Assembly (NCBI GenBank): GCA_937873455.1
Contig: CALMYG010000177.1
Location: 60,118 to 124,117 of the forward strand
DNA length: 64,000 nucleotides
Origin: an uncultured Verrucomicrobiota bacterium
GTDB lineage: Bacteria; Verrucomicrobiota; Kiritimatiellia; CAIVKH01
Reading direction: 5' to 3'
Part shown: positions 1 to 64,000 of the stretch, in pieces
How positions within the stretch are numbered: the first letter of the stretch is position 1
Layout of the letters: each line of letters opens with the position of its first letter
The notes under the pieces: generated by a model
Databases searched by the model: none
The model's input: only the letters and a program-made list of their open reading frames with translations
Told to the model about the DNA's origin: nothing
Translations under genes and position numbers: made by a program

Positions 1-171
1 CACATCCACGGTGGAGATCAACTCTCCGGTAGTCCGGTTTAGCGTGGTGCGCTCGTTGGTGGTGGCGATGTGAAACTGGTTGCCGACATCCAGCAGGGCC
101 GGGGCCTGACCGTACACCGCCCCTGCGAACAGCCAGGCGGCCAGCGTCGTGAATACCCCGGCGCATCTCAT
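1..171 (-). CDS. Partial exported hypothetical protein. Only the N-terminus falls inside the window (MRCAGVFTTLAAWLFAGAVYGQA...); the gene continues past the left edge.
   Basis: Reverse-strand translation from the ATG at 171..169 gives a signal-peptide-like N-terminus. The start overlaps the stop of the PEP-CTERM gene as ATGA. There is no in-frame stop before position 1. Confidence 0.35.
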   Translation of the reverse strand, partial: MRCAGVFTTLAAWLFAGAVYGQAPALLDVGNQFHIATTNERTTLNRTTGELISTVDV

Positions 172-887
172 AACCGGCGTCTCCTTATCCACCACACCCA
201 TGCCCCGCAACCAAGGAAAGCCCAAGTCGCCGGCTCCGGCACCACGGCAATCATCACATTATCAATACGAACGGAACTGTCGCCGTTCACGCCGTTGATA
301 CCGGCCAACTCAAACGCGACCGCGACGTATTGATAAACCATGGTAAACTCATAGGTGAAATGAAACCAGTCCGGACCCAGAGCGCTGGGTCCTACCGTGC
401 CCTGGTTGTTGAAGATACCCATCCAATCGAGATCGAACAACGGAGCGGCCTCATCAAAAACCAAGCCGGGAATATCCAGCGTTGAGTCATCATCGGTGAA
501 ATACAACGAGGCAAAAAAAGTGTCCGGAAAACGACCGCGCTCGGTCTGGTCGGACAACGCAGGCCGGAAATCAAAGGACAAGGTGTAGACGCCGGACGTC
601 AACAGTACCGTTTGATGCAGCATGGCAAATGGAAGTGTATCGCTGATGACCGCTTCGCCAGCGAGGACCTGCACGGTTCCGGTGACGTTCCAAAAGTCCA
701 AACCAGCTTCAAAGGTTCCATTGGAAACGGCATTTCCGCTCAACTCAAGAAGCTGAGGAATTTGTGGCGGCTGCTCCAGTGCGCGTCGCAGCAAACGTTC
801 GTGGTGGATGGGATCTTCCACGAAGGCAGCTTGTGCCGTCATGGCAAGCATGATCCCCAAAAGGATAAATGTTCTCGCTACGTTCAC
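168..887 (-). CDS. PEP-CTERM sorting-domain secreted protein
   Basis: It has an N-terminal signal peptide (MNVARTFILLGIMLAMTAQA). The C-terminus reads VPEPATWAFLGCGAWVWWIRRRRL, which is a PEP motif, a hydrophobic helix and an Arg cluster, the typical exosortase target. Confidence 0.75.
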   Translation of the reverse strand: MNVARTFILLGIMLAMTAQAAFVEDPIHHERLLRRALEQPPQIPQLLELSGNAVSNGTFEAGLDFWNVTGTVQVLAGEAVISDTLPFAMLHQTVLLTSGVYTLSFDFRPALSDQTERGRFPDTFFASLYFTDDDSTLDIPGLVFDEAAPLFDLDWMGIFNNQGTVGPSALGPDWFHFTYEFTMVYQYVAVAFELAGINGVNGDSSVRIDNVMIAVVPEPATWAFLGCGAWVWWIRRRRL

Positions 888-954
888 GCCTGTTGCTTAA
901 CGTCCTTGGTGGTTAAGAACCGCCTTATCACGCATCAGTTTATCCCCTATAACA

Positions 955-3774
955 ATGCAGGGCAATTACAAAACGCAACAAAATACCGCCGTTTCCGGTT
1001 CTTTGCGTAAGGACATGTTTTGGGAAACCGCCTTCCTATTTAGCCTGGTCGCCCTAATCTACGTTATCACCACAATACCTTACCCGGTAACGGGTTATCA
1101 CTCAGACTGGTTGTACCGACATCTTAGCGGTGACCTCTGGTTTCCTTCCCCTCGCCCGATTGCCGGGTGGTGGGCATACGGGTTGCGGGGGTTGCCGCAA
1201 GGCCATGAATTCGCCTGGGCGGCCTTTTCCAACACCGGTTGGATGCTGGCCGGATTGTTCATCTTCAACAGGCTCGCACGGCGATTTCCCTTCTATGACG
1301 GAACTCCGCAGGTACGAGAACGCTACCGGGAGCGCATCGCCTTTCTAGCGACGGGATTGGTCGGGCTGTCTCCCGCGACGTGGTCGACAGCTACCCAACC
1401 CGGCCCGGCTCCTCTGGCCTTCTTCGTATTCATGCTTACCGCAGCCTTATGGCAGTATGCTCTCCAGCATCCCACGCGAATGCGGCTGGGAACCGCATCG
1501 TTTTTGCTTGGATTGTCCATCATCGAAACGCCGGCGGCCACTGTTTTGGGATTGCCATTGTTCATCGTCGTGACGGCTTTGGTCTGGAGCCGTCGCGATC
1601 GTCGGGTTGAGATTCCGGTTATGGCGGGGTCCTTGCTTGCCGGTCTAATCACCGCGATCATGCTGCTTCGTAAACTGGCCGTCGTCATGATGGGCGAAAC
1701 GCCATTATGGTCGGACATATTTTTGGCCTGGCGCGCGGATACCGGCATCAGCCTATTTCCCGTAGGATGGCTGTCCGTCCTGGTCCTTTCCGGGGGAGCG
1801 CTGTTCTTAAGCGCCTGGGCAACGATTCCGGCTCGAAAACGGACACATCGCCGAACCATCATCATTCAATGCGCATTGACCGCCGGTCTGATCGCCCTAT
1901 ACATGACCCATCCTTGGAGCAATGACACCGCGCATCGCGGAAGAGTCCCCCTCATGCCCGAGTTGGCCGTCGCCGTTGCGTTGAGCGTCAGTATTGCATT
2001 TCTATTTCGCCATTTTTCCGTCCGGCAAGACGGCACAACGCACATTCAGCGCTTCATCTACATCGCCCTCGCCTTCCTGTTGCAACACCGGATCATGGAA
2101 TTTCAACCGCTACGCCGCATCCAGGAGGCCCGCACGATGGACAGGCTGCACCAAACGGCCTTTGATGACACGGCGCCGGAAATTTGGGTGTTGAGCGATG
2201 GCGCCATGGATGCGCCGCTTTGGTTCGCCGGGCAAGCACGAGGGCTTCGGATCATCTTTCTCCATCCGGCAATGGAAACCCAGCCCGCCTACCTGCGCCG
2301 GCTATCCCGGCAATTTACCGACGAACGTTACCGGGCCATGGCGGAAGTTGGAATCGGCGCCCTCCTGGCGGAGTTTCGTTCGAGCAACGCTTCCGATATA
2401 TCCGTCACGGGAATGCGTCATTACGCCACGATGGTGCTGGCCGGTCTTCGTCCGGTTCCCCACCTTCTTCGCTACGACGGATCGACCGCGCATGAAACAA
2501 TCGACGGGTTCAAACGAGGCGATCTGCACCATGCATGGGATGAGATGGCGCGACCGACGCTGCAACGGGCCGCGAAACGCAACGACGTATTCGGACGGCA
2601 TGCCCAGCACCTGCTGCGTTTGCTGTCCCGCGCCGCTAACGATTTAGGCGTGCATGCCGAATACGAGGGACAACCGGAACGAGCGCAAGCGCTCTACCGC
2701 CAAGCGTTAAACTGGAATCCCCTCAACGTAAGCGCCGGCCTGAACACCCTGTCCGACGAGCGCCTGCGGGCGCCGACTGAAACGTTAAGACGTGAACTCG
2801 GACGGGGTCAAACCGGTCGATTGGCGGCACTGGTGGAAACCGACGGTTTAATTTACCGGCGGGCGCTTATCGAATTCATGGAGGAAGCGATCCAACAGCA
2901 GCAGCGCCGTCCGGAAACGCTATCGCGCTTGTTTCCGATTGCCCGACTCGCCCTGGAAGGTCGCACCCATGAAGCCTTCACGGCGGCGAGACGCTTCACG
3001 GCGGAACATCCCGATGACATTCCCGGCTGGATCATGCTGGCCAGCTTGGCGCACGAGCGGAATGATACGGTTCTGCTCCATGAGATTTTCCAGCGCGCTG
3101 ACCGGACCGATCCCGCGTGGACGCCGCTGTGGGCCATGCTGGGGGAACGCGCCATGAACGAAGGCGACCTCAAGGCGGCCCGCCGTCACTTCGAAACGGC
3201 GGCGCGCCATTGGCCGCTCAACTTGCGGACGCGAGAGGCCTTGCTGAAAATCGCCTGGCACGACCAGGATACCGGCGCGCAAGATCGCCATCTCCGCGAT
3301 GTACTGACGATTGATCCCGGAAATCCCTGGGCGCATTTCGTATTGGGCCTGCGACGATTCGCCGAGGGCGATCATCCGCGAGCAGAGCGGATGCTGCTCG
3401 CCACGATCAGCCGCGAGCCCATGCCCATCGCCTTGAACAATTTGGCCTGGCTAATGCTCCGGCGGGGTCAAACCGCTGAAGCGTTATGGTATGTCCGCAT
3501 GGCGATTAACCTCGAACCCTATGGCGGAGCGCAATGGGACACCTTGGCATCCATCCTGCTGGAACAAGGCGAGTGGACGGCCGCCGGGATCGCCCTGCAA
3601 ACCGCACTGCGTTTGGATCCGGAAAGCCCGGCCGCCGCGGTGCACTATGCGTTCTGGAAACGGCAAACCGGCACGACGTTCGAAGAAGGCGAGGTCAGCA
3701 TGCGAAGGCTCGACCCCCAGCGCCTTCCGGATGATGAGCGCCTCAAGCGGCTATGGCGCCTGGCGATGGAGTAA
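955..3774 (+). CDS. Polytopic membrane protein of the DUF2723/TMEM260-like (GT-C-like) type, with a long C-terminal TPR-repeat domain
   Basis: The first ~450 aa contain more than ten predicted TM helices, with many W/Y/F residues and loop Arg. The remaining ~450 aa are TPR-like, with repeated A/L/Y/W patterns (AWLMLRRGQTAEALWYVRMAINLEPYGG...). The family assignment comes from recognising the architecture. The true start may be the internal Met (MFWETAFLF). Confidence 0.6.
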   Translation: MQGNYKTQQNTAVSGSLRKDMFWETAFLFSLVALIYVITTIPYPVTGYHSDWLYRHLSGDLWFPSPRPIAGWWAYGLRGLPQGHEFAWAAFSNTGWMLAGLFIFNRLARRFPFYDGTPQVRERYRERIAFLATGLVGLSPATWSTATQPGPAPLAFFVFMLTAALWQYALQHPTRMRLGTASFLLGLSIIETPAATVLGLPLFIVVTALVWSRRDRRVEIPVMAGSLLAGLITAIMLLRKLAVVMMGETPLWSDIFLAWRADTGISLFPVGWLSVLVLSGGALFLSAWATIPARKRTHRRTIIIQCALTAGLIALYMTHPWSNDTAHRGRVPLMPELAVAVALSVSIAFLFRHFSVRQDGTTHIQRFIYIALAFLLQHRIMEFQPLRRIQEARTMDRLHQTAFDDTAPEIWVLSDGAMDAPLWFAGQARGLRIIFLHPAMETQPAYLRRLSRQFTDERYRAMAEVGIGALLAEFRSSNASDISVTGMRHYATMVLAGLRPVPHLLRYDGSTAHETIDGFKRGDLHHAWDEMARPTLQRAAKRNDVFGRHAQHLLRLLSRAANDLGVHAEYEGQPERAQALYRQALNWNPLNVSAGLNTLSDERLRAPTETLRRELGRGQTGRLAALVETDGLIYRRALIEFMEEAIQQQQRRPETLSRLFPIARLALEGRTHEAFTAARRFTAEHPDDIPGWIMLASLAHERNDTVLLHEIFQRADRTDPAWTPLWAMLGERAMNEGDLKAARRHFETAARHWPLNLRTREALLKIAWHDQDTGAQDRHLRDVLTIDPGNPWAHFVLGLRRFAEGDHPRAERMLLATISREPMPIALNNLAWLMLRRGQTAEALWYVRMAINLEPYGGAQWDTLASILLEQGEWTAAGIALQTALRLDPESPAAAVHYAFWKRQTGTTFEEGEVSMRRLDPQRLPDDERLKRLWRLAME

Positions 3775-3779
3775 CCGTT

Positions 3780-4733
3780 CTATTCCATCAAGGCCAGCGT
3801 CGCGCACCCGATCATACCGGCATCCGGCCCCAGCTCGGCGGTTTTGATTTCCAGCTTTTTGAAGAAGTGCGGACTGAGCCGTTCGGCGAGATGTTTACGC
3901 AGCAGCTCAAACAGCAGATCGGCGTCCTGAGCCACACCACCACCGACAATAAAGGCCTGCGGTTGCAGGATGTAGGCAATGGAAGCAAAGGCCGTGGCGA
4001 TGCAGTCGGTAACAAAATCGAGAATTTCCAACGCCAACGCGTCTCCCTTGACCGCAGCTTCCTTGATGATCTTTGGCGATATCGCGAAACGATCGCCCTG
4101 GCACAGATCATCGATCATTGAGGCGCGTCCCGCCTCCAGCGCCTCGACAGCGCGTTCGATAATTCGCCGGTTACCGACATACTGCTCCAGACCGCCTTTT
4201 CCTTGGGGCGAGACTCGTCCGTTCATATCGATGGAGACATGACCGATTTCACCGGCCATCGAATGCGCCCCCCGGTACAGTTGATTATGAATCAGCAAGG
4301 CCCCGCCAACGCCGGTGCCCAGGGTGACAAAGACCGCATGTTGAAAGGTCCGGCCTGCTCCAAAGGTGCATTCCCCCAAGGCCATCGCGTTGACATCGTT
4401 ATCAATGCGCACCGGGAGGTGAAGCCGTTCTTCAAGGAGATCAGCCAGGGGAACGCCGGTCCAGCCCGGCACGTTGGCAAGATCATAAATATAGCCGCGA
4501 TCGTAATCGACAAATCCGGGGACCCCCACCCCCACCCCGCAAATCGTGCGTTCGCCTTTTATGGCATTAATGGCGCGGCAAACCGCATCCAACCATTCGG
4601 ACCGATCTTTTACATGTTCGGTGATGATCCGCTCCTGGGCGAGCAGGTTACCGCGATCATCTACCAGGGCAATTTTAACCGAGGTGCCGCCAAAATCGAC
4701 ACCTACCGCATAACGGGTTTCGACTGTAGTCAT
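3780..4733 (-). CDS. ROK-family sugar kinase (glucokinase-like)
   Basis: VGVDFGGTSVKIALVD is the N-terminal ATP-binding motif. ROK signature segments are present (GVGVGVPGFVD, HVSIDMNG). The start was reassigned to the internal ATG at 4733 (MTTVETRYAVGVDFGG), which overlaps the tatD stop as ATGA. The listed 436-aa ORF has an implausible N-terminal extension. Confidence 0.8.
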   Translation of the reverse strand: MTTVETRYAVGVDFGGTSVKIALVDDRGNLLAQERIITEHVKDRSEWLDAVCRAINAIKGERTICGVGVGVPGFVDYDRGYIYDLANVPGWTGVPLADLLEERLHLPVRIDNDVNAMALGECTFGAGRTFQHAVFVTLGTGVGGALLIHNQLYRGAHSMAGEIGHVSIDMNGRVSPQGKGGLEQYVGNRRIIERAVEALEAGRASMIDDLCQGDRFAISPKIIKEAAVKGDALALEILDFVTDCIATAFASIAYILQPQAFIVGGGVAQDADLLFELLRKHLAERLSPHFFKKLEIKTAELGPDAGMIGCATLALME

Positions 4734-5581
4734 GTTGCATTCCTTTTTGACAGGGCAAATAGCCGCCGGGCATTGGCGGACGTTTGCCGGGAAATCGTTT
4801 GTAGCGCATCGGATCGGATGCTGGCAAGCGTCTCCGCGACCTTGGGCACCCAGGCCGGTTCGTTGGTTTTGCCGCGATGAGGAACCGGGGCGAGGTAAGG
4901 GGCGTCGGTTTCGATCAGAATACGGTCCAAAGGCAACTTGCGGGCAACGTCCCGCAAGGCCTCGGCATTGCGAAAGGTAAGAATGCCGCTGAAACTGATC
5001 AACAGGCCGAGGTCGAGCAGTTTTCTCGAGAATTCGTAGTTTCCGGTGAAACAATGCAGCACGCCGGGATAAGCGGGATCCCCTTTCCACGCGCGGATAA
5101 AATCACGAACCAGCGCGATGGTATCGTCATCGGCGTCTCGACTGTGAATCACCATGGGCTTGGTCGTTTCGGCGGCAAGGGTCAACATGATCTCGAAGAG
5201 GGTTCGCTGAGCCGGCGCGGTTTCCGGATGGTAATGGTAATCCAGGCCGCACTCGCCGACTCCGACGACCTGCTGAGGGTTGCTGATCATCCATTGCCGC
5301 ACGGCGGAAACATCGACGGATCGCCCGGCGTGATCGCGGTCGTAACCGACCACCGCAAAGACGCGGTCCGGATGGCTGGTAGCCATGCGTACCGCGCGTT
5401 CATTGGCTTCGTCAGATCCTCCAATGGCAACCAACTGCTCCACCCCGGCGTGCTCCGCCCGGCGGATGATTTCTTCGCATTTGTCGTCACGATCAAAGTC
5501 GTCAAAGTGGACATGACTGTCCACCCAACATTCACCGGGGAGCGGATTATCGGGAATGACATCTGCGAGGTGGATATTCAA
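4730..5581 (-). CDS. tatD: TatD-family metal-dependent hydrolase
   Basis: It has HVHFD near the N-terminus, a TIM-barrel hydrolase pattern (GECGLDYH, ...HSRDA..., ...ETDAPYL) and a length near 283 aa. Confidence 0.85.
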   Translation of the reverse strand: MNIHLADVIPDNPLPGECWVDSHVHFDDFDRDDKCEEIIRRAEHAGVEQLVAIGGSDEANERAVRMATSHPDRVFAVVGYDRDHAGRSVDVSAVRQWMISNPQQVVGVGECGLDYHYHPETAPAQRTLFEIMLTLAAETTKPMVIHSRDADDDTIALVRDFIRAWKGDPAYPGVLHCFTGNYEFSRKLLDLGLLISFSGILTFRNAEALRDVARKLPLDRILIETDAPYLAPVPHRGKTNEPAWVPKVAETLASIRSDALQTISRQTSANARRLFALSKRNAT

Positions 5582-7206
5582 GGGACGGCTCCTTCGAGAT
5601 ACCGCAAGAACGGGCTACCCGGCCACATGGAGGTAATGGCCGCTTTCTCGGCGGCGGCATCATCGGGTCGATCCAGCAAACGCAACAAAAGAATGAGGCG
5701 ATAGCCGATACGCGCGGCGGTAACATCATCGGCGGCTTCGCGCACCAGCCGACGATACAGCGGAAGCGCCTCGGCCCAGTTTTCGTTTTTGGCATACAGG
5801 TCCGCGAGTTTTTCCCGCAGCAACGGATCATCGCTTTGCCGGACGGCTTCGCGGGCATAGGCAAGGGCCGGATGCACCTGCTGTTGATCGGCCAGAAGGT
5901 TCACCCATCGCACCTGTTCCCACGGGCGATTCGGATGCTCGTCCTCCTCCAAAAGGCGCAAGCGCTCTTCGGGTTGATACGCAAACGGACGGTAAAGGGG
6001 ATCACCGATCACGGTGTTCTGCCAGGACAAGGCCCGCTGGGCCAAATAGGCGCTTTCACCCAACGTGAAGCCGGAGGCGAGCCGATCCGCGAAAACCTGC
6101 AAATCCGGCGTGTAGAGCAGGTACGGTTCGTATACCGAGCCCATGACGGCGGCGGCGCCTGCGGCCAATAAGGGGCCGGCCCAGAAACGGTCGGTCCGGC
6201 GCACGGTTTCTGCGCTGGTTGAATGCAGGTGATACGCGACGGCGCCGGTCCGGAATCGAAATCCGGGACGCAAAAAAGGACCGGCGACATGCTCGGCATA
6301 CCAGCCGAAATAAAGGGCCACGTCCTCCATGGGGAAATACTCGGGGAACAAGTCCTCCTGGCGGTCGATCACAACATCCATGCCGTATCGTCGCCAGCGT
6401 TCGCCGGCTTCCCGCAGCCAAAAATCTCCAATCAGATAATCCGGATCACGAAGGTTGCGGGTATCGATATAGGCGCGGCCATAGAGTCCGTATCGCTCGG
6501 CGAACATGGTGTCATCCATCATACGCCGGACGGTGTCGGCATCCGGTCCATCCAGTCGTGCGGCCATCAGGATCGGGCGGGGTTGGCGTTCGGCGCGACT
6601 CCATCCGACCAGGTTGTACTGCGGATTGCCTTGAAATCCTTTTATTTCATAAGCATCCCAAAGCACGAGGGCAAGTTCGCTATCCACGGCCGCGGCATCG
6701 CGTTGAAACGGTTCCTCGATCAACCGGCTCAATGTTGCCAAAAGAAAAGGTCGGGTTTCCGCAATGCGCAAGGGTACGCCCATCATGCTGACCACATAAC
6801 GAACACGATGGCGCACGGTGCGCCAGCCGCTGTCATGCGGCCCCAGTCCTTCGTCCTCGCGCTTCACTTGTTCAATCAGGTCCTGCTCCCGCAGAAAAGC
6901 CAGCAAGGGATCCCGCAGTCGACGCTCGTACTGGCGACGGGCCATGGTTTCGCCGGTCGGTAAATCCAACACGCACAGATGCGTTTCCGGAATGCCGCGC
7001 ACGTGCATATAATGGCGGGCCAACGCAAGGGAGGCCGGATGATTCTGATTGGCAATGACCACCGTTTGCGCCGCATCCCGTTCGCGTAATGCACGGTCCG
7101 CGGCAAAAACGCCGGGCATGACCGCATAAACGCCACAGGCCAGAACTCCGCATTTGAGCGTCGGGCTTCGGCGCGCCAATGCCATGACTGCCGCCGCCAT
7201 GCTCAT
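5578..7206 (-). CDS. Exported hypothetical protein with a C-terminal helical-repeat (TPR-like) region
   Basis: It has an N-terminal signal-like segment with AAD. The tail is Leu/Ala-rich (LADLYAKNENWAEALPLYRRLVREAADD). It is ATGA-coupled to the lipoprotein gene upstream and to tatD downstream. I recognise no catalytic motif. Confidence 0.55.
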   Translation of the reverse strand: MSMAAAVMALARRSPTLKCGVLACGVYAVMPGVFAADRALRERDAAQTVVIANQNHPASLALARHYMHVRGIPETHLCVLDLPTGETMARRQYERRLRDPLLAFLREQDLIEQVKREDEGLGPHDSGWRTVRHRVRYVVSMMGVPLRIAETRPFLLATLSRLIEEPFQRDAAAVDSELALVLWDAYEIKGFQGNPQYNLVGWSRAERQPRPILMAARLDGPDADTVRRMMDDTMFAERYGLYGRAYIDTRNLRDPDYLIGDFWLREAGERWRRYGMDVVIDRQEDLFPEYFPMEDVALYFGWYAEHVAGPFLRPGFRFRTGAVAYHLHSTSAETVRRTDRFWAGPLLAAGAAAVMGSVYEPYLLYTPDLQVFADRLASGFTLGESAYLAQRALSWQNTVIGDPLYRPFAYQPEERLRLLEEDEHPNRPWEQVRWVNLLADQQQVHPALAYAREAVRQSDDPLLREKLADLYAKNENWAEALPLYRRLVREAADDVTAARIGYRLILLLRLLDRPDDAAAEKAAITSMWPGSPFLRYLEGAVP

Positions 7207-7865
7207 CGGGAGTCCGGTCGAATGATCATGCGTACAGGGGTAAGCCGCGGAGGTACAACGGAACGGTTGACGCCGAGACGTTCATCATCCGCTCCGGCTT
7301 CAGACTGGAGGTTGATTATGGCCCATGGATCCCAATAGGTGGCGATCAGGCTTTCCTCGGCACGGGCGAGAAAGTAACCGTCCTCCACCATGGAGCCGTT
7401 GAAAATCCATGCGCCATGTCGCGCCGGCCGTTGGGTTATGAAATCAAAAACGAAGCGTTCGGCGCGTTCCCTTACCGTCTGGCCATCCGCATCCCATTCA
7501 ACGTCCAGAATCAGCGAATCGCCGCGCGGCGGGCCTTCACCAAGACCCGCCATCGGTTCGCCGTGGGTAAATCCCAACAACAAAAGACCGGCATGAATAT
7601 CCGCGGGTTCGGCAAACAAGACAAATACACTTTCGTGGACTTTGCCGCCCGGCCCGCAAGCCAACAACTCAATGGCGCCTTCCACCTGATTGACATAACC
7701 GGACACCATCATCGCGCGATGGCCGGGATCAAGCTGCACGGAACCGAAGGTCGACCACGCATACGCAGGCGGCGCCACGGCTCGCGGCACATGCGCGCAT
7801 CCAACATGGAGCACTCCGACGGCCACGACGACGACCCACCCCACCCTCTTGATGAAACGCCGCAC
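7203..7865 (-). CDS. Hypothetical lipoprotein
   Basis: The signal peptide has a lipobox Cys (VAVGVLHVGC). It is ATGA-coupled to the next gene. Confidence 0.5.
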   Translation of the reverse strand: MRRFIKRVGWVVVVAVGVLHVGCAHVPRAVAPPAYAWSTFGSVQLDPGHRAMMVSGYVNQVEGAIELLACGPGGKVHESVFVLFAEPADIHAGLLLLGFTHGEPMAGLGEGPPRGDSLILDVEWDADGQTVRERAERFVFDFITQRPARHGAWIFNGSMVEDGYFLARAEESLIATYWDPWAIINLQSEAGADDERLGVNRSVVPPRLTPVRMIIRPDSR

Positions 7866-7871
7866 AATCCA

Positions 7872-8543
7872 TCACTCCAACAAGCTCATGACCACGGCTG
7901 CTTCCTGCATTTTTTGCAGTTGTTGCTGATAGGTGGCTATGGCTTCGGGACCTGCCTGCATCCGCGTCGCCAAATCAAGGCATTGCCGCATGGCGCGCAT
8001 GGCACGATCAAAGTTGCCGTTCAGGTAGTGAGCCTCGGCCAACGTGCTCCAAACATGGTAGCTGCCGGGAGCTATCAACACCGCATCCTGCGCAAGGGCC
8101 AGGGCACGGCGGGCATCCCGACGCTCCGGTTCGGTGGCCGTGGCCAGATACCACGCAAAATTGTTCAACACCTGAAAATTTTCCGGGTGATCGGCAAGCT
8201 GCTGCTCAAACAACATGGTTAATTCATCGTAGCGGCGTTGTTTGATCAACACCGAAGATAAAATTTGCTGGATGGGCAACACCTCAGGATGTTCCGCCAT
8301 CAAACCGCGCAACATCTTTTCAGCGGTATCGAAGTCCTCGCGCTGGAGCAATTCATTGACCTGATGCAGCCGTCCACGCGAGGCGACCGGCAAAACCGGC
8401 GTTGCGGTTTCATCAACCTGATCGGGCGGAAGGGCCGACTCCGCTTCGGGTGGCGGCGATGGGACTTCGGCTTCCGCCCAACCGGAAGGACACGACCACC
8501 ATGCGATGGCCAGCAGCATCAGGCAACGTATGGCCGATCTCAT
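7872..8543 (-). CDS. Secreted TPR-repeat protein
   Basis: It has a signal peptide (MRSAIRCLMLLAIAWWSC) and TPR-like repeats (NNFAWYLATA..., AEAHYLNGNFDRAMRAMRQCL). Its start overlaps the cdaR stop by 1 nt. Confidence 0.6.
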   Translation of the reverse strand: MRSAIRCLMLLAIAWWSCPSGWAEAEVPSPPPEAESALPPDQVDETATPVLPVASRGRLHQVNELLQREDFDTAEKMLRGLMAEHPEVLPIQQILSSVLIKQRRYDELTMLFEQQLADHPENFQVLNNFAWYLATATEPERRDARRALALAQDAVLIAPGSYHVWSTLAEAHYLNGNFDRAMRAMRQCLDLATRMQAGPEAIATYQQQLQKMQEAAVVMSLLE

Positions 8544-9496
8544 CAGTTTTCCTCCTGCACACTAAATCGCACGTGATCCGGATCAATCATGATAACCGAT
8601 ACGTTGGCATCGGTGGAAATGCGCACGGGCAAATCAACCGCGCCATCCTCCAGCATGGCCACATTGACGAAGGCGTTGATGTCCCCGACGGAGAGAGAGG
8701 CCAGTACATCAGACCGCCCCTTGAGGGCGACATTCACGCTAGGCGGAAAAAAGGAAACGTCGCGCGTGCTGCCGGCCGGGACAAGCACATTGACTGGAAT
8801 GTTGGTGAAGTCCTGGCGGATGGTCCGCTCGGTAATGGTAAAGGTTACGGAGACGCGATCAACATCCATGCGTGCCTGCCAGTTTTCGCCGGGCGGAGCA
8901 AGCGGGTGCTGGGGAATGGTGAACGTGCGAATGCGTCCGGCCATATCGACCGGCATGGTGCGAACAACGTGCACATCCTTGAGGCGCTGTTCCGGACCGT
9001 AAAGGGTAACCTTGTCCGGCGTGAAGGCAAACCGTTCCACAAAATAGCCGTCCGAAGGCTCCCCGGCCTTGACCAGTTCGACCGGAACGGTTTTTTCCAC
9101 TTCGCGATCCAGCGTGACTTCCAACTCGGGAGGATCAACAAAAATAGCCCGAACCGTGCGAGGCGCGGTAACTTGCCGGGGACCCAGCGGGATGAAGACC
9201 GTTCGTTCGTTATTCCGCAAGGGAACGTTGACGGCCACCCGCACCTGCTCCTTGTTCAAGGCGCGTAAATCCGCCTGCGAACCCCGGAAAGATACCGCGA
9301 CATGGACGGCGGAGCGTTCTTCAATCGCCCAACCCTCCGGCGGCGTCACTTCAATCGGGATATCGCGCACCACCTCGATGTAGCTGGTGGTCTCACGGAT
9401 AAAGAACCAGGTCACCGAAGCAAGTAACAAAGCCAACAGCTTCAGCCCCTTGTTGTGCAGAATCAGCGAAATCCCTTTATCAAGCCTACGCGACAT
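8543..9496 (-). CDS. cdaR: YbbR-domain protein, CdaR-like regulator of diadenylate cyclase
   Basis: It lies immediately downstream of cdaA. It has a single N-terminal TM (LKLLALLLASVTWFFI) followed by repeated beta-rich YbbR-like segments. The start was moved to the internal Met (MSRRLDKG) because the upstream extension of the listed ORF overlaps cdaA. Confidence 0.65.
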   Translation of the reverse strand: MSRRLDKGISLILHNKGLKLLALLLASVTWFFIRETTSYIEVVRDIPIEVTPPEGWAIEERSAVHVAVSFRGSQADLRALNKEQVRVAVNVPLRNNERTVFIPLGPRQVTAPRTVRAIFVDPPELEVTLDREVEKTVPVELVKAGEPSDGYFVERFAFTPDKVTLYGPEQRLKDVHVVRTMPVDMAGRIRTFTIPQHPLAPPGENWQARMDVDRVSVTFTITERTIRQDFTNIPVNVLVPAGSTRDVSFFPPSVNVALKGRSDVLASLSVGDINAFVNVAMLEDGAVDLPVRISTDANVSVIMIDPDHVRFSVQEEN

Positions 9497-10349
9497 GTTC
9501 TTCCCCCCGGGGCGAGGCAACGGCAGGCTTCGGTGACATCGGCTTGAGGCGCAACCATGCCGGCCATTTGGACGCGCGGGTCGGACGCGGTTTGTCGGCA
9601 AGCAAGACGGAAACCAAAACCCGGCGCAAACGCTCTTCATCCAGGCCGCGGCGCAACCGGCCGCGGTAGGCTACGGAAATGGAACCGGTTTCCTCCGAAA
9701 CCACCAGCGCGATGGCGTCGGTTTCCTCGGTGATCCCGATGGCCGCGCGGTGCCGGGTCCCCAGCGTACGGCTCAATTCATCGCGTTGCGACAAGGGAAA
9801 CACGCAGGCCGCGGCCACCACACGGTTGTTCTGCACGATGACGCCGCCGTCATGCAGCGGGGTGCGGGGATAAAAAATATTCACCAGCAACTCGGGAGAA
9901 AGCTCGGAATCGATCTGCACGCCGGTTTCCCGAATGGTCCGCATGCCGATATCACGTTGGACGGCGATCAAGGCCCCGATTTTCTGCTCGGACAAACGAT
10001 CCGCCGCCGACACCAGATTGTCGACGGTGGACTGCTCAAAGGCCGGTCCGCCGAAGAAATGCCGCCGCCCCAACTCGGCCAGCGCCTGCCGGATTTCCGG
10101 TTGGAAGATCACCAACAGCCCGAAGACGATATAGAACGTGGAACGTTGGAGAATCCAATTCAAGGTATCCAGTTGAAAAAAATAGGTCAGCAAGATCAAG
10201 GCGATAAAAATCAAGGCCAGGCCGAATAACACCTGAACCCCACGGGTGCCGCGAATGAAGAGCAGGATATAGTAAAATGCAATGGAGAGTATGACAATCT
10301 CCAGAACGCCGTTGAATCCCGGCATGACAAATCGTTGCAACAAATTCAT
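9486..10349 (-). CDS. cdaA: Diadenylate cyclase (c-di-AMP synthase), CdaA type
   Basis: It has three N-terminal TM helices and then a DisA_N/DAC domain with conserved LHDGGVIV, ...RHRAAIGITEETDA... and ...VVSEETG... segments. Confidence 0.85.
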   Translation of the reverse strand: MNLLQRFVMPGFNGVLEIVILSIAFYYILLFIRGTRGVQVLFGLALIFIALILLTYFFQLDTLNWILQRSTFYIVFGLLVIFQPEIRQALAELGRRHFFGGPAFEQSTVDNLVSAADRLSEQKIGALIAVQRDIGMRTIRETGVQIDSELSPELLVNIFYPRTPLHDGGVIVQNNRVVAAACVFPLSQRDELSRTLGTRHRAAIGITEETDAIALVVSEETGSISVAYRGRLRRGLDEERLRRVLVSVLLADKPRPTRASKWPAWLRLKPMSPKPAVASPRGEEHVA

Positions 10350-11203
10350 GCGAACACCTGCTGACGGTTCAGTCTATCAATCATCCGGGCGAGATCGCAA
10401 GATTCCTTTACATCGTGAACGCGCATTACCGAGGCGCCCTGCATGATGGCAAACGCGGCGGCGCCCAACCCGGCGGCCAACCGGTCACCGACATCCCGTC
10501 CGGTTATCGCGCCGAGAAATCGTTTACGCGAAACCCCGATCAAGACCGGGCGCCCGGCGCTCTCCCGGAGCACGCGAATTCCTTTCAGCAATGCGATGTT
10601 ATGCTCCAGAGTTTTTCCGAAACCAATACCCGGATCAATCACCAGCGACGAGGCATCGATGCCCCGGGCGGTCGCCGCGGCGACCCGGTCACGCAAAAAC
10701 TCCGACACCTCGGCCACCACATCGACGTAACGCGGATCGTGCTGCATGGTCCCGGGAGAGCCTTGCATATGCATGATAACCGCACCGGCCCGATGGCGGC
10801 GGATGACCTCCAGCATGCCCGGGTCGCCGGCAAGTCCCGAAATATCATTTACAATATGCGCGCCGGCGGCCAGAGCGGCGTCGGCCACTTCCGCCTTGGT
10901 GGTGTCGATGGAGAGTGTAATTTCGGGAATACCAGCCAAAGCCCGGACAACCGGAAGCACCCGTCGCAATTCTTCATGCGGGGAAACCGGCTCGGCGCCG
11001 GGACGACTCGATTCCCCGCCGATATCGATGATGTCCGCCCCCTCCTCCAGCATGACCCGGGCGCGCGCGATGGCAGCTTCCGGGTCGATATACCGCCCGC
11101 CATCGGAAAACGAATCGGGGGTGACATTCAGCACGGCCATCACGCACGTGCGCGCGCCGAGATCAATCGAACGCTCGCGAACGTGCCAAGAGGTCCGGGT
11201 CAT
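10346..11203 (-). CDS. folP: Dihydropteroate synthase
   Basis: VMAVLNVTPDSFSDGG and DIIDIGGESSRPGA are the pterin-binding DHPS motifs. The start was assigned to the ATG at 11203 (MTRTSW...), giving a TAATG overlap with the ftsH stop. The listed longer ORF has an Arg/Pro-rich extension that is unlikely to be real. Confidence 0.85.
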   Translation of the reverse strand: MTRTSWHVRERSIDLGARTCVMAVLNVTPDSFSDGGRYIDPEAAIARARVMLEEGADIIDIGGESSRPGAEPVSPHEELRRVLPVVRALAGIPEITLSIDTTKAEVADAALAAGAHIVNDISGLAGDPGMLEVIRRHRAGAVIMHMQGSPGTMQHDPRYVDVVAEVSEFLRDRVAAATARGIDASSLVIDPGIGFGKTLEHNIALLKGIRVLRESAGRPVLIGVSRKRFLGAITGRDVGDRLAAGLGAAAFAIMQGASVMRVHDVKESCDLARMIDRLNRQQVFA

Positions 11204-13194
11204 TAGGCCAGGGAAGGGTTGGCCGACGCCGGCCCGATCAGTGGAGCCGCCGGGTCGGAGGCGGGGGCGACGGTGGCCCGGGGACTGCCGGGACCGGCAT
11301 CGCCGTCGGTTTTTTTGACCCGGTTCACCACGCCGGTCTTGAACAAATCCTCGACTTCCTGACCGTCGAGGGTTTCCCATTCAATCAAGGCTTTGGTAAG
11401 CAATTCCAGCTTCTCGCGGTTTGCTATAAGCGTCGAACGCGCCTTGTCATAGGCATCATGAATCAGGCGATTGACCTCGCCGTCCACTTTGCGGGCGGTT
11501 TCCTCGCTCATTTCCTGTTGGCGCGAGACTTCCTTGCCGAGGAACATCACCTCGTGATTGCCACCGAAGGCTTGGGGTCCGAGCGTTTCGCTCATGCCCC
11601 ATTCGCACACCATGGCCCGGGCGATGCGGGTCGCCTGTTGGATATCGTTTTGAGCGCCGGTGGTGATATCGCTGCAGGCAATTTCCTCGGCGGCGCGCCC
11701 GCCCATAAACACCGCCAGCATGGTCAACAGCTTGCCGCGACTCTGGGTGTACTGATCTTTTTCCGGCAACTGCATGGTCGACCCGAGCGATTGACCGCGC
11801 GGAATAATCGTCACTTTGTGGAGCGGCTCGGAATCTTCGAGTTCCATCATCAGGATAGCGTGACCGGCCTCGTGGTAAGCGGTGAGCAGCTTCTCCTTGT
11901 CGTCCATGATACGGCTGCGTCGCTCACGGCCCCAGCGGACCTTGTCGCGCGCCTCTTCCATATCTTTCAGTTCCACCGCCTCCGCGCCCCGGCGAGCCGC
12001 AAGCAGCGCGGCCTCGTTGACCAGATTGGCCAGATCGGCGCCGGAAAATCCCGGAGTACCCCGGGCGACCCGCCGCAAGTCCACATCGGACGCCAACTTG
12101 ATTTTTTTCACGTGAATCTTGAGTACGTTTTCACGCCCCTCCACCCCGGGCAGATCCACATACACCTGGCGGTCGAAGCGACCCGGCCGCAACAAGGCAT
12201 TGTCGAGAACATCCGGACGGTTGGTCGCGGCGATTAGAATAATGCCTTCCTGGGTATCGAAACCGTCCATTTCAACGAGCAGCGCGTTCAAGGTTTGCTC
12301 GCGCTCGTCATGTCCGCCGCCAATTCCGGTAAAGCGACTCCGGCCCACGGCATCGATTTCATCGATAAAGATAATGCACGGAGCGTTTTTCTTGCCTTGC
12401 TCGAACATATCGCGCACCCGGGACGCGCCCACGCCGACAAACATTTCGACAAAATCCGATCCACTGATGCTGAAGAAGGGAACGTTGGCTTCGCCGGCGA
12501 TGGCTTTGGCAAGCAGGGTTTTTCCGGTTCCCGGCGGGCCGACGAGCAGGACGCCCTTGGGAATCCGACCGCCAAGTTTTTGAAATTTCTTGGGATCTTT
12601 GAGGAAGTCGACTATTTCCATCAACTCCTCTTTGGCTTCTTCAATTCCAGCGACATCGGAAAAGGTGATCTTGTGCTTGCCGCGGGTCAACAACCGGGCC
12701 CGGCTCTTGCCGAAGCTCATGGCGCCCTTGCCGGCCATTTTCATCTGACGCATAAACAGGAAATACAAAAGCCCCAGAATCAGAATGAAGGGAATGATGC
12801 TGGACAACAACTGCATCATGAAAGGATTTTGCGGAGTGATCTTGAAATGGACGCCCTTGGCCACCAGCAAACGCTGCAACTCTTCGGTATCAGCCACATT
12901 GACGCGGAACTTTTTGTTGCGGCCGGCTTCATCCAGCTCAATCAGCTCTCCCCGGACATGGCGGAAGCCCGAGGCATCCAATACAATCTCGCATTTGCGG
13001 ATTTGTCCCTCTTCGATCATTTGAACGAAATTGGGACTGTAGGGAATATCCTCGAACCGCTCCTGCCCGCCTTTCATTACCTGGTAGGTGGTAAGAAAGA
13101 GCGCCAAAAGCAAAAACCATACCGCCAGTCCGCGCAACGGTGCTTTTACGCCGCCGGGTCCTGCTTCATTTCGATTGTTATCTTTGGAATCCAT
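11203..13194 (-). CDS. ftsH: ATP-dependent zinc metalloprotease FtsH
   Basis: It has N-terminal TMs, the Walker A motif [26 protein letters not shown] and an SRH region. The HEAGHA zinc site is in the C-terminal M41 protease domain. Confidence 0.95.
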
Positions 13195-13276
13195 AAGGGA
13201 TGTATCACCTGAATGCGTGTGGTTGGGTACTATACCACGCCCGAGGCCGAATCACCAAACACAAACAGCATGGGGA

Positions 13277-13669
13277 TTACTTGCGAATCCACGCACGCTC
13301 TTCCTGCTTCCAGGCGGTAGCGGAACCGCCCTGGCGCAGCACAATATCCGATATCACGCGTGCGAGTAGCCAGTCGCCGCCAGACGCCCGCCACTTACCG
13401 TCGGTTCCCAACGTCCACGTTCGACCACCCGGAGTTTCGACCCAGTCCGCCCCCTGCTGGGTGTACGACGCGATTTCACGGCCGGCCATCGTTGCCCGGT
13501 ATCCCATGCCAAAGCGGTCGACGCTAATCAGCGAACCATTATCCAGCGCCACGGTGTACCCCGCGCCAACAACGCGGATTTCCTTGGCTTGCGGTGTAAA
13601 CAGAAAAGGCAGCAGGGCGTGAGCGGGAAGCGCGGCCAACAAGGCGCCAATAAAAAGAAGTAGTTTCAT
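13277..13669 (-). CDS. Small secreted hypothetical protein
   Basis: It has a signal peptide (MKLLLFIGALLAALPAHA). I recognise no domain. Confidence 0.35.
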   Translation of the reverse strand: MKLLLFIGALLAALPAHALLPFLFTPQAKEIRVVGAGYTVALDNGSLISVDRFGMGYRATMAGREIASYTQQGADWVETPGGRTWTLGTDGKWRASGGDWLLARVISDIVLRQGGSATAWKQEERAWIRK

Positions 13670-13732
13670 GAGAATTCTGGTAGAAAAAAGGCGCCGCAAA
13701 ACGGCGCCTTATGGTTGTTGTAACGTATGCGA

Positions 13733-14077
13733 TTACGAACCGCAGCCGGACTTACCCGACTTTGAGGAAGTGGCCGTGGCCGCGTCAAACTTTTCCTTCT
13801 GTGCGTCGGTCAACAGATCACGGATTTTCGACATGGACGTGGAGCAGGCATCCACGGTCATGCCTTGCGCCTTGCAATCCGCTTCGATTTTGGCGATTTC
13901 CGCCTGCTGTTCCGCGGTCAGTTCGATGCCGGAAAGGGCGCGCGTGCAAGCGCCTTCCTTATCGTAAGCGGCCTTCTTGGACTTGCCGGACATCGGGCAA
14001 CAACCGCCGCCCGCCCAAACATTGCCCGCCAACGCCGCAACACCCATAATCGCCACTACCCATATCATTTTCTTCAT
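13733..14077 (-). CDS. Periplasmic protein with an LTXXQ motif (Spy/CpxP/ZraP-like) and Cys-rich ends
   Basis: It has a signal peptide (MKKMIWVVAIMGVAALAGNVWA). There are two LTXXQ-type motifs (LTAEQQAEI, LTDAQKEKF), plus GGGCCP and C-terminal CGS cysteines. Confidence 0.45.
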   Translation of the reverse strand: MKKMIWVVAIMGVAALAGNVWAGGGCCPMSGKSKKAAYDKEGACTRALSGIELTAEQQAEIAKIEADCKAQGMTVDACSTSMSKIRDLLTDAQKEKFDAATATSSKSGKSGCGS

Positions 14078-14153
14078 TACACATTCTCCTCTTGATTTTG
14101 TGCGCCCCACCAATAGGACTTTCCACTAATGACCATTAATCATACCCCGCCGC

Positions 14154-14654
14154 TCAAATTTTTTCCACTTTTTCGTATACCTGAAAACTCATCGCCCAAG
14201 GATTTTTATCATCCGCCGGGTGCTCGAGGCACTCGACGAGCTGCCAATGGGCTGGATCAAGCGGCCATTCGGGAAACCAGACATCCCCGGTAAATGACCC
14301 GTGAATCATGGTGACATAGACACGTCGCACGACCGGCAGGAAAAGCCGATACACATCGGATCCGCCTATAACCACAAGTTCATCAACGTGTTGCACGGCG
14401 GACAGCACCGCACGCTCCCCGGTAAAACACTCAAAACCCTCGCGTCGGAATTCCGGGTTCCGGGTCAGGACCAGGTTGCGCCGCCCGGGAAGCGGCCCGC
14501 CCAGCGACAGGCAGGTTTTACGCCCCATCAGAATGGGTTTCCCCATCGTTAGCGCCTTGAAATGGCGCAAATCGGCCGGCAAGCGCCAAGGCAACCGACC
14601 CGCAGCGCCGATCAGACCATTTTGATCCAGAGCAACAATCAGGGAAACATGCAT
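14154..14654 (-). CDS. folA: Dihydrofolate reductase
   Basis: The N-terminus MHVSLIVALDQNGLIGAAGRLPWRLPADLRHFKALTMGKPILMGRKT is typical of DHFR. It is ~166 aa long. Confidence 0.85.
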   Translation of the reverse strand: MHVSLIVALDQNGLIGAAGRLPWRLPADLRHFKALTMGKPILMGRKTCLSLGGPLPGRRNLVLTRNPEFRREGFECFTGERAVLSAVQHVDELVVIGGSDVYRLFLPVVRRVYVTMIHGSFTGDVWFPEWPLDPAHWQLVECLEHPADDKNPWAMSFQVYEKVEKI

Positions 14655-14657
14655 CGG

Positions 14658-15452
14658 TTAGACCGCAATGGGCGCCTTGATCGCGGGGTGGCACTGATAA
14701 TTTTCCAAGGTAAAATCCTCGTACCGGAAGGCGAACAGATCCTTGACCTCGGGATTCAGTCGCATTTTCGGCAGCGGGAAGGGTTGGCGGCTCAGTTGCT
14801 CATGCACGGCGTCCCGGTGGTTGCTGTACACATGGGCATCGCCCAACGTATGAATGAATTCCCCCGGCTGCAAATTGCAGACCTGCGCCATCATCATGGT
14901 CAACAAGGCATACGAGGCGATGTTAAAGGGAACGCCAAGGAAAACATCCGCGCTACGCTGGTAAAGTTGACAGGATAGCCGTCCCCCGGCCACATAAAAT
15001 TGAAACAGACAATGACAAGGCGCCAAGGCCATGCGATCCAGCTCCCCCACATTCCACGCGCTGACCACCAGGCGGCGGGAATCCGGATTCGCTTTAATCT
15101 GATTCACCACCCCGGCGATTTGATCCACCGTTTTCCCGTCCCGCGCGGGCCAGGATCGCCACTGCACCCCGTAAACCGGACCCAAATCCCCCTGGGCATC
15201 CGCCCATTCATCCCAGATCGTTATCCCGTGCTCCCGCAGGTAGCCGATATTCGAATCCCCCCGCAAAAACCACAGCAATTCGTAAATGACCGATTTCAGG
15301 TGGAGCTTTTTGGTCGTCACCGCGGGAAAACCGGCCGAAAGATCAAACCGCATCTGATGGCCAAACACGCTCAACGTGCCCACGCCGGTCCGGTCGGACT
15401 TGGGCATTCCCTGGTCCATGATGGTGCGGAGTAAGTCGAGATAAACCTTCAT
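14658..15452 (-). CDS. thyA: Thymidylate synthase (ThyA type)
   Basis: MKVYLDLL...[19 protein letters not shown]...PCH... are classical ThyA motifs. At 264 aa it matches ThyA length once the start is set at the internal ATG at 15452. Confidence 0.9.
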
Positions 15453-15597
15453 GATTGCCCATTCTTGTAGGAGGAAAAGCCCGGCGGCGCAATCCGGGAA
15501 TCGCATCATTTTTACCTTTACACCACCCGGGAGTGTGCTACGTTCCCGCGTTTTGCAAGCAATGCGCACGCCACCTAACGTGCGCCGGAGAAAACGA

Positions 15598-15837
15598 ATG
15601 AAAGCTGAAATTCATCCTAAACTGAATCCTGTTTGTTTTATCGACGCCCCGACCGGTAACCGCCTGTTGACGCGCTCCACCTTGACGTCCAAAGAGCGTG
15701 AAACCATCGACGGGGTCGAATACCATGTCGTGCATTGTTCGACCTCCGGCGCTTCGCATCCCGCCTACACCGGCCAGAAGATGATGCTCGACACCGCCGG
15801 ACGCATCGACAAGTTCAACAAGCGCTACAAGAAATAA
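15598..15837 (+). CDS. rpmE: 50S ribosomal protein L31
   Basis: It reads [11 protein letters not shown]...[50 protein letters not shown], with the L31 signature (IHPK...HPFYTG...RV..F.KR). GGAG lies upstream of the ATG. Confidence 0.8.
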
Positions 15838-15892
15838 GCGCCGACCTCCCGGCAATCATTCCAAAACGCGCGAGGGCCTCCTCGCGCGTTTT

Positions 15893-16462
15893 TTACTTCC
15901 GGGCGTCGCCGGCGATCAGAGCCCATTCCGGGCCCAGGCGATGCCAAGCGATCTGCTCCGCCAAAAAATCCCGATCGAGCTTGTCGCCCGATACCGCCAG
16001 CATGCCCCGGATATCGTGGATATGTTTTTCCGACTGACCTTCCCGGTAATACTCCAGCTTTTTTAGGATCACATATTCAGGCGGGGCAATCCACAGCGTG
16101 TCGCCGCCTAAAGCAATCTGCCTCCGATGCTTTAAGCCCCATGCTTGCAGCGGTTCCGAACCGGCGAGATAGATATCGGCTTTTAATCCGGAATCATGGT
16201 GAATGATGTTAAAATGCCCTCGCCGTTGGCGTCTCGATTCGATGCCGATGACTTCGAATGGCGGACAATAAAACGTTTCGGCTGGAAACAGCGATTCGAT
16301 GCGAGACGCCATTCCCGAATCAAGCATGAGGACAAGATCGACATCATTGGTCAGCCGGGGTTCGCCATAAATCATACAGGCAACCGAACCCGCGATCATG
16401 TACGGTATCTTCCCGGCATCCAGCGGCCGGGTGAACACGAGAAATGGTTCATTGGGGGGCAT
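15893..16462 (-). CDS. Nucleotidyltransferase-fold protein, a putative toxin or antitoxin component
   Basis: MIAGSVACMIYGEPRLTNDVDLVL matches the Pol-beta-type NTase motif (G-S...D-x-D). It is ~189 aa and overlaps a small upstream ORF. Confidence 0.55.
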   Translation of the reverse strand: MPPNEPFLVFTRPLDAGKIPYMIAGSVACMIYGEPRLTNDVDLVLMLDSGMASRIESLFPAETFYCPPFEVIGIESRRQRRGHFNIIHHDSGLKADIYLAGSEPLQAWGLKHRRQIALGGDTLWIAPPEYVILKKLEYYREGQSEKHIHDIRGMLAVSGDKLDRDFLAEQIAWHRLGPEWALIAGDARK

Positions 16463-16634
16463 AAAGAAACCACCGTCGAACTTCCTGTTGGATGCGACTT
16501 TCCGGCCAGTCCGGATGCTCCTGCTTTAACGCCTGGGCCTTGACCTGTCGGGCAAACAAAATGAATTGCCCGGCAAGTTCGAGTTTTTTGGCCGGCGACA
16601 TCGCCCGGAATATCTTGATCTGTTCAGGATGCAT
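16449..16634 (-). CDS. Small helical protein upstream of the nucleotidyltransferase, a possible cognate partner
   Basis: It is a 61-aa ORF (MHPEQIKIFRAMSPAKKLELAGQFILFARQVKAQAL...) that overlaps the NTase start by 14 nt. The call rests on position only. Confidence 0.3.
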   Translation of the reverse strand: MHPEQIKIFRAMSPAKKLELAGQFILFARQVKAQALKQEHPDWPESRIQQEVRRWFLYAPQ

Positions 16635-16680
16635 CCTTGCGAGTCTGCTCCGAGGGTAAAACGAGGGCAAGCTGATTTCG

Positions 16681-16908
16681 TTAACGCGGGCGGGGATTGC
16701 AGCAGGCGCATGAGTCGGAATGATGCACCCGGGGAATTTTCGGAGGATCGCTTTTCGCCCGGGGCATTTCCAGTCCGCCGGAAATGACCCTGCGCACCGG
16801 GCGCCCGGTTTCCGGATCACGGCTCAACGCGTCCTCTTTGATGCTTTGATACAGTTCGATGACCCGCCGGGGGCCGTCGTCCGTGGTTTCATACACATAT
16901 ACGGGCAT
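16681..16908 (-). CDS. FmdB-like small protein in which the zinc-ribbon cysteines are replaced
   Basis: MPVYVYETTDDGP resembles the FmdB-family N-terminus MPxYEYxCxxCG, but it lacks the Cys pair. There is a strong RBS (GGAGTTGTGAGGAAACC) 5' of the ATG. Confidence 0.4.
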   Translation of the reverse strand: MPVYVYETTDDGPRRVIELYQSIKEDALSRDPETGRPVRRVISGGLEMPRAKSDPPKIPRVHHSDSCACCNPRPR

Positions 16909-16915
16909 GGTTTCC

Positions 16916-19900
16916 TCACAACTCCAACAGTTCTTGCACGTCTTCCCAGGACAACTTGTCCATGACCTGCTCGTCGTTTTCCAGCGTGGCGTCGATGATC
17001 GCCCGTTTGCGTTCCTGCATCGCCAACACTTTTTCCTCGATGGTGCCTTTGGTGATCAACTTGACGCTGTACACCGTACGTTTCTGCCCGATGCGGTAGG
17101 CCCGATCGGTGGCCTGGGCTTCCACGGCAGGATTCCACCAGGGGTCATAATGAATCACCATATCCGCGCCGGTAAGATTGAGGCCGGTCCCCCCGGCTTT
17201 CAGGCTGATCAGGAATACCGGAATGGCGCGGTTGGTGTTGAACGTATGCACCACGGCCATCCGGTCCTGGGTGCTGCCGTCGAGGTAACAATAGGCCGCG
17301 CCGCGCCGTTCCAATTCCTGCCGCAAAATGGTCAGCATCGAGACAAACTGACTGAACACCAATACCCGGTGACCGCCATCCATCGCCTCGTTGAGCAATT
17401 CCATGAACAGTTCCAGCTTGGCCGAAGGATTTTCCGCCGGCGGCGCCTCCTCCTTGAGCAAGGCCAGGTGGCAGCATACCTGGCGCAGACGCAGCAGGGT
17501 TTTGAGCACTTCCATACGCGAACGGTTGAATCCCTGTTCATTGACCAACTGGGTGAGGCGACGGCGGGAAGCATCCAACAATTTCCGGTAAACCGCCTGT
17601 TGATCACCCGACAGCGGACAATACGCCACCCGTTCGATTTTTGGCGGCAAGTCGGTGGCGACATCCCTCTTCAATCGCCGCAACAGAAACGGACTGAGCT
17701 TGCGCTTGAGTTTGGCCTGCGCGAACGCCGCTCCATCCTCGCCACGGGAAATCGGGAGTTCGTAGTTGCGACGGAATTTCTCGTGCCCGCCCAGATAACC
17801 CGGCATGAGAAAATCCATAATCGACCAGAAGTCCGAAACACCGTTTTCGATCGGTGTGCCGGTGAGGACAAGGCGATGGCGGGCCTGCAGGCGCTTGGCC
17901 GCCAGGGCGTTTTGCGTGGCTTTGTTTTTGATGTGCTGGGCTTCATCAAGAATCACCACGGAAAACGGTTGAGCGGCGTATTGTTCAATGTCGCGCCGTA
18001 ACAGGGCATAGGAAGTGATGATGACATCGTGTTCATGTAGCCCGGCCCATTTTTGGCGCCGGTCGCTTCCGGTGACGGTCAACACCCGGAGGTCCGGCGT
18101 AAACCGCGCCGCCTCCAAGGCCCAGTTATCGACCAGACTGGTCGGGCAAACAATCAAGGCGGGCAATTCACGGGCGGCTTCCTCCACCCGGTCCAGTTGA
18201 AGCCAGGCCAAGGTCTGCAAGGTTTTTCCAAGGCCCATTTCGTCAGCCAACACGCCGCCGTAGCCGCCCCGTTCGAGAAACCGCAGCCAGTTCAAGCCGT
18301 CGTATTGATAGGGTCGCAACGAGGCGTTCAACAAGGGGTGCGGCGCGACCGGTTCGAGGGTAATCTCACGGTTTTGCTTGCGCGCCGCCTCAAGCCATTC
18401 CGGCGTTACCTCGACATCAATGCCATCCAAGGCGTCGAGCGACGATTTGACATACGAGGCATAAATGGGAGGCAACCGGAACATACCCGGCTCGTCGCCT
18501 TCCCCGGAAGCGCAATCATCGAAGACATCCTGCATGGCCTCAATCGCCCCGGCGTCCAGCAAACAGGTGTGCGCGTCACGCTCCAGGAAGGCATCGCCCA
18601 TCCGCAAGGCGTGCTGAATTTCCTGGGCTGACCACTGCCCGCCCCGCGCGTCCTCGAATTGAAAGCCGACATCAAAACCATTCCCGCCGCGATCATGAAT
18701 TTTGACGACCGGGGCGATAAAATCAGCCTGCTCCATGAATTCGGCGACCGGGCCTTGCAGGTCCAATTTCCACCCCGCTCGCCTTAGCGCCGGCCATTCG
18801 CGTCCCAGAAAATTCATCACATCCCGGGTGCCGACGATCGGCGTCAGGTCATCCCCCACCACGCCGCGGAAGCCGGCGCGGCCGATACGTTCCAATCCTG
18901 CTTTCTCCGCGGACGGATTGCGCACGGTGAATCGAAACAGGTCTTCGGGATCCGGATGGGCGAAATGTCCCGCCGGGTCCGGCTTCGCGGCCACCATGCG
19001 CACGCCCTGGTAGTCGGCAACCAGCGTCGCGGCCAACGAAGCCGGGCTACCTCGAATCTCCAGCCGGAACCGGGGCGTTTCCGGTTCGACGGCAAACAAG
19101 TCGCGTTGCAGGTCGGTGGCGACCGCCATTTCTTTTTCGATCAGCGGTAATTCGATTTCAAAAAATCGCAATACGGCATCGCGGGCTATCCGCACCGGTC
19201 CGTTGTAAAGTTCCTGGAAGGGTCCGGGCAACACATGGTCCAGCGGCCAGAAATGTCCCGCGCCGAAGACCCAGCCCCGCTTGCCTTGAACGATATATAC
19301 CGGGCGCTCGCCTTGGCCGAGAAACGGCAACTCGGTATGCAAAACCAGAATCAGCTCCCCGGTGGTGCGGTGCAAATCCACCTGTAAGTTCGACTTCAGC
19401 GGCGTGCCGTTGACCTGGGCCTCCGCGCCATCGGGCAACTCAACGGTCCGCCCTTCGCGAACCTTCAGCACATTGGCAAAATCCTGGGCGTTGATGGTGA
19501 ATTGCTCCGGGACGGGACCCTCGAGAATGTCCTCCAACACATACATCAGGGCGTCGTCATCAGGACTTAATTTGACCGGGGTCGCTGGCGGACGGCGAAT
19601 GGAATGGCGGGCTCGCCCCTGGTCCAGCAGGGCGCGTAACGTGACTTCGCGCACCAGCGCCGATCCGTTCCATCCCGCGGACAATGCCAGAACCAACGCC
19701 ATGCGATCCAGCGATGATGCGCCAACCACGGTGCGCTGGAGATAAGCCGACTCATCCACCACCGCGACCCGGGCCGCCTTTACCGACTCCTCCTTCACCT
19801 TGACATCCCGGCGCGCCACTTCGGTTTCGTAACGTTTGGCCATTACCATGCCCAAGGCGATCACATGCGAGCAGACAATCCCCCGCTCGGTGGCATCACG

Positions 19901-20104
19901 ACAGGGGCACAAACTTTCGCACGTTCCGTCCGGCGAGACGTTGGCCCGGGTGGTCAGGGAGCGGTTGCCGAACGACAGCGTGCCTTCGAGGATCGGCGCG
20001 TCAAACCGAACCTCAAGCACCGCGCCACGCTCGTAAAGCAACTTGGCGTCGCGGTACACCGCTTCCCCGGCCCATTCCTTCAATAGTTTTTGCGTAAACT
20101 CCAT
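16916..20104 (-). CDS. SNF2-family helicase with an N-terminal SWIM zinc finger
   Basis: It has a SWIM-like CxC...CxH ([23 protein letters not shown]). The SNF2 ATPase motifs are [16 protein letters not shown] (I) and DEAQHIKN (II). Helicase-C motifs appear near the C-terminus ([23 protein letters not shown]...[11 protein letters not shown]). Confidence 0.9.
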   Translation of the reverse strand: [1062 protein letters not shown]

Positions 20105-20177
20105 GGTTCCGACTTCCCGGCCACCGGATGGTTTCCTCCAAACACAATCGGCGATAATACGAAATCAAAACGTCGAG

Positions 20178-21359
20178 TCACGCGGAAAGGATCGACGCCA
20201 ACCGGTCCAATACCCAGCGGTATTCCCAGGATAAACTTTCGGAAAGCCGGTTTTCGCCTACGCCTTCCGGCAGAACGGCGAACGTGTAGGTTTCAATTTC
20301 GAGATGGGGGCAACCGCCGGCGGTGATTTCCCGCCAGAACGATTCGTCCATATTCGAGCCGGTGGAATAGATGGGTGCGCTCCCCGCCCAGTGCAGCGGA
20401 ACATGAAAATGCGTGCGCGCTTCTTCCCAGTCCGGCGGATCATCGCATGCCGATATAGCGGCATCCAAATCGACAAAACGCCTCCACGCTCCCGGCGAAC
20501 CGACCACGGTTTGGTGCAGGTATACCGGCTCGATAAACTGCGCCCAGGCTTTCCGCCAGCCTGCTTCCGGGCGGACCGAAAGCGCGGCGCTGAGTTGCGT
20601 CTTGACCAGGGCGATTCCGTTTGCGCGCAAGGCGGCGATGGCCGAAGCCGGCGACTCATCAGCCAGCGCGCAATGACACGTATCCAAGCAAACCCCGACC
20701 CGACGACGGCGAACGCCTTCCTCCGAACCAGCGCCCCCGGCAAAGAATTCGCCGAGAAAGTCAATGGCATCCGCGGATGATTCCAACGCACACCACGGTT
20801 CCGGCTCGAGCCCCAAGCGTATTTCCGCGCCGGTTGACTCGGCCAGTTTATCCAGATGCCGGGCGACGTCTCCAAGATGCTGGCCCGCGCGTTGCCGAGC
20901 CGCGGCGCGATCACCGGCACGCGTATAATCCGGCGCGTACCAACCGGGAACGGTGCTGATACTCCCGACCATGCCGGAAGGCAACCATTTGCTCAAGACA
21001 TCAGCCAAGCCCATCGTGTAATCCCGGCGCCTCGGATCCGTCCAGTCGGGTCGATACACCGCGGATTTAACCGGCTGACCATGAAACGCGCCGAAAGGAA
21101 AACCATTGAGCGTGAAGACATAGAAGCCGTGGTCCCGGCACCAGACTCCAAAATCATCGGCTAACGTTCCGGATTGCAATTCCGCCAGCGCGCGCGCGCC
21201 GATGCGCAACCCCAAGCCGAAAGGTTCGGTGATCCCCAAACGGTCGCGCACCTCGGTGGCACATCCACGAACGGCCGTCCATTGGTCATGAAAACGTTCG
21301 CCGGCATGCACGTTGAGGCAATACGTCAGGTGCACGGGCGGCTGAACCGGCGCTCTCAT
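20178..21359 (-). CDS. Xylose-isomerase-like TIM-barrel protein (sugar-phosphate isomerase/epimerase family; EboE-like)
   Basis: It is ~393 aa with an Asp/Glu/His-rich TIM-barrel pattern (LGLEPEPW, CLDTCHCAL). It is ATGA-coupled to the upstream DHQS-like gene. The family assignment is by resemblance and has not been searched. Confidence 0.5.
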   Translation of the reverse strand: MRAPVQPPVHLTYCLNVHAGERFHDQWTAVRGCATEVRDRLGITEPFGLGLRIGARALAELQSGTLADDFGVWCRDHGFYVFTLNGFPFGAFHGQPVKSAVYRPDWTDPRRRDYTMGLADVLSKWLPSGMVGSISTVPGWYAPDYTRAGDRAAARQRAGQHLGDVARHLDKLAESTGAEIRLGLEPEPWCALESSADAIDFLGEFFAGGAGSEEGVRRRRVGVCLDTCHCALADESPASAIAALRANGIALVKTQLSAALSVRPEAGWRKAWAQFIEPVYLHQTVVGSPGAWRRFVDLDAAISACDDPPDWEEARTHFHVPLHWAGSAPIYSTGSNMDESFWREITAGGCPHLEIETYTFAVLPEGVGENRLSESLSWEYRWVLDRLASILSA

Positions 21360-22522
21360 AAGGCGAAAGCCCGCAAGGCCCCCAGCGCTTCCTCCATGAG
21401 CGCCTCATCAATTTCGCTGATCTCCATGCAATGGCCGACGCCCTGTGGCACGGTGATGCACAGGATACCGCCCAGATGTTCGCGAAATCGCTCCAGGCCA
21501 TTGAACAGGACCAGTCGCCCCCGGGGATCCCGCCGCTCCAGCGCTTCATGCCAGAGCGTAAACCCGGTCCGACGCAAGGCGAGGATGAGCCGGTGAGCGT
21601 CCGCCTCGGGCAACCACCCGCGACGCACGGCATACAGCGAGTCCAGCGCCACACCGATCGCCACCGCCGCGCCGTGGCCAACCTGATAACCGGTTTGCGC
21701 CTCCACGTGGTGCGCCGACCAATGCCCAAAATCCAACGGCCGCGCCCGACCCATCTCAAACGGGTCGCCACCCTCCCGGATATGGGTCAAATGCAATTCC
21801 GCGCAACGGACTACCAGGCGCTCCATCGCAGCCGCATCACGTGCCGCCAACGTGTCAGCCTCCCGGTCAAGCCAATCGAAGAAGGCCGTGTCCTTGATCA
21901 TCGCCACTTTGAACGCTTCGGCGATACCGGCGCGCCATTCGGCATCCGGAAGGCTGGCGAGAAAGTTCAAATCATTGAGAACGGCAAACGGCGGCGCAAA
22001 GGTGCCGAGAAGGTTTTTCCCGCACGGATCGTTGATGGCGGTTTTCACCCCGACCCCGCCGTCGTTCTGGGAAAGCACGGTGGTGGGCAACCGGATCATC
22101 CGGACCCCCCGATGCAGCAGCGAAGCGGCAAAACCCACCGCATCCAGAACCGCCCCGCCGCCGATCGCCATGACAAACGAATGGCGGTCCAGCGATGCCT
22201 CGGCCATCCCGCGGATCAGTTCGTCGATGCGCGCCCGATCCGACTTCAACGCCTCACCACCCCGAATCCCCCGGGGCGAGCCGACCAGATCAATGTTTGG
22301 AGCAACGGCCCGGAGGTAACATGCCAAGCGGTAGAGCAATGCCGGATGCGCCTCGGAAACCGCATCTTCCACGATCACCAACATGCGCGGATGGGGATGG
22401 CGGGCCACCTCCGGAGCAAGAATTTCCGCCAGTGCCGCATTTTCAGGGGCGAAAACGTCGCGGGTGAACACCACCGGATAGCGGTAGCGAACGGTTATAT
22501 CCTGTACGATGCGATGGGTCAT
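21356..22522 (-). CDS. 3-dehydroquinate synthase-like sugar-phosphate cyclase superfamily protein
   Basis: AIGGGAVLDAVGFAAS is the Gly-rich NAD-binding motif. ...LPTTVLSQNDGGVG... and a His-rich C-terminal metal site (HWSAHHVEAQ...HGAAVA) match DHQS-like enzymes. Confidence 0.7.
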   Translation of the reverse strand: MTHRIVQDITVRYRYPVVFTRDVFAPENAALAEILAPEVARHPHPRMLVIVEDAVSEAHPALLYRLACYLRAVAPNIDLVGSPRGIRGGEALKSDRARIDELIRGMAEASLDRHSFVMAIGGGAVLDAVGFAASLLHRGVRMIRLPTTVLSQNDGGVGVKTAINDPCGKNLLGTFAPPFAVLNDLNFLASLPDAEWRAGIAEAFKVAMIKDTAFFDWLDREADTLAARDAAAMERLVVRCAELHLTHIREGGDPFEMGRARPLDFGHWSAHHVEAQTGYQVGHGAAVAIGVALDSLYAVRRGWLPEADAHRLILALRRTGFTLWHEALERRDPRGRLVLFNGLERFREHLGGILCITVPQGVGHCMEISEIDEALMEEALGALRAFAL

Positions 22523-22660
22523 GGCATTGACGGAAAAATGTAGCTCACCCAGCGCGATCCCACAACTTCACTTTGCGACCGAGACAGGACCATTTTTTCT
22601 ATCGTGTTGTTAAGCCGTTGTGTTAGCTTTTCGTTTAACACCAAAAAACGCGGGGAAATT

Positions 22661-23839
22661 ATGAAAGTCGTCTTGATTGTTTTGGACTCCGTCGGCATCG
22701 GCCATGCGCCGGATGCCTCCGCATACGGCGACGAAGGCGCCGCCACCCTCCCTCATATCGGCGAAGCGGTCGGCGGTCTTGTCCTTCCGACCCTTCAAGC
22801 CCTTGGCCTGGGCAACATTCCCGCCCTGATCCCGGGATCTCCGGCCATACCCGGCATCGCCCCACATCGCCAACCACTCGCCCATTACGGGGTGATGATC
22901 GAAAAGTCCCAGGGCAAGGACACGGTCACCGGCCACTGGGAAATCGTGGGGCTGGAACTGATTCCCGGCTTTCACCTGTTTCCGCCGGGACCACCCTCGT
23001 TTCCTGATGAATTGGTCCGGCAGTTCGAAGAACGCACCGGGCGGGGCATTCTCGGAAACAAAGCGGCCAGCGGCACCGGGATCATCGATGCGTGCGGCGC
23101 GCAACACATGCAAGAGAAGAAATGGATCGTCTATACCAGCGCCGACAGCGTATTCCAGATCGCCGCGCACGAGGAAGTCATCCCGCTGCCCGAATTGTAC
23201 CGGGCCTGCGAAATCGCCCGGGAGCTTTGTGATGCCTACCGGGTCGGGCGGGTCATCGCACGCCCCTTCATCGGACAGCCGGGCGCATTTCAACGCACGG
23301 AAAACCGGCGCGATTACGCGTTTAAACCATCTGAACCAACCGTACTGGAAAAATTGACCGCCGCCGGTCATGCCGTGTACGCCGTCGGGAAAATCGAAGA
23401 CATTGTCGCCCACCGGGGCATCACCGAATCCAACCACACCGGCAACAACCGCGACTCGCAAAAAGCGGTCGAAGCGTTCATGAAGAAGCCGGGCGACGGC
23501 CTGATCTTCGCCAACTTCATCGATTTCGACATGATCTATGGCCACCGCCGCGACCCGCAAGGGTACGCCGACAGCTTAAAACAAACCGACGATTGGCTCG
23601 CCGGGTTTATTCCCACCTTGGCTCAAGACGACGTCCTGATCCTGACCGCTGATCACGGCAACGACCCGACCTGGAAAGGTACCGATCATACCCGGGAGAC
23701 CGTTCCCCTGCTGCTGTACCGCCCCGGACAGACCGGAATATCCCTCGGGGTTCGCAACGGTTATTACGATGTCGCCCAGTCCATCGCCACGCTTTTTGGA
23801 ATTGATCCCATGACGCGGGGCGTGTCATTTATTTCATAA
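22661..23839 (+). CDS. deoB: Phosphopentomutase
   Basis: MKVVLIVLDSVGIGHAPDA...GDEG at the N-terminus and a C-terminal ...ILTADHGNDPT... match the metalloenzyme-superfamily DeoB. The start was assigned to the ATG at 22661 with an upstream GGGGA. Confidence 0.9.
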   Translation: MKVVLIVLDSVGIGHAPDASAYGDEGAATLPHIGEAVGGLVLPTLQALGLGNIPALIPGSPAIPGIAPHRQPLAHYGVMIEKSQGKDTVTGHWEIVGLELIPGFHLFPPGPPSFPDELVRQFEERTGRGILGNKAASGTGIIDACGAQHMQEKKWIVYTSADSVFQIAAHEEVIPLPELYRACEIARELCDAYRVGRVIARPFIGQPGAFQRTENRRDYAFKPSEPTVLEKLTAAGHAVYAVGKIEDIVAHRGITESNHTGNNRDSQKAVEAFMKKPGDGLIFANFIDFDMIYGHRRDPQGYADSLKQTDDWLAGFIPTLAQDDVLILTADHGNDPTWKGTDHTRETVPLLLYRPGQTGISLGVRNGYYDVAQSIATLFGIDPMTRGVSFIS

Positions 23840-23853
23840 CGAAGGAGTCCCCT

Positions 23854-25158
23854 ATGTTGCCGCAATGGATCATCGAAAAGAAACGCGACGGGAAAGCCCT
23901 GAGCGAAGAAGAAATCCGTTTTTTTATCCGGGGTTACACCGATGGAACCCTTCCCGATTATCAAATGTCCGCCCTGGCCATGGCGATTTACTTTCAGGGC
24001 ATGACCCCGGAAGAGGTTTCCGTGCTGGTCGATGCGATGATGCGCTCCGGCGATCTCGTCGACACCTCCTCCATTCCGCTGCCCAAGGCGGACAAACATT
24101 CGACCGGCGGCATCGGCGACAAGGTCTCCCTGGTGCTGGCCCCCCTGGTCGCTTGTTTTGATGTCGCCGTTCCCATGATTTCCGGGCGCGGCCTCGGCAT
24201 CACTGGCGGCACCCTGGACAAACTGGAATCCATACCCGGCTATCAAGCCAAGATCGCGGAATCCCACTTTATTGATGTCATCAAGCAATGCGGTTGCTCC
24301 ATCATCGGCCAAACCGACCGCCTCGCCCCCGCGGACAAAAAGTTGTACGCGTTGCGGGATGTCACCGCGACGGTGCCCTCCATCCCCCTCATCACCGCCA
24401 GCATCATGTGCAAAAAAATGGCCGAAGGCATCGACGCCCTCGTTCTGGATGTCAAATGCGGCTCCGGCGCCTTTATGAAAACCCGCGATGATGCGCGCGC
24501 GCTCGCTCAAAGCATGATCAACGTCGGCAAGGCGATGAACAAAAAAGTCTCGGCGATCGTGACCGACATGAACCAACCGCTCGGCAAAACCGCCGGCAAT
24601 GCGCTTGAGGTGATCGAGTCGGTCGAAACCTTGCGCGGAGAAGGACCAGCGGATTTAGTCGATCTTACCGTCGTGTTCGCGGCGGAAATGATCGGCCTGG
24701 TCCACCCCGTGTCCGATCCGGCGGCGCTCGACCGGCAACTGCGTGAAAAGCTGGTAAACGGCGAGGCGCTCGCCCGCTTTCGCGAGATGGTACGCCTGCA
24801 ACACGGCGATGTCGGAGCCATCGACGATCTTTCCCGGCTGCCCAAAGCCCGGATTGTCCGCCCCTTCCCCGCGCCGCGCGGCGGTTTCGTGTCCAAAGTT
24901 CACGCCGAAACCATCGGCCGCGCGTGCATCGTGCTCGGTGCGGGACGTAAAAAGACCGAAGATCCGGTCGATTTCGCGGTCGGGGTATCCCACCTGGTCA
25001 AGATCGGCGACCGCATCGAAGCCGGCGCGCCGCTGCTGATGATTCACGCCAACGACGAAGCCAAGCTGAATGAGGCGGAACGTATGCTGGCCGAAGCTTT
25101 TAACATATCGGATGCGCCGGTTCCCCCGTCACCCGCCGTATTGGAGCGACTGGCGTAG
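23854..25158 (+). CDS. deoA: Thymidine/pyrimidine-nucleoside phosphorylase
   Basis: Family motifs include ...KKRDGKALSEEEI..., ...DKHSTGGIGDKVSL... and SGRGLGITGGTLDKLESIPG. It is ~434 aa. Confidence 0.9.
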   Translation: MLPQWIIEKKRDGKALSEEEIRFFIRGYTDGTLPDYQMSALAMAIYFQGMTPEEVSVLVDAMMRSGDLVDTSSIPLPKADKHSTGGIGDKVSLVLAPLVACFDVAVPMISGRGLGITGGTLDKLESIPGYQAKIAESHFIDVIKQCGCSIIGQTDRLAPADKKLYALRDVTATVPSIPLITASIMCKKMAEGIDALVLDVKCGSGAFMKTRDDARALAQSMINVGKAMNKKVSAIVTDMNQPLGKTAGNALEVIESVETLRGEGPADLVDLTVVFAAEMIGLVHPVSDPAALDRQLREKLVNGEALARFREMVRLQHGDVGAIDDLSRLPKARIVRPFPAPRGGFVSKVHAETIGRACIVLGAGRKKTEDPVDFAVGVSHLVKIGDRIEAGAPLLMIHANDEAKLNEAERMLAEAFNISDAPVPPSPAVLERLA

Positions 25159-25214
25159 TACAACCCGAAGGACCGCACGAGACGTGATGCGTTCCCGTAA
25201 CCAAGGAAACAACA

Positions 25215-26042
25215 ATGAACATGGAAATTCTGGATAAAGCCCTTGCCGTGGTGCGCGAGCGGCTCGGCAACCCGCAACCTACGGCCGGCTTGATCCTCGG
25301 CTCCGGATGGGGCGATGTACTGGAATCGTTTGAGATCGAGAAGACCCTGCCGTATGAGGAAATTCCCGGACTGGGCAAGACCGGCGTGGTCGGCCATTCC
25401 GGCCGGCTGATCCTCGCCCGGGGCGCGGGTATTTCCACCCTGATCTTCCAGGGTCGGCGTCATTATTACGAGGGCGAAGGCTGGACCCCGGTGGCGCTTC
25501 CGGTCTACGTCCTCAAACAACTGGGCGTATCCTGGGTGCTGCTCACCAACGCGGCCGGCGGCGTGCGCGCCGACCTGACCCCGGGAAGCCTGATGGTGCT
25601 GTCTGATCACGTCAACAACATGGGAACCAATCCCCTGATCGGCCCGCACCACCCGGCCTGGGGGCCGCGCTTCCCCGACCTGTCCCACGCCTACGACGCT
25701 CCCATGCGGTCCGCGCTCGCGCGGGCCGGCGCCGCCGCCGGGCTCAACGTCTCCGAAGGCGTCTACCTCGCCTCCACCGGACCCTTTTACGAAACGCCCG
25801 CGGAAATTCGCGCATACCGCACCCTCGGCGCGGACGCGGTCGGCATGTCCACCGTGCCGGAAACGTTGCTGGCCAACGCGGCCGGGTTGCGGGTCGCCGG
25901 TCTTTCCTGCATCACCAACAGCGCGGCGGGCATCAGCGCCCACCCGCTCAGCCACGAAGAAGTCACGGAAACCTCCCGGCAAACCATGCCCAAGATGAAG
26001 GCCATGATCGCCGGCTTCTGGAAGGAAATGGCCCATGCATGA
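25215..26042 (+). CDS. punA: Purine nucleoside phosphorylase (PNP/MTAP family)
   Basis: It is ~275 aa with LILGSGWG, ...HSGRLILARG... and ...GMSTVPE... motifs. Its end overlaps cdd by 8 nt. Confidence 0.85.
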   Translation: MNMEILDKALAVVRERLGNPQPTAGLILGSGWGDVLESFEIEKTLPYEEIPGLGKTGVVGHSGRLILARGAGISTLIFQGRRHYYEGEGWTPVALPVYVLKQLGVSWVLLTNAAGGVRADLTPGSLMVLSDHVNNMGTNPLIGPHHPAWGPRFPDLSHAYDAPMRSALARAGAAAGLNVSEGVYLASTGPFYETPAEIRAYRTLGADAVGMSTVPETLLANAAGLRVAGLSCITNSAAGISAHPLSHEEVTETSRQTMPKMKAMIAGFWKEMAHA

Positions 26043-26439
26043 GATGGCGGAAAAAATGATCGAAGCGGCAATTGAAGTCGCCGCCCGCGCCTACGCCCCC
26101 TACTCCAAGTTTCATGTCGGCGCAGCCTTGTTGACCCATGACGGCGAAATCATCGTCGGCTGCAATGTGGAAAACGCCTCCTACGGGCTCACCATTTGCG
26201 CTGAGCGCAATGCCATCTTCGCCGCGGTGGCCCGGAACATCCGGACCTTCCGCGCAGTGGCCATTGTCGCCGATGGCGAGGTCATGCCGTTTCCCTGCGG
26301 CGCCTGCCGCCAGGTCTTGAGCGAATTTTGCGGGCCGGCCACCCCGGTTTATGTCGCATCGATCAGCAAGCCTGGCGAAATCAAGGCGCTGACCATGGGC
26401 GAGCTGCTCCCGCATGCCTTCGCCTTCGGGGATGAGTGA
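26035..26439 (+). CDS. cdd: Cytidine deaminase
   Basis: The zinc-binding motifs CAERNA and PCGACRQ are present. It is ~134 aa, matching the homotetrameric type. Confidence 0.85.
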   Translation: MHEMAEKMIEAAIEVAARAYAPYSKFHVGAALLTHDGEIIVGCNVENASYGLTICAERNAIFAAVARNIRTFRAVAIVADGEVMPFPCGACRQVLSEFCGPATPVYVASISKPGEIKALTMGELLPHAFAFGDE

Positions 26440-27152
26440 AAACCAAGCTTAAACTCGAAATCGCTCCCCAACCCGACAACACCACCTGCGGGCCGACCTG
26501 CCTGCATGCGGTCTACCGTTATTATGGCGATGGCATTCCCTTGCCCGATGTCGTGCGGGAGGTCCCCTCGTTAAAAACCGGCGGCACGCTCGGCGTCATG
26601 CTTGCCGGCCATGCCTTGCGCCGGGGCTATCGCGCCACCATCTACTCGTACAACCTGAAGTTATTTGATCCGACCTGGTTCTCCTTGCCTTCGGAGGAAA
26701 TCTGCCGTCGCCTGAAGCGTCAGGCGCGTTTTAAAAAGCGGGAAAAACTGCAAAAGGCGACCCGCGCCTACATCGACTTCCTCGAACTGGGCGGGCGGTT
26801 AAAAACCCTGGACCTCAATGCCCGATTGCTCCGGAAATACCTCAACCGCAATATCCCGATCCTCACCGGGCTCAGCTCCACCTATCTTTACCAGACCGCC
26901 CGCGAATACGGCCCGCACGATGTCGATGACGACCTGCGCGGCCACCCCGCCGGCCATTTCGTGGTTCTGCGCGGCTACGACCGCCGGCGCAAAACCGTCT
27001 TTATCGCCGACCCGCTGGAAAGCAACCCCTACTCCGCCGACCATCAATACCAACTCGGCATCGACCGCGTCATCTGCGCCATCCTGCTCGGGATCGTCAC
27101 CGACGACGCCAACTTAATCATTTTGGAACCCCCCAAAACCACCAACCCCTAA
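26436..27152 (+). CDS. Peptidase C39-like (papain-fold) domain protein
   Basis: Q-x6-CGPTCLHAV matches the C39 Gln/Cys active-site block. A later HPAGHFVVLRGYD supplies the His. The GTG start overlaps the cdd stop (GTGA). Confidence 0.55.
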   Translation: MKTKLKLEIAPQPDNTTCGPTCLHAVYRYYGDGIPLPDVVREVPSLKTGGTLGVMLAGHALRRGYRATIYSYNLKLFDPTWFSLPSEEICRRLKRQARFKKREKLQKATRAYIDFLELGGRLKTLDLNARLLRKYLNRNIPILTGLSSTYLYQTAREYGPHDVDDDLRGHPAGHFVVLRGYDRRRKTVFIADPLESNPYSADHQYQLGIDRVICAILLGIVTDDANLIILEPPKTTNP

Positions 27153-27159
27153 CCCCGTC

Positions 27160-28629
27160 ATGTATATTCTCGTTGTTGTCGACAACCCCAAGTACTGGCC
27201 GCTCAACATTCAAAACGTCGAAGTCGTCCAGGCCCGCAAATACATCACCGAGCCGGCCTTCACCCGCATTGGAGATGCCCGGGTGTTCAACCTCTGCCGC
27301 TCCTACCGTTACCAAAGCACCGGATATTACGTGTCGTTGCTGGCCGCCGCCCGCGGCCACAAGCCGATCCCCGATGTCTCCACCATTCGCGACCTGCAAT
27401 TTCCGACCATCGTCCGGCTCGCCTCGGAAACCCTCGAAGAGGAAATGGATCGCGCGCTTGCCGACCATAAAGGCAACCGCTTCACCTTGAGCATTTATTT
27501 CGGGCGCAACCTTGCCAAGCGCTATGACCGGTTGAGCATGGAACTGTTCAACCTGTTCCGCGCTCCCTTGCTCCGCGCCGAATTCGTGAAAGAGGAAGGC
27601 AAGTGGCAACTACAGGGCATCGGCCCGATCGCCGTCAGCGAAGTACCGGAAAGCCACCACGCCTTTATTGTCATTGTCGCCTCGGACTTTTTCCGCGGAC
27701 GCCACCGCCGGCTCCGCCCGCGCGCCCAAGCCGCGTATTCAATGGCCATCCTGACCAATCCCAAGGACGAAGGCGCGCCGTCCAACCCCCGCGCCCTGGA
27801 AAAATTCATCGAAGCAGCGGAAAAAATCGGAATCGACGCCGAGCTGATCGACCGCGACGCCTACAGCCGCCTTCCCGAATACGACGCCCTGTTCATCCGT
27901 GAAACCACGTCGGTCACCAATCATACCTTCCGTTTCGCGCGCCGCGCCGAGGCGGAGGGCCTGGTCGTGATCGACGACCCGCAATCCATCCTCAAGTGCA
28001 CCAACAAGGTGTACCTTGAAGAACTGCTTACCCGGCATCGCATTCCCACCCCCAAATCCATCATTGTTCACCGCGACAACCTCGACCTCCTGCCCTATGA
28101 AATCGGGTTCCCGCTCATTCTCAAGCAACCCGACTCCTCCTACTCCGTCGGCGTCATCAAGATCGACAACAAGGAGCAACTCGAACGGGAAGCCCCGCCG
28201 ATGCTGGAGGATTCCGAACTGCTGATCGCCCAGGAATTCCTGCCCACCGAATTCGACTGGCGCATCGGGGTGATCGACGGCAAACCCTTTTATGCCTGCA
28301 AGTACTACATGGCCCGCAAGCACTGGCAGATCGTCCGCCGGGAAAAACAGACCGTGATGGAAGGCCGCGTCCAAGCCATTGCCCTGCGCAATGTGCCCGA
28401 CAAAGTCATTGATGTCGCGGTCAAGGCCTCCCGCCTGATCGGCGACGGACTCTACGGCATCGACCTCAAGCAGATCGGCAACAAGCTCTATGTGATCGAA
28501 ATCAACGACAACCCCAACCTCGATGCCGGCTTCGAAGATGCCGTCGTCAAAAACCGGCTGTACGAAACGGTCATGAAAAGTTTTCTCCGCCGGATCAAGG
28601 CGGCCAAGCAATTGCGGAAATCCCGATGA
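27160..28629 (+). CDS. RimK-family ATP-grasp ligase (alpha-L-glutamate ligase-like) with a ~200-aa N-terminal extension
   Basis: The C-terminal ~280 aa are ATP-grasp: ...FPLILKQPDSSYSVGV..., ...LIAQEFLPTEFDWRIGVIDGK..., ...GLYGIDLKQIGNKLYVIEINDNPN.... The N-terminal domain is of a pre-ATP-grasp type. Confidence 0.8.
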   Translation: MYILVVVDNPKYWPLNIQNVEVVQARKYITEPAFTRIGDARVFNLCRSYRYQSTGYYVSLLAAARGHKPIPDVSTIRDLQFPTIVRLASETLEEEMDRALADHKGNRFTLSIYFGRNLAKRYDRLSMELFNLFRAPLLRAEFVKEEGKWQLQGIGPIAVSEVPESHHAFIVIVASDFFRGRHRRLRPRAQAAYSMAILTNPKDEGAPSNPRALEKFIEAAEKIGIDAELIDRDAYSRLPEYDALFIRETTSVTNHTFRFARRAEAEGLVVIDDPQSILKCTNKVYLEELLTRHRIPTPKSIIVHRDNLDLLPYEIGFPLILKQPDSSYSVGVIKIDNKEQLEREAPPMLEDSELLIAQEFLPTEFDWRIGVIDGKPFYACKYYMARKHWQIVRREKQTVMEGRVQAIALRNVPDKVIDVAVKASRLIGDGLYGIDLKQIGNKLYVIEINDNPNLDAGFEDAVVKNRLYETVMKSFLRRIKAAKQLRKSR

Positions 28630-29855
28630 ACCGGCGGCGGCATTTGTTCGAGGCTTTTGGCGTCGAATTGGAATACATGCTCGTTCACCGGGACAGCCTG
28701 GAGATTGTTCCCGAGGTGGACCAGTTGTTCCGGGATGCCGCCGGCAGCTTCGTTTCTGATTACGAGGACGGACCGATCTCCTGGTCCAACGAATTGGTCC
28801 GCCACGTCATGGAAGTCAAAGTCAGCGAGCCTGTGGCCTCGTTCGCCGGACTGTCCGATGTCTTTCAACGCAGCCTGGATCGCATCCAGACATTGGCCGC
28901 GGCGCGCAACACCTGCCTGATGCCCACCGCCATGCACCCGTGGATGGATCCCGCCCGCGAGACCGAACTCTGGCCGCACGATTATGCCGAGGTATACCGG
29001 ACCTTTGACCGCATTTTTGACTGCCGGCGGCACGGCTGGGCCAACCTCCAATCCGTACACCTGAACCTGCCGTTTTGCGGCGACGAGGAATTCGCCCGCC
29101 TCCACGCGGCCATTCGCCTCGTACTGCCCTTGTTGCCGGGCTTGGCCGCCGCCTCCCCGATCATGGAGGGCCGCATCACCGGGCATCTCGACAGTCGGCT
29201 GGATGTCTACGTCAACAACAGCCGGGTCATTCCCCACATCACCGGTGATATCATTCCCGAACCGGTTTTCAGTCGGGATGCCTACGTGGACGCCATTCTC
29301 CAACCCATGTACACGGCCATCGCGCCCTACGACCCGGAAGGCATGCTGCAAGACGAATTTCTCAATGCGCGCGGCGCTATCGCCCGATTCGACCGCAACG
29401 CCATCGAAATCCGGCTGCTCGACGTCCAGGAATGTCCCGCCGCCGACCTCGCCATCGTGCAGGCCGTCGTCCATGCGGTGCGCCGTCAGGTGGAAGAAAC
29501 CTGGACGCCCCTCGACACCCAGAAGCAGTGGTCCTCCGCGCGCTTAAAAGCCATACTGCTCGCCCATATCCGGGATGCCGATGATACCATCATTTCCGAC
29601 CGCGAGTTTCTCGCTGCGTGGGGCTACGCCGGCGTCACCACCACGTCGCGCGACCTCTGGCGTCATATCCTCAACGACGTTTCGATCCCCGATGCCGAAC
29701 CGGCCCGCGCACTTGAGCTGATCCTCCGCGAAGGTGTGTTGGCCCGACGCATGCTCAGAAGGCTTCATGGCAGCATGGATCGCCCGGCCATCGCCGGCTT
29801 GTACCGGGAGCTCATGGAGGCGCTGCGTATCGGGCGCCCCTGGAGCCCGGCATGA
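28626..29855 (+). CDS. Carboxylate-amine ligase of the GCS2 family (YbdK-like glutamate-cysteine-ligase fold)
   Basis: MNRRRHLFEAFGVELEYMLVHRD is the hallmark GCS2 N-terminus (GxExEY). Further along it reads ...HLNLPF.... Its start overlaps the ATP-grasp stop by 4 nt. Confidence 0.8.
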   Translation: MNRRRHLFEAFGVELEYMLVHRDSLEIVPEVDQLFRDAAGSFVSDYEDGPISWSNELVRHVMEVKVSEPVASFAGLSDVFQRSLDRIQTLAAARNTCLMPTAMHPWMDPARETELWPHDYAEVYRTFDRIFDCRRHGWANLQSVHLNLPFCGDEEFARLHAAIRLVLPLLPGLAAASPIMEGRITGHLDSRLDVYVNNSRVIPHITGDIIPEPVFSRDAYVDAILQPMYTAIAPYDPEGMLQDEFLNARGAIARFDRNAIEIRLLDVQECPAADLAIVQAVVHAVRRQVEETWTPLDTQKQWSSARLKAILLAHIRDADDTIISDREFLAAWGYAGVTTTSRDLWRHILNDVSIPDAEPARALELILREGVLARRMLRRLHGSMDRPAIAGLYRELMEALRIGRPWSPA

Positions 29856-30601
29856 TACGCCCCGCTCCCGGCCTCGTATTAACCTGTGAACATGCGGGGA
29901 ACTGCGTCCCCCCCGCCTACCGCCACGTATTTCCGTCGCATCGCGCCCTGCTCACCTCGCATCGCGGGTGGGACCCCGGCATCTATCCGGTCGCCCTCGC
30001 GGTCAGCCGGGCCTTGCGTGTCCCGCTGAAGGCGCACTTTGTCACACGCTTGCTGGTCGAAACCAACCGCTCGCTGACGCATCCCGATCTCTTCTCGAAA
30101 ATAACCCGGTCGTTGCCAGCCGACGAAAAACAACGTGTCCTCGAACGGTATTACCACCCGCACCGCGCACGGGTGGTTGCCCTGCTCCAGCGGGTCATCG
30201 ACGCCGGACACCCCGCCCTCCACCTCGGATTTCACTCCTTCACGCCGGTATGGAATGGCGCTGTGCGCACGGTGGACATCGGCCTGCTCTACGATCCGGC
30301 CCGCCCCGGCGAGCGCTCCTATTGCTTCGTGCTCAAGCGCCTGCTGGAACGCACCCATCCCGAGTGGCGCATTCGCATGAACCGGCCCTACCGTGGAACC
30401 AGCGATGGCCTCACCACCGCATTACGGAAACGCTGGCCGGACCGGTCCTACCGAGGCATCGAAATCGAAATCAACCAAGCCCTGCTGGGCCGGGCCCGCG
30501 ACCGCACCCGCATCGCCCGATCGCTCGCCCAGTGCCTGATCGCCGCATCGACCGAGGGCGAAAATCAAGCCGCTTTGCCTCGGGGAAAAAGACACTACTG
30601 A
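29852..30601 (+). CDS. N-formylglutamate amidohydrolase-family protein (zinc carboxypeptidase-like fold)
   Basis: LVLTCEHAGNCVP is the FGase-family CEHA/G motif. The protein also has ...HSFTP... and is ~249 aa. It is ATGA-coupled to the GCS2 gene. Confidence 0.7.
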   Translation: MIRPAPGLVLTCEHAGNCVPPAYRHVFPSHRALLTSHRGWDPGIYPVALAVSRALRVPLKAHFVTRLLVETNRSLTHPDLFSKITRSLPADEKQRVLERYYHPHRARVVALLQRVIDAGHPALHLGFHSFTPVWNGAVRTVDIGLLYDPARPGERSYCFVLKRLLERTHPEWRIRMNRPYRGTSDGLTTALRKRWPDRSYRGIEIEINQALLGRARDRTRIARSLAQCLIAASTEGENQAALPRGKRHY

Positions 30602-30661
30602 ACTACGCCGATTGCGGTACGCCGCAAGACCACGGATGCAACATGGTTAGGCAGACAAGCC

Positions 30662-31084
30662 TCAGGGCGGGGAAGCCTGCCCGCAAAGCGCATGGAAACC
30701 TTTCACGTTCCGTAGTTGTTTGGCCAACAGCAGTTCACACGCTATTACCACGACGATAATGACAAGCACGTTCAACGCCGGGGTATGTAACCCTCGCGGA
30801 TTGACCACGTAGTTTCCAAAAAGCACATAGAGCGGAGTATAGAGTACCACGATCATCGCAATGCGCGTGGCTGTCACATTGCCCAACAGTGAAAGAAGAA
30901 GAGCGGCAGCCAGGATCAGGTTTGTACCACTCCACAAAAGTGATGCGGGATGATAGTCATAGTGGCCAACGTTGCCTTCTCGCAGGCTTGCGTCGAAGTA
31001 GTCGCGGAAGTGTGTGATGGAATGCGGCACAAGCGCGCAGACGGCAACAAGAAGTACAATCATCAAAACACGCGTTAGTTTCAC
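30662..31084 (-). CDS. Small integral membrane protein (4 TM)
   Basis: It has four hydrophobic helices and sits in a lower-GC region. I recognise no motifs. Confidence 0.45.
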   Translation of the reverse strand: MKLTRVLMIVLLVAVCALVPHSITHFRDYFDASLREGNVGHYDYHPASLLWSGTNLILAAALLLSLLGNVTATRIAMIVVLYTPLYVLFGNYVVNPRGLHTPALNVLVIIVVVIACELLLAKQLRNVKGFHALCGQASPP

Positions 31085-31171
31085 TTGAGCTTCCCTTCGG
31101 CAATAGCATGCAAAAATCTTGGCGACGACCCGCAGCTCCGCTCGCTCCGGGCGTGCTTCAGTCGGCGCATG

Positions 31172-31852
31172 TTAGGGCAAACCCATTGCGAAGTTGATGC
31201 TATGAATCAGAAGCTTCGGATTATCTTTTAGGATTCCATCATGGCCGTATAAAACAATTCGTCCGCGCCCGTAGGTTTGTAGAGCCGCAACCGTTTTATG
31301 TTTATCATCCTTAAGGATTGGCTTGAAGCTTTTTTCGTTCGCGCGGACCTCGGAGGGCCACCAATCAGAACGCTCGACAACGCTGATGCCCGCCATTATC
31401 TCCGTGCCAAAATATACGGGTTCTCCACTACTATGCTCGGTGATCCAGAAGTTGAGTCGACGTCCGATTATGTTGAGGGGATACGTCTCGATCGGCTGGT
31501 TTCCGTACTCCTTGTACGTCCATGACCACGCCTGACCCGCACAGACCAGACCGCCGCCGTTTTTAACAAAGCGCTGGATAGCATCCAATTCGCCGACCCG
31601 GTATTTCGAGTTTGGCGCGGCAATAAATAGCACCCCAAGCTTTTCCAACGATGCTGAGTCAATCGCGTTATCAAGGGTTATCGCCTTGAATCCATTTGAC
31701 GCCAGCGCCTCGGCCAGTCCAGGCCAAACCTGTCCATGCCTAACATCAAGACCGACAATGGAACTGGACTGGCGCGGCACCGTAGCGCATCCCTGAATGA
31801 TAAGGACCGCGACGGAGATGCACGTAATCGACAGGATGGACTTTATTTTCAT
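31172..31852 (-). CDS. Lipoprotein with a ThuA/GATase1-like fold
   Basis: The signal-plus-lipobox is MKIKSILSITCISVAVLIIQGC. GGGLVCAGQAW resembles the class-I glutamine-amidotransferase-like/ThuA core. It lies in the lower-GC segment. Confidence 0.45.
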   Translation of the reverse strand: MKIKSILSITCISVAVLIIQGCATVPRQSSSIVGLDVRHGQVWPGLAEALASNGFKAITLDNAIDSASLEKLGVLFIAAPNSKYRVGELDAIQRFVKNGGGLVCAGQAWSWTYKEYGNQPIETYPLNIIGRRLNFWITEHSSGEPVYFGTEIMAGISVVERSDWWPSEVRANEKSFKPILKDDKHKTVAALQTYGRGRIVLYGHDGILKDNPKLLIHSINFAMGLP

Positions 31853-31932
31853 AGGTGTTTCTTTTGTTCTTCCGTTAACGGCGTCTCCTGCGTGGCGGCA
31901 GGTTGAACCCACCGTCATATTCGGTTTATGGA

Positions 31933-32682
31933 TTAGACCTTTCTGGCGATGTATACCCCATAGCCGTAGAAGGCTTTGTATCTCCGGTAAAAATCGATCT
32001 CTTTCCTTTCCGCGTTAACAATCGCTTTTGCTTTCTCGGAATTCCCGTGGCGAGACAAGAACGCTTCAAACCGGTTTTGCATCGGCGCATAATACGCTTC
32101 GAGCCAACACGCCTCAGGCAATATGAAATAGCCGACAGGTGAATAGCCGTGTTTCTCAAGCACCCTGATCTTGGACGAGGCTACATCGATCTCGGGATAT
32201 TCCGCATCCCAATGTTCCTGAATCTCGGACGGGCGGGAATCCGTGATCCACGTAATCTCGGATGCAACCAACACGCCTCCAGTCTTCAGAAAGCGTCGCC
32301 ACTGAGAAACGCCTTTTTCAAATCCGATCGTGTAGATCGAACCCTCAGCCCAGATTACGTCTAGCTCTTCATCGGCAAACGGCAAATCATCCATGGAGCA
32401 GGCCAACGTCGAAATCCTGTCTTGCACGCCCGCCTGCTTCGCACGAAGGATCAACTCGTCAAGAAACTCCTGGAGGAAATCGACCGCGATGATTTGGGCA
32501 TTCACATGCTTCGCAAGGAAAAGCGTGGAAGCGCCCGTCCCGCAGCCGATGTCGGCTAATTTTATGGGCGCTTTCCGATCCAGGCGAGTCAAACCAAGTG
32601 CAATTTCAGTCTGCGCGTCTCCGCCGGGACCCTGCCGCGCGCCCCCCTTGTGAAGATCGATTAATAGTCGGAAGTCGTCCAC
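31933..32682 (-). CDS. Class I SAM-dependent methyltransferase
   Basis: LADIGCGTGASTLFLA is SAM-binding motif I. An acidic residue follows IIAVDF (motif II), and LKTGGVLVASE is motif III. Confidence 0.7.
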   Translation of the reverse strand: MDDFRLLIDLHKGGARQGPGGDAQTEIALGLTRLDRKAPIKLADIGCGTGASTLFLAKHVNAQIIAVDFLQEFLDELILRAKQAGVQDRISTLACSMDDLPFADEELDVIWAEGSIYTIGFEKGVSQWRRFLKTGGVLVASEITWITDSRPSEIQEHWDAEYPEIDVASSKIRVLEKHGYSPVGYFILPEACWLEAYYAPMQNRFEAFLSRHGNSEKAKAIVNAERKEIDFYRRYKAFYGYGVYIARKV

Positions 32683-32861
32683 GGTGCTTTTCCATCCTCT
32701 GGCAAACAGGGTTATTGATCATCACGAAGCTATTAATTCCTTATCAGAATAATCAATCGGGGACACTGAAATAATGGCCTTGCGCCTCTCCTGCGATCAG
32801 GCATGACGAACGGGCCATCATCAACGCATCATCGCCCCATCCTGTGCGGACCAGCCAGGGT

Positions 32862-33956
32862 TTAGCGAAACGTTGCCGCGTGACTACCGGGAAGAGTCAA
32901 CAGATCGCTGATTCCCCAGCTATATTGAACGATAGTTCCAATGCTAGAGGACCGCTCGTGGGTCTTTTGCCGCAAAGCAATCGCTTGAATTTTTTCCGAA
33001 TCGGGATAAGCCCGCGCTGCGATGTCCCAGACCGGAATCGGCGCACCTCCCCGTGGCTCCATGAGGTCAGCATAGAATTCCAGCGATTCTTTCAGGATGC
33101 CATCCTCCCGATGGAACAAATCCTCGCCGGTATCCGCCTTTACCACCTCGCAAATCTGAAGGCAGGCCGCCAATCCTGCGGTCTGGTGCCAGGCATCGCC
33201 GCGGAAATGATCATTATTTTCGCCGTTGGCGTTCACGAAATAGGTGGTTCCGCTTCCCGGTTCCTCTCTCGGAGCGCGAAAGTCCCGCCACCGGATCACC
33301 TGTTTATAACGCTGCACCACAGCCTGATACCAGGCTTGGTCCCCGACAAGTCGCGCGACATGCAAGACGGCCTCCAGACCCGCCAACGTCCGGTTGCTCA
33401 CATGTTCGTTTTCCCAGTGCTGCAGGAGTTGAGGCCTGGTATCGGGCAACGCCTTCTCCCTGGGGAGCAGATAGACCTGCGCCGTGAAAACGGCCCACGC
33501 TTCGAAATCGGCCCGAATCTCCTCGTATTCCTCGGCCTCCAACCTTTTCAGCACATACGCCGCCCTGGCCATCGCGCCAAGATTCCAGGCCGCGCACAAC
33601 CAGCCATTCGGACCGATGAACCCCTTGTTTTGGGCAGCCCAGGCGCTCAGAATCGCGGCCGCGGATCGCGCGTGGGCTTCGCGCTCCGGCCCGGTCACCC
33701 GCGCATAAGCCGCCGCATGTAACAGCGCGTTTTCAGCATCCGCGGTAAAACTCCCGCATGCCGTATGGGCGGGTAAATCAAGAAAGGCCACCGGTTCCGC
33801 TCTACCCGATTGCACGCCCCGAGCCTGCAGGATATGGAGGATGATCTCCGTCCGGACAGGCGAGAGAACATCCTTTCCGTCTGCCCGGACCAAAGCCGGA
33901 AACAAATACGGACAAGTGACAAGCCACGCGCAAAGCACCTCAGCACGCCATTTCAT
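32862..33956 (-). CDS. Secreted alpha/alpha-toroid protein that resembles a polysaccharide lyase (alginate-lyase-like)
   Basis: It has a signal peptide. It is W-rich and helical, and its WENEHVSNRT segment resembles the NNHSYW block of alginate-lyase-like lyases. This assignment is by resemblance only. Confidence 0.4.
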   Translation of the reverse strand: MKWRAEVLCAWLVTCPYLFPALVRADGKDVLSPVRTEIILHILQARGVQSGRAEPVAFLDLPAHTACGSFTADAENALLHAAAYARVTGPEREAHARSAAAILSAWAAQNKGFIGPNGWLCAAWNLGAMARAAYVLKRLEAEEYEEIRADFEAWAVFTAQVYLLPREKALPDTRPQLLQHWENEHVSNRTLAGLEAVLHVARLVGDQAWYQAVVQRYKQVIRWRDFRAPREEPGSGTTYFVNANGENNDHFRGDAWHQTAGLAACLQICEVVKADTGEDLFHREDGILKESLEFYADLMEPRGGAPIPVWDIAARAYPDSEKIQAIALRQKTHERSSSIGTIVQYSWGISDLLTLPGSHAATFR

Positions 33957-34312
33957 GTTGCCTCACGTTCCGCTTATTCGCCCGGCGGGTCAACGGAAAT
34001 CACCAACAGGGCATAGTCGTGGATTCGGGTATGCGCCGCAGGCGCAGGGCGGATTCCCGCCTGGCTCTCACGCCGCATCACATGCCGCCCTCGGCGCGGG
34101 CGGCGACCGCGCCTCTCTACCCTGCGGACGGCGAGGCCGCCGTCCCTGTCCCTCCCGACGTGATCCAGCGTTGTAGGCCGACCCTCCGCCTGCCTCGCCA
34201 AAGGCTTTGCGAAGGCGGGTGGTCGGCGTACGTTACGTATGGGGCGATCAACCAGCAGGCGGAAGGGCCCGCGTGCAAACGTTCCAAACCTCGGAAAAAA
34301 GGACGCTGAAAA

Positions 34313-34361
34313 GTTCCAAGGTTTGGAACTTTTTGACTGGCGATTTTCCGAAGTTTGGAAC
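34313..34361 (+). promoter_or_regulatory. Two adjacent palindromic operator-like sites upstream of the thr leader: GTTCCAAGGTTTGGAAC (perfect 7-3-7) and TTCCGAAGTTTGGAAC (imperfect)
   Basis: I read these directly. 34313-34329 is a perfect inverted repeat. 34346-34361 is a near-repeat. A further GTTCCAA half-site lies at 34281-34287. A TTGACT -35-like hexamer at 34333-34338 sits between the two sites. Confidence 0.5.
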
Positions 34362-34428
34362 TTTTACTTCAATTTTCCCTGAAATTACCGCTTGTCCTGA
34401 ATCAGGATTCCGTTAGTATCGGCCGAAG

Positions 34429-34476
34429 ATGAAATTTGGAACCACCATTACCATTACGAAGATCGCAGACTCCTGA
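34429..34476 (+). CDS. thrL: Thr/Ile-rich leader peptide (MKFGTTITITKIADS) of a threonine-operon-type attenuator
   Basis: The ORF is atg aaa ttt gga acc acc att acc att acg aag atc gca gac tcc tga. Six consecutive Thr/Ile codons are followed ~28 nt later by an intrinsic terminator. It is located 77 nt upstream of hom. Confidence 0.6.
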   Translation: MKFGTTITITKIADS

Positions 34477-34503
34477 GGGGCAGCGATGCGCGCAGTGGTG
34501 CAA

Positions 34504-34527
34504 CCCCTCCCCGAGAGGGGTTTTTTT
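34504..34527 (+). terminator. Rho-independent terminator/attenuator hairpin (CCCCTC-cccga-GAGGGG + TTTTTTT) between the leader peptide and hom
   Basis: A 6-bp GC stem at 34504-34509/34515-34520 with a 5-nt loop and a 7-T tail. An upstream GAGGGG at 34475-34480, overlapping the leader stop codon, can pair with the CCCCTC arm instead, giving an antiterminator. Confidence 0.6.
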
Positions 34528-34552
34528 GTAACGATATACCGGGAACAGGATT

Positions 34553-35851
34553 ATGAAGGAAATTGGATTGGGCTTGCTGGGTTTTGGCACCGTGGGGGCC
34601 GGTGTCGTGGAAGGACTCCAACGCAACGGGGACCTGATCGCCGGGCGCTCCGGCGTGAAGCTGGTGTTGCGCAAAATCGCCGATCTCGACCTGGAACGCG
34701 ATCGCGGCGTGTCCGTTGATCGCGGCATGTTGACCAACGACGCGATGTCGGTCATCCGCGATCCCCAGGTTCATATCATCATCGAGCTGATCGGCGGCGT
34801 GGGCATCGCCCGCGAACTGGTTACCGAGGCGCTCAAAATGGGCAAGCCGGTGGTAACGGCGAACAAGAAATTGCTGGCGGAATACGGAGCGAGCCTGTTC
34901 GCGCTGGCCGATGCCAACCAGGTGGACCTGCGTTTTGAAGCGAGCGTCGGCGGCGGCATCCCGATCATCCAGGCGCTGCGCGAGGGGTTGATCGCAAACC
35001 ACATCCCCAACCTTTACGGCATTCTCAACGGCACCTGCAACTACATCCTGACCCGGATGGAAACCGAAGGGCTTCCGTTTGACCAGGTCTTGCGGGCCGC
35101 CCAGGACGCAGGCTTTGCCGAAGCCGAACCGAGCCTGGATATCGACGGCCACGATACCGCACACAAGGCGGCGCTGCTGGCGTCGCTGGCTTACGGTTTT
35201 CCCATACCGCTGGATTCGCTGTACGTGGAAGGCATTCGCGGCATGGCCCGCGAAGACATCGCGTATGCCGCCGACCTGGGCTACCGGGTGAAGTTATTGG
35301 CGGTGGTGAAGAAACAGGACGACGCGGTGAGCGTGCGGGTGCATCCGGCGCTGGTGCCGCAGGATCACATGATCGCGTCGGTGTCGGGCGTGTTTAATGC
35401 GGTAATGGTGTCCGGCGATGTCGTCGGCGATACGTTGTATTACGGACGTGGAGCGGGTCGCCTGCCCACGGCCAGCGCGGTATTGAGCGATGTCGCGGCG
35501 GTGGCGCGCCAACTGGCCACCCAGTCCCGCCACCACCTGCCCGCGTTTATCCCGGAGGGCGCCACCCCGTCGATGCTGCCGGTCGATGATATTTCCTGCC
35601 GGTACTACCTGCGCCTGCTGGTGCAGGACAAGCCGGGGGTGCTTGCCCGGGTCGCCGGGATTCTCGGCGAACACGCGATCAGCATCGCGACGATGATCCA
35701 GAAAGACACCGGACGCGCCGGGTTTGCCGAGATGATCATGACGACGCATGTGGCGCTGGAGAAAAACTGCCGCAACGCACTGGTCGCCCTGAACGCGCTG
35801 GACGTGGTGGGCGCGCCGGCGGTGCGCTACCGGATCGAGGATTTTCACTGA
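34553..35851 (+). CDS. hom: Homoserine dehydrogenase with a C-terminal ACT domain
   Basis: The NAD-binding N-terminus is LGLLGFGTVGAGV. ...ANKKLLA... and EASVGGGIPII are homoserine dehydrogenase motifs. The C-terminal ~80 aa form an ACT-like domain. Confidence 0.9.
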   Translation: MKEIGLGLLGFGTVGAGVVEGLQRNGDLIAGRSGVKLVLRKIADLDLERDRGVSVDRGMLTNDAMSVIRDPQVHIIIELIGGVGIARELVTEALKMGKPVVTANKKLLAEYGASLFALADANQVDLRFEASVGGGIPIIQALREGLIANHIPNLYGILNGTCNYILTRMETEGLPFDQVLRAAQDAGFAEAEPSLDIDGHDTAHKAALLASLAYGFPIPLDSLYVEGIRGMAREDIAYAADLGYRVKLLAVVKKQDDAVSVRVHPALVPQDHMIASVSGVFNAVMVSGDVVGDTLYYGRGAGRLPTASAVLSDVAAVARQLATQSRHHLPAFIPEGATPSMLPVDDISCRYYLRLLVQDKPGVLARVAGILGEHAISIATMIQKDTGRAGFAEMIMTTHVALEKNCRNALVALNALDVVGAPAVRYRIEDFH

Positions 35852-35857
35852 TCGGCG

Positions 35858-37021
35858 ATGAAGTACGTGCTCGTCATTTACGAGGGGGCCGCGCAAGGCC
35901 CCTGCGATGACCTGGAGGGCGCCACCCCGCTGGAGTTGGCCCGCAACATCCACGCCACCGCGTTGAAGGCGCGCGGCCAGGCCGGATTGCTGCGTTGGCC
36001 GGAACGCGATGCGGTCACCCGCACCGAACAGGCGCTGGCCTGGTTGCTGGGCGTCGCTCCCGAAGAAGCCCGCGCACTGCGACGCGGCCCGCTGGAGGCC
36101 GCCGGCACCGCGATGGACCGTTCGCGCTGGACCTATGCCTACCGGGGCAACTTCATCACCACCGACGGGCCGGAAATCCGCGATAACCGTGTGCACGGGT
36201 TGAGCCGGGATGAAACCGCGTGGCTGACCCAGGCGGTACAAGAGGCGACGCAGGAGGAGCCGGTACTTTTCGAGGTGCTGGGCCCGGGACGCGTGGCGGT
36301 GATGTTTGACCGGCTGGACGGAGTAATCGATGACGGGGCGTTCCCCCGGCTGGGCGAACTCGAGGAACCGGAAACCGCCGCCCGTTCGAGCGCCCGGTCG
36401 CGCGTCATGGCGGCGGCGCAATCCGCGCTGGCCCGCCAATCCATCAACGACGTGCGGGTCGATCTTGGTGAAAATCCGGCGAACTGCCTGTGGCTCTGGG
36501 GCGGAGGTCCGCCGGTCCGGCTTGGCCGCCCGTTTCTGGGCGCACCCCTGCGGGCATGTATGATCACCAACAGTCCCCTCGCCCGCGGCCTCGCCACGCT
36601 GTGTGGCATGTCCACCGAACCGCTCGGCGATCCCTGGGCGGAAGCCGCCAAACCGGAACTCATCACGGCGGAAGAAATCGCCGCCCGGATCGCCGCCCAC
36701 GAGTTGACGGTGATCTACGTGGAGGCGCCGAATGAAGGCGGGACATTCGACGCTCCGGTCGACTGCGTTAAAAGCCTCGACCGGTTGGATATTCATGTAC
36801 TGGCGCGGGTGGTCGAAGCGGTGGAGCGTGCGGGCCCCGTGCGGCTCATGGTAACCGCCCTCCCCGCCGAAGGCGAATTTCTGGGTCAAACTCCCGTGCT
36901 GCTGTGGGGCGCCGGCATCTCCGGCGATGAGGCGGCCCGGTGGGATGAAACGCACTGCGGCGAGGGCGCCTTGGGCGTCACCCCGGCCCAACGATGTTTA
37001 TCACGTTTAATAGGAGAATAA
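35858..37021 (+). CDS. Cofactor-independent phosphoglycerate-mutase-like (ApgM-family) protein, the predicted non-orthologous homoserine kinase of thr operons
   Basis: The N-terminus MKYVLVIYEGAAQGPCDDLEGATPLELA matches the ApgM-family start (MKYIL.I.DG.AD.P...L.GKTPLE). In lineages lacking thrB this family is embedded between hom and downstream thr genes. That point is established knowledge from comparative genomics. Confidence 0.7.
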   Translation: MKYVLVIYEGAAQGPCDDLEGATPLELARNIHATALKARGQAGLLRWPERDAVTRTEQALAWLLGVAPEEARALRRGPLEAAGTAMDRSRWTYAYRGNFITTDGPEIRDNRVHGLSRDETAWLTQAVQEATQEEPVLFEVLGPGRVAVMFDRLDGVIDDGAFPRLGELEEPETAARSSARSRVMAAAQSALARQSINDVRVDLGENPANCLWLWGGGPPVRLGRPFLGAPLRACMITNSPLARGLATLCGMSTEPLGDPWAEAAKPELITAEEIAARIAAHELTVIYVEAPNEGGTFDAPVDCVKSLDRLDIHVLARVVEAVERAGPVRLMVTALPAEGEFLGQTPVLLWGAGISGDEAARWDETHCGEGALGVTPAQRCLSRLIGE

Positions 37022-37025
37022 CGGT

Positions 37026-38270
37026 ATGGCACTGATTGTGCAAAAATATGGAGGCAGCTCGGTGGCGGATGCCGACTGCATGCGGCGGGTTGCCCGCCGC
37101 ATCTTGAATACCCGCGACCAAGGCAACCAGGTTGTGGTCGTCGTCAGCGCGATGGGCGACACCACCGATGACCTGATCGCCCTGGCCAAACAAATTACGC
37201 CGGACCCCAGCGAGCGCGAACTCGATATGCTCATGGCCAGCGGCGAACAAATTTCCTCGGCTATCCTGACCATGGCTTTGCACGCCATGGGCGCCGACGC
37301 CATCGCCATGAGCGGACCGCAGGCCGGCATCTTTACCGACGCCGTGCATACCAAGGCCAAAATCCGTGCAATCAAGCCGAAGCGTATTCGCGAACACATC
37401 AAACAGGGCAAAATTGTCATCATCGCCGGGTTTCAGGGCTTAAACCCGAACGAGGACATCGCCACCCTGGGTCGCGGCGGATCGGACACCACCGCCGTCG
37501 CCCTCGCCGCCGCCCTGAAAGCGGATCGCTGCCAAATCCTGAAAGACGTCGAAGGCGTGTACACTGCGAACCCGCGGGTGGTGCCCGGGGCGGTCAAGCT
37601 GGACGAAATTGCCTACGACGAAATGCTCGAGCTGGCCAGCCTCGGTTCCGAGGTCTTGCAGTCGCGGGCGGTCGAATTCGCCAAAAAATACGGCGTGGTG
37701 TTGGAAGTTGTTTCAAGTTTCGTGGAAAAACCGGGTACATTGGTAAGAGAAGAGGTAAAAAACATGGAAGATATCGTGGTTCGTGGAGTGGCATCGGACA
37801 AGGGGCAGGCCAAAGTCACCATCGCCGGCGTTCCGGACAAACCGGGCATGGCCGCCGAATTGTTCAAGGCGTTGGCCGCCGCCAGCATCAACGTGGACAT
37901 GATTGTGCAGAACGTCAGCGCCCAGGGCGCCACCGACATTTCCTTTACCGTGCCGGCGACGGAAATCAACAAGACCCGCAAAACGCTGAAAACCCTGAGC
38001 GGCCATCTGGGCGACCGCGAAGCCGTCCTCGACGAGGACATCGCGAAAATCAGCATCGTCGGCGTAGGGATGCGCAGTCACTCCGGTGTAGCCTTCCGGA
38101 TGTTCGACGCCCTGGCCAAGGCCAAGATCAACATCAGCATGATCGCCACCTCGGAAATCAAAATTTCCGTGGTGATCAAAAAGGCCCACGCCGACAAGGC
38201 CGTGCAGACCCTGCACGAGGTGTTCGGCCTGGATAAGCTCGGCAAGAAGAAATCCAGCAAAAAGAAGTAA
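37026..38270 (+). CDS. lysC: Aspartate kinase
   Basis: MALIVQKYGGSSVAD...VVVVVSAMGDTTDDL are the kinase motifs. The C-terminal tandem ACT domains are ...ISIVGVGMRSHSGVAFRMFDALAKAKINI.... Confidence 0.9.
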   Translation: MALIVQKYGGSSVADADCMRRVARRILNTRDQGNQVVVVVSAMGDTTDDLIALAKQITPDPSERELDMLMASGEQISSAILTMALHAMGADAIAMSGPQAGIFTDAVHTKAKIRAIKPKRIREHIKQGKIVIIAGFQGLNPNEDIATLGRGGSDTTAVALAAALKADRCQILKDVEGVYTANPRVVPGAVKLDEIAYDEMLELASLGSEVLQSRAVEFAKKYGVVLEVVSSFVEKPGTLVREEVKNMEDIVVRGVASDKGQAKVTIAGVPDKPGMAAELFKALAAASINVDMIVQNVSAQGATDISFTVPATEINKTRKTLKTLSGHLGDREAVLDEDIAKISIVGVGMRSHSGVAFRMFDALAKAKINISMIATSEIKISVVIKKAHADKAVQTLHEVFGLDKLGKKKSSKKK

Positions 38271-38316
38271 GCGGACGGTACGGCGGCGGCAAGCCGCCGG
38301 CAGGAAGGACGTCATC

Positions 38317-39906
38317 ATGAAGAAAATCGAAATCTACGACACGACCTTGCGCGATGGCGCGCAGGGAGAAGGCATTTCCTTTTCCGGGGTCGGCAAGATT
38401 CGTGTGGCGAAAATCCTCGATGAACTGGGCGTCGACTACATTGAGGGCGGTTATGCCGCCTCGAACCCCAAAGACATGGAATTCTTCCATGCCATCGGCA
38501 AGGAAAAGCTCCGGCACGCCAGAGTCGCCGCGTTTGGCAGCACGCGGCGCGCCAACATCAAGGCCTCGGAAGATCCCGGCACGCTCGCCTTGATCGAGGC
38601 GGGCACCCCGGTGGTCACCCTCTTCGGAAAAAGCTGGGCCTTCCATGTGCATGAAGTCCTGCGCACCACCGAAGAGGAAAACCGCGCGATGATTTTCGAT
38701 ACCGTGCGCTTCCTCAAGGAGAACAACCGCGAAGTCATTTACGACGCCGAACACTTCTTCGACGGCTACAAGGACTCGCCCGCCCACGCCCTGGCCACCC
38801 TCAAGGCCGCGCGGGATGCCGGCGCCGACCGCATTGTATTGTGCGACACCAACGGCGGCACCCCCTACTTTGAAGTGGGAGATATCACCCGCGAAGTAAT
38901 CCGCCAATTGGGCGGAGCGATCGGCATTCACACCCACAACGACTCCGAACTGGGGGTCGCCAACTCGCTGGAAGCAATCCGGGCCGGCGCCATGCACGTG
39001 CAGGGAACGATCAACGGCTTTGGTGAACGCTGCGGCAACGCCAACCTGTGTTCCATCATCCCCAATCTTGCCCTGAAAATGGGTTACACGGTGTTGAGCG
39101 GACCGGAAAAACTGAAGCAGCTCAAGGCGGTGGCCGATTTTGTCTATGAGATGGCCAACGTGCGTCCCAACGACAAGGCGGCCTTTGTCGGTCACAGCGC
39201 CTTCGCCCATAAAGCGGGCATGCACGTGGACGGGGTTAACAAGAACCCGCAAAGCTTCGAGCACATCCCGCCGGAAAGCGTGGGCAACCAGCGACGGGTC
39301 CTGATCTCGGAATTGTCGGGGGCCAGCAATGTCTTTCTCAAGGCCGTGGAAATGGGCCTGGAGGTCGACAAGAAGTCTCCCGAGGTGAAGGCGATCCTGA
39401 ACGAACTCGAACAGATGGAAAAGAAAGGCTACGAATTCGAGGCAGCGGAGGCTTCGTTCAAGTTGCTTATTCAAAAGGTATTGAAGGCGCACAAACCGTT
39501 CTTCTCACTCGAAGCGTTCCGGGTAATCGTGGAGAAACGGCATAAAGACGATCCCTGTATTTCCGAGGCGACGGTCAAATTGCGCATCAACGGCAATGTG
39601 TTGCATACCGTCGGCGAAGGCGACGGCCCGGTGGACGCCCTCAACGACGCCATGCGCAAAGCGTTGTCCTCGGCCTACCCTGGCATCGGCGACGTGCATC
39701 TGGTTGACTACCGGGTCCGCATCCTCGATCCCGAAGAAGCGACCGCGGCGAAAACCCGCGTGCTCATCGAATCATCCGACGGCGAACAAACCTGGGGAAC
39801 GGTCGGGGTCTCCACCAACATCATTGAAGCCTCCTGGGAGGCGCTGGTGGATAGCGTGGAGTACAAACTTTTCCTCGAGGAACAAAAGAAAAACAGCGCG
39901 TCCTGA
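38317..39906 (+). CDS. cimA: (R)-citramalate synthase / 2-isopropylmalate-synthase family, CimA-like with a C-terminal regulatory domain
   Basis: IYDTTLRDGAQ is the HMGL-like/LeuA N-terminal motif. HTHNDSELGVANSL is the metal site. The C-terminal LeuA-dimer-like domain takes it to 529 aa. It lies in a thr/ile operon behind a Thr/Ile-codon leader, which favours the citramalate route to isoleucine. Confidence 0.65.
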   Translation: MKKIEIYDTTLRDGAQGEGISFSGVGKIRVAKILDELGVDYIEGGYAASNPKDMEFFHAIGKEKLRHARVAAFGSTRRANIKASEDPGTLALIEAGTPVVTLFGKSWAFHVHEVLRTTEEENRAMIFDTVRFLKENNREVIYDAEHFFDGYKDSPAHALATLKAARDAGADRIVLCDTNGGTPYFEVGDITREVIRQLGGAIGIHTHNDSELGVANSLEAIRAGAMHVQGTINGFGERCGNANLCSIIPNLALKMGYTVLSGPEKLKQLKAVADFVYEMANVRPNDKAAFVGHSAFAHKAGMHVDGVNKNPQSFEHIPPESVGNQRRVLISELSGASNVFLKAVEMGLEVDKKSPEVKAILNELEQMEKKGYEFEAAEASFKLLIQKVLKAHKPFFSLEAFRVIVEKRHKDDPCISEATVKLRINGNVLHTVGEGDGPVDALNDAMRKALSSAYPGIGDVHLVDYRVRILDPEEATAAKTRVLIESSDGEQTWGTVGVSTNIIEASWEALVDSVEYKLFLEEQKKNSAS

Positions 39907-40132
39907 ATCTCCGATTACGCTCTCGCGCAGTATGTCCCGCCGGTAGGAGAAGAGGGTGTGGGTTCACCCCCCGCCGGGCGTACCGGCTTGAAATCATTGC
40001 CAGACGAGTTTATTTTGCCGCTTTAGGCCATTTTCTGACTAAGGCATTTTAAATTAAACAGTAGCCCAAAACAGCATGGTCATGGCGAGGCCCTCTGACC
40101 CATGTTAATATATTATCGTAAAGGTAAATATT

Positions 40133-40363
40133 ATGACAACTCTCGACAGAATAACGTTTAATCCTGAAATTATGGGCGGAAAGCCCTGTATCAGGGGACT
40201 TCGCGTTACCGTCGGCTTGATTGTTGGCCTTGTTGCCGCTGGAAGAACGCGCAAAGAGATACTGGATCTTTATCCCTATCTCGAAGACGAGGATGTGACA
40301 CAAGCCCTAACCTATGCTGCATGGCGTGCTGAGGAAATTGATATTCCACTTGTCCCGGCATGA
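40133..40363 (+). CDS. DUF433-domain protein, a putative antitoxin
   Basis: It is ~76 aa. PEIMGGKPCIRGLRVTV is the characteristic DUF433 core. It overlaps the next gene by 4 nt, and an AT-rich promoter-like region lies upstream. Confidence 0.6.
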   Translation: MTTLDRITFNPEIMGGKPCIRGLRVTVGLIVGLVAAGRTRKEILDLYPYLEDEDVTQALTYAAWRAEEIDIPLVPA

Positions 40364-40734
40364 AATTGATTGTCGACATGAACCTCTCCCCTGCTTGGGT
40401 AACGGTACTTAATCAAGCTGGGCATGTAGCAAGTCATTGGTCGAATATAGGCGCGCCTAGTGCGAAAGACCGGGAAATAATGGCGTGGGCTCGCGATCAT
40501 GGGTACACAGTTTTCACTCATGATCTTGATTTTGGATCTATACTCGCCGCAACAAACGCCGAAGCACCTAGCGTCATTCAAATTCGAACCCAGGATCCAA
40601 CACCTCTACATTGCGCAACAATGGTCCTTAACATCATCAGGAAATACAATGCAGATTTGACACGTGGCGCATTGATATCTGTAGATGAGAATCGTGCACG
40701 TTTGCACATATTACCATTGCGAAAAGATGGATGA
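40360..40734 (+). CDS. DUF5615-domain (PIN-like/Mut7-C-like) protein, a putative toxin
   Basis: The N-terminus MKLIVDMNLSP...HDLDFG.. is typical of the DUF5615 partner of DUF433. It is ~124 aa. Confidence 0.6.
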   Translation: MKLIVDMNLSPAWVTVLNQAGHVASHWSNIGAPSAKDREIMAWARDHGYTVFTHDLDFGSILAATNAEAPSVIQIRTQDPTPLHCATMVLNIIRKYNADLTRGALISVDENRARLHILPLRKDG

Positions 40735-40831
40735 ACACAGAACAAGCGACTCGACGACATCCGATAAGAATTGGAGTCGTCAGCCTTGTCCGGTATTGGC
40801 AGGTCGCTCCAGATAAGGTACAAACCGGCTC

Positions 40832-41233
40832 ATGAATACAACCAAACGCAATCTCGATGACGTCCAGATGGACACCGCGAACCTTTACCGGGAAGAAACC
40901 ATCACCGATCTCCGCACCGGCACCATCAAGGTGTTGTATCCGATCACCGTGGATGGTTCGGCGGACCCGATGCGCCCGCCGATGTTCATCTGCCAAACCG
41001 AATTGATGTCCAATGCCGGCATGCTTCCGGTTTCCGCGCCGATCGAGGCGACCAACCTCGCCGAGGCGGTGGAAAAATTCCCGGTGGCGGTCAAGCAGGC
41101 GGTGGACGATATGATCAAGCGGGTTCAGGACTATCAGCGGGAACAAGCTTCCCGCATCGTCACCCCCGGGGAGCTGGGAAGTCCGCATCTCGGCGGCGCC
41201 CCAAGTGGCGGCAAGGGCGGCCTGATTCTCTGA
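40832..41233 (+). CDS. Hypothetical protein
   Basis: It is a 133-aa ORF immediately 5' of the peptidase-like gene, with a 1-nt gap. I recognise no domain. Confidence 0.4.
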   Translation: MNTTKRNLDDVQMDTANLYREETITDLRTGTIKVLYPITVDGSADPMRPPMFICQTELMSNAGMLPVSAPIEATNLAEAVEKFPVAVKQAVDDMIKRVQDYQREQASRIVTPGELGSPHLGGAPSGGKGGLIL

Positions 41234-41234
41234 C

Positions 41235-42311
41235 ATGACCGCTTTCGATCTGCACAAACTGCTTCGCGATGTCTTTGCTCCGGATGAACGCGATACCGCG
41301 GTCGTCATGGTCGATGTGCCCACCGGAACCATTGCCGATAATCCCGACTGGGTGGAACGACGCCACATGGCCGAGATCTGGCGGCAAGGCCTGCTGGATC
41401 TCGGCGTAAACGTATTGCCGCTCCTCGAATACCCGGCGACCGGCGCGAACAACGGCGATCTGCCCGCAAAAGGAAAACAAGCAGGCGTAACCGTCGGCAT
41501 GGAAGCGGTGCTGTCCACCGCCACCCTGGTCATCGCCATGACCCGGTACTCGGCCACCGCCCCGCTCTCCGCATTGACCCGTCGTTACCCCGCGCTGCGC
41601 GCGGCCAGCATGCCCAATGTGCTGCGCCGGATGGAGCAATCGGCGCTGGCCGCCGACTACCGGGAAGTCGCCCGCAAAGCGACGCGCATGGCCGAATGGC
41701 TGACCAGGGCCGAGTCCGCCGAAGTCGTCTTCGCGACCGGACACCGTCTGGTCTTCGATTTGCGCTTCCGTATCGCTCACGCCGATGACGGCATGTGCCG
41801 GCGTGATAAAACCGGATTCCGTGTCATCAACCTCCCGAGCGGTGAAGCGTTTATTGTTCCGTATGAGGGCGAAATCCCCGAAGAACCCAGTCGAACCGCC
41901 GGCGAAATTCCGCTGCACTGGAAAGGTCATGTCTACGTGTTACCCGTGGAACGAAACCGCATCATCGAGGTGCGCGGCGATGGGCCCGACCTCGACGCCC
42001 TACGCGCTCATTTCGCGCTGGACCCCGCCCGACGGAACGTGGCGGAATTGGGACTGGGTTGCAACGATCGCGCCTTGATTACCGGCAATGTGCTGGAAGA
42101 CGAAAAAGCAGGTTTTCATTGGGCCTACGGTCGCAGCGAACATCTCGGCGGCACGGTGGGACCCGACCGGTTTTCGCACCCCGATCACGTGGTGCACCAC
42201 GATGTGGTGTACGCACCGGGATGCCCGATTGAAGTAACCCGCCTGGACCTGATTGATGCCGCCGGTCAACACCGGACGGTCATCCAAGACGGACAATACG
42301 TCGGCGTTTAA
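41235..42311 (+). CDS. Putative aminopeptidase (M29/aminopeptidase-T-like)
   Basis: HWAYGRSEH and HPDHVVHHD are His/Asp/Glu-rich segments that resemble metal-ligand blocks of thermophilic aminopeptidase-T-type enzymes. It is ~358 aa. The assignment is by resemblance only. Confidence 0.4.
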   Translation: MTAFDLHKLLRDVFAPDERDTAVVMVDVPTGTIADNPDWVERRHMAEIWRQGLLDLGVNVLPLLEYPATGANNGDLPAKGKQAGVTVGMEAVLSTATLVIAMTRYSATAPLSALTRRYPALRAASMPNVLRRMEQSALAADYREVARKATRMAEWLTRAESAEVVFATGHRLVFDLRFRIAHADDGMCRRDKTGFRVINLPSGEAFIVPYEGEIPEEPSRTAGEIPLHWKGHVYVLPVERNRIIEVRGDGPDLDALRAHFALDPARRNVAELGLGCNDRALITGNVLEDEKAGFHWAYGRSEHLGGTVGPDRFSHPDHVVHHDVVYAPGCPIEVTRLDLIDAAGQHRTVIQDGQYVGV

Positions 42312-43129
42312 TCCGCAACCGGAGGAGCGCTCACCCGTGGCGTTCGCCCCACGCCCGGCGGGCGCACCGGAATCATAACCGCGCGGTAGGGCCGGGTCTC
42401 CGGCAACAAGACCTGCACCTTGGGGCTGATATCCACCGCGATGCGGGCCTGCTGGACCGTGAAGTCCAGCACGTGCCCCCCGGTCTTGCGCTCGGCATCG
42501 ATGAAATGCCAATGATAACCCGCCGGGTGAAGCGCCGACAATTCGGCGGGAAAATAATAGCCGACCATGGTCCCGTGCAGATTGGTATGGGTTTGCATGC
42601 GTTGGTCGCGTTCGAGTACCTGGGCGAGCGGCACATACGGTTCATCCTGGGCGGGAACCGACCTCAAGGTGATGGAACTGAATCGCCCGTTGACCTCCAA
42701 GGCCTCCGGCAAATCAGCGGTTCGTCGAATGTCCATGGCCCGATGAAAACGCTCCATGCCGACCTGCTCAATATCGAAGATTCGGTCGGGGGTGAAAAAC
42801 GTGACCACGGCGAAAGGGGTCAACACAGCGGGATCAGCCGCGGAAAGCATGCCATCCACGTCCGCGCGGTACACCCGGCCGCTATGGATAATCATTTCCC
42901 CGTCGAGGCGGTCAAACGTACCCAGGCCATGATTGCCGTACCGGAACAGATTCGACACCGCATAAAAGCCTTCGTAGCGTCCGCCGGCCAAATCCGCGAT
43001 GATCCCGGCATGGGTCACCGTGTCATCGTATTCCTGGCGGGGCAACAACGGCGAACGGCACCCGGCGATCACCGCCAAGCCGGCGAGGACGACCATTCGA
43101 AACAGCATGCAATAACGACCATCATTCAT
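42308..43129 (-). CDS. alsD: Alpha-acetolactate decarboxylase with a lipoprotein signal peptide
   Basis: AVSNLFRYGNHGLGTFDRLDGEMIIHSGRVY...TPFAVVTFF matches the ALDC core (LYQ.S...GD.GLGTF..LDGE.I...G..Y). The preceding MLFRMVVLAGLAVIAGC is a signal peptide plus lipobox. Confidence 0.7.
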   Translation of the reverse strand: MNDGRYCMLFRMVVLAGLAVIAGCRSPLLPRQEYDDTVTHAGIIADLAGGRYEGFYAVSNLFRYGNHGLGTFDRLDGEMIIHSGRVYRADVDGMLSAADPAVLTPFAVVTFFTPDRIFDIEQVGMERFHRAMDIRRTADLPEALEVNGRFSSITLRSVPAQDEPYVPLAQVLERDQRMQTHTNLHGTMVGYYFPAELSALHPAGYHWHFIDAERKTGGHVLDFTVQQARIAVDISPKVQVLLPETRPYRAVMIPVRPPGVGRTPRVSAPPVAD

Positions 43130-43141
43130 GACATTATTCCC

Positions 43142-44299
43142 TTAGCGCAGCAGGAGCAGGAACACGCCGGCCGCCACCGCGGAACCGATGACCCCGGCGA
43201 CATTGGGCCCCATGGCCGCCATTAACGGATTGACCCGGCCCTGGGTTTCGTCGGCGACAAATTTCTGGACCACCCGCGCCGACATCGGCACCGCCGATAC
43301 GCCGGCCGCCCCGATGCACGGATTCATCTTACGGCCCTCCGGCAACAACAGGTTGATCCCCTTGGCGAATACGATACCGCCGGCGGTGCTGAAGCTGAAC
43401 GCCACCGCGCCCAGCACCAGGATAAACAAGGTTTGGGAGCGGAGAAACGCCTCCCCGCTCATCGTTGAACCAATCACCAGTCCGAGAAAAATCGTCACGA
43501 TGTTGATCAAAGGACCGGCGGCGGTTTTGCTCAGCCGATCGGTCACGCCCGATTCTTTCAGTAAATTCCCCAACATCAGCATGCCGATCAACGGAGCGCA
43601 GGAGGGAATGGCCAGCGAGGCCAAGGCCGCAATGAGAATGGGGAAAATAATGACCGTCGCGCGCGAAACCGGACGGGCTTGCCGCATCGGGATCTCGCGT
43701 TCTTTGCGGGTCGTCAATAGGCGCAGGATCGGAGGCTGAATGACCGGGACCAGCGCCATATAGCTGTAGGCCGCCACCGCGACCGGACCCAGCAATTCCG
43801 GCGCAAGCTGGGAGGTGAGAAAGATGGACGTTGGGCCATCCGCGCCGCCAATGATCCCGATCGACGCGGCTTCGCGGACCGAGAATCCAAAGATGTAATG
43901 AGCGCCCAGCGCGGCCATGAAGATGCCCAATTGCGCGGCCGCCCCCAGCAACAAGGTGATCGGGCGACTGATCAAGGGGCGAAAATCGGTCAAGGCCCCC
44001 ACGCCGAGAAAAATGATCGGCGGCAGCAACTGGGTCTTGATGCCGCCGTTGTAGATCATTTGCATTAAAGGTACGGATACTTCGCCAACGGCAGGTTCAT
44101 AAGCGCTGCTGGCGCTCATCATCGCTCCCGGAAGGTTGGCCAGAAATGCCCCAAAACCAATCGGCACCAGCAACAGCGGCTCGTAATTCTTTTTGATCGC
44201 CAGGAAAATCAGCGTGGCCGAGACCACATACATCACCCCGTTCTGCCAGGATATGCCGGCAAATCCGGACGCCGTAATCAATCGCTCCCATACATTCAT
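43142..44299 (-). CDS. oadB: Na+-translocating decarboxylase beta subunit (OadB/GcdB/MmdB family)
   Basis: It is a polytopic membrane protein with the conserved EPLLLVPIGFGAFLANLPG block and ...GAADGPTS.... It is ~385 aa. Confidence 0.9.
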   Translation of the reverse strand: MNVWERLITASGFAGISWQNGVMYVVSATLIFLAIKKNYEPLLLVPIGFGAFLANLPGAMMSASSAYEPAVGEVSVPLMQMIYNGGIKTQLLPPIIFLGVGALTDFRPLISRPITLLLGAAAQLGIFMAALGAHYIFGFSVREAASIGIIGGADGPTSIFLTSQLAPELLGPVAVAAYSYMALVPVIQPPILRLLTTRKEREIPMRQARPVSRATVIIFPILIAALASLAIPSCAPLIGMLMLGNLLKESGVTDRLSKTAAGPLINIVTIFLGLVIGSTMSGEAFLRSQTLFILVLGAVAFSFSTAGGIVFAKGINLLLPEGRKMNPCIGAAGVSAVPMSARVVQKFVADETQGRVNPLMAAMGPNVAGVIGSAVAAGVFLLLLR

Positions 44300-44300
44300 G

Positions 44301-46136
44301 TTACGGCTCCAGGGTCATAATCGGGTGGCCGGAGGTCACCTCGGCTCCAAGCGCGGCATGAACGGCGGCCACCTTGCCATCCGCCGGCGCCCGCACTTCG
44401 TGCTTGGCTTTCATCGCCTCGACCGCCGCGACAATCTGGCCCTGCTTGATCATGTCTCCTGCCTTCACATTGATCTCCACGAGTTCCACCTTGCCCTCGA
44501 ACGGGGAAAATACCGGAATGCCGGCGGTCGCGGATGACGCGACGGATCCGACCGCGTCGGCGGACCCGGAGGCCGCGCCGCCCGGCGGCTCAATCGTGAT
44601 GCGAAACGTCCGGGTGGTCGCGCCTTCCGCCACCGTGCAGGTGGTGGTGAACGGACGGGAAACTACCGGCGTGGACGCGGCCTCGACCGGTTTGGACGGA
44701 TCTTCCTTCTTCTTTAACGGCAGGTTGATGCGGGCCTTTCCGGAGAGAAACCGGATGCCCTCATTCAGTTCCATCTGCTTGCCCGGCACGATTGCCGACG
44801 CCACCAGAAAAATGGATTCCTCGGTCACCGGTAGCGATCGCTCGCGCAAGGCTTTTTCGGCCTCGCCCAGCGTATCCGGGGCGCTCGCCAGCGGATCGCC
44901 CTCAAACACCGGAAGCTTCAACTGTTCGGTGGCGATCCGGACAACATCCGGGTCCGGCGATTCCGGCGGACGGCCAAAATATCCCAACACCGAGCGCCCG
45001 TAGCCGGGATCGATTTTACTCCAGCGCCCGTGAAGGACGTTGTTGAACGCCTGCAACCAATACTGTTGGCTTCCCGGCGTAACACTGGCCCACGCTCCGC
45101 CGGCCTTCACCACCACGGGGAACTCCGCCAGCACGTGGCTGTATTTATCGAGAATACCCGCCTGTTCCATCATTTGCACATTGGGTCCGATCGCCCCTCC
45201 CGGCATGGGAAAATTAACCACGCGAGCATCAGCGGCCAGGGTGATCGGGTTGATCTGGTAGTCACGAAGCCCATCGTCCAGGATGCCTTCCAGGTCATCC
45301 ATCTTGGTGTGATCCACATCCAGGGAAAAACCCGTCCCCTTCAAGGCATGCCACATCGAACGGACATCCGGCTGCGATGTACCGGAAGCCAGCGGTCGCA
45401 CGGACAAGTCAATGCCGTCCACCCCCCCGGCGATCCCGGCCATGTAACAGGCGACAGCCATCGACGCGGTGTCATGGGTGTGCTGAAGCAACGGGATTTC
45501 CGGTGGAAGGATTTTTTTGAGACCGCGCGCGGTTTCATAACATGTCCGCGGATCGGTGGTCCCGGAGGCATCCTTCATGCAGACGGAGTCGATGCGGATA
45601 CCGGTCGCCAAGAGCTCGCGGACAATCGTGATGTAAAACTCGGGCGTATGCACGCGGTCAGAGGCATAAGGCAGCCCCATCATGGCCACGCATACTTGAT
45701 GATGCATGCCGGCATCGACAATGAATGCACCGGTTTTGACCAGGTTGCCAATGTCGTTCATGAAGTCGAAGTTGCGGTCGATGGTGGTGCCATGTTTCTT
45801 CATCAACCGGGCCTGCAACTTCAGCGCGTCCGCCGGTTGGTTGGTCAATGTGACCCCGGAAACCGACCGGGTCAGGATTTGCAGATCGGCCTCCGGCCCG
45901 ACGGCCTCCCGCATGCGGTCCATACAGACAAACGGATCTTCCCCGACATAGAAATAAGGTGCCTGGTAGCGCGCGCCTCCGCCAAATTCGAAATGGCGAA
46001 TTCCGGCTTCGGCGGCCGCTTGCATCGCGGGTAGCAGATCATTGACCCGAACCTTCCCGCCAAAAACGCTTTGCACGCCGTCGCGGAACGCGGTCAACAT
46101 GACCCGAATGGTTTTTTTCTGTCCGGTGTGGATCAT
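44301..46136 (-). CDS. oadA: Oxaloacetate-decarboxylase-type alpha subunit: carboxyltransferase (HMGL-like TIM barrel) plus a C-terminal biotinyl domain
   Basis: The N-terminal carboxyltransferase domain has ...TAFRDGVQS... and ...HTHDTASMAV.... The C-terminal biotinylation motif is EAMKAKHEV. The start was set at MIHTGQKK (46136), which abuts the oadG stop. Confidence 0.9.
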   Translation of the reverse strand: MIHTGQKKTIRVMLTAFRDGVQSVFGGKVRVNDLLPAMQAAAEAGIRHFEFGGGARYQAPYFYVGEDPFVCMDRMREAVGPEADLQILTRSVSGVTLTNQPADALKLQARLMKKHGTTIDRNFDFMNDIGNLVKTGAFIVDAGMHHQVCVAMMGLPYASDRVHTPEFYITIVRELLATGIRIDSVCMKDASGTTDPRTCYETARGLKKILPPEIPLLQHTHDTASMAVACYMAGIAGGVDGIDLSVRPLASGTSQPDVRSMWHALKGTGFSLDVDHTKMDDLEGILDDGLRDYQINPITLAADARVVNFPMPGGAIGPNVQMMEQAGILDKYSHVLAEFPVVVKAGGAWASVTPGSQQYWLQAFNNVLHGRWSKIDPGYGRSVLGYFGRPPESPDPDVVRIATEQLKLPVFEGDPLASAPDTLGEAEKALRERSLPVTEESIFLVASAIVPGKQMELNEGIRFLSGKARINLPLKKKEDPSKPVEAASTPVVSRPFTTTCTVAEGATTRTFRITIEPPGGAASGSADAVGSVASSATAGIPVFSPFEGKVELVEINVKAGDMIKQGQIVAAVEAMKAKHEVRAPADGKVAAVHAALGAEVTSGHPIMTLEP

Positions 46137-46363
46137 GATGGCCTCCGTGATGGTTCCGGTTCGATTCTCGTCACCCGGGCGCCCGGCAACCACTGGTGCA
46201 CGGCCTCGTTGATCGCCGCGGGAATCGCCGCGTCCGGGGGGTCAGGGGCACGTTCGGGAAACCACGCAATCAACCCGCGTATCGCCAGCGACAGCAAACT
46301 TAGCAGCGCCATGACCGCCACGAAGGCATTCAGGCAGACGTTGAGCAGGTTGATCTCATCCAT
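46133..46363 (-). CDS. oadG: Small single-TM subunit, a candidate decarboxylase gamma subunit (OadG-like)
   Basis: It is 76 aa from MDEINLL, with one TM helix (VCLNAFVAVMALLSLLSLAI) followed by a Pro/Ala-rich tail. It sits immediately 5' of oadA. Confidence 0.45.
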   Translation of the reverse strand: MDEINLLNVCLNAFVAVMALLSLLSLAIRGLIAWFPERAPDPPDAAIPAAINEAVHQWLPGARVTRIEPEPSRRPS

Positions 46364-46442
46364 CGTGTCGGTCTCCACGTCCTTACTATCAATCCTCACC
46401 CGGATTAAAAAGGAAAAACTACCCCCGGCCAAAGATCATCGA

Positions 46443-47465
46443 TCACCCGGAAGGCCCGGTATCCGTGACCCAGGCCATGCGTCCAGCGCGAACCGGCGCG
46501 GATTGGCCGGCAATCATCAGCGACAAATCCGGCAGCAAGTCGACCACGCGGCCCACCACGGATGGCGCCACGGATTGCCAATCCTCCACGCCCTCCGGCC
46601 AAATCGTCACCTCCCGGCCAATAAAACCCGCGCAGGATCGGTAGCGATCAAAAATACCCGCCCAACGTCCGGCCTTCAGCTCCTCCACCCCGGCATGTAA
46701 ACGCGTTGTTATCTCCTGGAAAATCCTGGGTAAGGCGTCGCGAAGGCTGGAGTCCGCATCGCCCAGGCAAATCGCGCGCGGAACAAATGGCGTGGGCGGG
46801 ACCTGGGGCGCCACGGCAATGTTCAATCCGATACCGAAGACCACGCGATCGACCGTAGCGCCGCGCACGCTGGTTGCGGTTAAAACGCCGGCGACTTTGC
46901 CATCCCCCAGCAGCACGTCATTGACCCACTTGATCCGCGGATGCAACCGCCCACCGGAAATCGAGGCGATGGACTCGGCGGCAACCACCGCGGGTAACAT
47001 GGTCAATGCGGCCTGGGCAGCCGCGGCATCACAACCGAGATCATAGTGAGCGGTAAGGTGAAGGTTGCCCGGACACGCCGTCCACGGGCGCTGGCGTTGC
47101 CCTTGAAATCCTTGACCGCCTAGCGCCAGCGCAACCAGGCGATCCGGTAACGCCACGCCGGATTTCCAACCCTGCAACACCGCCTTGAATTGTGAGGCGG
47201 ACGCGAATTCGATCACCAGATAATGAGCGTCCGCAGGTTCGGAATTCGGGGATGCGGTGACCGTCCAGGCGGGCTCCTTGCCTTCGTGAAACAAGGGCCA
47301 GCAGCTCGGCCATGGCTCGGGCGCCTCGGAAACCTTACCCGTTTGCCACTCCCCAACACCGGGCAGCAGGCGCTCGACCGCCTGGGGATGATCGGTCAAC
47401 CAGGTGATCATGGTTGTCGCGCCAAGACCGGCGAGTAAAGACCCTTGAGTTCCCGGTTCCACCAC
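46443..47465 (-). CDS. birA: Biotin--protein ligase (BirA-like)
   Basis: GQGFQGQRQRPW corresponds to the GRGRxGRxW biotin-binding loop. KWVNDVLL and VFGIGLNI match the BPL catalytic core. Confidence 0.7.
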   Translation of the reverse strand: MVEPGTQGSLLAGLGATTMITWLTDHPQAVERLLPGVGEWQTGKVSEAPEPWPSCWPLFHEGKEPAWTVTASPNSEPADAHYLVIEFASASQFKAVLQGWKSGVALPDRLVALALGGQGFQGQRQRPWTACPGNLHLTAHYDLGCDAAAAQAALTMLPAVVAAESIASISGGRLHPRIKWVNDVLLGDGKVAGVLTATSVRGATVDRVVFGIGLNIAVAPQVPPTPFVPRAICLGDADSSLRDALPRIFQEITTRLHAGVEELKAGRWAGIFDRYRSCAGFIGREVTIWPEGVEDWQSVAPSVVGRVVDLLPDLSLMIAGQSAPVRAGRMAWVTDTGPSG

Positions 47466-48868
47466 TGATGCTCCCGGCGGAGTTGGCGGCGGCCGGCGAA
47501 CGAGTATTCGTACAGCAGGGCCCGCATGTAACGCGGCGGTTCCTCGGCAAAAGGATTGTTTTCCAGAAGATCAAGTACGTCCGGCCGGCCCTCCATCATG
47601 GCGATCATCAAGCGCTGCAACCAAGGCTGATGCTCAAACCGGCCGAGCGCGGCAAACCACATTTGCCAATCCAGTCGCGGCATGTGCGGAGCGACAAACA
47701 GCGGCGTGCGATGGACATCACCCGGCTTGTACATGAATTCATAGGCCGTCCAATTGATGCCGTCCCGGCTGCCCTCCATGATGATTTCCGGGCGTGACTT
47801 GGTCATGGCGGCGAACAAACCGTAGGCATTGATGCTTCGAAACGGCGCGGCGGCGGCCGCCAAATGCTGCACCGGACTCGGCCACACGATATCCCGCTTC
47901 ACCATGGAAATAAATGCGGGTACGGAAACCGCCAGAATCACCACCGAAGCCACCCACCGAAAGCCGACCAACGCCGGCTGTTTTCGCCAGTTATCGACCG
48001 GCGGAGGCGTGTCCCGGGCGGCACGCGAGAACCAGCGATCATCCAACAACGGGACGCAAAGGACCATGGTCAGGATGTTGAAAAAACCATAATTCCCGGT
48101 CCCCATGATCATCACCTGCAAAAACATCAGCAAGGCAAAGGCTGCGGTTCGCGCCCGGTGTCCGGCAAAAATCAGGAAGGGCACGACCAGTTCAATAACG
48201 AACATGATAGCGGTGGATGTCTTGAGGAACCACAGCGGAGCCTGATGAAAATACCAAGCGGTCCAGGTCGGAAGCGGCTGCGTCCAGAAATGGTAGGTCA
48301 AGGCTGTGAGATCCCACCAACTGGCATCCTGGCTGGCCAGCTTGACATAACCGGCCGCGAACATGAGGCGGAATAATAGCCAATGCAGTAAAAAGATCAC
48401 CAAGCGGGACGGCTCCGGATTGACCGACGGTCGCGAACGCCATGACGGACGCGCCAGCAAAATCGCCAAAAATCCCGCTTCCAGTAAAAGGTTGTCCCAC
48501 TGAAAAGCAAAAAAGGTTTGCCCCGCCACCGTCATGGACAAATACAAGACCCACAGCATGGCCGACGCCACCAAGGGAACCAAACCGGCGAGGAGCAGCA
48601 CGCCCAGAACCATACCCGCCCAGCAAAATGCCATCAGCGCGGCATCTCCACTCCACCACCACACCAAGGAAGGAAGCCGCCACCAACCGCCGACACCCAA
48701 CACCTCACCGGCTTGTCGGAAAAACTCACCAGCGGGAAGAATCCCTCCCGTGCCGATCAAACCATGCACTTGGGTCGACAGGGAATAAAAAGCAATCGCA
48801 TACACCCCACCCAACAGGCGGATAAAGAGGTCCGCGGCATACCGATAGGAAGAACGGCTCAATTCCAT
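47408..48868 (-). CDS. Lipase-maturation-factor-like (LMF1/DUF1222) polytopic membrane protein
   Basis: It has ~10 TM helices and W-rich loops (AFQWDNLLLEAGFLAIL, HFWTQPLPTW, DWQMWFAAL), consistent with the LMF family. It is ~486 aa. Confidence 0.6.
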   Translation of the reverse strand: MELSRSSYRYAADLFIRLLGGVYAIAFYSLSTQVHGLIGTGGILPAGEFFRQAGEVLGVGGWWRLPSLVWWWSGDAALMAFCWAGMVLGVLLLAGLVPLVASAMLWVLYLSMTVAGQTFFAFQWDNLLLEAGFLAILLARPSWRSRPSVNPEPSRLVIFLLHWLLFRLMFAAGYVKLASQDASWWDLTALTYHFWTQPLPTWTAWYFHQAPLWFLKTSTAIMFVIELVVPFLIFAGHRARTAAFALLMFLQVMIMGTGNYGFFNILTMVLCVPLLDDRWFSRAARDTPPPVDNWRKQPALVGFRWVASVVILAVSVPAFISMVKRDIVWPSPVQHLAAAAAPFRSINAYGLFAAMTKSRPEIIMEGSRDGINWTAYEFMYKPGDVHRTPLFVAPHMPRLDWQMWFAALGRFEHQPWLQRLMIAMMEGRPDVLDLLENNPFAEEPPRYMRALLYEYSFAGRRQLRREHQWWNRELKGLYSPVLARQP

Positions 48869-49081
48869 GGCCCTTTATAACACAAAGAACCGCTTTACTA
48901 AACATTTTTTGAATGATTTGTTACAAATATTACACCGGTTGACGGGATGGCCACGTTGAGTAACTTGACGGGAACGATACCCCGTGCATGATGAACGGCA
49001 TTCATGAATAGGCCGAACAACTCATGCCGCTGAATCCTTGGGAACACCACCAGTAACGGATCCGCTTGATCGGTAATCACT

Positions 49082-50539
49082 ATGGGTAACAGTCATTTTT
49101 CAGGTAAGCCGGCATTTGCAAATCGCGGCGTCATGCTGGACATCAGCCGAAACAAAGTCCCCACCATGACCAGCCTCAAGGCCATGGTGGATGAACTTGC
49201 CCAATGGGGCATTAACCACGTGCAACTCTACACGGAGCACACCTTCGCTTATCCCGGGCACGAGGACATTTGGCGTGATGCTTCGCCGATGACCCGGGAA
49301 GAAGTGATTGAACTTGATGGTTACTGCCGCGCACGCGGCATCGAACTGGTCGCCAATCAAAACTCCCTGGGTCACTTGCATCGTTGGCTGCGTCATCCGC
49401 GTTACTTGCCGCTGGCTGAATGTCCCGACGGTTATGACACCCCGTGGGGCGAGCGCCGGAGCGGACCGTTTAGCCTGAATCCCGTCGACCCGGCCGCCTT
49501 GGCGCTGCTTGCCGATTGGTACGATGCGCTGCTTCCCTGTTTCTCCAGCTCCCTGGTCAATGTGGGTTGCGATGAAGCCTTTGATTTAGGTCAGGGAAAA
49601 AGCCGGCCCGCCTGCGAAACCACCGGTAAAGGGCGGATCTACCTCACCTATTTGCACCACGTAAAACACCTGGTCGAGGCGCGAGGTAAAACCATGATGT
49701 TCTGGGGGGATATTATTCTAAACTATCCCGAATTGATCCCGGAGCTTGAACGCAACGCAATCGCGCTGGTCTGGGGATACGAAGCGGATCACCCGTTTGA
49801 TGCCCAATGCCGTCTATTCAAGGAGGCTGGCATTCCGTTCTGGGTCTGCCCCGGCACGTCCACGTGGAATAGCATTTGCGGGCGATTCGACAACATGATC
49901 GGAAACCTCCAGGCGGCCGCGACGGCTGGACGAGCGCATGGGGCGGAAGGGTTTTTAATCACCGAGTGGGGGGACAATGGACACTGGCAAACCAAACCCT
50001 TCAGCCGCCTCGCCTTGGCCGCGGGAGCGTTCGCCGCCTGGCACGGACGAGCGCCATCGGAGACAGAACTCGCGGAGTTGGTTGCCCCTGCCCCCTTGTT
50101 AATCGCTCTCGGGCGTGTATACCGAATGGCCGGTTTCGACCTTCCGAATTCCAGCCCACTTTTCTCTTTGATCCGCTTCCAGAATCCCCAAGCCGTTCTT
50201 GATCGTTGGAGCGTCGAAACGCTGGAACACGCCTCACGGCAGGTTGACGCCATCATGGCGAACGGCGCCGACGCCCTGGCATCGCTCCTGCCGCTGGAGG
50301 CAAAAGAAATTGAACTGGCCGCCCGCATGCTGGGTCATGCCCTGCGGCGCGGACGCTGGCTGAAACGCGGCCAGCCAAGCAGCGAAACCCCGGCACTCGC
50401 CGCCGATCTCGAGGGTATTCGCAAGACGCTGGCCGAGCTTTGGCTCATCCGAAATCGACCAGGCGGCCTGGATGAAAGTTTGGCGCCGCTCGACAACCGC
50501 TTGATGGAATACCGGGCGGTCACCGGCCAAACGACCTGA
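49082..50539 (+). CDS. Glycoside hydrolase family 20-like (beta-N-acetylhexosaminidase catalytic domain) protein
   Basis: RGVMLDISRN is the GH20 R-G-x-M-L-D-x-S-R motif. VGCDEAF matches the H-x-G-G-D-E catalytic pair region. ...WGYE... and a W-rich barrel are present. I see no obvious signal peptide. Confidence 0.6.
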   Translation: MGNSHFSGKPAFANRGVMLDISRNKVPTMTSLKAMVDELAQWGINHVQLYTEHTFAYPGHEDIWRDASPMTREEVIELDGYCRARGIELVANQNSLGHLHRWLRHPRYLPLAECPDGYDTPWGERRSGPFSLNPVDPAALALLADWYDALLPCFSSSLVNVGCDEAFDLGQGKSRPACETTGKGRIYLTYLHHVKHLVEARGKTMMFWGDIILNYPELIPELERNAIALVWGYEADHPFDAQCRLFKEAGIPFWVCPGTSTWNSICGRFDNMIGNLQAAATAGRAHGAEGFLITEWGDNGHWQTKPFSRLALAAGAFAAWHGRAPSETELAELVAPAPLLIALGRVYRMAGFDLPNSSPLFSLIRFQNPQAVLDRWSVETLEHASRQVDAIMANGADALASLLPLEAKEIELAARMLGHALRRGRWLKRGQPSSETPALAADLEGIRKTLAELWLIRNRPGGLDESLAPLDNRLMEYRAVTGQTT

Positions 50540-50588
50540 TGGCGCGACCAGAATTCCGGCCCCCGCGACGGCTCAGGAAATCAGGGCA

Positions 50589-50993
50589 TCATGCGTCAGC
50601 CGGCAGTACGCGTACCCATACATCCCTGGAGCGCGGCCCGTCGAACTCACAGAAAAATATACCCTGCCACGTACCGAGAGCCAGACGTCCATTGCGAATA
50701 GGGACCATGGCCGATGAGCCCATCATGGCCGCCTTGATATGCGCAGCGGAATTGCCTTCGCCATGCCGGTACTTGGGATCATCCCAAGGCACCATGCGGT
50801 CCAACATCATGACCATATCGCGGGCAACATCGGGGTCGGCATGCTCATTCACGGTCACGCCCGCCGTGGTGTGCGGAACATAAACCACCGCCACGCCCTC
50901 CTGAAGGCCCGACGACTCCACGGCGTGCCGAACCTCCCGGGTAATTTCCACAAAGTGAGATCGGCCGCTTGTTTTCAGGGAAAATTGCTTCAT
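50589..50993 (-). CDS. YjbQ/UPF0047-family protein (secondary thiamine-phosphate-synthase-like)
   Basis: It is 134 aa. ...YVPHTTAGVTVNE..DPDV..D.. and ...HIKAAMMG... are conserved family blocks. Confidence 0.75.
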   Translation of the reverse strand: MKQFSLKTSGRSHFVEITREVRHAVESSGLQEGVAVVYVPHTTAGVTVNEHADPDVARDMVMMLDRMVPWDDPKYRHGEGNSAAHIKAAMMGSSAMVPIRNGRLALGTWQGIFFCEFDGPRSRDVWVRVLPADA

Positions 50994-51047
50994 TTGCGGA
51001 TTAAGTTATGGCATAAGTCTCCGCGTCGACAAGTAAAAGCCTCCGGC

Positions 51048-52307
51048 ATGCACGCCTCTTTGATACAAGAAATAATCGCCCTGATTTTATTACTAGGGGC
51101 ATCGGGTCTGTTTTCCAGCGCGGAGACGATTTTTTTCTCCCTCAGCCCCCTGCAGGTCCGCCGCATCACCGAAAAGCATCCTGGAACCGGCGCCCGGTTG
51201 CATGCCATGGTCAATCAACCCGGCCGCTTGCTTTCCACCATCCTCATCGGCAACACCATCATCAACGTGGCGACCGCGGCGGTCGGCTACGCCATCGCCG
51301 ACAATCTTTTCAAGGGTCATGGCGAGTGGGTGGCCATTCCCGCCGTGACCATCTTGCTGATCCTGTTTGGTGAGGTCGCCCCCAAACGCATCGGGCTGTA
51401 TTATGCCGAAAAAATCAGCGTGGTTTATGTGCCGCTGTTTCAACTGGTAACCGTAATCTTTAGCCCGCTCCGGTTTGTCCTCGAAAAAATCACCAAGGGC
51501 TTTGAGCCGCTGTTGCGCCCTCATGGCAAATCGTTGAGCAGCGAGGAATTTGAAACCGTGCTGGAAATCGGCAACGAAGCCGGCGTCCTGAACGCCGATG
51601 AGTTGGCCATGCTGAAAGCCATCATTCAACTGGAAGACCTCACCGCCGCCGACGTCATGACGCCGCGCGTCGACATTGTCGGACTGGACCTAGGCGACGA
51701 AACGCTTGGCCCCGGGGATTATATCGAAACCGCCCGCAAAGCGCGCCGCAACTTTCTTGTGGTTTTTCACGACACCATGGATCAGGTCCTGGGGTTTCTG
51801 GATGTGCGGCGCTACCTGTTGGATCCGGACCACGTACTGGAGGCAGCCATCCTGCCGCCCTATTACGTTCCGGTCAGCGCCCCGCTCAACCGCCTGCTGA
51901 CCGACTTCCAGAAACAGCACCGCCGCGTGGCCATCGCGGTGGATGAATACGGCGGCACCGCCGGCATCATCACCCGCGGCGATATCCTCGAGGAGATCAC
52001 CGGGGAAATTTACCAGGAACTAAACAAGCCGCGCCCGCTTTTTCAACCGGCTGGTCCGAATCGATGGCTGGTTGACGCCAACTTCAGCCTGGAAGAATTA
52101 AACCGCAAACTGGACCTGGACTTGGATAGCGAGGGCGGCGACCGACTGGCCGGATGGATCGCCGAACATGTCGGCCATCTACCCCAGAAAGATGATGTGG
52201 TTGAGGCGCAGGGTATCCGGGTGACGGTGCTGCAAACCATCCGGCTCCGGGTGACGCTGGCCATGGTGGAGAAGCTACCGCACGGTGATGAGGAGGCCAC
52301 GTCATGA
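51048..52307 (+). CDS. CNNM/CorC-family protein with DUF21 transmembrane, tandem CBS and CorC_HlyC domains
   Basis: The N-terminal DUF21 (LLGASGLFSSAETIFFS) is followed by a CBS pair and a C-terminal transporter-associated domain. The start was assigned to the ATG at 51048. Confidence 0.8.
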   Translation: MHASLIQEIIALILLLGASGLFSSAETIFFSLSPLQVRRITEKHPGTGARLHAMVNQPGRLLSTILIGNTIINVATAAVGYAIADNLFKGHGEWVAIPAVTILLILFGEVAPKRIGLYYAEKISVVYVPLFQLVTVIFSPLRFVLEKITKGFEPLLRPHGKSLSSEEFETVLEIGNEAGVLNADELAMLKAIIQLEDLTAADVMTPRVDIVGLDLGDETLGPGDYIETARKARRNFLVVFHDTMDQVLGFLDVRRYLLDPDHVLEAAILPPYYVPVSAPLNRLLTDFQKQHRRVAIAVDEYGGTAGIITRGDILEEITGEIYQELNKPRPLFQPAGPNRWLVDANFSLEELNRKLDLDLDSEGGDRLAGWIAEHVGHLPQKDDVVEAQGIRVTVLQTIRLRVTLAMVEKLPHGDEEATS

Positions 52308-53269
52308 CCGCGATTGAATTCGTGATCATTGCGGCTTGTCTGATCGGCTCGGCGTTTTTCTCCGGCATTGAAACCGGGATGATTTCCATCAATCGCCTCC
52401 GGTTGCGCCATCTCGTCCGGCACAAGATCAAAGGCGCCGATATTCTTCAGGATTTTCTGGAAAAGCCGGATTACCTGCTCGGCACCACCCTGGTCGGCAA
52501 CAACATCGTCAACACCATGTTGTCGATTGTCGCGGTCAGCGTGGGCGGCCGCTTATTCGGAATCACCGGGTCCTGGATGGCCAGCGTTGGCGTGACCCTG
52601 ACCCTTCTGGTATTGTGTGAATACCTGCCAAAGGCCTGGTTCCGGAGCTTCCCCAGCCGCCGCTGCCTTCCTTTTGCCGGGGCCTTGCGCGTCATGGGGC
52701 GCATCCTCCATCCGTTTAGCCACGCCATGATGAGCATTGTTCGCCTTCTTACCCCGTTCATGAATTCGGCTACCGGAAACGCCTCCCCGGCGATCACCCG
52801 CGATGAAGTCTTGCACCTGGTGCGCGAAGGCCAGAAATCCGGTGCCTTGTCGCAGGATGAGGTCCGCATGATCACCGGCGTTTTTGAACTGCGCACCATG
52901 ACCTGCGCCGAAGTAATGACCCCGCGTAAGGATATGGTCTACATCCACCCCGACACGCTATACGACGACATTCTGATGTTCGCCCGCGCCCAGCAAGCCG
53001 ATCAATTCGCGGTTTTCGACCGCGAACGCCAGATGTTCACGGGCATGGTCTACGTCTTTGATATTCTCGCCGACGACAATCCGAAGGGAAAATGCGCGAA
53101 AGATTACATGCGCCCGCCGCAGCTAGTCGCGGCGGCCACGCCGGTCGACCATGTTTTGCCCCGCATGCGGGTGACCAAGCAACCCATCGTCCTGGTCACC
53201 GACGAAAAATATCAGGTCGTCGGCAGCGTCACCCTTGATCTGGTGCTCCAGGAGATTGTCGGCACCTAA
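52304..53269 (+). CDS. DUF21-CBS domain protein (CNNM/CorC paralog that lacks a clear CorC C-terminal domain)
   Basis: FFSGIETGMISIN is the DUF21 motif, followed by a CBS pair. Its start overlaps the upstream paralog's stop by 4 nt. Confidence 0.75.
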   Translation: MTAIEFVIIAACLIGSAFFSGIETGMISINRLRLRHLVRHKIKGADILQDFLEKPDYLLGTTLVGNNIVNTMLSIVAVSVGGRLFGITGSWMASVGVTLTLLVLCEYLPKAWFRSFPSRRCLPFAGALRVMGRILHPFSHAMMSIVRLLTPFMNSATGNASPAITRDEVLHLVREGQKSGALSQDEVRMITGVFELRTMTCAEVMTPRKDMVYIHPDTLYDDILMFARAQQADQFAVFDRERQMFTGMVYVFDILADDNPKGKCAKDYMRPPQLVAAATPVDHVLPRMRVTKQPIVLVTDEKYQVVGSVTLDLVLQEIVGT

Positions 53270-53284
53270 GCGGCGGCCTCCCGG

Positions 53285-53632
53285 TCAACGGAACATGAAG
53301 TACACCGCGCCGACCAGACAGAGGCCCGCCCAAATGAAATCCAGCCGGAACGGTTCGTTCATGTAGTAAATACTGAACGGGATAAACACCGACAGCGTGA
53401 TCACTTCCTGAAGAATCTTAAGTTGACCCAGATTCAGCTCGCTGTAGCCGATGCGATTGGCCGGAACGTGAACGAGGTATTCAAACAATGCGATTCCCCA
53501 ACTGATCAACGCGGCAATAATCCATGGCTTTTCGCGCAGGTCCTTGAGATGCGCATACCAGGCGAATGTCATAAAGATATTGGAAAGCGTCAACAGACCG
53601 ACGGTTTGCCATAACACAGGGATAGGATTCAT
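53285..53632 (-). CDS. Small 4-TM membrane protein (DMT/DUF486-like)
   Basis: It is 115 aa from MNPIPVLWQ, with four hydrophobic helices. The long listed ORF has an implausible Arg-rich extension. Confidence 0.5.
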   Translation of the reverse strand: MNPIPVLWQTVGLLTLSNIFMTFAWYAHLKDLREKPWIIAALISWGIALFEYLVHVPANRIGYSELNLGQLKILQEVITLSVFIPFSIYYMNEPFRLDFIWAGLCLVGAVYFMFR

Positions 53633-53697
53633 GGCGGGAGCATAATCACGCGGGAATCCTTGGCAAAACATTTTCCGGTCGTATATACTCATCCTGC

Positions 53698-54462
53698 ATG
53701 ACCTTTGAATCCGTTTGGATACCCTCCCGCGTTCCCGGCATTCCGGGCCGCCACATCCGGGTTTTCCTGCCCCCCGGATACGATCCTCATTCCACACCTG
53801 GTTATCCGACGCTCTACCTTCACGACGGCCAGAATGTCTTTGCGCCCGGAGGACCATTTGGTTGCTGGCGGGCCGAACAGGTCGCCGGTGAACTCATCGG
53901 GTCCGGTCGCACCCCGCCCTTTATCATCATCGCCATCGACAACGATGGCATCAACCGCCGCCACGAATACGTTCCGCCCGGCGATGCCTACGCCGGCGCG
54001 GAACCCGGACGAGCCGATGCTTATGCCCGTTTTGTGCTTGAGGACATCATGCCGCTGGTGAATGCGCGCTGGCGAACCCGTCCGGAACCGGAAGCTACCA
54101 CGGTGGGCGGTTCATCACTGGGCGGAGTCGTCAGCCTGTACCTCGCGCTGGAAACCGATCGATTCGGCGGGGCTGCCTCCCTGTCCACCGCCATCTGCTG
54201 GGCGCCGAATTACCTGACCGGCTTGGCTGGGCGATCCGGCGTTGCGCTTCGGCTCTACCACGACATTGGCACCGCCGAATACACCAGCATGGCCCCGGCC
54301 GATTACGAACACGCGCCCCGCCTGCTCCATGACCGGCTCACCGCGCTGCTCGTGAACCCCGAACCAAACCTGCGCTTTGTCGTCGCGGAAGCCGCCGACC
54401 ACAACGAGGCCGCATGGCATCAGCGGCTGCCCGACATCCTGACCTGGTTGATGAAACCATGA
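53698..54462 (+). CDS. Esterase-family alpha/beta hydrolase (putative esterase / enterochelin-esterase-like)
   Basis: The family N-terminus is ...RVFLPPGYDPHSTPGYPTLYLHDGQN.... The nucleophile elbow is GGSSLGG. Confidence 0.65.
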   Translation: MTFESVWIPSRVPGIPGRHIRVFLPPGYDPHSTPGYPTLYLHDGQNVFAPGGPFGCWRAEQVAGELIGSGRTPPFIIIAIDNDGINRRHEYVPPGDAYAGAEPGRADAYARFVLEDIMPLVNARWRTRPEPEATTVGGSSLGGVVSLYLALETDRFGGAASLSTAICWAPNYLTGLAGRSGVALRLYHDIGTAEYTSMAPADYEHAPRLLHDRLTALLVNPEPNLRFVVAEAADHNEAAWHQRLPDILTWLMKP

Positions 54463-55301
54463 AACGCAGATGGTTCAACACGGTCCTGACCGCCGCCCTA
54501 CTCCATACCGGCTGCGCGACCGTCCCCTACCGCCCCGGCGTAACGTACATCGATCCGCGCCTGCCTGCCGAACCGCTGGGCGAGGAACAAATCGTCCGGG
54601 GCAAACCTCACCGATGGCTCGACAAGTCTGACTGGATCTGGCCGGGCAGTTGGCTGGGCAAGCTCATCCTGTGGGATCGGCGCGTGGACAATCATACCAT
54701 TGGGGAGGAGACCGAGGCGATCATGCTCCGATATCTGGAAATCAACGACCTGCAACACGTAAAAGTTCGGCTGAATGCCTATCATGTACGCGATGAGTGG
54801 CGCCGATTGGTGGCCAACAAGTCCGTCGGCGCGGGATGGCGGTACACGATAGGCGTTTTAACCTGGCTTCACTATACGATATTGCCCGGCCGCTTTTTCG
54901 GAGGCGATCATTACAACCCATGGTCCAACACCATCCACTTATACTCCGATATTCCAGCCATTGCCCTACACGAGGGCGGACACGCCAAGGATTTCGCCAA
55001 CCGGAAATGGAAAGGCGCCTACGGCTTCGTCTACATTATCCCCCTGGTGGCGTTGTACCATGAAGCCATCGCCACCAGCGATGCCCTCGGGTACTTGCTG
55101 GCCGAGGAAAATGTGGATCTGCAGCGCGAGGGGTATCAAATCATGTATCCCGCCTACGGCACCTACCTCGGCGGCGGCTTCGAGCAGGTGGTTCCCATTT
55201 GGAATCCCGTCATGTTTATTGCCGGGGTGATCGGAGGCCATATCGTCGGACGCGCCGAAGCACGGCGACTGCCCGCGGAATCGCCCGTGGAGCCGGATTA
55301 A
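54459..55301 (+). CDS. Lipoprotein with an HExxH motif, a putative zinc-dependent hydrolase
   Basis: The signal plus lipobox is MKRRWFNTVLTAALLHTGC. HEGGHAKD is an HExxH motif. Its start overlaps the esterase stop by 4 nt. Confidence 0.45.
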   Translation: MKRRWFNTVLTAALLHTGCATVPYRPGVTYIDPRLPAEPLGEEQIVRGKPHRWLDKSDWIWPGSWLGKLILWDRRVDNHTIGEETEAIMLRYLEINDLQHVKVRLNAYHVRDEWRRLVANKSVGAGWRYTIGVLTWLHYTILPGRFFGGDHYNPWSNTIHLYSDIPAIALHEGGHAKDFANRKWKGAYGFVYIIPLVALYHEAIATSDALGYLLAEENVDLQREGYQIMYPAYGTYLGGGFEQVVPIWNPVMFIAGVIGGHIVGRAEARRLPAESPVEPD

Positions 55302-55651
55302 CTGCCCCGATACGTCGAATATCCGTAGGGGCTCAACAGTAGCGGAATGTGGTAATGCGCCGAGGTATCGCGAATCTCAAATACGATATCCGCATAGGGA
55401 TAAAACCCAGCGATCTTGACGGCGGAGAAGTAAGCTTCGGTGTTGAAATGCATCCGGTAGCGTCCCGGCTGAAGATCATGATCCGACGGCAACAAGTCGG
55501 CCACGCGACCATCCGCGTTGGTTGTGCCGGCGGACAGTTGCGTCCACTCCCCGGATGAAGCCTCGACAAACAACCGCACCGGAACACCCGCGGCGGGCTG
55601 CCCCAGCGCGGTATCGAGTACGTGCGTGGTGATCGGCGAACGTTTTGTCAT
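55298..55651 (-). CDS. hiuH: 5-hydroxyisourate hydrolase (transthyretin-like)
   Basis: It is 117 aa with HVLDTALGQPAAG at the N-terminus and the diagnostic C-terminal YRGS. Confidence 0.85.
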   Translation of the reverse strand: MTKRSPITTHVLDTALGQPAAGVPVRLFVEASSGEWTQLSAGTTNADGRVADLLPSDHDLQPGRYRMHFNTEAYFSAVKIAGFYPYADIVFEIRDTSAHYHIPLLLSPYGYSTYRGS

Positions 55652-55655
55652 GGCA

Positions 55656-57101
55656 TTACCTCATACAACGGGCTTCCAGAATTTTTACAAACGAACGGGC
55701 GTGTAACTCGTCCAGGGTCAACCCGGTCATGCGGGCCTCATCCTCGGTAATCGCTCCGCAATTGATGCCCCGTAGAAAATAATTCAACAAACCCTGACCG
55801 GTCGCCGCATCATCGAAGGTGTCGCCGATCAACGTCGCCTGGGCGGCTTTTTCAATAAAGGTTTTAAGTCGGAGCGACGCCGCATCCAGCCCCTTCAGGA
55901 AGAAATAATACACGGCGGCATACCGAATCGGAAATTGGGCGGGGTGAAGATCCCAGCCTTGGTAATAGGCCTGCTCCAGCGAGTGATTTACGTGCTCCAG
56001 CATCAACCGCCATGACCGGTGAACCACGTCGCGGTTTTCCCGGCGTTGCGTTGCCGTCAATGCCTTGCCCGGGGCGGCCCGGTGCGGTCCCACCGGCATG
56101 ATATTCGTGGCCCCGTCGGAAATCCAGATTCCGGTCCCCGCCAGAGAGACCTTCATCATGTGACGGGCGAAATCGCAGGCCAGGTGATTCATGCGCTGAT
56201 ACGCGGCGGTAATGCTGCAGGAAGCGGTGTAATCATACACGCCAAAATGAGCCCCGACGCAGCGCCCCTTCGCCGCCTTCACCAGTTGTGAGACATTGCA
56301 CGCGCCCTCGTGGTTGATGATGGATTGCGGGGTTTCAATCATCAGCTCGCACTTTAGCGAACCTTTGGGCAATTTCAGCCGTGCCTCCAAGGCCTCCAGC
56401 AGGCGCACGCCGGCGGCGACGTGCTCCGGCAACATGACCTTGGGAAAGGTGACCACAAAATTTTCGGGCAACGCGCCCCCGGTCTGTCGCACCAATTCGG
56501 TAATGAAAATATCGAGGGTGGCGACGGCACGTTTTTTGAGCTCCTGGGAAAACGGCTTGATGCGAATACCGATAAACGGGGGAAGCGTGCCGTTTTTCAT
56601 GCCGCGGGCGACTTCCTGTGCGGCAATCACCGCCTGGCGGTCTTCCTCCGCATCCGGGCGGTTGCCATAGCCATCCTCAAAATCGATTCGGAAGTCTTCA
56701 ACCGGTTCGCGCTTCAACTTTTCCACCACCCGCTCATAGACGGTATGAAGCAATCCGATATCCGGATGCGAGCGCTTAACACGATCAGGCCTGGTTTTGA
56801 GCGTACGCATCAAGGCGGCCAAGCCGGCCCGCGACTTGGGCAATTGCTCGTAACCGGGCAACTGAAGAGCGAGGGCGAAGGAAGCGAAATCCGGCGCGTA
56901 TTCCTCAAGACTGCGCAAGGCCACCTCACCCAGCTTGCGGGCGCCATCGGCTTTGAACAAGTGCGCACCGCCATACACCGTCTGAATCGGCTGGCGCGCC
57001 GGCGACTCGCCGGGATACCAAACCGCAAAGCGATCGTTCGCCTTCTTCAAATCGGACAACACCTTGGTGACAACGGATGCGGATAACGACGAACTCATCA
57101 T
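55656..57101 (-). CDS. Divergent malate-synthase-like TIM-barrel protein embedded in the purine-catabolism operon
   Basis: IDFEDGYG resembles the malate synthase DFEDS catalytic block. AHFGVYDYTAS resembles the malate synthase GxWDY signature. At 482 aa it is shorter than canonical AceB/GlcB. Its ATGATGA start overlaps the uraD stop, and GGAGGA lies upstream. Confidence 0.45.
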   Translation of the reverse strand: MMSSSLSASVVTKVLSDLKKANDRFAVWYPGESPARQPIQTVYGGAHLFKADGARKLGEVALRSLEEYAPDFASFALALQLPGYEQLPKSRAGLAALMRTLKTRPDRVKRSHPDIGLLHTVYERVVEKLKREPVEDFRIDFEDGYGNRPDAEEDRQAVIAAQEVARGMKNGTLPPFIGIRIKPFSQELKKRAVATLDIFITELVRQTGGALPENFVVTFPKVMLPEHVAAGVRLLEALEARLKLPKGSLKCELMIETPQSIINHEGACNVSQLVKAAKGRCVGAHFGVYDYTASCSITAAYQRMNHLACDFARHMMKVSLAGTGIWISDGATNIMPVGPHRAAPGKALTATQRRENRDVVHRSWRLMLEHVNHSLEQAYYQGWDLHPAQFPIRYAAVYYFFLKGLDAASLRLKTFIEKAAQATLIGDTFDDAATGQGLLNYFLRGINCGAITEDEARMTGLTLDELHARSFVKILEARCMR

Positions 57102-57649
57102 GATTCCTCCAGCCATTTTAGAATACGCAGATCGGTTATTTTTTGCTGCTCGGCGGCCGCGTTCTCCATCTCGCGGTCGCGTGGATTCGGCAACCGAGCC
57201 TCCAGCAAGCCCAACATTTCCGCCGCGCTTTTTCCGGTTGCGCAGACAATGAAAATAAATCCGAATTTTTCCTCGTAGGCCCGGTTGCCTTCTGCCAGTC
57301 CGCGTAACACCGCGTCATCGGCTGCGGCCACTCCGGATTGCTCACCGGAGGCCCAGCCTTTGGTGTTGGCGTATTTTTCGCGAAGGCTGTTGATATCACC
57401 GATACGCGGATGGGCGGCAAAGGCCTCCAACCAGTCTGCCTGGCTCAAACCACGCCAGACCGCCACCGCCGCGGCTTGAACCTCCGCGCGGGATTGGTAC
57501 GGTCGCCGCTCCGCCATCGCGGCGGCCCAGGCGCGGCAACCGCAACAACGATAAAAAGCCGCTTCCGCCTCCTCGGTGCTGCAACAATTTAATTCGGATA
57601 CCTTCATGATGTTATCGTGTAAGGGCTGAGGGGTTGAGGCCGCGAGCAC
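57098..57649 (-). CDS. uraD: OHCU (2-oxo-4-hydroxy-4-carboxy-5-ureidoimidazoline) decarboxylase
   Basis: It is ~183 aa with AHPRIG and ...FIFIVCA... blocks typical of the OHCU decarboxylase family. Confidence 0.75.
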   Translation of the reverse strand: MLAASTPQPLHDNIMKVSELNCCSTEEAEAAFYRCCGCRAWAAAMAERRPYQSRAEVQAAAVAVWRGLSQADWLEAFAAHPRIGDINSLREKYANTKGWASGEQSGVAAADDAVLRGLAEGNRAYEEKFGFIFIVCATGKSAAEMLGLLEARLPNPRDREMENAAAEQQKITDLRILKWLEES

Positions 57650-57655
57650 TTCGGC

Positions 57656-58648
57656 TCATGCGCCGGCCAGCACCTTGCCCAAAACCCGCAACCGGCTGAC
57701 CCCGCCGTCCGGGAAAATGTTTAGTTTTAAATGGGAAAACGGTCCGGTGTTTTTAATATCCCGGTCAAAGAAATGTTGGTGGTGCGCCTGCAGCTTTGTC
57801 CGCGGAAGCACTTGATTCCATTCGACTTCATTCCACGTCAGGATATCGATGTTTTCATCGGGGGCGAGACAGCCGTCCACCGAGCATTCATCGGGAAAAT
57901 TGCCCTTGAAATGATTGGTATCAACTTCAAGCTGGCTGATGATCCCCGGACGGCCCAGCTTGACGATCACCCAGTCGTAGCCCATCCCGCGGCGGCGCTT
58001 GGTCTCCCATCCATCCCCCATGTTGGCCGAACGACCGGGCATCAGGAGGTTGTGCATGGAGCTGAAAAACATATCGCTGCAGGCCACCGCGCGCCCGCCA
58101 TTCGCGAGGGCGGCGAGATCAATGGTTTCATCCGGATCGCTCGCGGTCCAATCCTTGTACACGTCGCCGTACACCCGGAAACGCGCGACGCCGCCATCGG
58201 GATAAATGTTTAACCGCACATGGGTCCAGGGTTGCCGGCTGCTGATGGCAAACAGATTTTGGGCCCCCGGATTCAACGGCGAGCGCGGGAGAATTTCCGT
58301 CCATTCGCCCTGCGCGCTCATTGCGGCATCGATGGAGGCAAACGCGGGGTTGTTGCCGAGAAAGTGGTTGGTGTCGATGTCCACCCCGTGTATCACACCG
58401 GGAAGGCCGAGTTCGATTACGCACCAATCATGGCCGGGCGTGCGTTTTCGGCGGGTCTCCCAACCGTCCATCCACTTGCCGCGATCCGTATACTTGTCAT
58501 CGATGAAGATGCCCCGCCCCGCCTTGAGCAGGTTTTCCTTTTCGGCAAAAAATTCATCGCTGGCGGAAAGGGTTTTTCCGCCGATTTTTTCCGCGGCGAG
58601 GTCAATAAACCCCGCAAACGACGCAGCTCCGGATGGGGCATGGCTCAT
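57656..58648 (-). CDS. alc: Allantoicase
   Basis: It carries the two tandem allantoicase repeats, each with DGWETRR/DGWETKRRR and VDTNHF(L/K)GN motifs. Confidence 0.85.
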   Translation of the reverse strand: MSHAPSGAASFAGFIDLAAEKIGGKTLSASDEFFAEKENLLKAGRGIFIDDKYTDRGKWMDGWETRRKRTPGHDWCVIELGLPGVIHGVDIDTNHFLGNNPAFASIDAAMSAQGEWTEILPRSPLNPGAQNLFAISSRQPWTHVRLNIYPDGGVARFRVYGDVYKDWTASDPDETIDLAALANGGRAVACSDMFFSSMHNLLMPGRSANMGDGWETKRRRGMGYDWVIVKLGRPGIISQLEVDTNHFKGNFPDECSVDGCLAPDENIDILTWNEVEWNQVLPRTKLQAHHQHFFDRDIKNTGPFSHLKLNIFPDGGVSRLRVLGKVLAGA

Positions 58649-58669
58649 GAACGACTCCTTGAATAGGGA

Positions 58670-60037
58670 TTATGCCAATGATGGGGAACGCAACAGGACG
58701 CGACCCGGCAGAAGATTTTCCATGTGATGAGTGTCATACACAACACGCCCCCGAAGATAGGTGGTTTCCACGACGCCGACAAGCGTTTCGTGATCGTACG
58801 GGGTGACTTTATGGCGGTGGCGCAGTTCGCGCCCCTTGACGGTAAATGAGCGTCCGGGATCCACGACGACCAAATCGGCATCCGCACCCGGGGCGATTGC
58901 CCCTTTGCGCGGGAAAAGTCCTACCAGCCGGGCCGGCCCCTCACACATCCAGCGGGCAATGTGCTCGAGTGAAATGCCCCGATTACGGCATTCGGTTATC
59001 ATGACCGACAAACCCAACTGGAGCGAGCAGATCCCGCCCCAGGCCCGGATCAAGTCCCCCTCCGCCAGGTATTTCATTTCCGGCGGGCATGGCGAATGAT
59101 CGGATACCACCAGATCGAGAGCGCCCTCCTGTAGGGCTTTCCACAAGGCCTCCCGGTGGCATGCTTCCCGTATCGGTGGCGCACATTTGAACCGGGTGTC
59201 GGCATCGGGAATCGACTCGGCTTGAAAATGGAGGTAATGCGGACACGTCTCCACCGTGATCGGCAAACCCTCCGCGCGCGCGGTTGCCAGCATGGGCAGC
59301 GCATCCGCCGTGGCCAGGTGAACGACATGAACATGACAACCGGTCTGTCGACAAAGTTCAATCAGCTGCCCAATAGCATCCGTTTCCCACCATGACGGAC
59401 GGGAGGCCACATAGCGTTGATACGACTGATGTTTTCCCGGCGGCAAATCGACCGGCCCATCCGATTCAGCATGAGCCAGCAAGGGGATACCAAGACGGTT
59501 CAGGATGGGCATGGCTTCGGCCAACTCATTCTTCGTCACATTCAAAAACTCCGGGATGCCGGAATACACCATAAATGCCTTCACCCCGAATACCCCCATG
59601 CGAACAAGTTCCTCCACATGGTGCGCATTTCCCGGAACCAGGCCCGCATAAAAGCCCACATCCACGGAAAGCTTTCCTTCGGCGGCCGCCAATTTCTGGC
59701 GGAAGGCATCCGGGGTGGTCGTGACCGGATTGCTGTTCAGCGGCATTTCGATGAGCGTCGTCACGCCGCCGGCCGCGGCCGCTGAGGTGGCGGTCAGAAA
59801 ACCCTCCCACTCCGTGCGCCCCGGCTCATTGATATGCACATGGCTATCGACCAACCCCGGGAAAACCCATGCATCGCCCACATCACGCACCGGCATGGCG
59901 GAGTTAGGGGGATCGCCCGGCTGCACGGCCATAATCTTCTCGCCCTCCACCAGAACCACCCCGTCCACGACCCCATGCGGGCTCACAATATGCCGGCTAC
60001 GTAAATAAAATGTTTGATCCATGACGCACGTTATCAA
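58670..60037 (-). CDS. allB: Allantoinase (cyclic amidohydrolase superfamily)
   Basis: GLVDSHVHINEPGRTEWEGF is the metal-binding HxH. ...VKAFM.... a later H and ...DHSP... further down also match. It is ~455 aa. Confidence 0.85.
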   Translation of the reverse strand: MITCVMDQTFYLRSRHIVSPHGVVDGVVLVEGEKIMAVQPGDPPNSAMPVRDVGDAWVFPGLVDSHVHINEPGRTEWEGFLTATSAAAAGGVTTLIEMPLNSNPVTTTPDAFRQKLAAAEGKLSVDVGFYAGLVPGNAHHVEELVRMGVFGVKAFMVYSGIPEFLNVTKNELAEAMPILNRLGIPLLAHAESDGPVDLPPGKHQSYQRYVASRPSWWETDAIGQLIELCRQTGCHVHVVHLATADALPMLATARAEGLPITVETCPHYLHFQAESIPDADTRFKCAPPIREACHREALWKALQEGALDLVVSDHSPCPPEMKYLAEGDLIRAWGGICSLQLGLSVMITECRNRGISLEHIARWMCEGPARLVGLFPRKGAIAPGADADLVVVDPGRSFTVKGRELRHRHKVTPYDHETLVGVVETTYLRGRVVYDTHHMENLLPGRVLLRSPSLA

Positions 60038-60133
60038 GCGCGCACCCCGCCCGGCAAGTTCATGTTAATCCCCCGCGCGTGCCGCGAATATTCGATTACA
60101 AACCTGATTACGCGTGCTATACTACCCGGCAAC

Positions 60134-60586
60134 ATGAATGCGTTTGATTATGTCGCGCTGGCCTGCTTGATCTCGGCCGGACTCAATGGCTACCGGCAAG
60201 GGTTTTCCCGGGAGTTTTACCGGTTGGCGCGCATGGGGGCGGCGTTATTCGCCGGAAGCCGTTTTTATGAGGTCGCCGGTGGCGCAGTGACCAACCTCAC
60301 CAACGCGGCGACCTCCGTGGTTGATCCCGTCTTCTTTATCGGCATCACCGTGGCGGTGTGGATCCTGCTGCGCTCCTTGCGACGGTGGATCGAAGCCGGC
60401 TTACAGCGTGCGGTTCCTCAAAAATGGCAGGCCGGGGGCGGGGCGCTGGCTGCCGTGATCAAAACGGCCTTGATCACCGGCGGCGTGGTCGCGGTGTTTA
60501 ACCTCGCCACCTGGATTCCCGGCCATCGCCTGGTGGCCGAGGAATCCCTCACCGCCGCCATCACCAAGCCGTTCATGACGCCGTGA
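60134..60586 (+). CDS. cvpA: CvpA-family membrane protein
   Basis: It is a 150-aa polytopic membrane protein with the N-terminus MNAFDYVALACLISAGLNGYRQGFSREF, which is typical of colicin-V-production CvpA. Confidence 0.6.
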   Translation: MNAFDYVALACLISAGLNGYRQGFSREFYRLARMGAALFAGSRFYEVAGGAVTNLTNAATSVVDPVFFIGITVAVWILLRSLRRWIEAGLQRAVPQKWQAGGGALAAVIKTALITGGVVAVFNLATWIPGHRLVAEESLTAAITKPFMTP

Positions 60587-60772
60587 AACAGCGGTTGCGT
60601 GCGCCAGATCACCGGTAAAGATCAGATCGAACCATGGGCTGGCGCTTACTGGCGACCCGCGAACGGCCCGCCAGTCCGCACGGTCCTGACGTTGTGCCAC
60701 AGGGAGTACTTGACTGCCCCCATGCTCCTTACCATAATGTAAGGCGTGTTAAGAAAGTAAGGAGTACGACAC

Positions 60773-61021
60773 ATGGTCACTGCAACAATGACAAGTAAGG
60801 GTCAGCTCACGATTCCGAAGGCCGTGCGGGATTCGCTTCATCTTCACGCGGGCGATCGCGTCGCATTCGTTATTCGCAACAATGCAGAGGCCGTGCTGAA
60901 GCCGGTGACGAAGTCGGTGGACGATGTATTTGGGCGGCTTCACAACCCCAGGCAACCGCGAAAGAGTGTAGAAGAGATGAACGCTGCCGTGACGAAACGA
61001 ATGCAGGAGCGAAAGGGATGA
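60773..61021 (+). CDS. vapB: AbrB/MazE/SpoVT-type antitoxin (VapB-like)
   Basis: SKGQLTIPKAVRDSLHLHAGDRVAF is a swapped-hairpin beta-barrel motif. It is 82 aa and overlaps the PIN gene by 4 nt. The surrounding region has lower GC. Confidence 0.7.
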   Translation: MVTATMTSKGQLTIPKAVRDSLHLHAGDRVAFVIRNNAEAVLKPVTKSVDDVFGRLHNPRQPRKSVEEMNAAVTKRMQERKG

Positions 61022-61416
61022 TCGCCGTTGATACGAACGTCATTGTACGATTTCTTGTTCGGGACGATGAAAGACAGGCGGAAGCCGTCCGCAAGCGTCT
61101 CAAACAGGCGGAAGAACGGCGTGAACGCTTGAAAATTCCGCTGCTTGTCGTTCTGGAAACTATTTGGGTTCTGGAAAGTGCGTATGAAAAGACACGATCC
61201 GAAATTCTGGGATCGATTGAGGACATGCGACAGATGCCCGTATTTGAGTTCGAGGCCGATCGCGTTATCGAGGGCCTCCTGAATGACGGACCGAAATACA
61301 ATACTGACCTTGCAGATATCCTCATTGGCCACGCGGCCGAGACCTCTGGATGCGACGCAGTCATCACGTTCGACAAGGGGGCAGCCAAGCTTCCCTTCTT
61401 CAGCATCTTGAAATGA
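61018..61416 (+). CDS. vapC: PIN-domain ribonuclease toxin (VapC)
   Basis: MIAVDTNVIVR supplies the first acidic residue. ...LETIWVLE... and the C-terminal ...FDKG... match the PIN fold. It is 132 aa. Confidence 0.8.
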   Translation: MIAVDTNVIVRFLVRDDERQAEAVRKRLKQAEERRERLKIPLLVVLETIWVLESAYEKTRSEILGSIEDMRQMPVFEFEADRVIEGLLNDGPKYNTDLADILIGHAAETSGCDAVITFDKGAAKLPFFSILK

Positions 61417-61592
61417 CCCGGCACAACAGGAGCGTGGATAGACACGTTTCACACCGCGCGGACGCGCCGCGAAATTGCCCGGGGCATGAAGATTCTTTTC
61501 CAAAAATAGTACGGAAAACTAAAACTGCCAAAAAGATGGTCTGACCCGTACACACCCTAAGCGGGTGGTCGCCATCCTTCCCATCGCGTCGA

Positions 61593-62339
61593 TTACGCCG
61601 CCGAATTTCGCAACTTCCGCTGCTCGGCCAACAGGTGCTTGATGCCCTTTCCGGCAAGACCGAGCATAGCCTGCAACTGGTCGGCGCTGAAGGGGCGTTC
61701 TTCCGCCGTACCCTGCACTTCGACAAATTTTCCGGAAGCGGTCATCACCACGTTCATGTCCACATCCGCGGCGGCGTCTTCCGCATAACACAAGTCCAAC
61801 AAGACTTGCCCGTCGATGATGCCGACACTTACCGCGGCGACGGCTTCACGTATGGGGTCTTCAGTCAACCGTCCATCGGCGAGCAAGCGGTCGACCGCCA
61901 ATCGCAGCGCGGCATAGGCTCCGGTGATGGATGCCGTGCGTGTTCCGCCGTCCGCCTGTAACACATCGCAGTCCACCCACAAGGTTCGTTGGCCCAGTTT
62001 GTTGAGATCTACCACGGCGCGCAGGGATCGACCGATCAGCCGTTGAATTTCCTGGGTTCGTCCGCTGGGCTTGCCGCTGGATGCCTCACGCCGGATGCGG
62101 TCCTCGGAGGCATACGGTAACATGCTGTACTCGGCGGTCAGCCAACCACCGGCAACCTTGTCCTGCTTCATCCATCGGGGCACGTCATCCTCAACGGTCA
62201 CCGCGCAAACCACGCGGGTCCGCCCCATGGCCATGAGGACGGATCCGAGAGCGGAAGGGGCGAAATCCGGAGTAAACGCCACCGGGCGTAACACTCCGGG
62301 CTTTCGCCCATCCGGACGTTTCGTGTTACTTCGCGTCAT
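61593..62339 (-). CDS. rph: Ribonuclease PH
   Basis: RPDGRKPGVLRPV..., ...DCDVLQADGGTRTASITGAYAAL... and the ~248-aa length all match RNase PH. Confidence 0.9.
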   Translation of the reverse strand: MTRSNTKRPDGRKPGVLRPVAFTPDFAPSALGSVLMAMGRTRVVCAVTVEDDVPRWMKQDKVAGGWLTAEYSMLPYASEDRIRREASSGKPSGRTQEIQRLIGRSLRAVVDLNKLGQRTLWVDCDVLQADGGTRTASITGAYAALRLAVDRLLADGRLTEDPIREAVAAVSVGIIDGQVLLDLCYAEDAAADVDMNVVMTASGKFVEVQGTAEERPFSADQLQAMLGLAGKGIKHLLAEQRKLRNSAA

Positions 62340-62947
62340 TAATCGCGATACTTCACGCTGCAGCCATAGGGAGTGGTCTGTGCATTGACTACGGCTTCGC
62401 CGGCCATGTGCTGGGCAAGCGCGGCAACCACGTAGTTTTCCGCTCCTTCGATATCTTCCGGATTCGTGGAGCGTATGCTGTCAATGGCGCCTTGGTATAC
62501 CAGAAGACCTTCGGGATCGATGACATACATGTGGGGGGTGGTGCGCGCGCCGTACTTACGTCCGACGACGCCGTCTTCATCGAGCAAAACCGCAGTGGCC
62601 GCCGCGCCGATTTCCTCGTTCTTGGCATTCCATGCTTCAGGACTCATATGGCCCTGCAAGCCTTCCGCTGACGAGCAAATAGAGAGCCAAACCACGCCTT
62701 TTTCCGTGTGTTCACGTTGCAGCGCCTGCATGTGGCCTTCCTTGTAAAACTTCACCACAAACGGGCAGCCGTGGTTGATCCACTCCAAAACGACGTATTT
62801 ACCTTTGAAGTCGCTCAGGTTGTGGCTGGCGCCGTGGGTGTCGGTCAAGGTGAAATCCGGGGCGGGTTCACCGATGCTCAACGTGGCCGCATGGGAGAAG
62901 GCGGCGGTTGCGGCCATGGTTACAAACGTCATGAGTAGTTTCTTCAT
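62339..62947 (-). CDS. Secreted thioredoxin-fold redoxin (AhpC/TSA-ResA-like thiol-disulfide oxidoreductase)
   Basis: It has a signal peptide (MKKLLMTFVTMAATAAFSHA). PAPDFTLTDTHG...KYVVLEWINHGCPFV is the redoxin active-site region. Confidence 0.65.
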   Translation of the reverse strand: MKKLLMTFVTMAATAAFSHAATLSIGEPAPDFTLTDTHGASHNLSDFKGKYVVLEWINHGCPFVVKFYKEGHMQALQREHTEKGVVWLSICSSAEGLQGHMSPEAWNAKNEEIGAAATAVLLDEDGVVGRKYGARTTPHMYVIDPEGLLVYQGAIDSIRSTNPEDIEGAENYVVAALAQHMAGEAVVNAQTTPYGCSVKYRD

Positions 62948-63006
62948 TCTATCGTTCCTCCGGGGTTAATGGTTACCACTACAGACATATCATACTATAA
63001 TAATGC

Positions 63007-64000
63007 TCAATTTAAGTTTTTCAAGGCATCGAGGACAATACGCCGGGTCAGGATTTCCGGCAAAAGGACCGGCGGAGCATCCGCCCGCCCGTCGTAGAGC
63101 GCGTAGACCGGAACGGATTGGCGACCATGTTTGGACAACTCGCGGGCGATCACCTCGTTTTCATCGGTCCAGTCGGCATACAGCAACACGACGCCGCGAT
63201 CCCGGAACGCCTGCATAATTTCCCCGGTGCGCAACACCGTCAACTTGTTGACCTGGCAGGTCAGGCACCATTTGGCCGTAAAGTCGATGAATACTGGCTG
63301 GCCCTCGGCCAACAATTCTTCCAGCAGTTCGGGGGAAAAGTCACGCCACTCCGATGACGCCACGGCGCTTCCAGAGGTTTCAGCGGCCCGCACGCTGGAC
63401 AAGCCGAGGAAAACGGCGAGGCCGATCAGGGGCCACGCGATGATGCGGGCGCGCCAACGCACCCCCGTTGAACGGGATATGGCATCCCACTTGCCGAGGA
63501 TCCAGACCGCGAGCGCAACCAGGAAAAATGCCGCCAAGACGGCGATCAACGTGCTGGCGGCGGCCAAGGCTGACAATACCCAAAGCAACCAAATTACGGT
63601 GGCGACCAGGAAAAAACCCATGATCTGCTTCATGGTCTCCATCCAGGGTCCGGGCCGGGGCAACGCACGTAACAGCGCCGGATACCGGGACAGCAGCAAA
63701 TAGGGCGAGGCCATCCCCAAGGCCAACGCCGTAAACACAGTCAATGCCACATACGCCGGCTGGGTAAGCGCATAGCCCAACGCCACCCCCATGAACGGCG
63801 CCGTGCACGGCGTGGCTATGATGGTGGCCAAGAACCCGCTGAAAAACGACCCGCCCCACCCTGCTTTATGGGCAGCCGTTCCGCCGACTGAAGTCAGCGA
63901 GAGTCCCACTTCAAAGACACCGAACAAATTCAACGCCAAGGTGAAGAATAACAGCGCGAGTACGATCAGCACTTCGGGGGATTGCAACTGAAAACCCCAA
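63007..64000 (-). CDS. dsbD: Thiol:disulfide interchange protein DsbD (partial). The CcdA-like TM core and C-terminal thioredoxin domain are present. The 5' end runs off the window.
   Basis: The TM core carries the Cys in ...ATPCTAPFMGVALG.... The C-terminal thioredoxin domain has WCLTCQ. The reading frame is open to the window edge, and the listed ORF uses a TTG start. Confidence 0.8.
   Translation of the reverse strand, partial: WGFQLQSPEVLIVLALLFFTLALNLFGVFEVGLSLTSVGGTAAHKAGWGGSFFSGFLATIIATPCTAPFMGVALGYALTQPAYVALTVFTALALGMASPYLLLSRYPALLRALPRPGPWMETMKQIMGFFLVATVIWLLWVLSALAAASTLIAVLAAFFLVALAVWILGKWDAISRSTGVRWRARIIAWPLIGLAVFLGLSSVRAAETSGSAVASSEWRDFSPELLEELLAEGQPVFIDFTAKWCLTCQVNKLTVLRTGEIMQAFRDRGVVLLYADWTDENEVIARELSKHGRQSVPVYALYDGRADAPPVLLPEILTRRIVLDALKNLN

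Follow-up and report, generated by a model that had tools for sequence, protein, structure and literature searches.

A translationally coupled eboD-eboE pair of the ebo pathway in a Kiritimatiellia MAG, and a possible link of such pairs to purine catabolism

The ebo genes, linked to thallusin in a 2026 preprint, make up a pathway (eboABCDEF) with eboB, eboC, eboE and eboF as its core (bioRxiv 10.64898/2026.05.21.724671), the core status of eboE in the thallusin/ebo pathway being supported also by PMC6282210. In Planctomycetota such as Stieleria maiorica these genes are scattered, and all four core genes are present and required (bioRxiv 10.64898/2026.05.21.724671). EboD forms a separate clade of sugar-phosphate cyclases, and its annotation as 3-dehydroquinate synthase (DHQS) is unfounded (Yurchenko et al. 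2016, PMC5133447). Both PMC12904256 and bioRxiv 10.64898/2026.05.21.724671 cite work (2024, ACS Chem Biol) in which EboD acts as a DEI synthase; canonical EboD reportedly takes a hexose 6-phosphate (PMC12904256). No architectures from Kiritimatiellia or Verrucomicrobiota were found in the supplement of the thallusin preprint.

The stretch of DNA analysed here (64 kb, hereafter the window) comes from a Kiritimatiellia MAG. Of the widespread ebo pathway it carries eboD and eboE, which form a translationally coupled sub-module (Table 1). Both open reading frames are intact and, as an earlier note made from the sequence alone had described for a cyclase and a TIM-barrel gene, they are coupled through an ATGA overlap, the minus strand at the junction reading ...GCCTTATGAGAGCG...; an overlap of this type or a gap of at most 7 bp is also seen in four related loci (L004, L086, L087 and L088). 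Pfam agreed with the protein families named in that note (DHQ_synthase, 1.1e-33, and DHQS_C, 1.3e-30, in the cyclase; AP_endonuc_2, 4.6e-08, in the TIM barrel), and its label "EboD/EboE-like" can be made firmer: both proteins are orthologues, as judged from the HMM cut-offs that they pass and from the EboD active-site motifs.

Table 1. Positions in the window of the eboD-eboE pair, the divergent region, the deo genes and the ureide genes
Feature	Position	Strand	Basis or remark
eboE, xylose-isomerase-like TIM-barrel protein	20178..21359	(-)	393 aa, intact ORF
ATGA overlap, eboD stop TGA / eboE start ATG	21356..21359	(-)	direct reading
eboD	21356..22522	(-)	388 aa, intact ORF
divergent intergenic region eboD/deoB	22523..22660	.	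138 bp, direct reading
putative sigma-70-type eboD promoter	22537..22565	(-)	inferred by eye: TTGTGG, 17 nt, TACATT, ends 14 nt before ATG
deoB	22661-23839	(+)	NCBIfam equivalog above cut-off
thymidine/pyrimidine-nucleoside phosphorylase	23854-25158	(+)	NCBIfam equivalog above cut-off
purine-nucleoside phosphorylase	25215-26042	(+)	NCBIfam equivalog above cut-off
cytidine deaminase	26035-26439	(+)	NCBIfam equivalog above cut-off
HIU hydrolase	55298-55651	(-)	Pfam
DUF6986	55656-57116	(-)	Pfam
OHCU decarboxylase	57098-57649	(-)	Pfam
allantoicase	57656-58648	(-)	Pfam
allantoinase-like amidohydrolase	58670-60037	(-)	Pfam

Against NF004852 (cut-off 333) the cyclase scores 512 bits. We take this family as the EboD model because the EboD of a canonical eboABCDEF operon (locus L070) scores 574 bits with it; the aroB equivalog TIGR01357 gives the window protein 206 bits, below its cut-off of 305. 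Nearly all of the near-invariant EboD columns (76 of 78, defined as at least 95% conserved in 57 EboD) are retained, as are 27 of the 29 columns that separate EboD from E. coli AroB, including DPFE, RPLDFGHW and FRE. In the alignment with E. coli AroB, the Gly-rich GGGAVLD (residues 121-127) and the metal ligands E202, H267 and H283 fall on their counterparts, confirming the NAD motif and metal site recognised in the earlier note. R235, R240 and N244 of E. coli AroB, equivalent to residues that we take from the A. nidulans DHQS literature to bind the DAHP carboxylate/phosphate, are replaced by F255, A260 and D264, as in all EboD, and the E. coli AroB RDKK motif is altered exactly as in canonical EboD. 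Searches with phmmer gave 355-375 bits to the EboD of four complete eboABCDEF clusters, as against 160 bits to E. coli AroB, 158 to 6lk2, 112 to the EEVS ValA (4p53), 97 to DDGS (5tpr) and 89 to DOIS (2d2x), and in a neighbour-joining tree built without EEVS, DDGS and DOIS sequences the cyclase sits among the EboDs of PVC bacteria. On the phmmer scores the protein is nearer to the EboD of complete clusters than to DHQS, EEVS, DDGS or DOIS, the groups that the earlier note had proposed for comparison. By its motifs and by the published work on orthologues, EboD would be an NAD+/metal-dependent cyclase making a six-carbon cyclitol, the inosose DEI, from a sugar phosphate, expected to be mannose-6-P, probably through transient oxidation, phosphate elimination, reduction and intramolecular aldol closure.

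The second protein matches the TIM_EboE equivalog NF035939 with 360 bits (cut-off 250) and retains all 66 near-invariant columns in an alignment of 81 EboE; the identical protein is already named "metabolite traffic protein EboE" in the NCBI record. No match at the sequence level was found between EboE and any PDB chain. An AlphaFold2 model (pLDDT 90.7, pTM 0.91) gave 79 PDB matches in Foldseek at E<=0.001; the best 50 of these 79 are almost all xylose-isomerase-like TIM barrels, with Art22 isomerase, IolI, UlaE, YcjR and xylose isomerase at the top, and the fold neighbours are isomerases, epimerases and hydratases of keto-sugars and inososes. EboE is accordingly placed in the xylose-isomerase-like fold class. 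It is probably metal-dependent, its most likely substrate being the inosose made by EboD, which it would isomerise, epimerise or dehydrate.

The window set is short of core genes: eboE is present, but eboB, eboC and eboF are absent within 64 kb. HMMs built from 80 ebo loci detected no EboA, EboB, EboC or EboF among window ORFs of at least 70 aa, and a Pfam scan of 56 window ORFs showed none with a UbiA, TatD or Phosphodiest domain. The pair does stand alone, without prenyltransferase or TatD partners, as the earlier note had it, the stretches free of such partners reaching at least 20 kb to one side and 41 kb to the other. A search for EboF seeded from the nearest Kiritimatiellae relative gave, among the best 120 matches listed, none on the clade's long contigs (918, 324, 271, 172, 161, 136, 125 and 90 kb), which is at most suggestive; the pair may function on its own. 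An EboC alignment run against metagenomes was uninformative, no contig from the relevant samples being among the 600 matches listed. We lean towards the other ebo genes lying elsewhere in the genome because scattered ebo genes are common in the PVC superphylum: in a comparison set of 90 PVC-rich loci, eboD and eboE adjoin in most, the ebo genes are often dispersed, and D-E alone recurs alongside F-D, F-D-E and E-alone arrangements. The complete genome CP120722.1 (Kiritimatiellota B12222) likewise has a locus with D-E only. Complete ebo clusters are present in Kiritimatiellae (L040 and L173). EboA was not detected by ORF HMM in most of the PVC loci; L173 carries an unassigned 222-aa gene at the eboA position. 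Across this set the two genes D and E behave as a mobile unit.

The pair is transcribed divergently from deoB, as the earlier note had described, but the region shared by the two genes measures 138 bp, not 149 bp, because the best-supported deoB start is the ATG at 22661 (NCBIfam alignment from residue 2, GGGGA upstream, and an NCBI call of 392 aa). Some gene callers use an alternative GTG start at 22604, which leaves an intergenic region of 81 bp. The putative eboD promoter has counterparts upstream of eboD in L004, L086, L087 and L088, where TTGAGT is followed after about 17 nt by a TATAAT-like box that lies just as close to the eboD start. Consensus scans for promoters and terminators gave matches no more frequent than in shuffled controls; the interval from eboE to the SNF2 helicase gene showed no terminator, and the sole plus-strand promoter match (22635-22662) is uninformative because it overlaps the deoB start codon. 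No Rfam family was found in the 138-bp region at E<=1, and no riboswitch or other RNA was found with Rfam in the window, four related loci and the intergenic region. No common operator was found in the upstream regions of the window eboD and allantoinase genes and of the relatives' eboD, which showed the promoter layout alone in common.

Among the loci examined, eboDE is linked to deo genes nowhere but in the window and in twin contigs identical to it. The window deoB, thymidine phosphorylase, purine-nucleoside phosphorylase and cytidine deaminase proteins had no phmmer matches in L004-L085, and these genes do not appear in the Pfam tables of L086-L092 and L173, so the neighbourhood comparison suggested in the earlier note finds the deo linkage kept in no other locus examined. 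The same note had pointed to a missing deoC. No DeoC domain occurs in the 56 window ORFs (Pfam), but a gene missing from the operon may still be present in the genome; in relatives an RpiB-DeoC fusion is encoded inside a microcompartment locus, and deoC may simply be unlinked.

A different association is conserved in relatives of the window locus. Eight related loci (L004, L018, L025, L086, L087, L088, L091 and L092) contain a contiguous, co-oriented block of eboD, eboE and the genes for allantoinase, allantoicase, OHCU decarboxylase, DUF6986 and HIU hydrolase. The eboE and allantoinase genes overlap or abut in L004, L088 and L092 and are 45-136 bp apart in L086, L087 and L091, and the genes flanking the seven-gene block vary between loci. 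In the window the five ureide genes lie 35 kb from eboDE, in synteny with L091. Joint mention of eboE and allantoin was absent from the literature searched. The EboD and EboE of ureide-linked loci interleave in the tree with those of F-D-E and C-D-E-F loci. A change of chemistry (neofunctionalisation) in the ureide-linked proteins was considered and rejected, as the group-specific substitutions amount to one in EboD (G-to-A) and none in EboE.

We regard it as the best explanation, with a probability of roughly 80%, that the pair is eboD-eboE of the ebo pathway, EboD cyclising a sugar phosphate to an inosose on which EboE acts. The ebo/thallusin model does not predict the conserved operon with ureide genes. 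That operon would be accounted for if, in this Kiritimatiellia/Verrucomicrobiota lineage, eboD-eboE were independent of eboB, eboC and eboF and belonged to purine and nucleoside catabolism, a DEI-derived small molecule being needed for, or co-regulated with, degradation of urate to glyoxylate. The tight junctions and differing flanks of the seven-gene block speak for such a role, as do the position of the window pair, apparently moved beside a nucleoside-catabolism operon while the ureide genes remained 35 kb off, the result of the EboF search on the clade's long contigs and the silence of the searched literature on this pairing. The conserved D-E-ureide block also lends unexpected support to the looser form of an intuition in the earlier note, namely that the pair is connected with the catabolism of nucleosides or purines. 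Yet the interleaving in the tree and the near lack of group-specific substitutions argue against such a role, the association is dispensable (D-E is accompanied by an RND pump in L090 and by unrelated genes in L013 and L050), no chemistry joins a cyclitol to ureide breakdown, and common descent within one superphylum may be part of the reason why the adjacency is conserved; we consider this role unlikely. An extended version is more doubtful still. It supposes that the lineage detached eboD-eboE from the prenyltransferase-based pathway and recruited the pair to head a urate-to-glyoxylate operon that has no recognisable urate oxidase, that the pair moved beside deoB-deoA-PNP-cdd in the window, and that its DEI-derived product is a small molecule which these bacteria, for the most part anaerobic, need for purine-nitrogen scavenging, perhaps a redox-active polyhydroxybenzene or reductone, or else a signal.

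Two readings that take the cyclase for something other than a canonical EboD have far less in their favour. The earlier note had considered an orphan pair whose product is unpredictable, perhaps a novel cyclitol or carbasugar, or whose role is disposal of the pentose phosphates released by DeoB. Divergence from deoB across a shared region and the lack of a DeoC domain in the window fit this idea, but it is made highly improbable by the absence of the deo linkage from every other locus in the comparison, by the RpiB-DeoC fusion elsewhere in relatives, and by active-site columns that match canonical EboD, whose reported substrate is a hexose 6-phosphate (PMC12904256). Disposal of pentose phosphates is not borne out by the comparison of loci, and the view that the product is unpredictable is out of date. 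The name "3-dehydroquinate synthase" given by NCBI and JGI would make the gene the organism's real aroB, and the protein does share 32% identity with E. coli AroB along with its NAD and metal motifs; the sub-threshold TIGR01357 score, the F, A and D at the positions aligned with R235, R240 and N244 of E. coli AroB, the co-transcription with eboE and the separate EboD clade (Yurchenko et al. 2016, PMC5133447) leave this interpretation largely refuted and hardly credible.

The gene family itself is ordinary, and the public record already gives EboE its name. The cyclase adds to the EboDs wrongly labelled 3-dehydroquinate synthase, and its correction is useful for reconstructing the shikimate pathway in PVC genomes. 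What appears to be new is the welding of D-E to the ureide pathway in one lineage, an association unmentioned in the ebo literature searched. If functional, it would offer a second, testable physiological context for the EboE reaction and the role of DEI, besides thallusin and scytonemin.

Compared with known systems, the window EboD shares with described EboDs its passing score in NF004852, 45% identity to operon-encoded EboD, an eboE gene that it adjoins on the upstream side, and the active-site changes relative to DHQS. The assayed enzymes come from other phyla, and the window eboD lies outside any eboA-F cluster. AroB, the EEVS ValA, DDGS and DOIS have the same fold and NAD+/metal catalytic core (the GGG motif and the three metal ligands) but give at most 160 bits, in contrast to the 355-530 bits to EboDs. 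The window EboE agrees with known EboE (NF035939; bioRxiv 10.64898/2026.05.21.724671; PMC6282210) in its equivalog match, its 66 columns and its TIM-barrel fold class, and differs from those encoded within ebo clusters in having no eboB, eboC or eboF near it. IolI inosose isomerase (1i60), YcjR, UlaE and xylose isomerase have the EboE fold (Foldseek probability 1.00, TM about 0.6-0.7 on target) at 10-17% identity, EboE being about 100 residues longer; these enzymes are metal-dependent and have keto-sugars and inososes as substrates, a hint at how DEI could be handled by EboE. The scattered ebo genes of Planctomycetota likewise belong to the PVC superphylum and are dispersed, not gathered in one operon, but there the four core genes are present, while the window shows D and E alone.

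The cyclase gene eboD and the TIM-barrel gene eboE are co-oriented, and the ATG of eboE overlaps the TGA of eboD in an ATGA motif. This coupling and the divergence of the pair from deoB (phosphopentomutase, on the opposite strand), both described in the earlier note, are read directly in the sequence. Since the deoB start is backed by an NCBIfam alignment from residue 2, an upstream GGGGA and a 392-aa NCBI gene call, the divergent region measures 138 bp rather than the 149 bp claimed there. A promoter-like box, TTGTGG-17-TACATT, ends 14 nt before the eboD ATG and is a putative eboD promoter, its function being suggested by sequence; relatives have the same layout. Promoter and terminator scans gave no more matches than shuffled controls, and neither the window, the four related loci searched nor the divergent intergenic region matched any Rfam family. 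The base composition of the locus is in no way unusual, and identical copies occur in three public assemblies of one Kiritimatiellia MAG (GCA_035327425.1, ENA ERZ794913 and Logan SRR2107178). No clear terminator was seen in the 73-bp gap between eboE and the SNF2-family helicase gene downstream, so that read-through into the latter is possible. The best NCBIfam matches of this helicase, the SCO1167/SCO6262 helicase and a pilus-regulating Snf2 helicase, both fall far below their cut-offs.

Coordinates of the features discussed (in the window unless another locus is named)
Feature	Position	Strand	Remarks
SNF2-family helicase	16916-20104	minus	1062 aa; same strand as eboE
eboE (TIM barrel)	20178-21359	minus	393 aa, intact ORF; Pfam AP_endonuc_2 (xylose-isomerase-like TIM barrel)
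ATGA overlap	21356-21359	minus
eboD (cyclase)	21356-22522	minus	388 aa, intact ORF; Pfam DHQ_synthase + DHQS_C
eboD/deoB intergenic region	22523-22660
deoB start ATG	22661	plus
Four tightly packed genes after cdd	26436-30601	plus	same strand as cdd
Decarboxylase genes	42308-46193	minus
Lipase maturation factor homologue	47408-48868	minus	LMF1 E 5.6e-58; LMF1_C E 4.5e-51
Five ureide genes	55298-60037	minus
Microcompartment locus, L087	921-3500
Microcompartment locus, L090	960-3536
RND efflux system, L090	12533-18052

On its sequence the cyclase is EboD, not the 3-dehydroquinate synthase AroB. Its scores are 512 bits on NF004852, where the cut-off is 333, and 206 bits on TIGR01357, the aroB equivalog, which falls short of the cut-off of 305. 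NF004852 (PRK06203) is an equivalog named '3-dehydroquinate synthase' yet captures EboD proteins. EboD of locus L070 (Allomuricauda), encoded in a canonical eboABCDEF operon in which EboA, TatD-like EboB, EboC (NF035940) and EboE were confirmed, scores 574 bits on NF004852 and 232 on the aroB model, so that NF004852 is in practice a model of EboD. Its naming has therefore spread a misannotation across genomes of the PVC group, Bacteroidota and Proteobacteria, and the public '3-dehydroquinate synthase' label of the present cyclase should be corrected. The protein is 45% identical to the L070 EboD and 32% to Escherichia coli AroB; it agrees with EboD at 76 of the 78 columns with at least 95% conservation across 57 EboD sequences, and at 27 of the 29 in which EboD departs from AroB. 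The protein also retains the NAD motif GGGAVLD, the D154/K160/N170 triad and the metal ligands E202, H267 and H283. Where AroB has DERE, GLRALLNLGHT and RDKK it has, like all EboD, DPFE, GRARPLDFGHW and RFRE, at positions which we take, from the Aspergillus nidulans DHQS structure, to bind the carboxylate and phosphate of DAHP. Pairwise comparison of the cyclase with its relatives also put it nearest to EboD: phmmer scores were 355-375 bits for EboD of four complete eboABCDEF clusters, 160 for E. coli AroB, at most 158 for any DHQS in the PDB, and 112, 97 and 89 for the other sugar-phosphate cyclases EEVS ValA, a DDGS and DOIS BtrC. The TIGR01357 score, the EboD motifs and the higher phmmer scores to EboD proteins make an AroB identity very unlikely.

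The partner is EboE, the name that NCBI already gives to an identical protein. It scores 360 bits on NF035939, the 'metabolite traffic protein EboE' equivalog (cut-off 250), and matches the family at every one of the 66 columns with at least 95% conservation across 81 EboE homologues. The family assignment made for both proteins in the earlier note was right. No relative was found at the sequence level in the PDB. In structure comparison, the AlphaFold2 model (pLDDT 90.7, pTM 0.91) resembles xylose-isomerase-fold enzymes of keto-sugars and inososes, including the Art22 isomerase, the inosose isomerase IolI (1i60), UlaE, the 3-keto-glucoside epimerase YcjR, xylose isomerase, allulose epimerase and keto-glucal hydratase.

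Within the window the pair does stand alone. Of all window ORFs of at least 70 aa, EboA-F HMMs built from 80 genome loci picked out D (585 bits) and E (501 bits) and no others, and Pfam scans of 56 window ORFs revealed no UbiA, TatD, Phosphodiest or DeoC domain. A genome scan with the EboE alignment yielded 80 loci, mostly from the PVC superphylum, with widely varying ebo architectures: complete clusters (B-C-F-D-E or B-E-C-D-F), F-D-E trios, E alone or B-E, and solitary D-E pairs flanked by 5 kb or more of sequence (L013, L018, L025 and L050, the last in the complete genome CP120722.1); L004 is a fifth D-E-alone case. Complete clusters occur in the Kiritimatiellae L040 and L173, and L005 has an F-D pair without E. 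Because of this variety we regard D-E as a recurrent, mobile two-gene module in the PVC superphylum, where ebo genes are often dispersed.

The deoB-thymidine phosphorylase-PNP-cdd genes adjoin D-E in the window only; no homologue of any of the four was found near D-E in any other locus examined. The linkage is thus not conserved, which leaves the suggested coupling to DeoB unsupported. The four genes behind cdd (C39-like peptidase, RimK-like ATP-grasp with an RLAN N-domain, GCS2 carboxylate-amine ligase and FGase-family amidohydrolase) look like a peptide/amide-ligase modification cassette appended to the deo genes. Two related loci, L087 and L090, encode a fused RpiB-DeoC within a microcompartment locus (BMC shell proteins, EutN, aldehyde dehydrogenase) some 6.5-7.7 kb upstream of their D-E pair; deoxyribose-phosphate aldolase is therefore encoded outside deo operons in relatives of the window.

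Eight loci (L004, L086, L087, L088, L091, L092, L018 and L025) carry a co-oriented block of eboD, eboE, allantoinase, allantoicase, OHCU decarboxylase, DUF6986 and HIU hydrolase. They include the loci most closely related to the window, with EboD identities of 57-64%, and a second sub-branch made up of L018 from Verrucomicrobiota and L025 from Kiritimatiellia. The eboE and allantoinase genes overlap or abut in L004, L088 and L092, are 45-136 bp apart in L086, L087 and L091 and about 400 bp apart in L025, and are separated by a bPH_2 gene in L018; the flanks differ between the L004 type, L091, L092, L018 and L025. In the window these five ureide genes also lie together, followed, as in L091, by a PF00756 esterase on the opposite strand, but without D-E ahead of them: the pair is found next to the deo genes, at a distance of 35 kb. 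The link to the ureide genes can be lacking: D-E of L090 is followed by an RND pump, and D-E of L013 and L050 has unrelated neighbours. The L090 system (periplasmic adaptor, RND pump, outer-membrane factor) stands downstream of D-E where the block-carrying loci have their ureide genes. Ureide-linked D and E have no group-specific substitutions except one G-to-A in EboD, and in NJ trees they interleave with those of F-D-E and C-D-E-F loci; their sequences therefore lead us to expect canonical chemistry. The five-gene ureide cluster includes no recognisable urate oxidase. DUF6986, a protein of about 480 aa that faintly resembles the malate-synthase TIM barrel, is present in every one of these clusters; the literature searched contained no mention of it, nor of eboE together with allantoin. 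The conserved block, which joins a cyclitol-forming pair to genes of urate-to-glyoxylate catabolism, is a new observation.

About 3 kb upstream of eboD, on the opposite strand, the close relatives L004, L086, L088 and L090 conserve a trio of divergent HAD hydrolase, FNR-like oxidoreductase (FAD_binding_6/NAD_binding_1) and ApbE flavin transferase; L087 has the first two only, and the trio is absent beside eboD in the window. Elsewhere in the window, alpha-acetolactate decarboxylase adjoins the beta and biotinyl alpha subunits of Na+-translocating oxaloacetate decarboxylase, which fits an anaerobic, fermentative lifestyle. The window also encodes a bacterial homologue of lipase maturation factor, a family most familiar from eukaryotes; L015 has another one close to eboE.

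Yurchenko et al. (2016) defined the ebo operon and recognised EboD as a separate clade of sugar-phosphate cyclases (PMC5133447). PMC12904256 cites 2024 work for formation of the inosose DEI by EboD orthologues, and in the light of this published family knowledge the earlier description of the product as unpredictable no longer holds for the first step. Family membership, conserved catalytic residues, fold and ATGA coupling are established for the pair. By orthology EboD would cyclise mannose-6-P to DEI, which EboE may then isomerise, epimerise or dehydrate, as suggested by fold analogy (IolI, YcjR, hydratases) and the prevalent D-E adjacency. The product could be autonomous or could become a prenylated quinoline via B, C and F encoded elsewhere in the genome; no EboF on long contigs of the window's clade was among the best 120 matches listed. 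A May 2026 preprint connects eboABCDEF with the making of thallusin, a morphogen of algae, treats eboB, eboC, eboE and eboF as the core genes, all of them needed in Stieleria maiorica, and finds ebo genes scattered in Planctomycetota (10.64898/2026.05.21.724671).

Follow-up and report, generated by a model that had tools for sequence, protein, structure and literature searches.

Genes at the locus

The window analysed here is the whole stretch of 64,000 nucleotides (64 kb), taken from a Kiritimatiellia MAG. It carries four closely packed ORFs on the plus strand, all present where a sequence-only reading had described a four-gene amidoligase cassette (Table 1). In profile-HMM searches the four family assignments of that reading all scored above their Pfam gathering thresholds. 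The nucleoside genes that it had placed upstream on the same strand, deoB, deoA, punA and cdd, each scored over their NCBIfam equivalog cut-offs.

Table 1. Coordinates of the cassette genes, the two parts of the ligase and the upstream genes in the window.
Feature	Position	Strand	Remarks
deoB-deoA-punA-cdd, nucleoside catabolism	22604..26439	+	context genes outside the conserved module
C39-like papain-fold cysteine hydrolase, 238 aa	26436..27152	+	stand-alone, apparently cytoplasmic; GTG start in the cdd stop
RLAN-RimK ligase, whole ORF	27160-28629	+	RLAN and RimK above Pfam thresholds
RLAN domain of the ligase (residues 1 to ~180)	27160..27700	+	models as a degenerate ATP-grasp-like fold; none of its lysines is invariant
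RimK-type ATP-grasp module of the ligase (489 aa in all), with pre-ATP-grasp, central and C-terminal domains	27730..28629	+
GCS2/YbdK-superfamily carboxylate-amine ligase, 409 aa	28626..29855	+	shares an ATGA with the ligase gene
FGase-superfamily amidohydrolase-like protein, 249 aa	29852..30601	+	ATGA overlap with the GCS2 gene; optional fourth gene

From deoB to the cassette, the genes are spaced by gaps of 14 and 56 nt and by overlaps of 8 nt and 4 nt. The ATG at 22662 is more likely to be the start of deoB, since homology to deoB begins only at residue 20. Direct reading of the junctions confirmed that the first cassette gene starts inside the cdd stop codon: the TGA at 26437-26439 and the GTG at 26436-26438 share a GTGA (26436-26439). 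This GTG start is supported by the homologues of the C39-like protein, which begin at the same MKTKL position. A spacer of 7 nt separates the C39-like gene from the ligase gene, and the two junctions that follow are ATGA overlaps (RimK/GCS2 at 28626-28629, GCS2/FGase at 29852-29855), for which we accept the translational coupling that had been proposed. The packing leaves no room for a small ORF between the cassette genes at this locus. No terminator-like site was found on the plus strand between cdd and the cassette, and the proteins carry neither a signal peptide nor a transporter fusion. We considered whether the cassette is mobile or newly acquired in this genome and dismissed this, as there are no flanking repeats, the G+C content equals that of the flanks and no Rfam match was obtained.

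Two hydrolase-like proteins and a GCS2-type ligase

The C39-like protein scores 40.7 bits against Peptidase_C39_2 (threshold 24) and 26.5 bits against Peptidase_C39 (22) in Pfam. Its papain-like fold, Gln oxyanion residue and Cys-His-Asp triad place it in the C39 clan. Q12 and the triad are intact, and the catalytic residues are invariant among the homologues, which amount to more than 7,600 protein clusters at 90% identity. The Q, C and H of the papain-fold motif described earlier are all present; the spacing is Q-x5-C (Q12...C18), not Q-x6-C. The nearest structural relatives are double-glycine leader peptidases and UFM1/ATG4-type proteases, all of them cutters of peptides or proteins. The PA2778-family equivalog reaches 15 bits on this protein against a cut-off of 150. 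Neither of the two hallmarks of bacteriocin-type C39 peptidases, a place at the N-terminus of an ABC exporter and an association with a double-glycine leader, was found for it.

The third protein matches GCS2 with 77 bits (threshold 21) and carries both the N-terminal G-x-E-x-E and the C-terminal R-x-x-D motif, and thus belongs to the GCS2/YbdK superfamily. In profile alignments its GIELE and RvlD motifs align with those of YbdK (1r8g) and plant GCL, and residues E14, E16, E63, H136, Q142, R249, R254, E261, R263 and D266 are invariant. It falls outside the characterised subfamilies (YbdK, cyanobacterial and plant GshA): its best NCBIfam match, the YbdK subfamily TIGR02050, gives 45 bits (cut-off 176), and TIGR02048 gives 31.5 (cut-off 249). 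A phmmer search of the PDB returned no match.

The fourth protein is an FGase family member by its Pfam score (76.1 bits, threshold 28.9), and NCBIfam returned no match for it. By profile it is much closer to Atu2144 (2odf, function unknown; 3e-37) than to 2q7s, deposited as an N-formylglutamate amidohydrolase (4e-3). E13, H14, H37, R38, D41, H124, H128, E204 and E206 are invariant. An assignment as a HutG-type enzyme is not borne out, given the poor profile similarity and the absence of hut genes from the neighbourhoods examined.

A RimK-type ligase with an additional RLAN domain

The second protein combines a strong match to RLAN (164.1 bits, threshold 25) with a match to the RimK ATP-grasp (37.8 bits, threshold 21). 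The N-terminal region of about 200 aa described earlier does exist. It is not, however, the pre-ATP-grasp domain: residues 25-170 match RLAN, and the normal pre-ATP-grasp domain begins only after this, at about residue 195-213. An RLAN domain N-terminal to a RimK-type ATP-grasp defines the RLAN-ligase family (PF14401), to which the protein belongs. Its length is typical, since proteins of ~490 aa dominate a set of 967 representative clusters, and homologues form at least 8,000 protein clusters at 90% identity.

In an alignment to the E. coli and P. aeruginosa RimK proteins, R247, K283, K322, R368, D435, E447 and N449 of the ligase are conserved. The ATP-binding lysines K283 and K322 and the Mg-binding D435, E447 and N449 are invariant and match the RimK motifs. 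In the P. aeruginosa enzyme, the terminal glutamates are contacted by R189, N262, R64 and S68 (PMC10092738). By sequence, the counterparts of these residues are conserved in the ligase as R368, N449, R247 and T250/S251, respectively; the functional roles we assign to the ligase residues are taken from the same work (PMC10092738). The curated RimK equivalog NF007764 nevertheless reaches only 27 bits against a cut-off of 331, so on this measure the protein does not classify as RimK itself. Its best NCBIfam matches also stay under their cut-offs (LysX 78.9 against 275.6; rimK_fam TIGR00768 74.2 against 143.4).

In the structure model, the RLAN domain adopts a degenerate ATP-grasp-like fold. The idea that RLAN is a sequence-detectable duplicate of the catalytic ATP-grasp was rejected, as hhalign gave a probability of 1.3%; the likeness between the two therefore stands at the level of the fold only. 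The models suggest that the ligase may be a tandem of a dead (RLAN) and a live ATP-grasp module.

RLAN-RimK ligases also occur as fusions to a GNAT domain without C39, GCS2 or FGase neighbours, which suggests that the N-acylating partner is interchangeable. N-acetylglutaminylglutamine synthetase (Ngg) was considered as a characterised relative of these fusions and discarded (TIGR03103, 33 bits against 569).

Conservation across genomes

The gene neighbourhood was scanned in 80 genomes from at least 14 phyla. Cultured carriers include Desulfuromonas versatilis, Nitrosomonas communis and Marivirga aurantiaca. Crude ORF calling at times gave antisense ORFs (clusters 4 and 5), so the neighbourhood counts are based on tblastn. 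The gene immediately before RLAN-RimK is C39-like in 66 of 78 loci, and the one immediately after it is GCS2 in 65 of 71. The FGase-like gene is next after GCS2 in at least 37 of 58 loci, a lower bound since tblastn missed a divergent FGase in one locus (L077). Gene order is permuted now and then (e.g. loci L034 and L059). The linkage suspected from this one locus is thus conserved across distant genomes, and the same order in most of 80 independent genomes argues for a non-chance arrangement. In the tentative explanation given below, the module would have spread among bacteria in one piece, by descent or by transfer.

Four genes are present here, as had been claimed. The core of the cassette, however, consists of the C39-like, RLAN-RimK and GCS2 genes, and the FGase-like gene is optional. 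In the loci without FGase, only unrelated genes were found 3' of GCS2 where a replacement hydrolase might have been expected, bar the divergent FGase in L077. The module has no conserved fifth member: no other family is common to more than 7 of the 80 loci. Some close relatives retain RimK alone or RimK-GCS2 alone, which indicates that parts of the cassette can work apart.

The resemblance of the C39-like fold to double-glycine leader peptidases raises the question whether the cassette matures a RiPP or bacteriocin, with a C39 leader peptidase and a graspetide-like ATP-grasp macrocyclase acting on a ribosomally made precursor. Cyclisation of RiPPs by ATP-grasp enzymes is known, and enzymes of this kind are among the distant fold matches of RLAN. 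Across the 80 loci, however, neither a precursor ORF nor a gene for an ABC transporter or for immunity is conserved, the ATP-grasp is of the RimK/LysX type by sequence, the proteins lack the signal peptides or transporter fusions mentioned above, and PADLOC gave no match. As there is neither a precursor nor a transporter, we reject a RiPP locus as extremely unlikely. An anti-phage defence system was set aside separately, PADLOC having matched none of the four proteins.

Adjacency to the nucleoside-catabolism genes

The sequence-only reading had drawn attention to an unexpected link between the cassette and nucleoside catabolism. As a matter of transcription this is plausible here: judging from the gene spacing, deoB-deoA-punA-cdd and the cassette are probably read as one transcript in this genome. 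A functional tie, in which the cassette would conjugate or detoxify a nucleobase-, ribose- or ammonia-derived product of deo/cdd, is another matter. It could draw on the 4-nt cdd/C39 overlap, which together with the missing terminator makes co-transcription likely here, and on the recurrence of deo-RimK adjacency in two other Kiritimatiellia-type genomes (L084/L085 and L002). Yet in these recurrences a spacer of 145-190 nt separates deo from RimK, and the cassette is cut down to RimK-GCS2 or RimK alone. Among the close relatives (Kiritimatiellia), deo adjacency is seen in 3 of 11 contexts and is lacking in the other 8; the C39 gene is missing in two of the three deo-adjacent contexts and GCS2 also in one of these. 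In the broad scan, cdd occurs in the flank of a single locus out of 67. Such a rare and non-conserved adjacency points to local synteny or operon fusion and not to a property of the system, and we regard a functional tie as very unlikely. The deo fusion is lineage-specific, a quirk of a few Kiritimatiellia genomes without general functional meaning.

A possible pathway and its product

As a tentative best explanation, to which we give somewhat less than even confidence, we propose that the cassette forms a self-sufficient unit that acts in the cytoplasm. Its two ATP-dependent ligases would form amide bonds and its two hydrolases would cleave them, so that a short product with glutamate and amide links is built and trimmed; this product is most probably a small metabolite resembling a peptide. 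The GCS2-type ligase would convert a carboxylate, by family analogy the gamma-carboxyl of glutamate, into an acyl-phosphate and join it to an amine. RLAN-RimK would then activate the terminal carboxylate of the GCS2 intermediate, or of another acidic acceptor, and add an alpha-linked amino acid, probably L-glutamate. Such a two-ligase scheme would follow the fold logic of GshA and GshB in glutathione synthesis. The C39-like Cys-His-Asp enzyme may cleave or transpeptidate the product or limit its length, and the optional FGase-like amidohydrolase may remove or recycle an N-acyl-glutamate-type end. In the Kiritimatiellia genome studied here, this module has simply been appended to the deo operon. 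The gamma-glutamyl-type chemistry that had been suggested for the cassette is deduced from family membership only, and the same holds for what we say on substrates, on the sequence of steps, on gamma/alpha regiochemistry and on a small molecule versus a protein, all of it inferred.

Several observations count against this explanation. In structure, the C39-like protein is closest to proteases that cut peptides and proteins, and all four proteins stay under every NCBIfam equivalog cut-off. Identity across phyla is ~55-60% for both the ligase and the C39-like protein, a level no less compatible with a conserved macromolecular target than with a metabolite. The reduced cassettes of some close relatives, noted above, weigh against it too. 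A SET-domain gene directly follows one GNAT-RLAN-RimK gene, which hints at protein modification. Furthermore, RimB-RimK, the best-studied pair of a protease and RimK, acts on ribosomal protein S6, which by analogy speaks for a protein substrate.

These points lead to the alternative of a C-terminal modification akin to that of RimK-RimB. Here, RLAN-RimK would glutamylate a housekeeping protein encoded elsewhere, for example S6, the C39-like protease would trim or remove the tail, GCS2 would form a second bond, an isopeptide, like its distant relative PafA, and FGase would clip terminal residues. Conservation of the RimK-type catalytic and poly-Glu-contacting residues, the very high conservation across phyla and the SET-domain neighbour are all in line with this. 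The protease is as tightly coupled to the ligase (66 of 78 loci) as RimB is to RimK, the best fold matches of the C39-like protein are peptide-processing proteases with UFM1/ATG4 proteases among them, and RLAN could serve as a target-recognition module. On the other hand, no target or tag gene is conserved beside the cassette, and no small ORF would fit between the genes here. The ligase stays far from RimK in the equivalog scores (27 bits against 331; 74 against 143 for rimK_fam), and the GCS2 protein has no Pup_ligase match in Pfam. Characterised members of the GCS2 and FGase families (GshA/EgtA, HutG) act on free amino acids, which also points to small molecules. The gene for S6 itself, rpsF, sought for a check of the S6 C-terminus, is absent from the 64-kb window. 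We rate protein modification as the less likely of the two and lean, though only slightly, towards a small metabolite rather than a protein tail.

A broader proposal, more speculative than the tentative metabolite scheme, is that the cassette stands for a class of product, conserved in at least 14 phyla, that has so far escaped description. It could be a new metabolite of the glutathione or oligo-glutamyl kind, or a peptide attached enzymatically to a housekeeping protein as a tag. The RLAN pseudo-ATP-grasp would then be the half of a tandem enzyme that selects the substrate or exerts regulation.

Comparison with known systems

By their sequence scores, all four proteins lie far under the thresholds of any characterised enzyme. 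In the full-text literature we found no experimental characterisation of the cassette; the earlier statement that it has no characterised product appears to hold, and there is no close solved structure.

The RimK-RimB(-RimA) system for S6 glutamylation in Pseudomonas and E. coli shares with the cassette an ATP-grasp enzyme of the alpha-L-glutamate-ligase type beside a protease gene, and the ATP/Mg-binding and terminal-glutamate-contacting residues are conserved in both. In contrast to the retropepsin-like RimB, the cassette protease has a papain/C39 fold, and the cassette ligase carries the extra RLAN domain and scores far under the RimK cut-offs. In addition, the cassette contains a GCS2 ligase and an FGase-like enzyme. 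Glutathione synthesis by GshA and GshB, with turnover of the phytochelatin-synthase type, differs in its enzymes: the gshA equivalogs give 15-45 bits against 249-427, and the GshB equivalogs are also far off (NF003573 18.3 against 272; TIGR01380 18 against 299). The double-glycine peptidases of the C39 family (ComA, PCAT1, AMS/PCAT) are fused to ABC transporters, whereas the cassette protein stands alone with its 238 aa; compared with the ComA/PCAT1 type it has a helical insertion of ~60-80 residues, and there is no double-glycine precursor near the cassette. For the fourth gene, Atu2144 (PDB 2odf) is the closest solved relative, with a full-length profile match (E 3e-37), and its function is also unknown.

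The closest parallel is a prediction. Iyer, Abhiman, Burroughs and Aravind (2009, Mol Biosyst 5:1636) reportedly predicted a neighbourhood of RLAN-RimK, a COOH-NH2 ligase, a papain-like peptidase and FGase, and we take this study to be the source of Pfam RLAN PF14401, a family that is presumably described only as an uncharacterised alpha+beta domain. The four families, their linkage and the lack of a known product are the same, and the present copy is a typical member; nothing essential differs apart from the fusion to the deo operon. What is added here is the modelled, degenerate ATP-grasp-like fold of RLAN.

Taken together, this copy is an unremarkable representative of a system that is widespread and predicted by computation but biochemically orphan. 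It offers access to a widespread bacterial amide-bond biochemistry with a conserved gene order and intact motifs in the C39-like protein and both ligases, which can be tested by expressing three to four genes. Co-expression needs no partner gene, the nucleoside operon can be ignored, and the suggested pairing of an inactive with an active ATP-grasp half in the ligase may guide structural work.

Organisation of the gene array

From 22.6 to 30.6 kb of the window, the + strand holds eight tightly packed open reading frames (ORFs). The sequence-only reading of a four-gene cassette following deoB-deoA-punA-cdd was borne out by Pfam and NCBIfam scores above their thresholds, with the four cassette proteins falling into Peptidase_C39_2, RLAN plus RimK, GCS2 and FGase. 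The cassette junctions were checked base by base. The GTG of the C39-like gene is overlapped by the TGA of cdd; in favour of this start, homologues open with the same MKTKL residues. The C39-like and ligase genes are 7 nt apart, and ATGA overlaps occur at both the RimK/GCS2 and GCS2/FGase junctions, in agreement with the start and the two coupled overlaps described earlier. The cassette genes are translationally coupled, and no + strand terminator-like hairpin was found within the eight-gene array.

Features of the gene array and its surroundings in the window
Feature	Position	Strand	Assignment	Score (threshold or cut-off)
SNF2 gene	16916-20104	-	SNF2-family helicase, 1062 aa; first ~590 residues without Pfam match	
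Divergent pair	20178-22522	-	overlapping xylose-isomerase-like TIM-barrel and 3-dehydroquinate-synthase-like genes	
deoB		+	phosphopentomutase	NCBIfam 508.8 (256)
deoA		+	thymidine/pyrimidine-nucleoside phosphorylase	NCBIfam 566.8 (269)
punA		+	purine-nucleoside phosphorylase	NCBIfam 324.5 (218)
cdd		+	cytidine deaminase	NCBIfam 148.6 (74)
C39-like gene	26436-27152	+	Peptidase_C39_2	Pfam 40.7 (24)
RLAN-RimK ligase gene	27160-28629	+	RLAN, then RimK ATP-grasp	Pfam 164.1 (25), 37.8 (21)
GCS2 gene	28626-29855	+	GCS2	Pfam 77 (21)
FGase-like gene	29852-30601	+	FGase	Pfam 76.1 (28.9)
Convergent ORF	30662-31084	-	140 aa; no Pfam match	

The deoB ORF was called mechanically from GTG 22604. Because homology is seen from residue 20 onwards, and the 393-aa products of relatives fit an ATG start at 22662, this is probably the true one. 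In this case, the divergent intergenic region 22523-22661 would hold the operon promoter. The divergent gene pair beyond it could be a sugar-phosphate cyclase pair rather than containing a shikimate-pathway AroB. At the other end, 60 nt separate the stops of the FGase-like gene and the convergent ORF, a gap in which no terminator-like site was found.

An NCBI entry from a MAG, 'RimK family protein [Kiritimatiellia bacterium]', matches the ligase with 100% identity, and a 'hypothetical protein' of a Kiritimatiellia bacterium does likewise for the C39-like protein. With a G+C content of 0.60-0.61, the cassette matches its flanks, and the region has neither flanking repeats nor an Rfam match. Nothing suggests a recent insertion.

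Conservation of the cassette

Scanning a single genome for each species gave at least 536 ligase relatives, of which the best 80 loci were analysed. These span Verrucomicrobiota, Gamma- and Alphaproteobacteria, Desulfobacterota, Nitrospirota, Bacteroidota, Balneolales, Planctomycetota, Hydrogenedentes, Chlamydiota, Tectomicrobia, Acidobacteriota, Ignavibacteriae, Myxococcota and Bdellovibrionales. Searching them with the eight window proteins (tblastn) confirmed that the linkage of C39-like, ligase and GCS2 genes is kept in most loci. Of the 78 loci with sufficient flank, 66 have the C39-like gene immediately upstream of the ligase (in two others, L034 and L059, it follows FGase instead), and GCS2 lies directly downstream in 65/71. 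An FGase-like gene follows GCS2 in at least 37 of 58 loci; this is a lower bound, since the divergent FGase-family gene of locus L077 (10759-11565) was missed by tblastn at 1e-5 and found by Pfam only. Start-stop overlaps of RimK/GCS2 recur in other phyla. The core is thus C39-like, RLAN-RimK and GCS2, with FGase optional, and these genes are inherited jointly in many phyla. Across the 80 loci, clustering of every ORF revealed no further family common to more than seven; the cassette is therefore a self-contained module and has no dedicated partner gene.

In the Gallionella loci L065 and L074, and also in L057 and in L079 (labelled Pseudomonadota), the ligase lacks C39 and GCS2 neighbours. In the Gallionella loci, a 240-290-aa ORF without Pfam match (L065 7135-8004, L074 445-1173) precedes the ligase and overlaps its start, and may be a substitute partner.

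Iyer et al. 2009 (Mol Biosyst 5:1636) reportedly predicted this gene neighbourhood. Full-text literature searches found no experimental work on the cassette, consistent with the earlier statement that no product has been characterised, and PADLOC has no model matching it. The window cassette is a typical member of a predicted, biochemically orphan system; the instance is ordinary, the system widespread, intact and uncharacterised. Our analysis provides the minimal gene set on which it can be tested.

Predicted activities of the four proteins

The N-terminal ~200 residues of the ligase, previously taken for a pre-ATP-grasp domain, are RLAN, a Pfam family reportedly based on Iyer et al. 2009; the true pre-ATP-grasp begins at residue ~195-213. 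RLAN lacks an invariant lysine, and hhalign (probability 1.3%) detects no sequence relationship between it and the catalytic half; we therefore read it as a degenerate, probably non-catalytic ATP-grasp-like module, and the ligase as a tandem of one dead and one live unit. Over its C-terminal 300 residues the ligase can be aligned to RimK of E. coli and P. aeruginosa, and the ATP/Mg residues K283, K322, D435, E447 and N449 are conserved. R189, N262, R64 and S68, which contact bound poly-glutamate in the P. aeruginosa RimK structure (PMC10092738), correspond to R368, N449, R247 and T250/S251. The ligase falls far below all curated cut-offs (rimK_fam 74 vs 143, RimK 27 vs 331, LysX 79 vs 276, GshB 18 vs 272) and represents a distinct subfamily. 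It probably attaches an amino acid, with glutamate the likely one, to an acidic carboxylate acceptor.

A profile search of 1.84 billion representative proteins recovered only 967 clusters, dominated by the ~490-aa architecture. GNAT-RLAN-RimK fusions of 636-663 aa (P0306, P0385, P0386; loci L088-L091) form a minority, and their loci lack C39, GCS2 and FGase. In L091 a SET-domain gene follows 12 nt after the fusion gene, and in L088 the fusion gene adjoins a CitMHS/DcuC-type carboxylate transporter gene. P. aeruginosa (L086; plasmid pZYPA1927, 5905-7494) and Azospirillum brasilense Sp7 (L087; p1) carry stand-alone RLAN-RimK genes (42-45% identity), with neither C39 nor GCS2 as a neighbour. The P. 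aeruginosa gene is flanked by SDR and aminotransferase genes, near ggt and a Glu/Asp ABC transporter operon.

The C39-like protein recovered >7,600 database clusters, with ~60% identity across phyla. Q12, C18, H174 and D192 are invariant, giving a Q-x5-C spacing rather than the Q-x6-C first read, and the AlphaFold model has a pLDDT of 85.5; the protein has a helical insertion at residues ~79-136. By its invariant residues, it is a catalytically intact papain/C39-clan enzyme. A bacteriocin-processing peptidase was ruled out, as the protein stands alone without a transporter partner. The GCS2 protein falls below the YbdK and GshA subfamily cut-offs and phmmer found no relative in the PDB; in profile alignments, its invariant G-x-E-x-E, E63 and R-x-x-D motifs match YbdK and plant glutamate-cysteine ligase. 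The FGase-like protein carries invariant His, Glu and Asp residues and is much closer by profile to Atu2144, of unknown function (3e-37), than to 2q7s, deposited as N-formylglutamate amidohydrolase (4e-3). Both ligases and the C39-like protein thus retain the catalytic residues expected of their families, and the module comprises two ATP-dependent amide ligases together with one or two amide hydrolases. It appears to be cytoplasmic, because all four proteins lack a hydrophobic N-terminus.

Link to nucleoside catabolism

Only one of 67 loci in the broad scan, the close relative L002, has cdd in its flank. Among close relatives (ligase identity ≥75%), the deo genes also adjoin RimK-GCS2 alone in L084/L085, via a 145-nt spacer, and RimK alone in L002, via ~190 nt. 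Eight further loci (L001, L003, L081, L083, L092, L093, L094, L095), varying in cassette content, have unrelated neighbours, among them genes for DEAD helicase, HSP70 and haem synthesis. Adjacency to deo is thus a matter of local synteny within a single sub-lineage. Non-coding spacers of 145-190 nt replace the absent C39-like gene (L084 6856-7000, L002 7817-8000), which looks like stepwise cassette decay. The tight cdd/C39 overlap is unique to this window among the loci examined, and co-transcription with the deo genes is likely in this genome. There is, however, no sign of cassette activity on nucleoside-derived compounds. Overall, the sequence-only interpretation is partly supported. Fusion with the deo genes is all that sets this copy apart, and the evidence marks it as incidental.

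Proposed function

We infer the substrates, step order and regiochemistry of the module. The two ligases may build a small glutamate-containing peptide metabolite, which the hydrolases would trim or recycle. We weakly favour such a product because characterised GCS2 and FGase enzymes (GshA/EgtA, HutG) use free amino acids, GNAT fusions exist, suggesting an interchangeable N-acylating partner, and there is no linked target gene. In the main rival reading the cassette would glutamylate and trim a housekeeping protein, for which the kinship of the C39-like fold with peptide proteases, the very high conservation across phyla and the SET-domain neighbour of one fusion variant argue. In glutathione synthesis, a GS-like ligase is followed by an ATP-grasp ligase, the same fold pairing as in the cassette, and in the RimB-RimK system, which glutamylates ribosomal protein S6, a protease is tightly paired with a RimK-type ligase, as it is here.

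Follow-up and report, generated by a model that had tools for sequence, protein, structure and literature searches.

The region upstream of the homoserine dehydrogenase gene (hom) in a 64-kb stretch of DNA from an uncultured Kiritimatiellia bacterium (the whole stretch is referred to as the window) very probably contains a ribosome-mediated transcription attenuator, which would sense threonine and isoleucine through charged tRNA-Thr and tRNA-Ile and control an operon of hom, an ApgM-like gene, lysC and cimA. This reading is built from the sequence and from modelled RNA folds, and all predictions of the attenuator model about the sequence that could be tested here hold. Leader-peptide attenuation is a textbook mechanism; what is new is the lineage, the sequence family and the operon, together with a leader that is probably near-leaderless.

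The hom operon and its leader region

The four genes are located on the forward strand. The first that would be regulated, hom (34553–35851), encodes a homoserine dehydrogenase with a C-terminal ACT domain (Pfam PF00742, PF03447 and PF01842; NF004976, 524 bits). It is followed by a gene (35858–37021) for a divergent ApgM/PhosphMutase-family protein (PF10143), possibly a non-canonical homoserine kinase, by lysC (37026–38270), encoding a monofunctional aspartate kinase (NF005155, 584 bits), and by cimA (38317–39906), encoding a citramalate synthase of the threonine-independent isoleucine route (TIGR00977, 730 bits against a cutoff of 450). The first-pass annotation had named the same four genes, the second as an ApgM-like kinase; profile scores bear out hom, lysC and cimA, but not the kinase identity. 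The ApgM-like protein scores under every NCBIfam cutoff, including TIGR00306 and the 'proposed homoserine kinase' model TIGR02535 (110 bits against 446), so the kinase role is suggested by context; relatives share 33–58% identity in this protein, and some lack it. With hom, lysC and cimA identified by domain and profile searches as the operon products, the earlier proposal that the regulatory amino acids fit the pathway stands.

The gene upstream of hom (32862–33956) is transcribed in the opposite direction from the reverse strand and, judging by its translation, may encode a secreted protein. None of the related loci has an equivalent of the genes upstream of hom in the window, whereas the gene order hom-(apgM-like)-lysC-cimA is mostly preserved. 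The terminator that precedes hom can thus be assigned to the hom leader, and its use as the terminator of the divergent, unconserved upstream gene is ruled out. The divergent intergenic location also means that the hom leader needs a promoter of its own.

The leader peptide ORF (34429–34476, forward strand) has 15 codons, begins with ATG at 34429, ends with TGA at 34474–34476 and would encode MKFGTTITITKIADS; the coordinates and translation agree with those of the first-pass annotation, which had drawn attention to its six consecutive Thr/Ile codons. These are ACC ACC ATT ACC ATT ACG (34441–34458), followed by AAG and an extra Ile codon, ATC (34462–34464), such that the putative regulatory codons span 34441–34464 and seven of the 15 codons specify Thr or Ile. 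There is no Met codon other than the start. One run of at least six Thr/Ile codons is observed in the six frames of the 64-kb window, against 0.07 expected from first-order Markov simulations of the window, and a strong intrinsic terminator is located 44 nt downstream of the end of this run. The pattern of leader ORF plus terminator exceeds chance.

Three short segments between the end of the ORF and hom have the potential to form competing structures. Arm 2 (GAGGGG, 34475–34480), the 5′ arm of the predicted antiterminator, takes in the final two bases of the stop codon and has the same sequence as arm 4 (GAGGGG, 34515–34520); arm 3 (CCCCTC, 34504–34509) is complementary to both, so the two structures are mutually exclusive. 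Arms 3 and 4 form the terminator hairpin AACCCCUC-CCCGA-GAGGGGUU (34502–34522, from a consensus scan), which is associated with a run of seven T residues (34521–34527). The three arms, the T-run and the overlap of GAGGGG with the stop codon are all where the first-pass annotation had placed them, while two of its measurements need correction: the terminator stem is 8 bp rather than 6 bp (AACCCCTC/GAGGGGTT, with a 5-nt CCCGA loop), and 25 nt rather than 26 nt separate the end of the T-run from the hom ATG (34553). Under strict criteria the window contains three strong hairpin and T-run terminators, including this one. Two further structures are predicted. The antiterminator domain (34475–34509) consists of the GAGGGG:CCCCUC helix around a 23-nt structured loop, and a protector (1:2) structure (34449–34500) appears in minimum free energy folds, in which the codons ACCAUUACG pair with CAGUGGU around a small CUCC-UGA-GGGG hairpin and arm 2 is thereby sequestered.

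Putative promoter hexamers precede the ORF: a −35 hexamer TTGTCC (34392–34397; aligned as GCTTGT in A1, an alignment of 26 leader sequences) and a −10 hexamer TAGTAT (34414–34419) ending 9 nt before the leader ATG. The motif TTGnnn-N16/17-TAnnnT is present upstream of 25 of the 26 leaders, against 1.0 expected from shuffled sequences, and the end of the −10 hexamer is 8–14 nt from the leader ATG in 18 leaders and 21–33 nt in seven. A consensus scan of the window found no promoter-like motif between the terminator and the hom ATG. Shine-Dalgarno-like motifs are absent before the leader ATG in 24 of 26 leaders, that of the window included, whereas the hom genes have AGGA/GGAG-type motifs. These features point to a very short 5′ UTR of a few nt and to near-leaderless initiation without a Shine-Dalgarno sequence, the point at which the model is least secure. 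Translation of several Actinobacterial leader ORFs begins on leaderless transcripts or after a very short 5′ UTR; we know of no documentation of leaderless or near-leaderless initiation in the present lineage.

Conservation of the leader in relatives

The closest relatives of the window Hom are encoded by metagenome-assembled genomes labelled Kiritimatiellia, Verrucomicrobia or Lentisphaerae, with identities of up to 87%. Eighty Hom-encoding loci were fetched without regard to RNA features, and 18 of these have a leader upstream of hom, 14 of the window type (L001–L004, L006–L013, L033 and L034) and four of a second type. The window-type element is kept in relatives with Hom 56–87% identical, and has a constant layout of promoter-like motif, Thr/Ile-rich ORF, stop codon adjoining GGGG, CCCCTC, GAGGGG and U-run. 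At all 14 loci an ATG opens a Thr/Ile-rich ORF of 14–18 codons, and the stop codon (TGA, or TAA in L008) is directly followed by GGGG, and then by a 21–33 nt loop, (A)ACCCCTC, a further loop and GAGGGGTTTTTTT. Examples of the leader peptides are MKTTTAITIIVTTSDS, MKKTTVITITTTSCA, MNNTTTIITITTGGGS, MKRVVAIITITTTGGS (L012) and MTSNGTTIVTTIITTGDS.

A scan of metagenome contigs with the three-arm pattern yielded 57 loci, 15 of which have hom directly downstream, most of them with Thr/Ile-rich leaders such as MNSFTTITTITTTGVT, MKTKTTTTTIRTTAYS and MKRFVSIITIAITTTGGF. The leader ORF and hairpins of the first-pass annotation are therefore found upstream of hom orthologs at 14 of 80 loci, as the window type, and on 15 metagenome contigs. 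All but one of the element-carrying relatives have an in-frame Thr/Ile-rich ORF of 14–18 codons; the exception, L120, has a leader of seven codons. Among non-redundant leaders Thr accounts for 31% and Ile for 15% of residues (46% together), with Thr codons ACG (70), ACC (29), ACT (8) and ACA (2) and Ile codons ATT (39) and ATC (15). Codons and neighbouring residues thus vary while frame and composition are kept, which argues for selection on decoding and not on the RNA sequence. The main Thr/Ile run ends 13 nt upstream of arm 2 in 13 of 25 leaders; for most of the rest the distance is 16 or 19 nt.

The arms themselves are strongly conserved. In A1, 95% of cells are paired at the terminator and two flanking pairs covary. 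Pairing of arm 2 with arm 3 is possible in 98% of A1 cells, half of that alignment having been picked by a pattern that fixes the arms, and the helix is invariant, so that covariation neither supports nor tests the antiterminator. For evidence independent of that pattern there are the 15 sequences selected through Hom (the window plus 14 loci). Arm 2 is GAGGGG in 12 of these and reads AAGGGG, GAGGGA or GAGAGG with a compensating GGCC extension in the remaining three.

The close relative L005 (Hom 82% identical, in a different context) lacks the element, as do most loci whose Hom is less than about 65% identical. A covariance model (R1) built from 13 window-type leaders (the window and loci L001–L013) found no further copies at L005, at the loci below about 65% identity or elsewhere in the window. 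The two remaining strong terminators in the window have no leader ORF, and no other attenuator was found there. The second leader type (L043, L049, L062 and L074) has the peptide MRLKRTIMGTITTRRGSA, the terminator GCCCCGC/GCGGGGC and R1 scores of 17–21 bits. A strong hairpin adjoins the terminator in these leaders, with an overlap of only 2–5 nt; no convincing antiterminator could be defined in the four, and they are listed as related only.

Predicted switching and alternative explanations

Ribosome positions on the leader were represented by forcing its 5′ part to be unpaired through the A-site codon plus 12 nt; by toeprinting, a ribosome protects roughly 12 nt 3′ of the A-site codon. When the window leader is folded with no ribosome, the terminator probability is 1.00, ACCAUUACG pairs with CAGUGGU and CUCC pairs with the GGGG at the stop codon. 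With the A-site at codons 5–8 the terminator probability is 0.90–0.98, and at codons 9–12 it drops to 0.02–0.55 with the antiterminator (arm 2:arm 3) reaching up to 0.70; the antiterminator domain is the predicted fold with the A-site at codons 10–12. From codon 13 to the stop codon arm 2 is covered and the terminator probability returns to 1.00. The alternative structures proposed in the first-pass annotation thus switch in silico as expected. The protector forms solely when no ribosome covers it. The isolated antiterminator domain of the window is predicted at about −15 to −15.8 kcal/mol and the terminator at −12.3 to −12.9 kcal/mol, and in 18 of 26 sequences the domain equals or exceeds the terminator in stability. 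The internal hairpin of the antiterminator loop does not surpass shuffled loops in stability (mean z −0.39, p about 0.1), and was dropped as evidence of selection.

The protector, clear in the window, is weak or missing in many relatives, and there the antiterminator forms even without a ribosome. In transcripts of relatives truncated before arm 4 the antiterminator probability is about 0.8–1.0 unless a ribosome is at the stop codon. This suggests that the part of the mechanism shared by all is the covering of arm 2 by a ribosome at the stop codon. For full-length RNA with a stalled ribosome at equilibrium, the terminator still wins in most relatives, with switching only in the window, L006/L133, L033, L081 and a few others; antitermination in most relatives must then be kinetic, depending on the order of cotranscriptional folding as in other attenuators.

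From the elements, their conservation, their geometry and their switching in silico, we infer translation of the leader, termination in vivo and a response to threonine and isoleucine. Transcription would start from the sigma-70-like promoter, a few nt upstream of the leader AUG. When threonine and isoleucine are plentiful, the ribosome would reach the UGA and cover the arm 2 GAGGGG that overlaps it, leaving the arm 3 CCCCUC free to pair with the arm 4 GAGGGG, and the resulting 8-bp hairpin with its U7 tract would end transcription 25 nt before hom. When either amino acid is scarce, the ribosome would stall within the TTITITKI run. The last regulatory codons are 13–19 nt upstream of arm 2, such that a stalled ribosome would cover the protector and leave arm 2 exposed; arm 2 would then pair with arm 3 once this is transcribed, no terminator would form and RNA polymerase would enter hom. 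In an untranslated window leader the protector would sequester arm 2, making termination the default.

Some of these features would also be expected of a constitutive or leaky terminator or an insulator, with the short ORF an untranslated by-product of conserved RNA or DNA: no Shine-Dalgarno sequence precedes the leader ORF, the terminator is the favoured equilibrium fold of the full-length RNA in most relatives and the antiterminator shows no covariation. However, the nucleotides of the ORF diverge while its frame, length, Thr/Ile content and stop position are kept and synonymous codons vary, and a copy of arm 4 is conserved beside the stop codon as arm 2, for which a plain terminator has no need. 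An insulator is further contradicted by the divergent upstream gene, which leaves nothing to terminate or to insulate from, and we regard this explanation as improbable.

It is slightly less probable again that the switch is real but set by a trans-acting factor (an RNA-binding protein, an uncharged tRNA or a small molecule) instead of by ribosome stalling. This would leave the Thr/Ile run in a conserved frame, and its fixed distance from arm 2, without explanation. In favour of such a factor, many relatives have a semi-conserved sequence, GGCGCA...UUUUGC, in the loop between arms 2 and 3, but it is absent in the window sequence, and the leader region is too short for a T-box. A permissive Rfam scan of 33000–36000 (E up to 10) gave no Thr_leader, T-box, riboswitch or protein-binding leader match; the hits in this region are chance-level miRNA and snoRNA matches with E > 1, none within 34429–34527. 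We give least credence, very little indeed, to a functional micro-protein whose gene merely ends at the hairpin. A conserved short ORF with its own promoter-like motif and then a terminator would suit a micro-protein gene; against this, the peptide sequences are poorly conserved except in composition, the element is always directly upstream of hom (13–120 nt) in the contexts found, and no separate promoter-like motif for hom lies between the terminator and the hom ATG in the window. A Thr/Ile-sensing attenuator thus remains the favoured reading by far.

Known attenuators and wider significance

The closest functional parallel is the E. coli thr leader (thrL). Both leaders would be read by threonine and isoleucine, and thrL shares with the L012 peptide MKRVVAIITITTTGGS a run of Thr/Ile codons followed by Gly-rich residues. 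Arm 2 of thrL (GUGCGGGCU-GA) is at the stop codon and repeats the 3′ arm of the terminator, and the U-GAGGGG of the window has the same plan; in both, a GC-rich terminator with a long U-run is located just before the first aspartate-pathway gene. R1, built from Kiritimatiellia leaders only, detects thrL at 27.5 bits. The differences are nevertheless substantial. The arm sequences differ, arm 2 of the window begins inside the stop codon and extends 3′ whereas that of thrL is 5′ of the stop, the leader has 15 codons against 21, and the predicted 5′ UTR is only a few nt, unlike that of thrL. The operon is hom (monofunctional)/ApgM-like/lysC/cimA and not thrABC, and the host belongs to the Kiritimatiellia (PVC group) and not to the gammaproteobacteria. 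At its gathering score (55 bits) the Rfam Thr_leader model (RF00506) matches neither L001 nor L012, with thrL as control scoring 122 bits, so the window element is not a member of this family; nor does it lie upstream of a thrA(BC)-type operon, the location given for RF00506. Convergence is more likely than common descent.

Pasteurellales thrA attenuators reportedly add Met codons to the Thr/Ile leader. Met and Val codons are likewise mixed into the leaders of some relatives of the window (L033, MMRLTVIMTMAGSS; L034, MNRAGIVLVTMTGGS; L084, MIHDVMMEVD), which is consistent with a further role of hom in supplying methionine synthesis.

Classical attenuators in Actinobacteria and Proteobacteria typically have a conserved complementary triple that serves both antiterminator and terminator (PMC1262725). 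The Actinobacterial triple is gGCC-rGCy-GGCC (PMC1262725), whereas that of the window is GAGGGG-CCCCUC-GAGGGG, and the trp, ilvB and leuA leaders of Corynebacterium, Mycobacterium and Streptomyces sense Trp or Ile/Val/Leu, control other operons and have no sequence similarity to the window leader. Among Actinobacteria no attenuator for threonine came to light (PMC1262725). Until the Firmicutes cases reported as a surprise in 2010, Proteobacteria and Actinobacteria were the only groups with demonstrated leader-peptide systems (PMC2965389); the described examples are mainly from Proteobacteria and Actinobacteria with a few from Firmicutes (PMC2965389, PMC1262725). The literature searched contains no report of a leader-peptide attenuator from Verrucomicrobia, Kiritimatiellaeota or the PVC group, in agreement with the first-pass remark that such a system is unusual for the lineage.

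Leaders with Thr/Ile codons, sometimes with Val or Met, precede hom in Kiritimatiellia and their relatives, and putative leaders with Lys/Thr codons precede an aspartokinase gene and a lysA-like gene in low-GC (32–39%) uncultured bacteria. Examples of the latter are MNNFGKTTKKTAKTLF (L095/L104) and MTTVSLIVKKTNKTLS (L130), the contig of L130 having a second leader ending in ..IKKTKKTSP. It is conceivable, though we would not favour it at present, that these are parts of a broader and undescribed attenuator chassis (near-leaderless ORF, stop codon fused to arm 2, GAGGGG/CCCCUC/GAGGGG and U-run), in which the regulatory codons have been swapped across the aspartate-family pathway and across unrelated lineages. 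If true, this would imply either an old common origin or a modular regulatory cassette that has spread horizontally. Rfam has no entry for the element, and the alignment and model material (A1, A2 and R1) could therefore seed a new family.

A Thr/Ile attenuator in Kiritimatiellia would extend leader-peptide attenuation to the PVC group, and would imply tight coupling of transcription and translation in these bacteria and suggest translation initiation on a very short 5′ UTR without a Shine-Dalgarno sequence. It would also provide an annotation rule for a class of short leader ORF that gene callers miss. For the operon itself, the attenuator would link hom, the ApgM-like gene, lysC and cimA by regulation as one Thr/Ile-responsive unit, and such regulation as one unit would back a role in the threonine pathway for the uncharacterised ApgM-like protein.

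Half-site palindrome and surroundings of the predicted leader promoter

An imperfect palindrome of 89 bp (window 34277–34365) is located directly upstream of the predicted −35 hexamer of the promoter preceding the hom leader, with a predicted fold of −39.3 kcal/mol (z −4.5). Its units are GTTCCAA/TTGGAAC half-sites, present in four copies with a 32-bp spacing; the background frequency of the heptamer is 0.11 per kb. A fifth copy (GAAATTTGGAAC; window 34431–34442) lies within codons 1–5 of the leader itself and accounts for the unusual 'KFG' N-terminus of the window peptide. The half-site cluster is present in none of the relatives, and it could be either an operator array for an additional regulator or a small palindromic insertion. 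Within the divergent intergenic region, the stretch at window 34000–34250 is very GC-rich, reaching 76% compared with about 60% in the adjacent genes; its coding periodicity is not convincing and the ORFs within it have no Pfam match.

Operon composition and other features of the window

Situated between hom and lysC, the ApgM-like gene (window 35858–37021) has evolved much faster than these two neighbors, with 33–58% identity between its product and those of the homologous positions in the related hom loci L001–L013, as against 67–91% for Hom and LysC. The protein scores under every NCBIfam cutoff and is a putative homoserine kinase, and the gene is missing from several attenuator-bearing operons (L011, L097, L107, and the L043 group). 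L005, closely related by its Hom (82% identical), is without the leader, the terminator, or apgM, lysC and cimA as neighbors, and its hom comes directly after another coding region. Either this locus recently underwent loss or rearrangement, or this hom is a second copy of the gene.

Downstream of cimA and directly after an AT-rich gap, two ORFs share 4 nt (window 40133–40734); one encodes a 76-aa DUF433 protein and the other a DUF5615/PIN-like product of 124 aa, a layout that resembles a toxin-antitoxin-like pair. Besides the terminator of the hom leader, the 64-kb window has only two strong terminators of the hairpin-plus-T-run kind, at 58561–58583 (plus strand) and 23604–23586 (minus strand), and canonical intrinsic terminators seem to be rare in this genome.

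Leader types in related loci and metagenome contigs

The same CUCNNC-UGA-GGGG ... CCCCUC ... GAGGGG-U-run plan occurs in low-GC (32–39%) metagenome contigs (L095, L104, L130, L093, L116, and L096/L115/L117), with a TTGACA/TAGAAT promoter 10–14 nt 5′ of the ATG. These leaders are rich in Lys and Thr (MNNFGKTTKKTAKTLF, MTTVSLIVKKTNKTLS, ..IKKTKKTSP) and precede aspartokinase and a lysA-like gene; L130 carries two of them, at 3140–3242 and 1809–1904 on the minus strand. A second type of hom leader (MRLKRTIMGTITTRRGSA) is found about 115 nt upstream of hom in L043, L049, L062, and L074, which score 17–21 bits with the covariance model (R1) built from window-type Kiritimatiellia leaders. Its Thr/Ile run is TITT only, its terminator (GCCCCGC/GCGGGGC-U6) is unlike that of the window type, the stop codon is enclosed by a strong hairpin, and the putative antiterminator shares just 2–5 nt with the terminator.

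In many relatives (L007–L013, L034, L097, L106, and L107) the leader ORF ends in GGGAGGCUC(U)UGA, placing an SD-like GGAGG within the ORF right before the stop codon, and in most of these the loop that separates arm 2 from arm 3 contains a U-run (UUUUG). Both features, neither of which the window leader has, may act to pause the ribosome or RNA polymerase. The hom leaders of L033 (MMRLTVIMTMAGSS), L034 (MNRAGIVLVTMTGGS), and L084 (MIHDVMMEVD) are variants with interspersed Met and Val codons, and from this codon content the hom attenuator may additionally sense Met or Val in some lineages.
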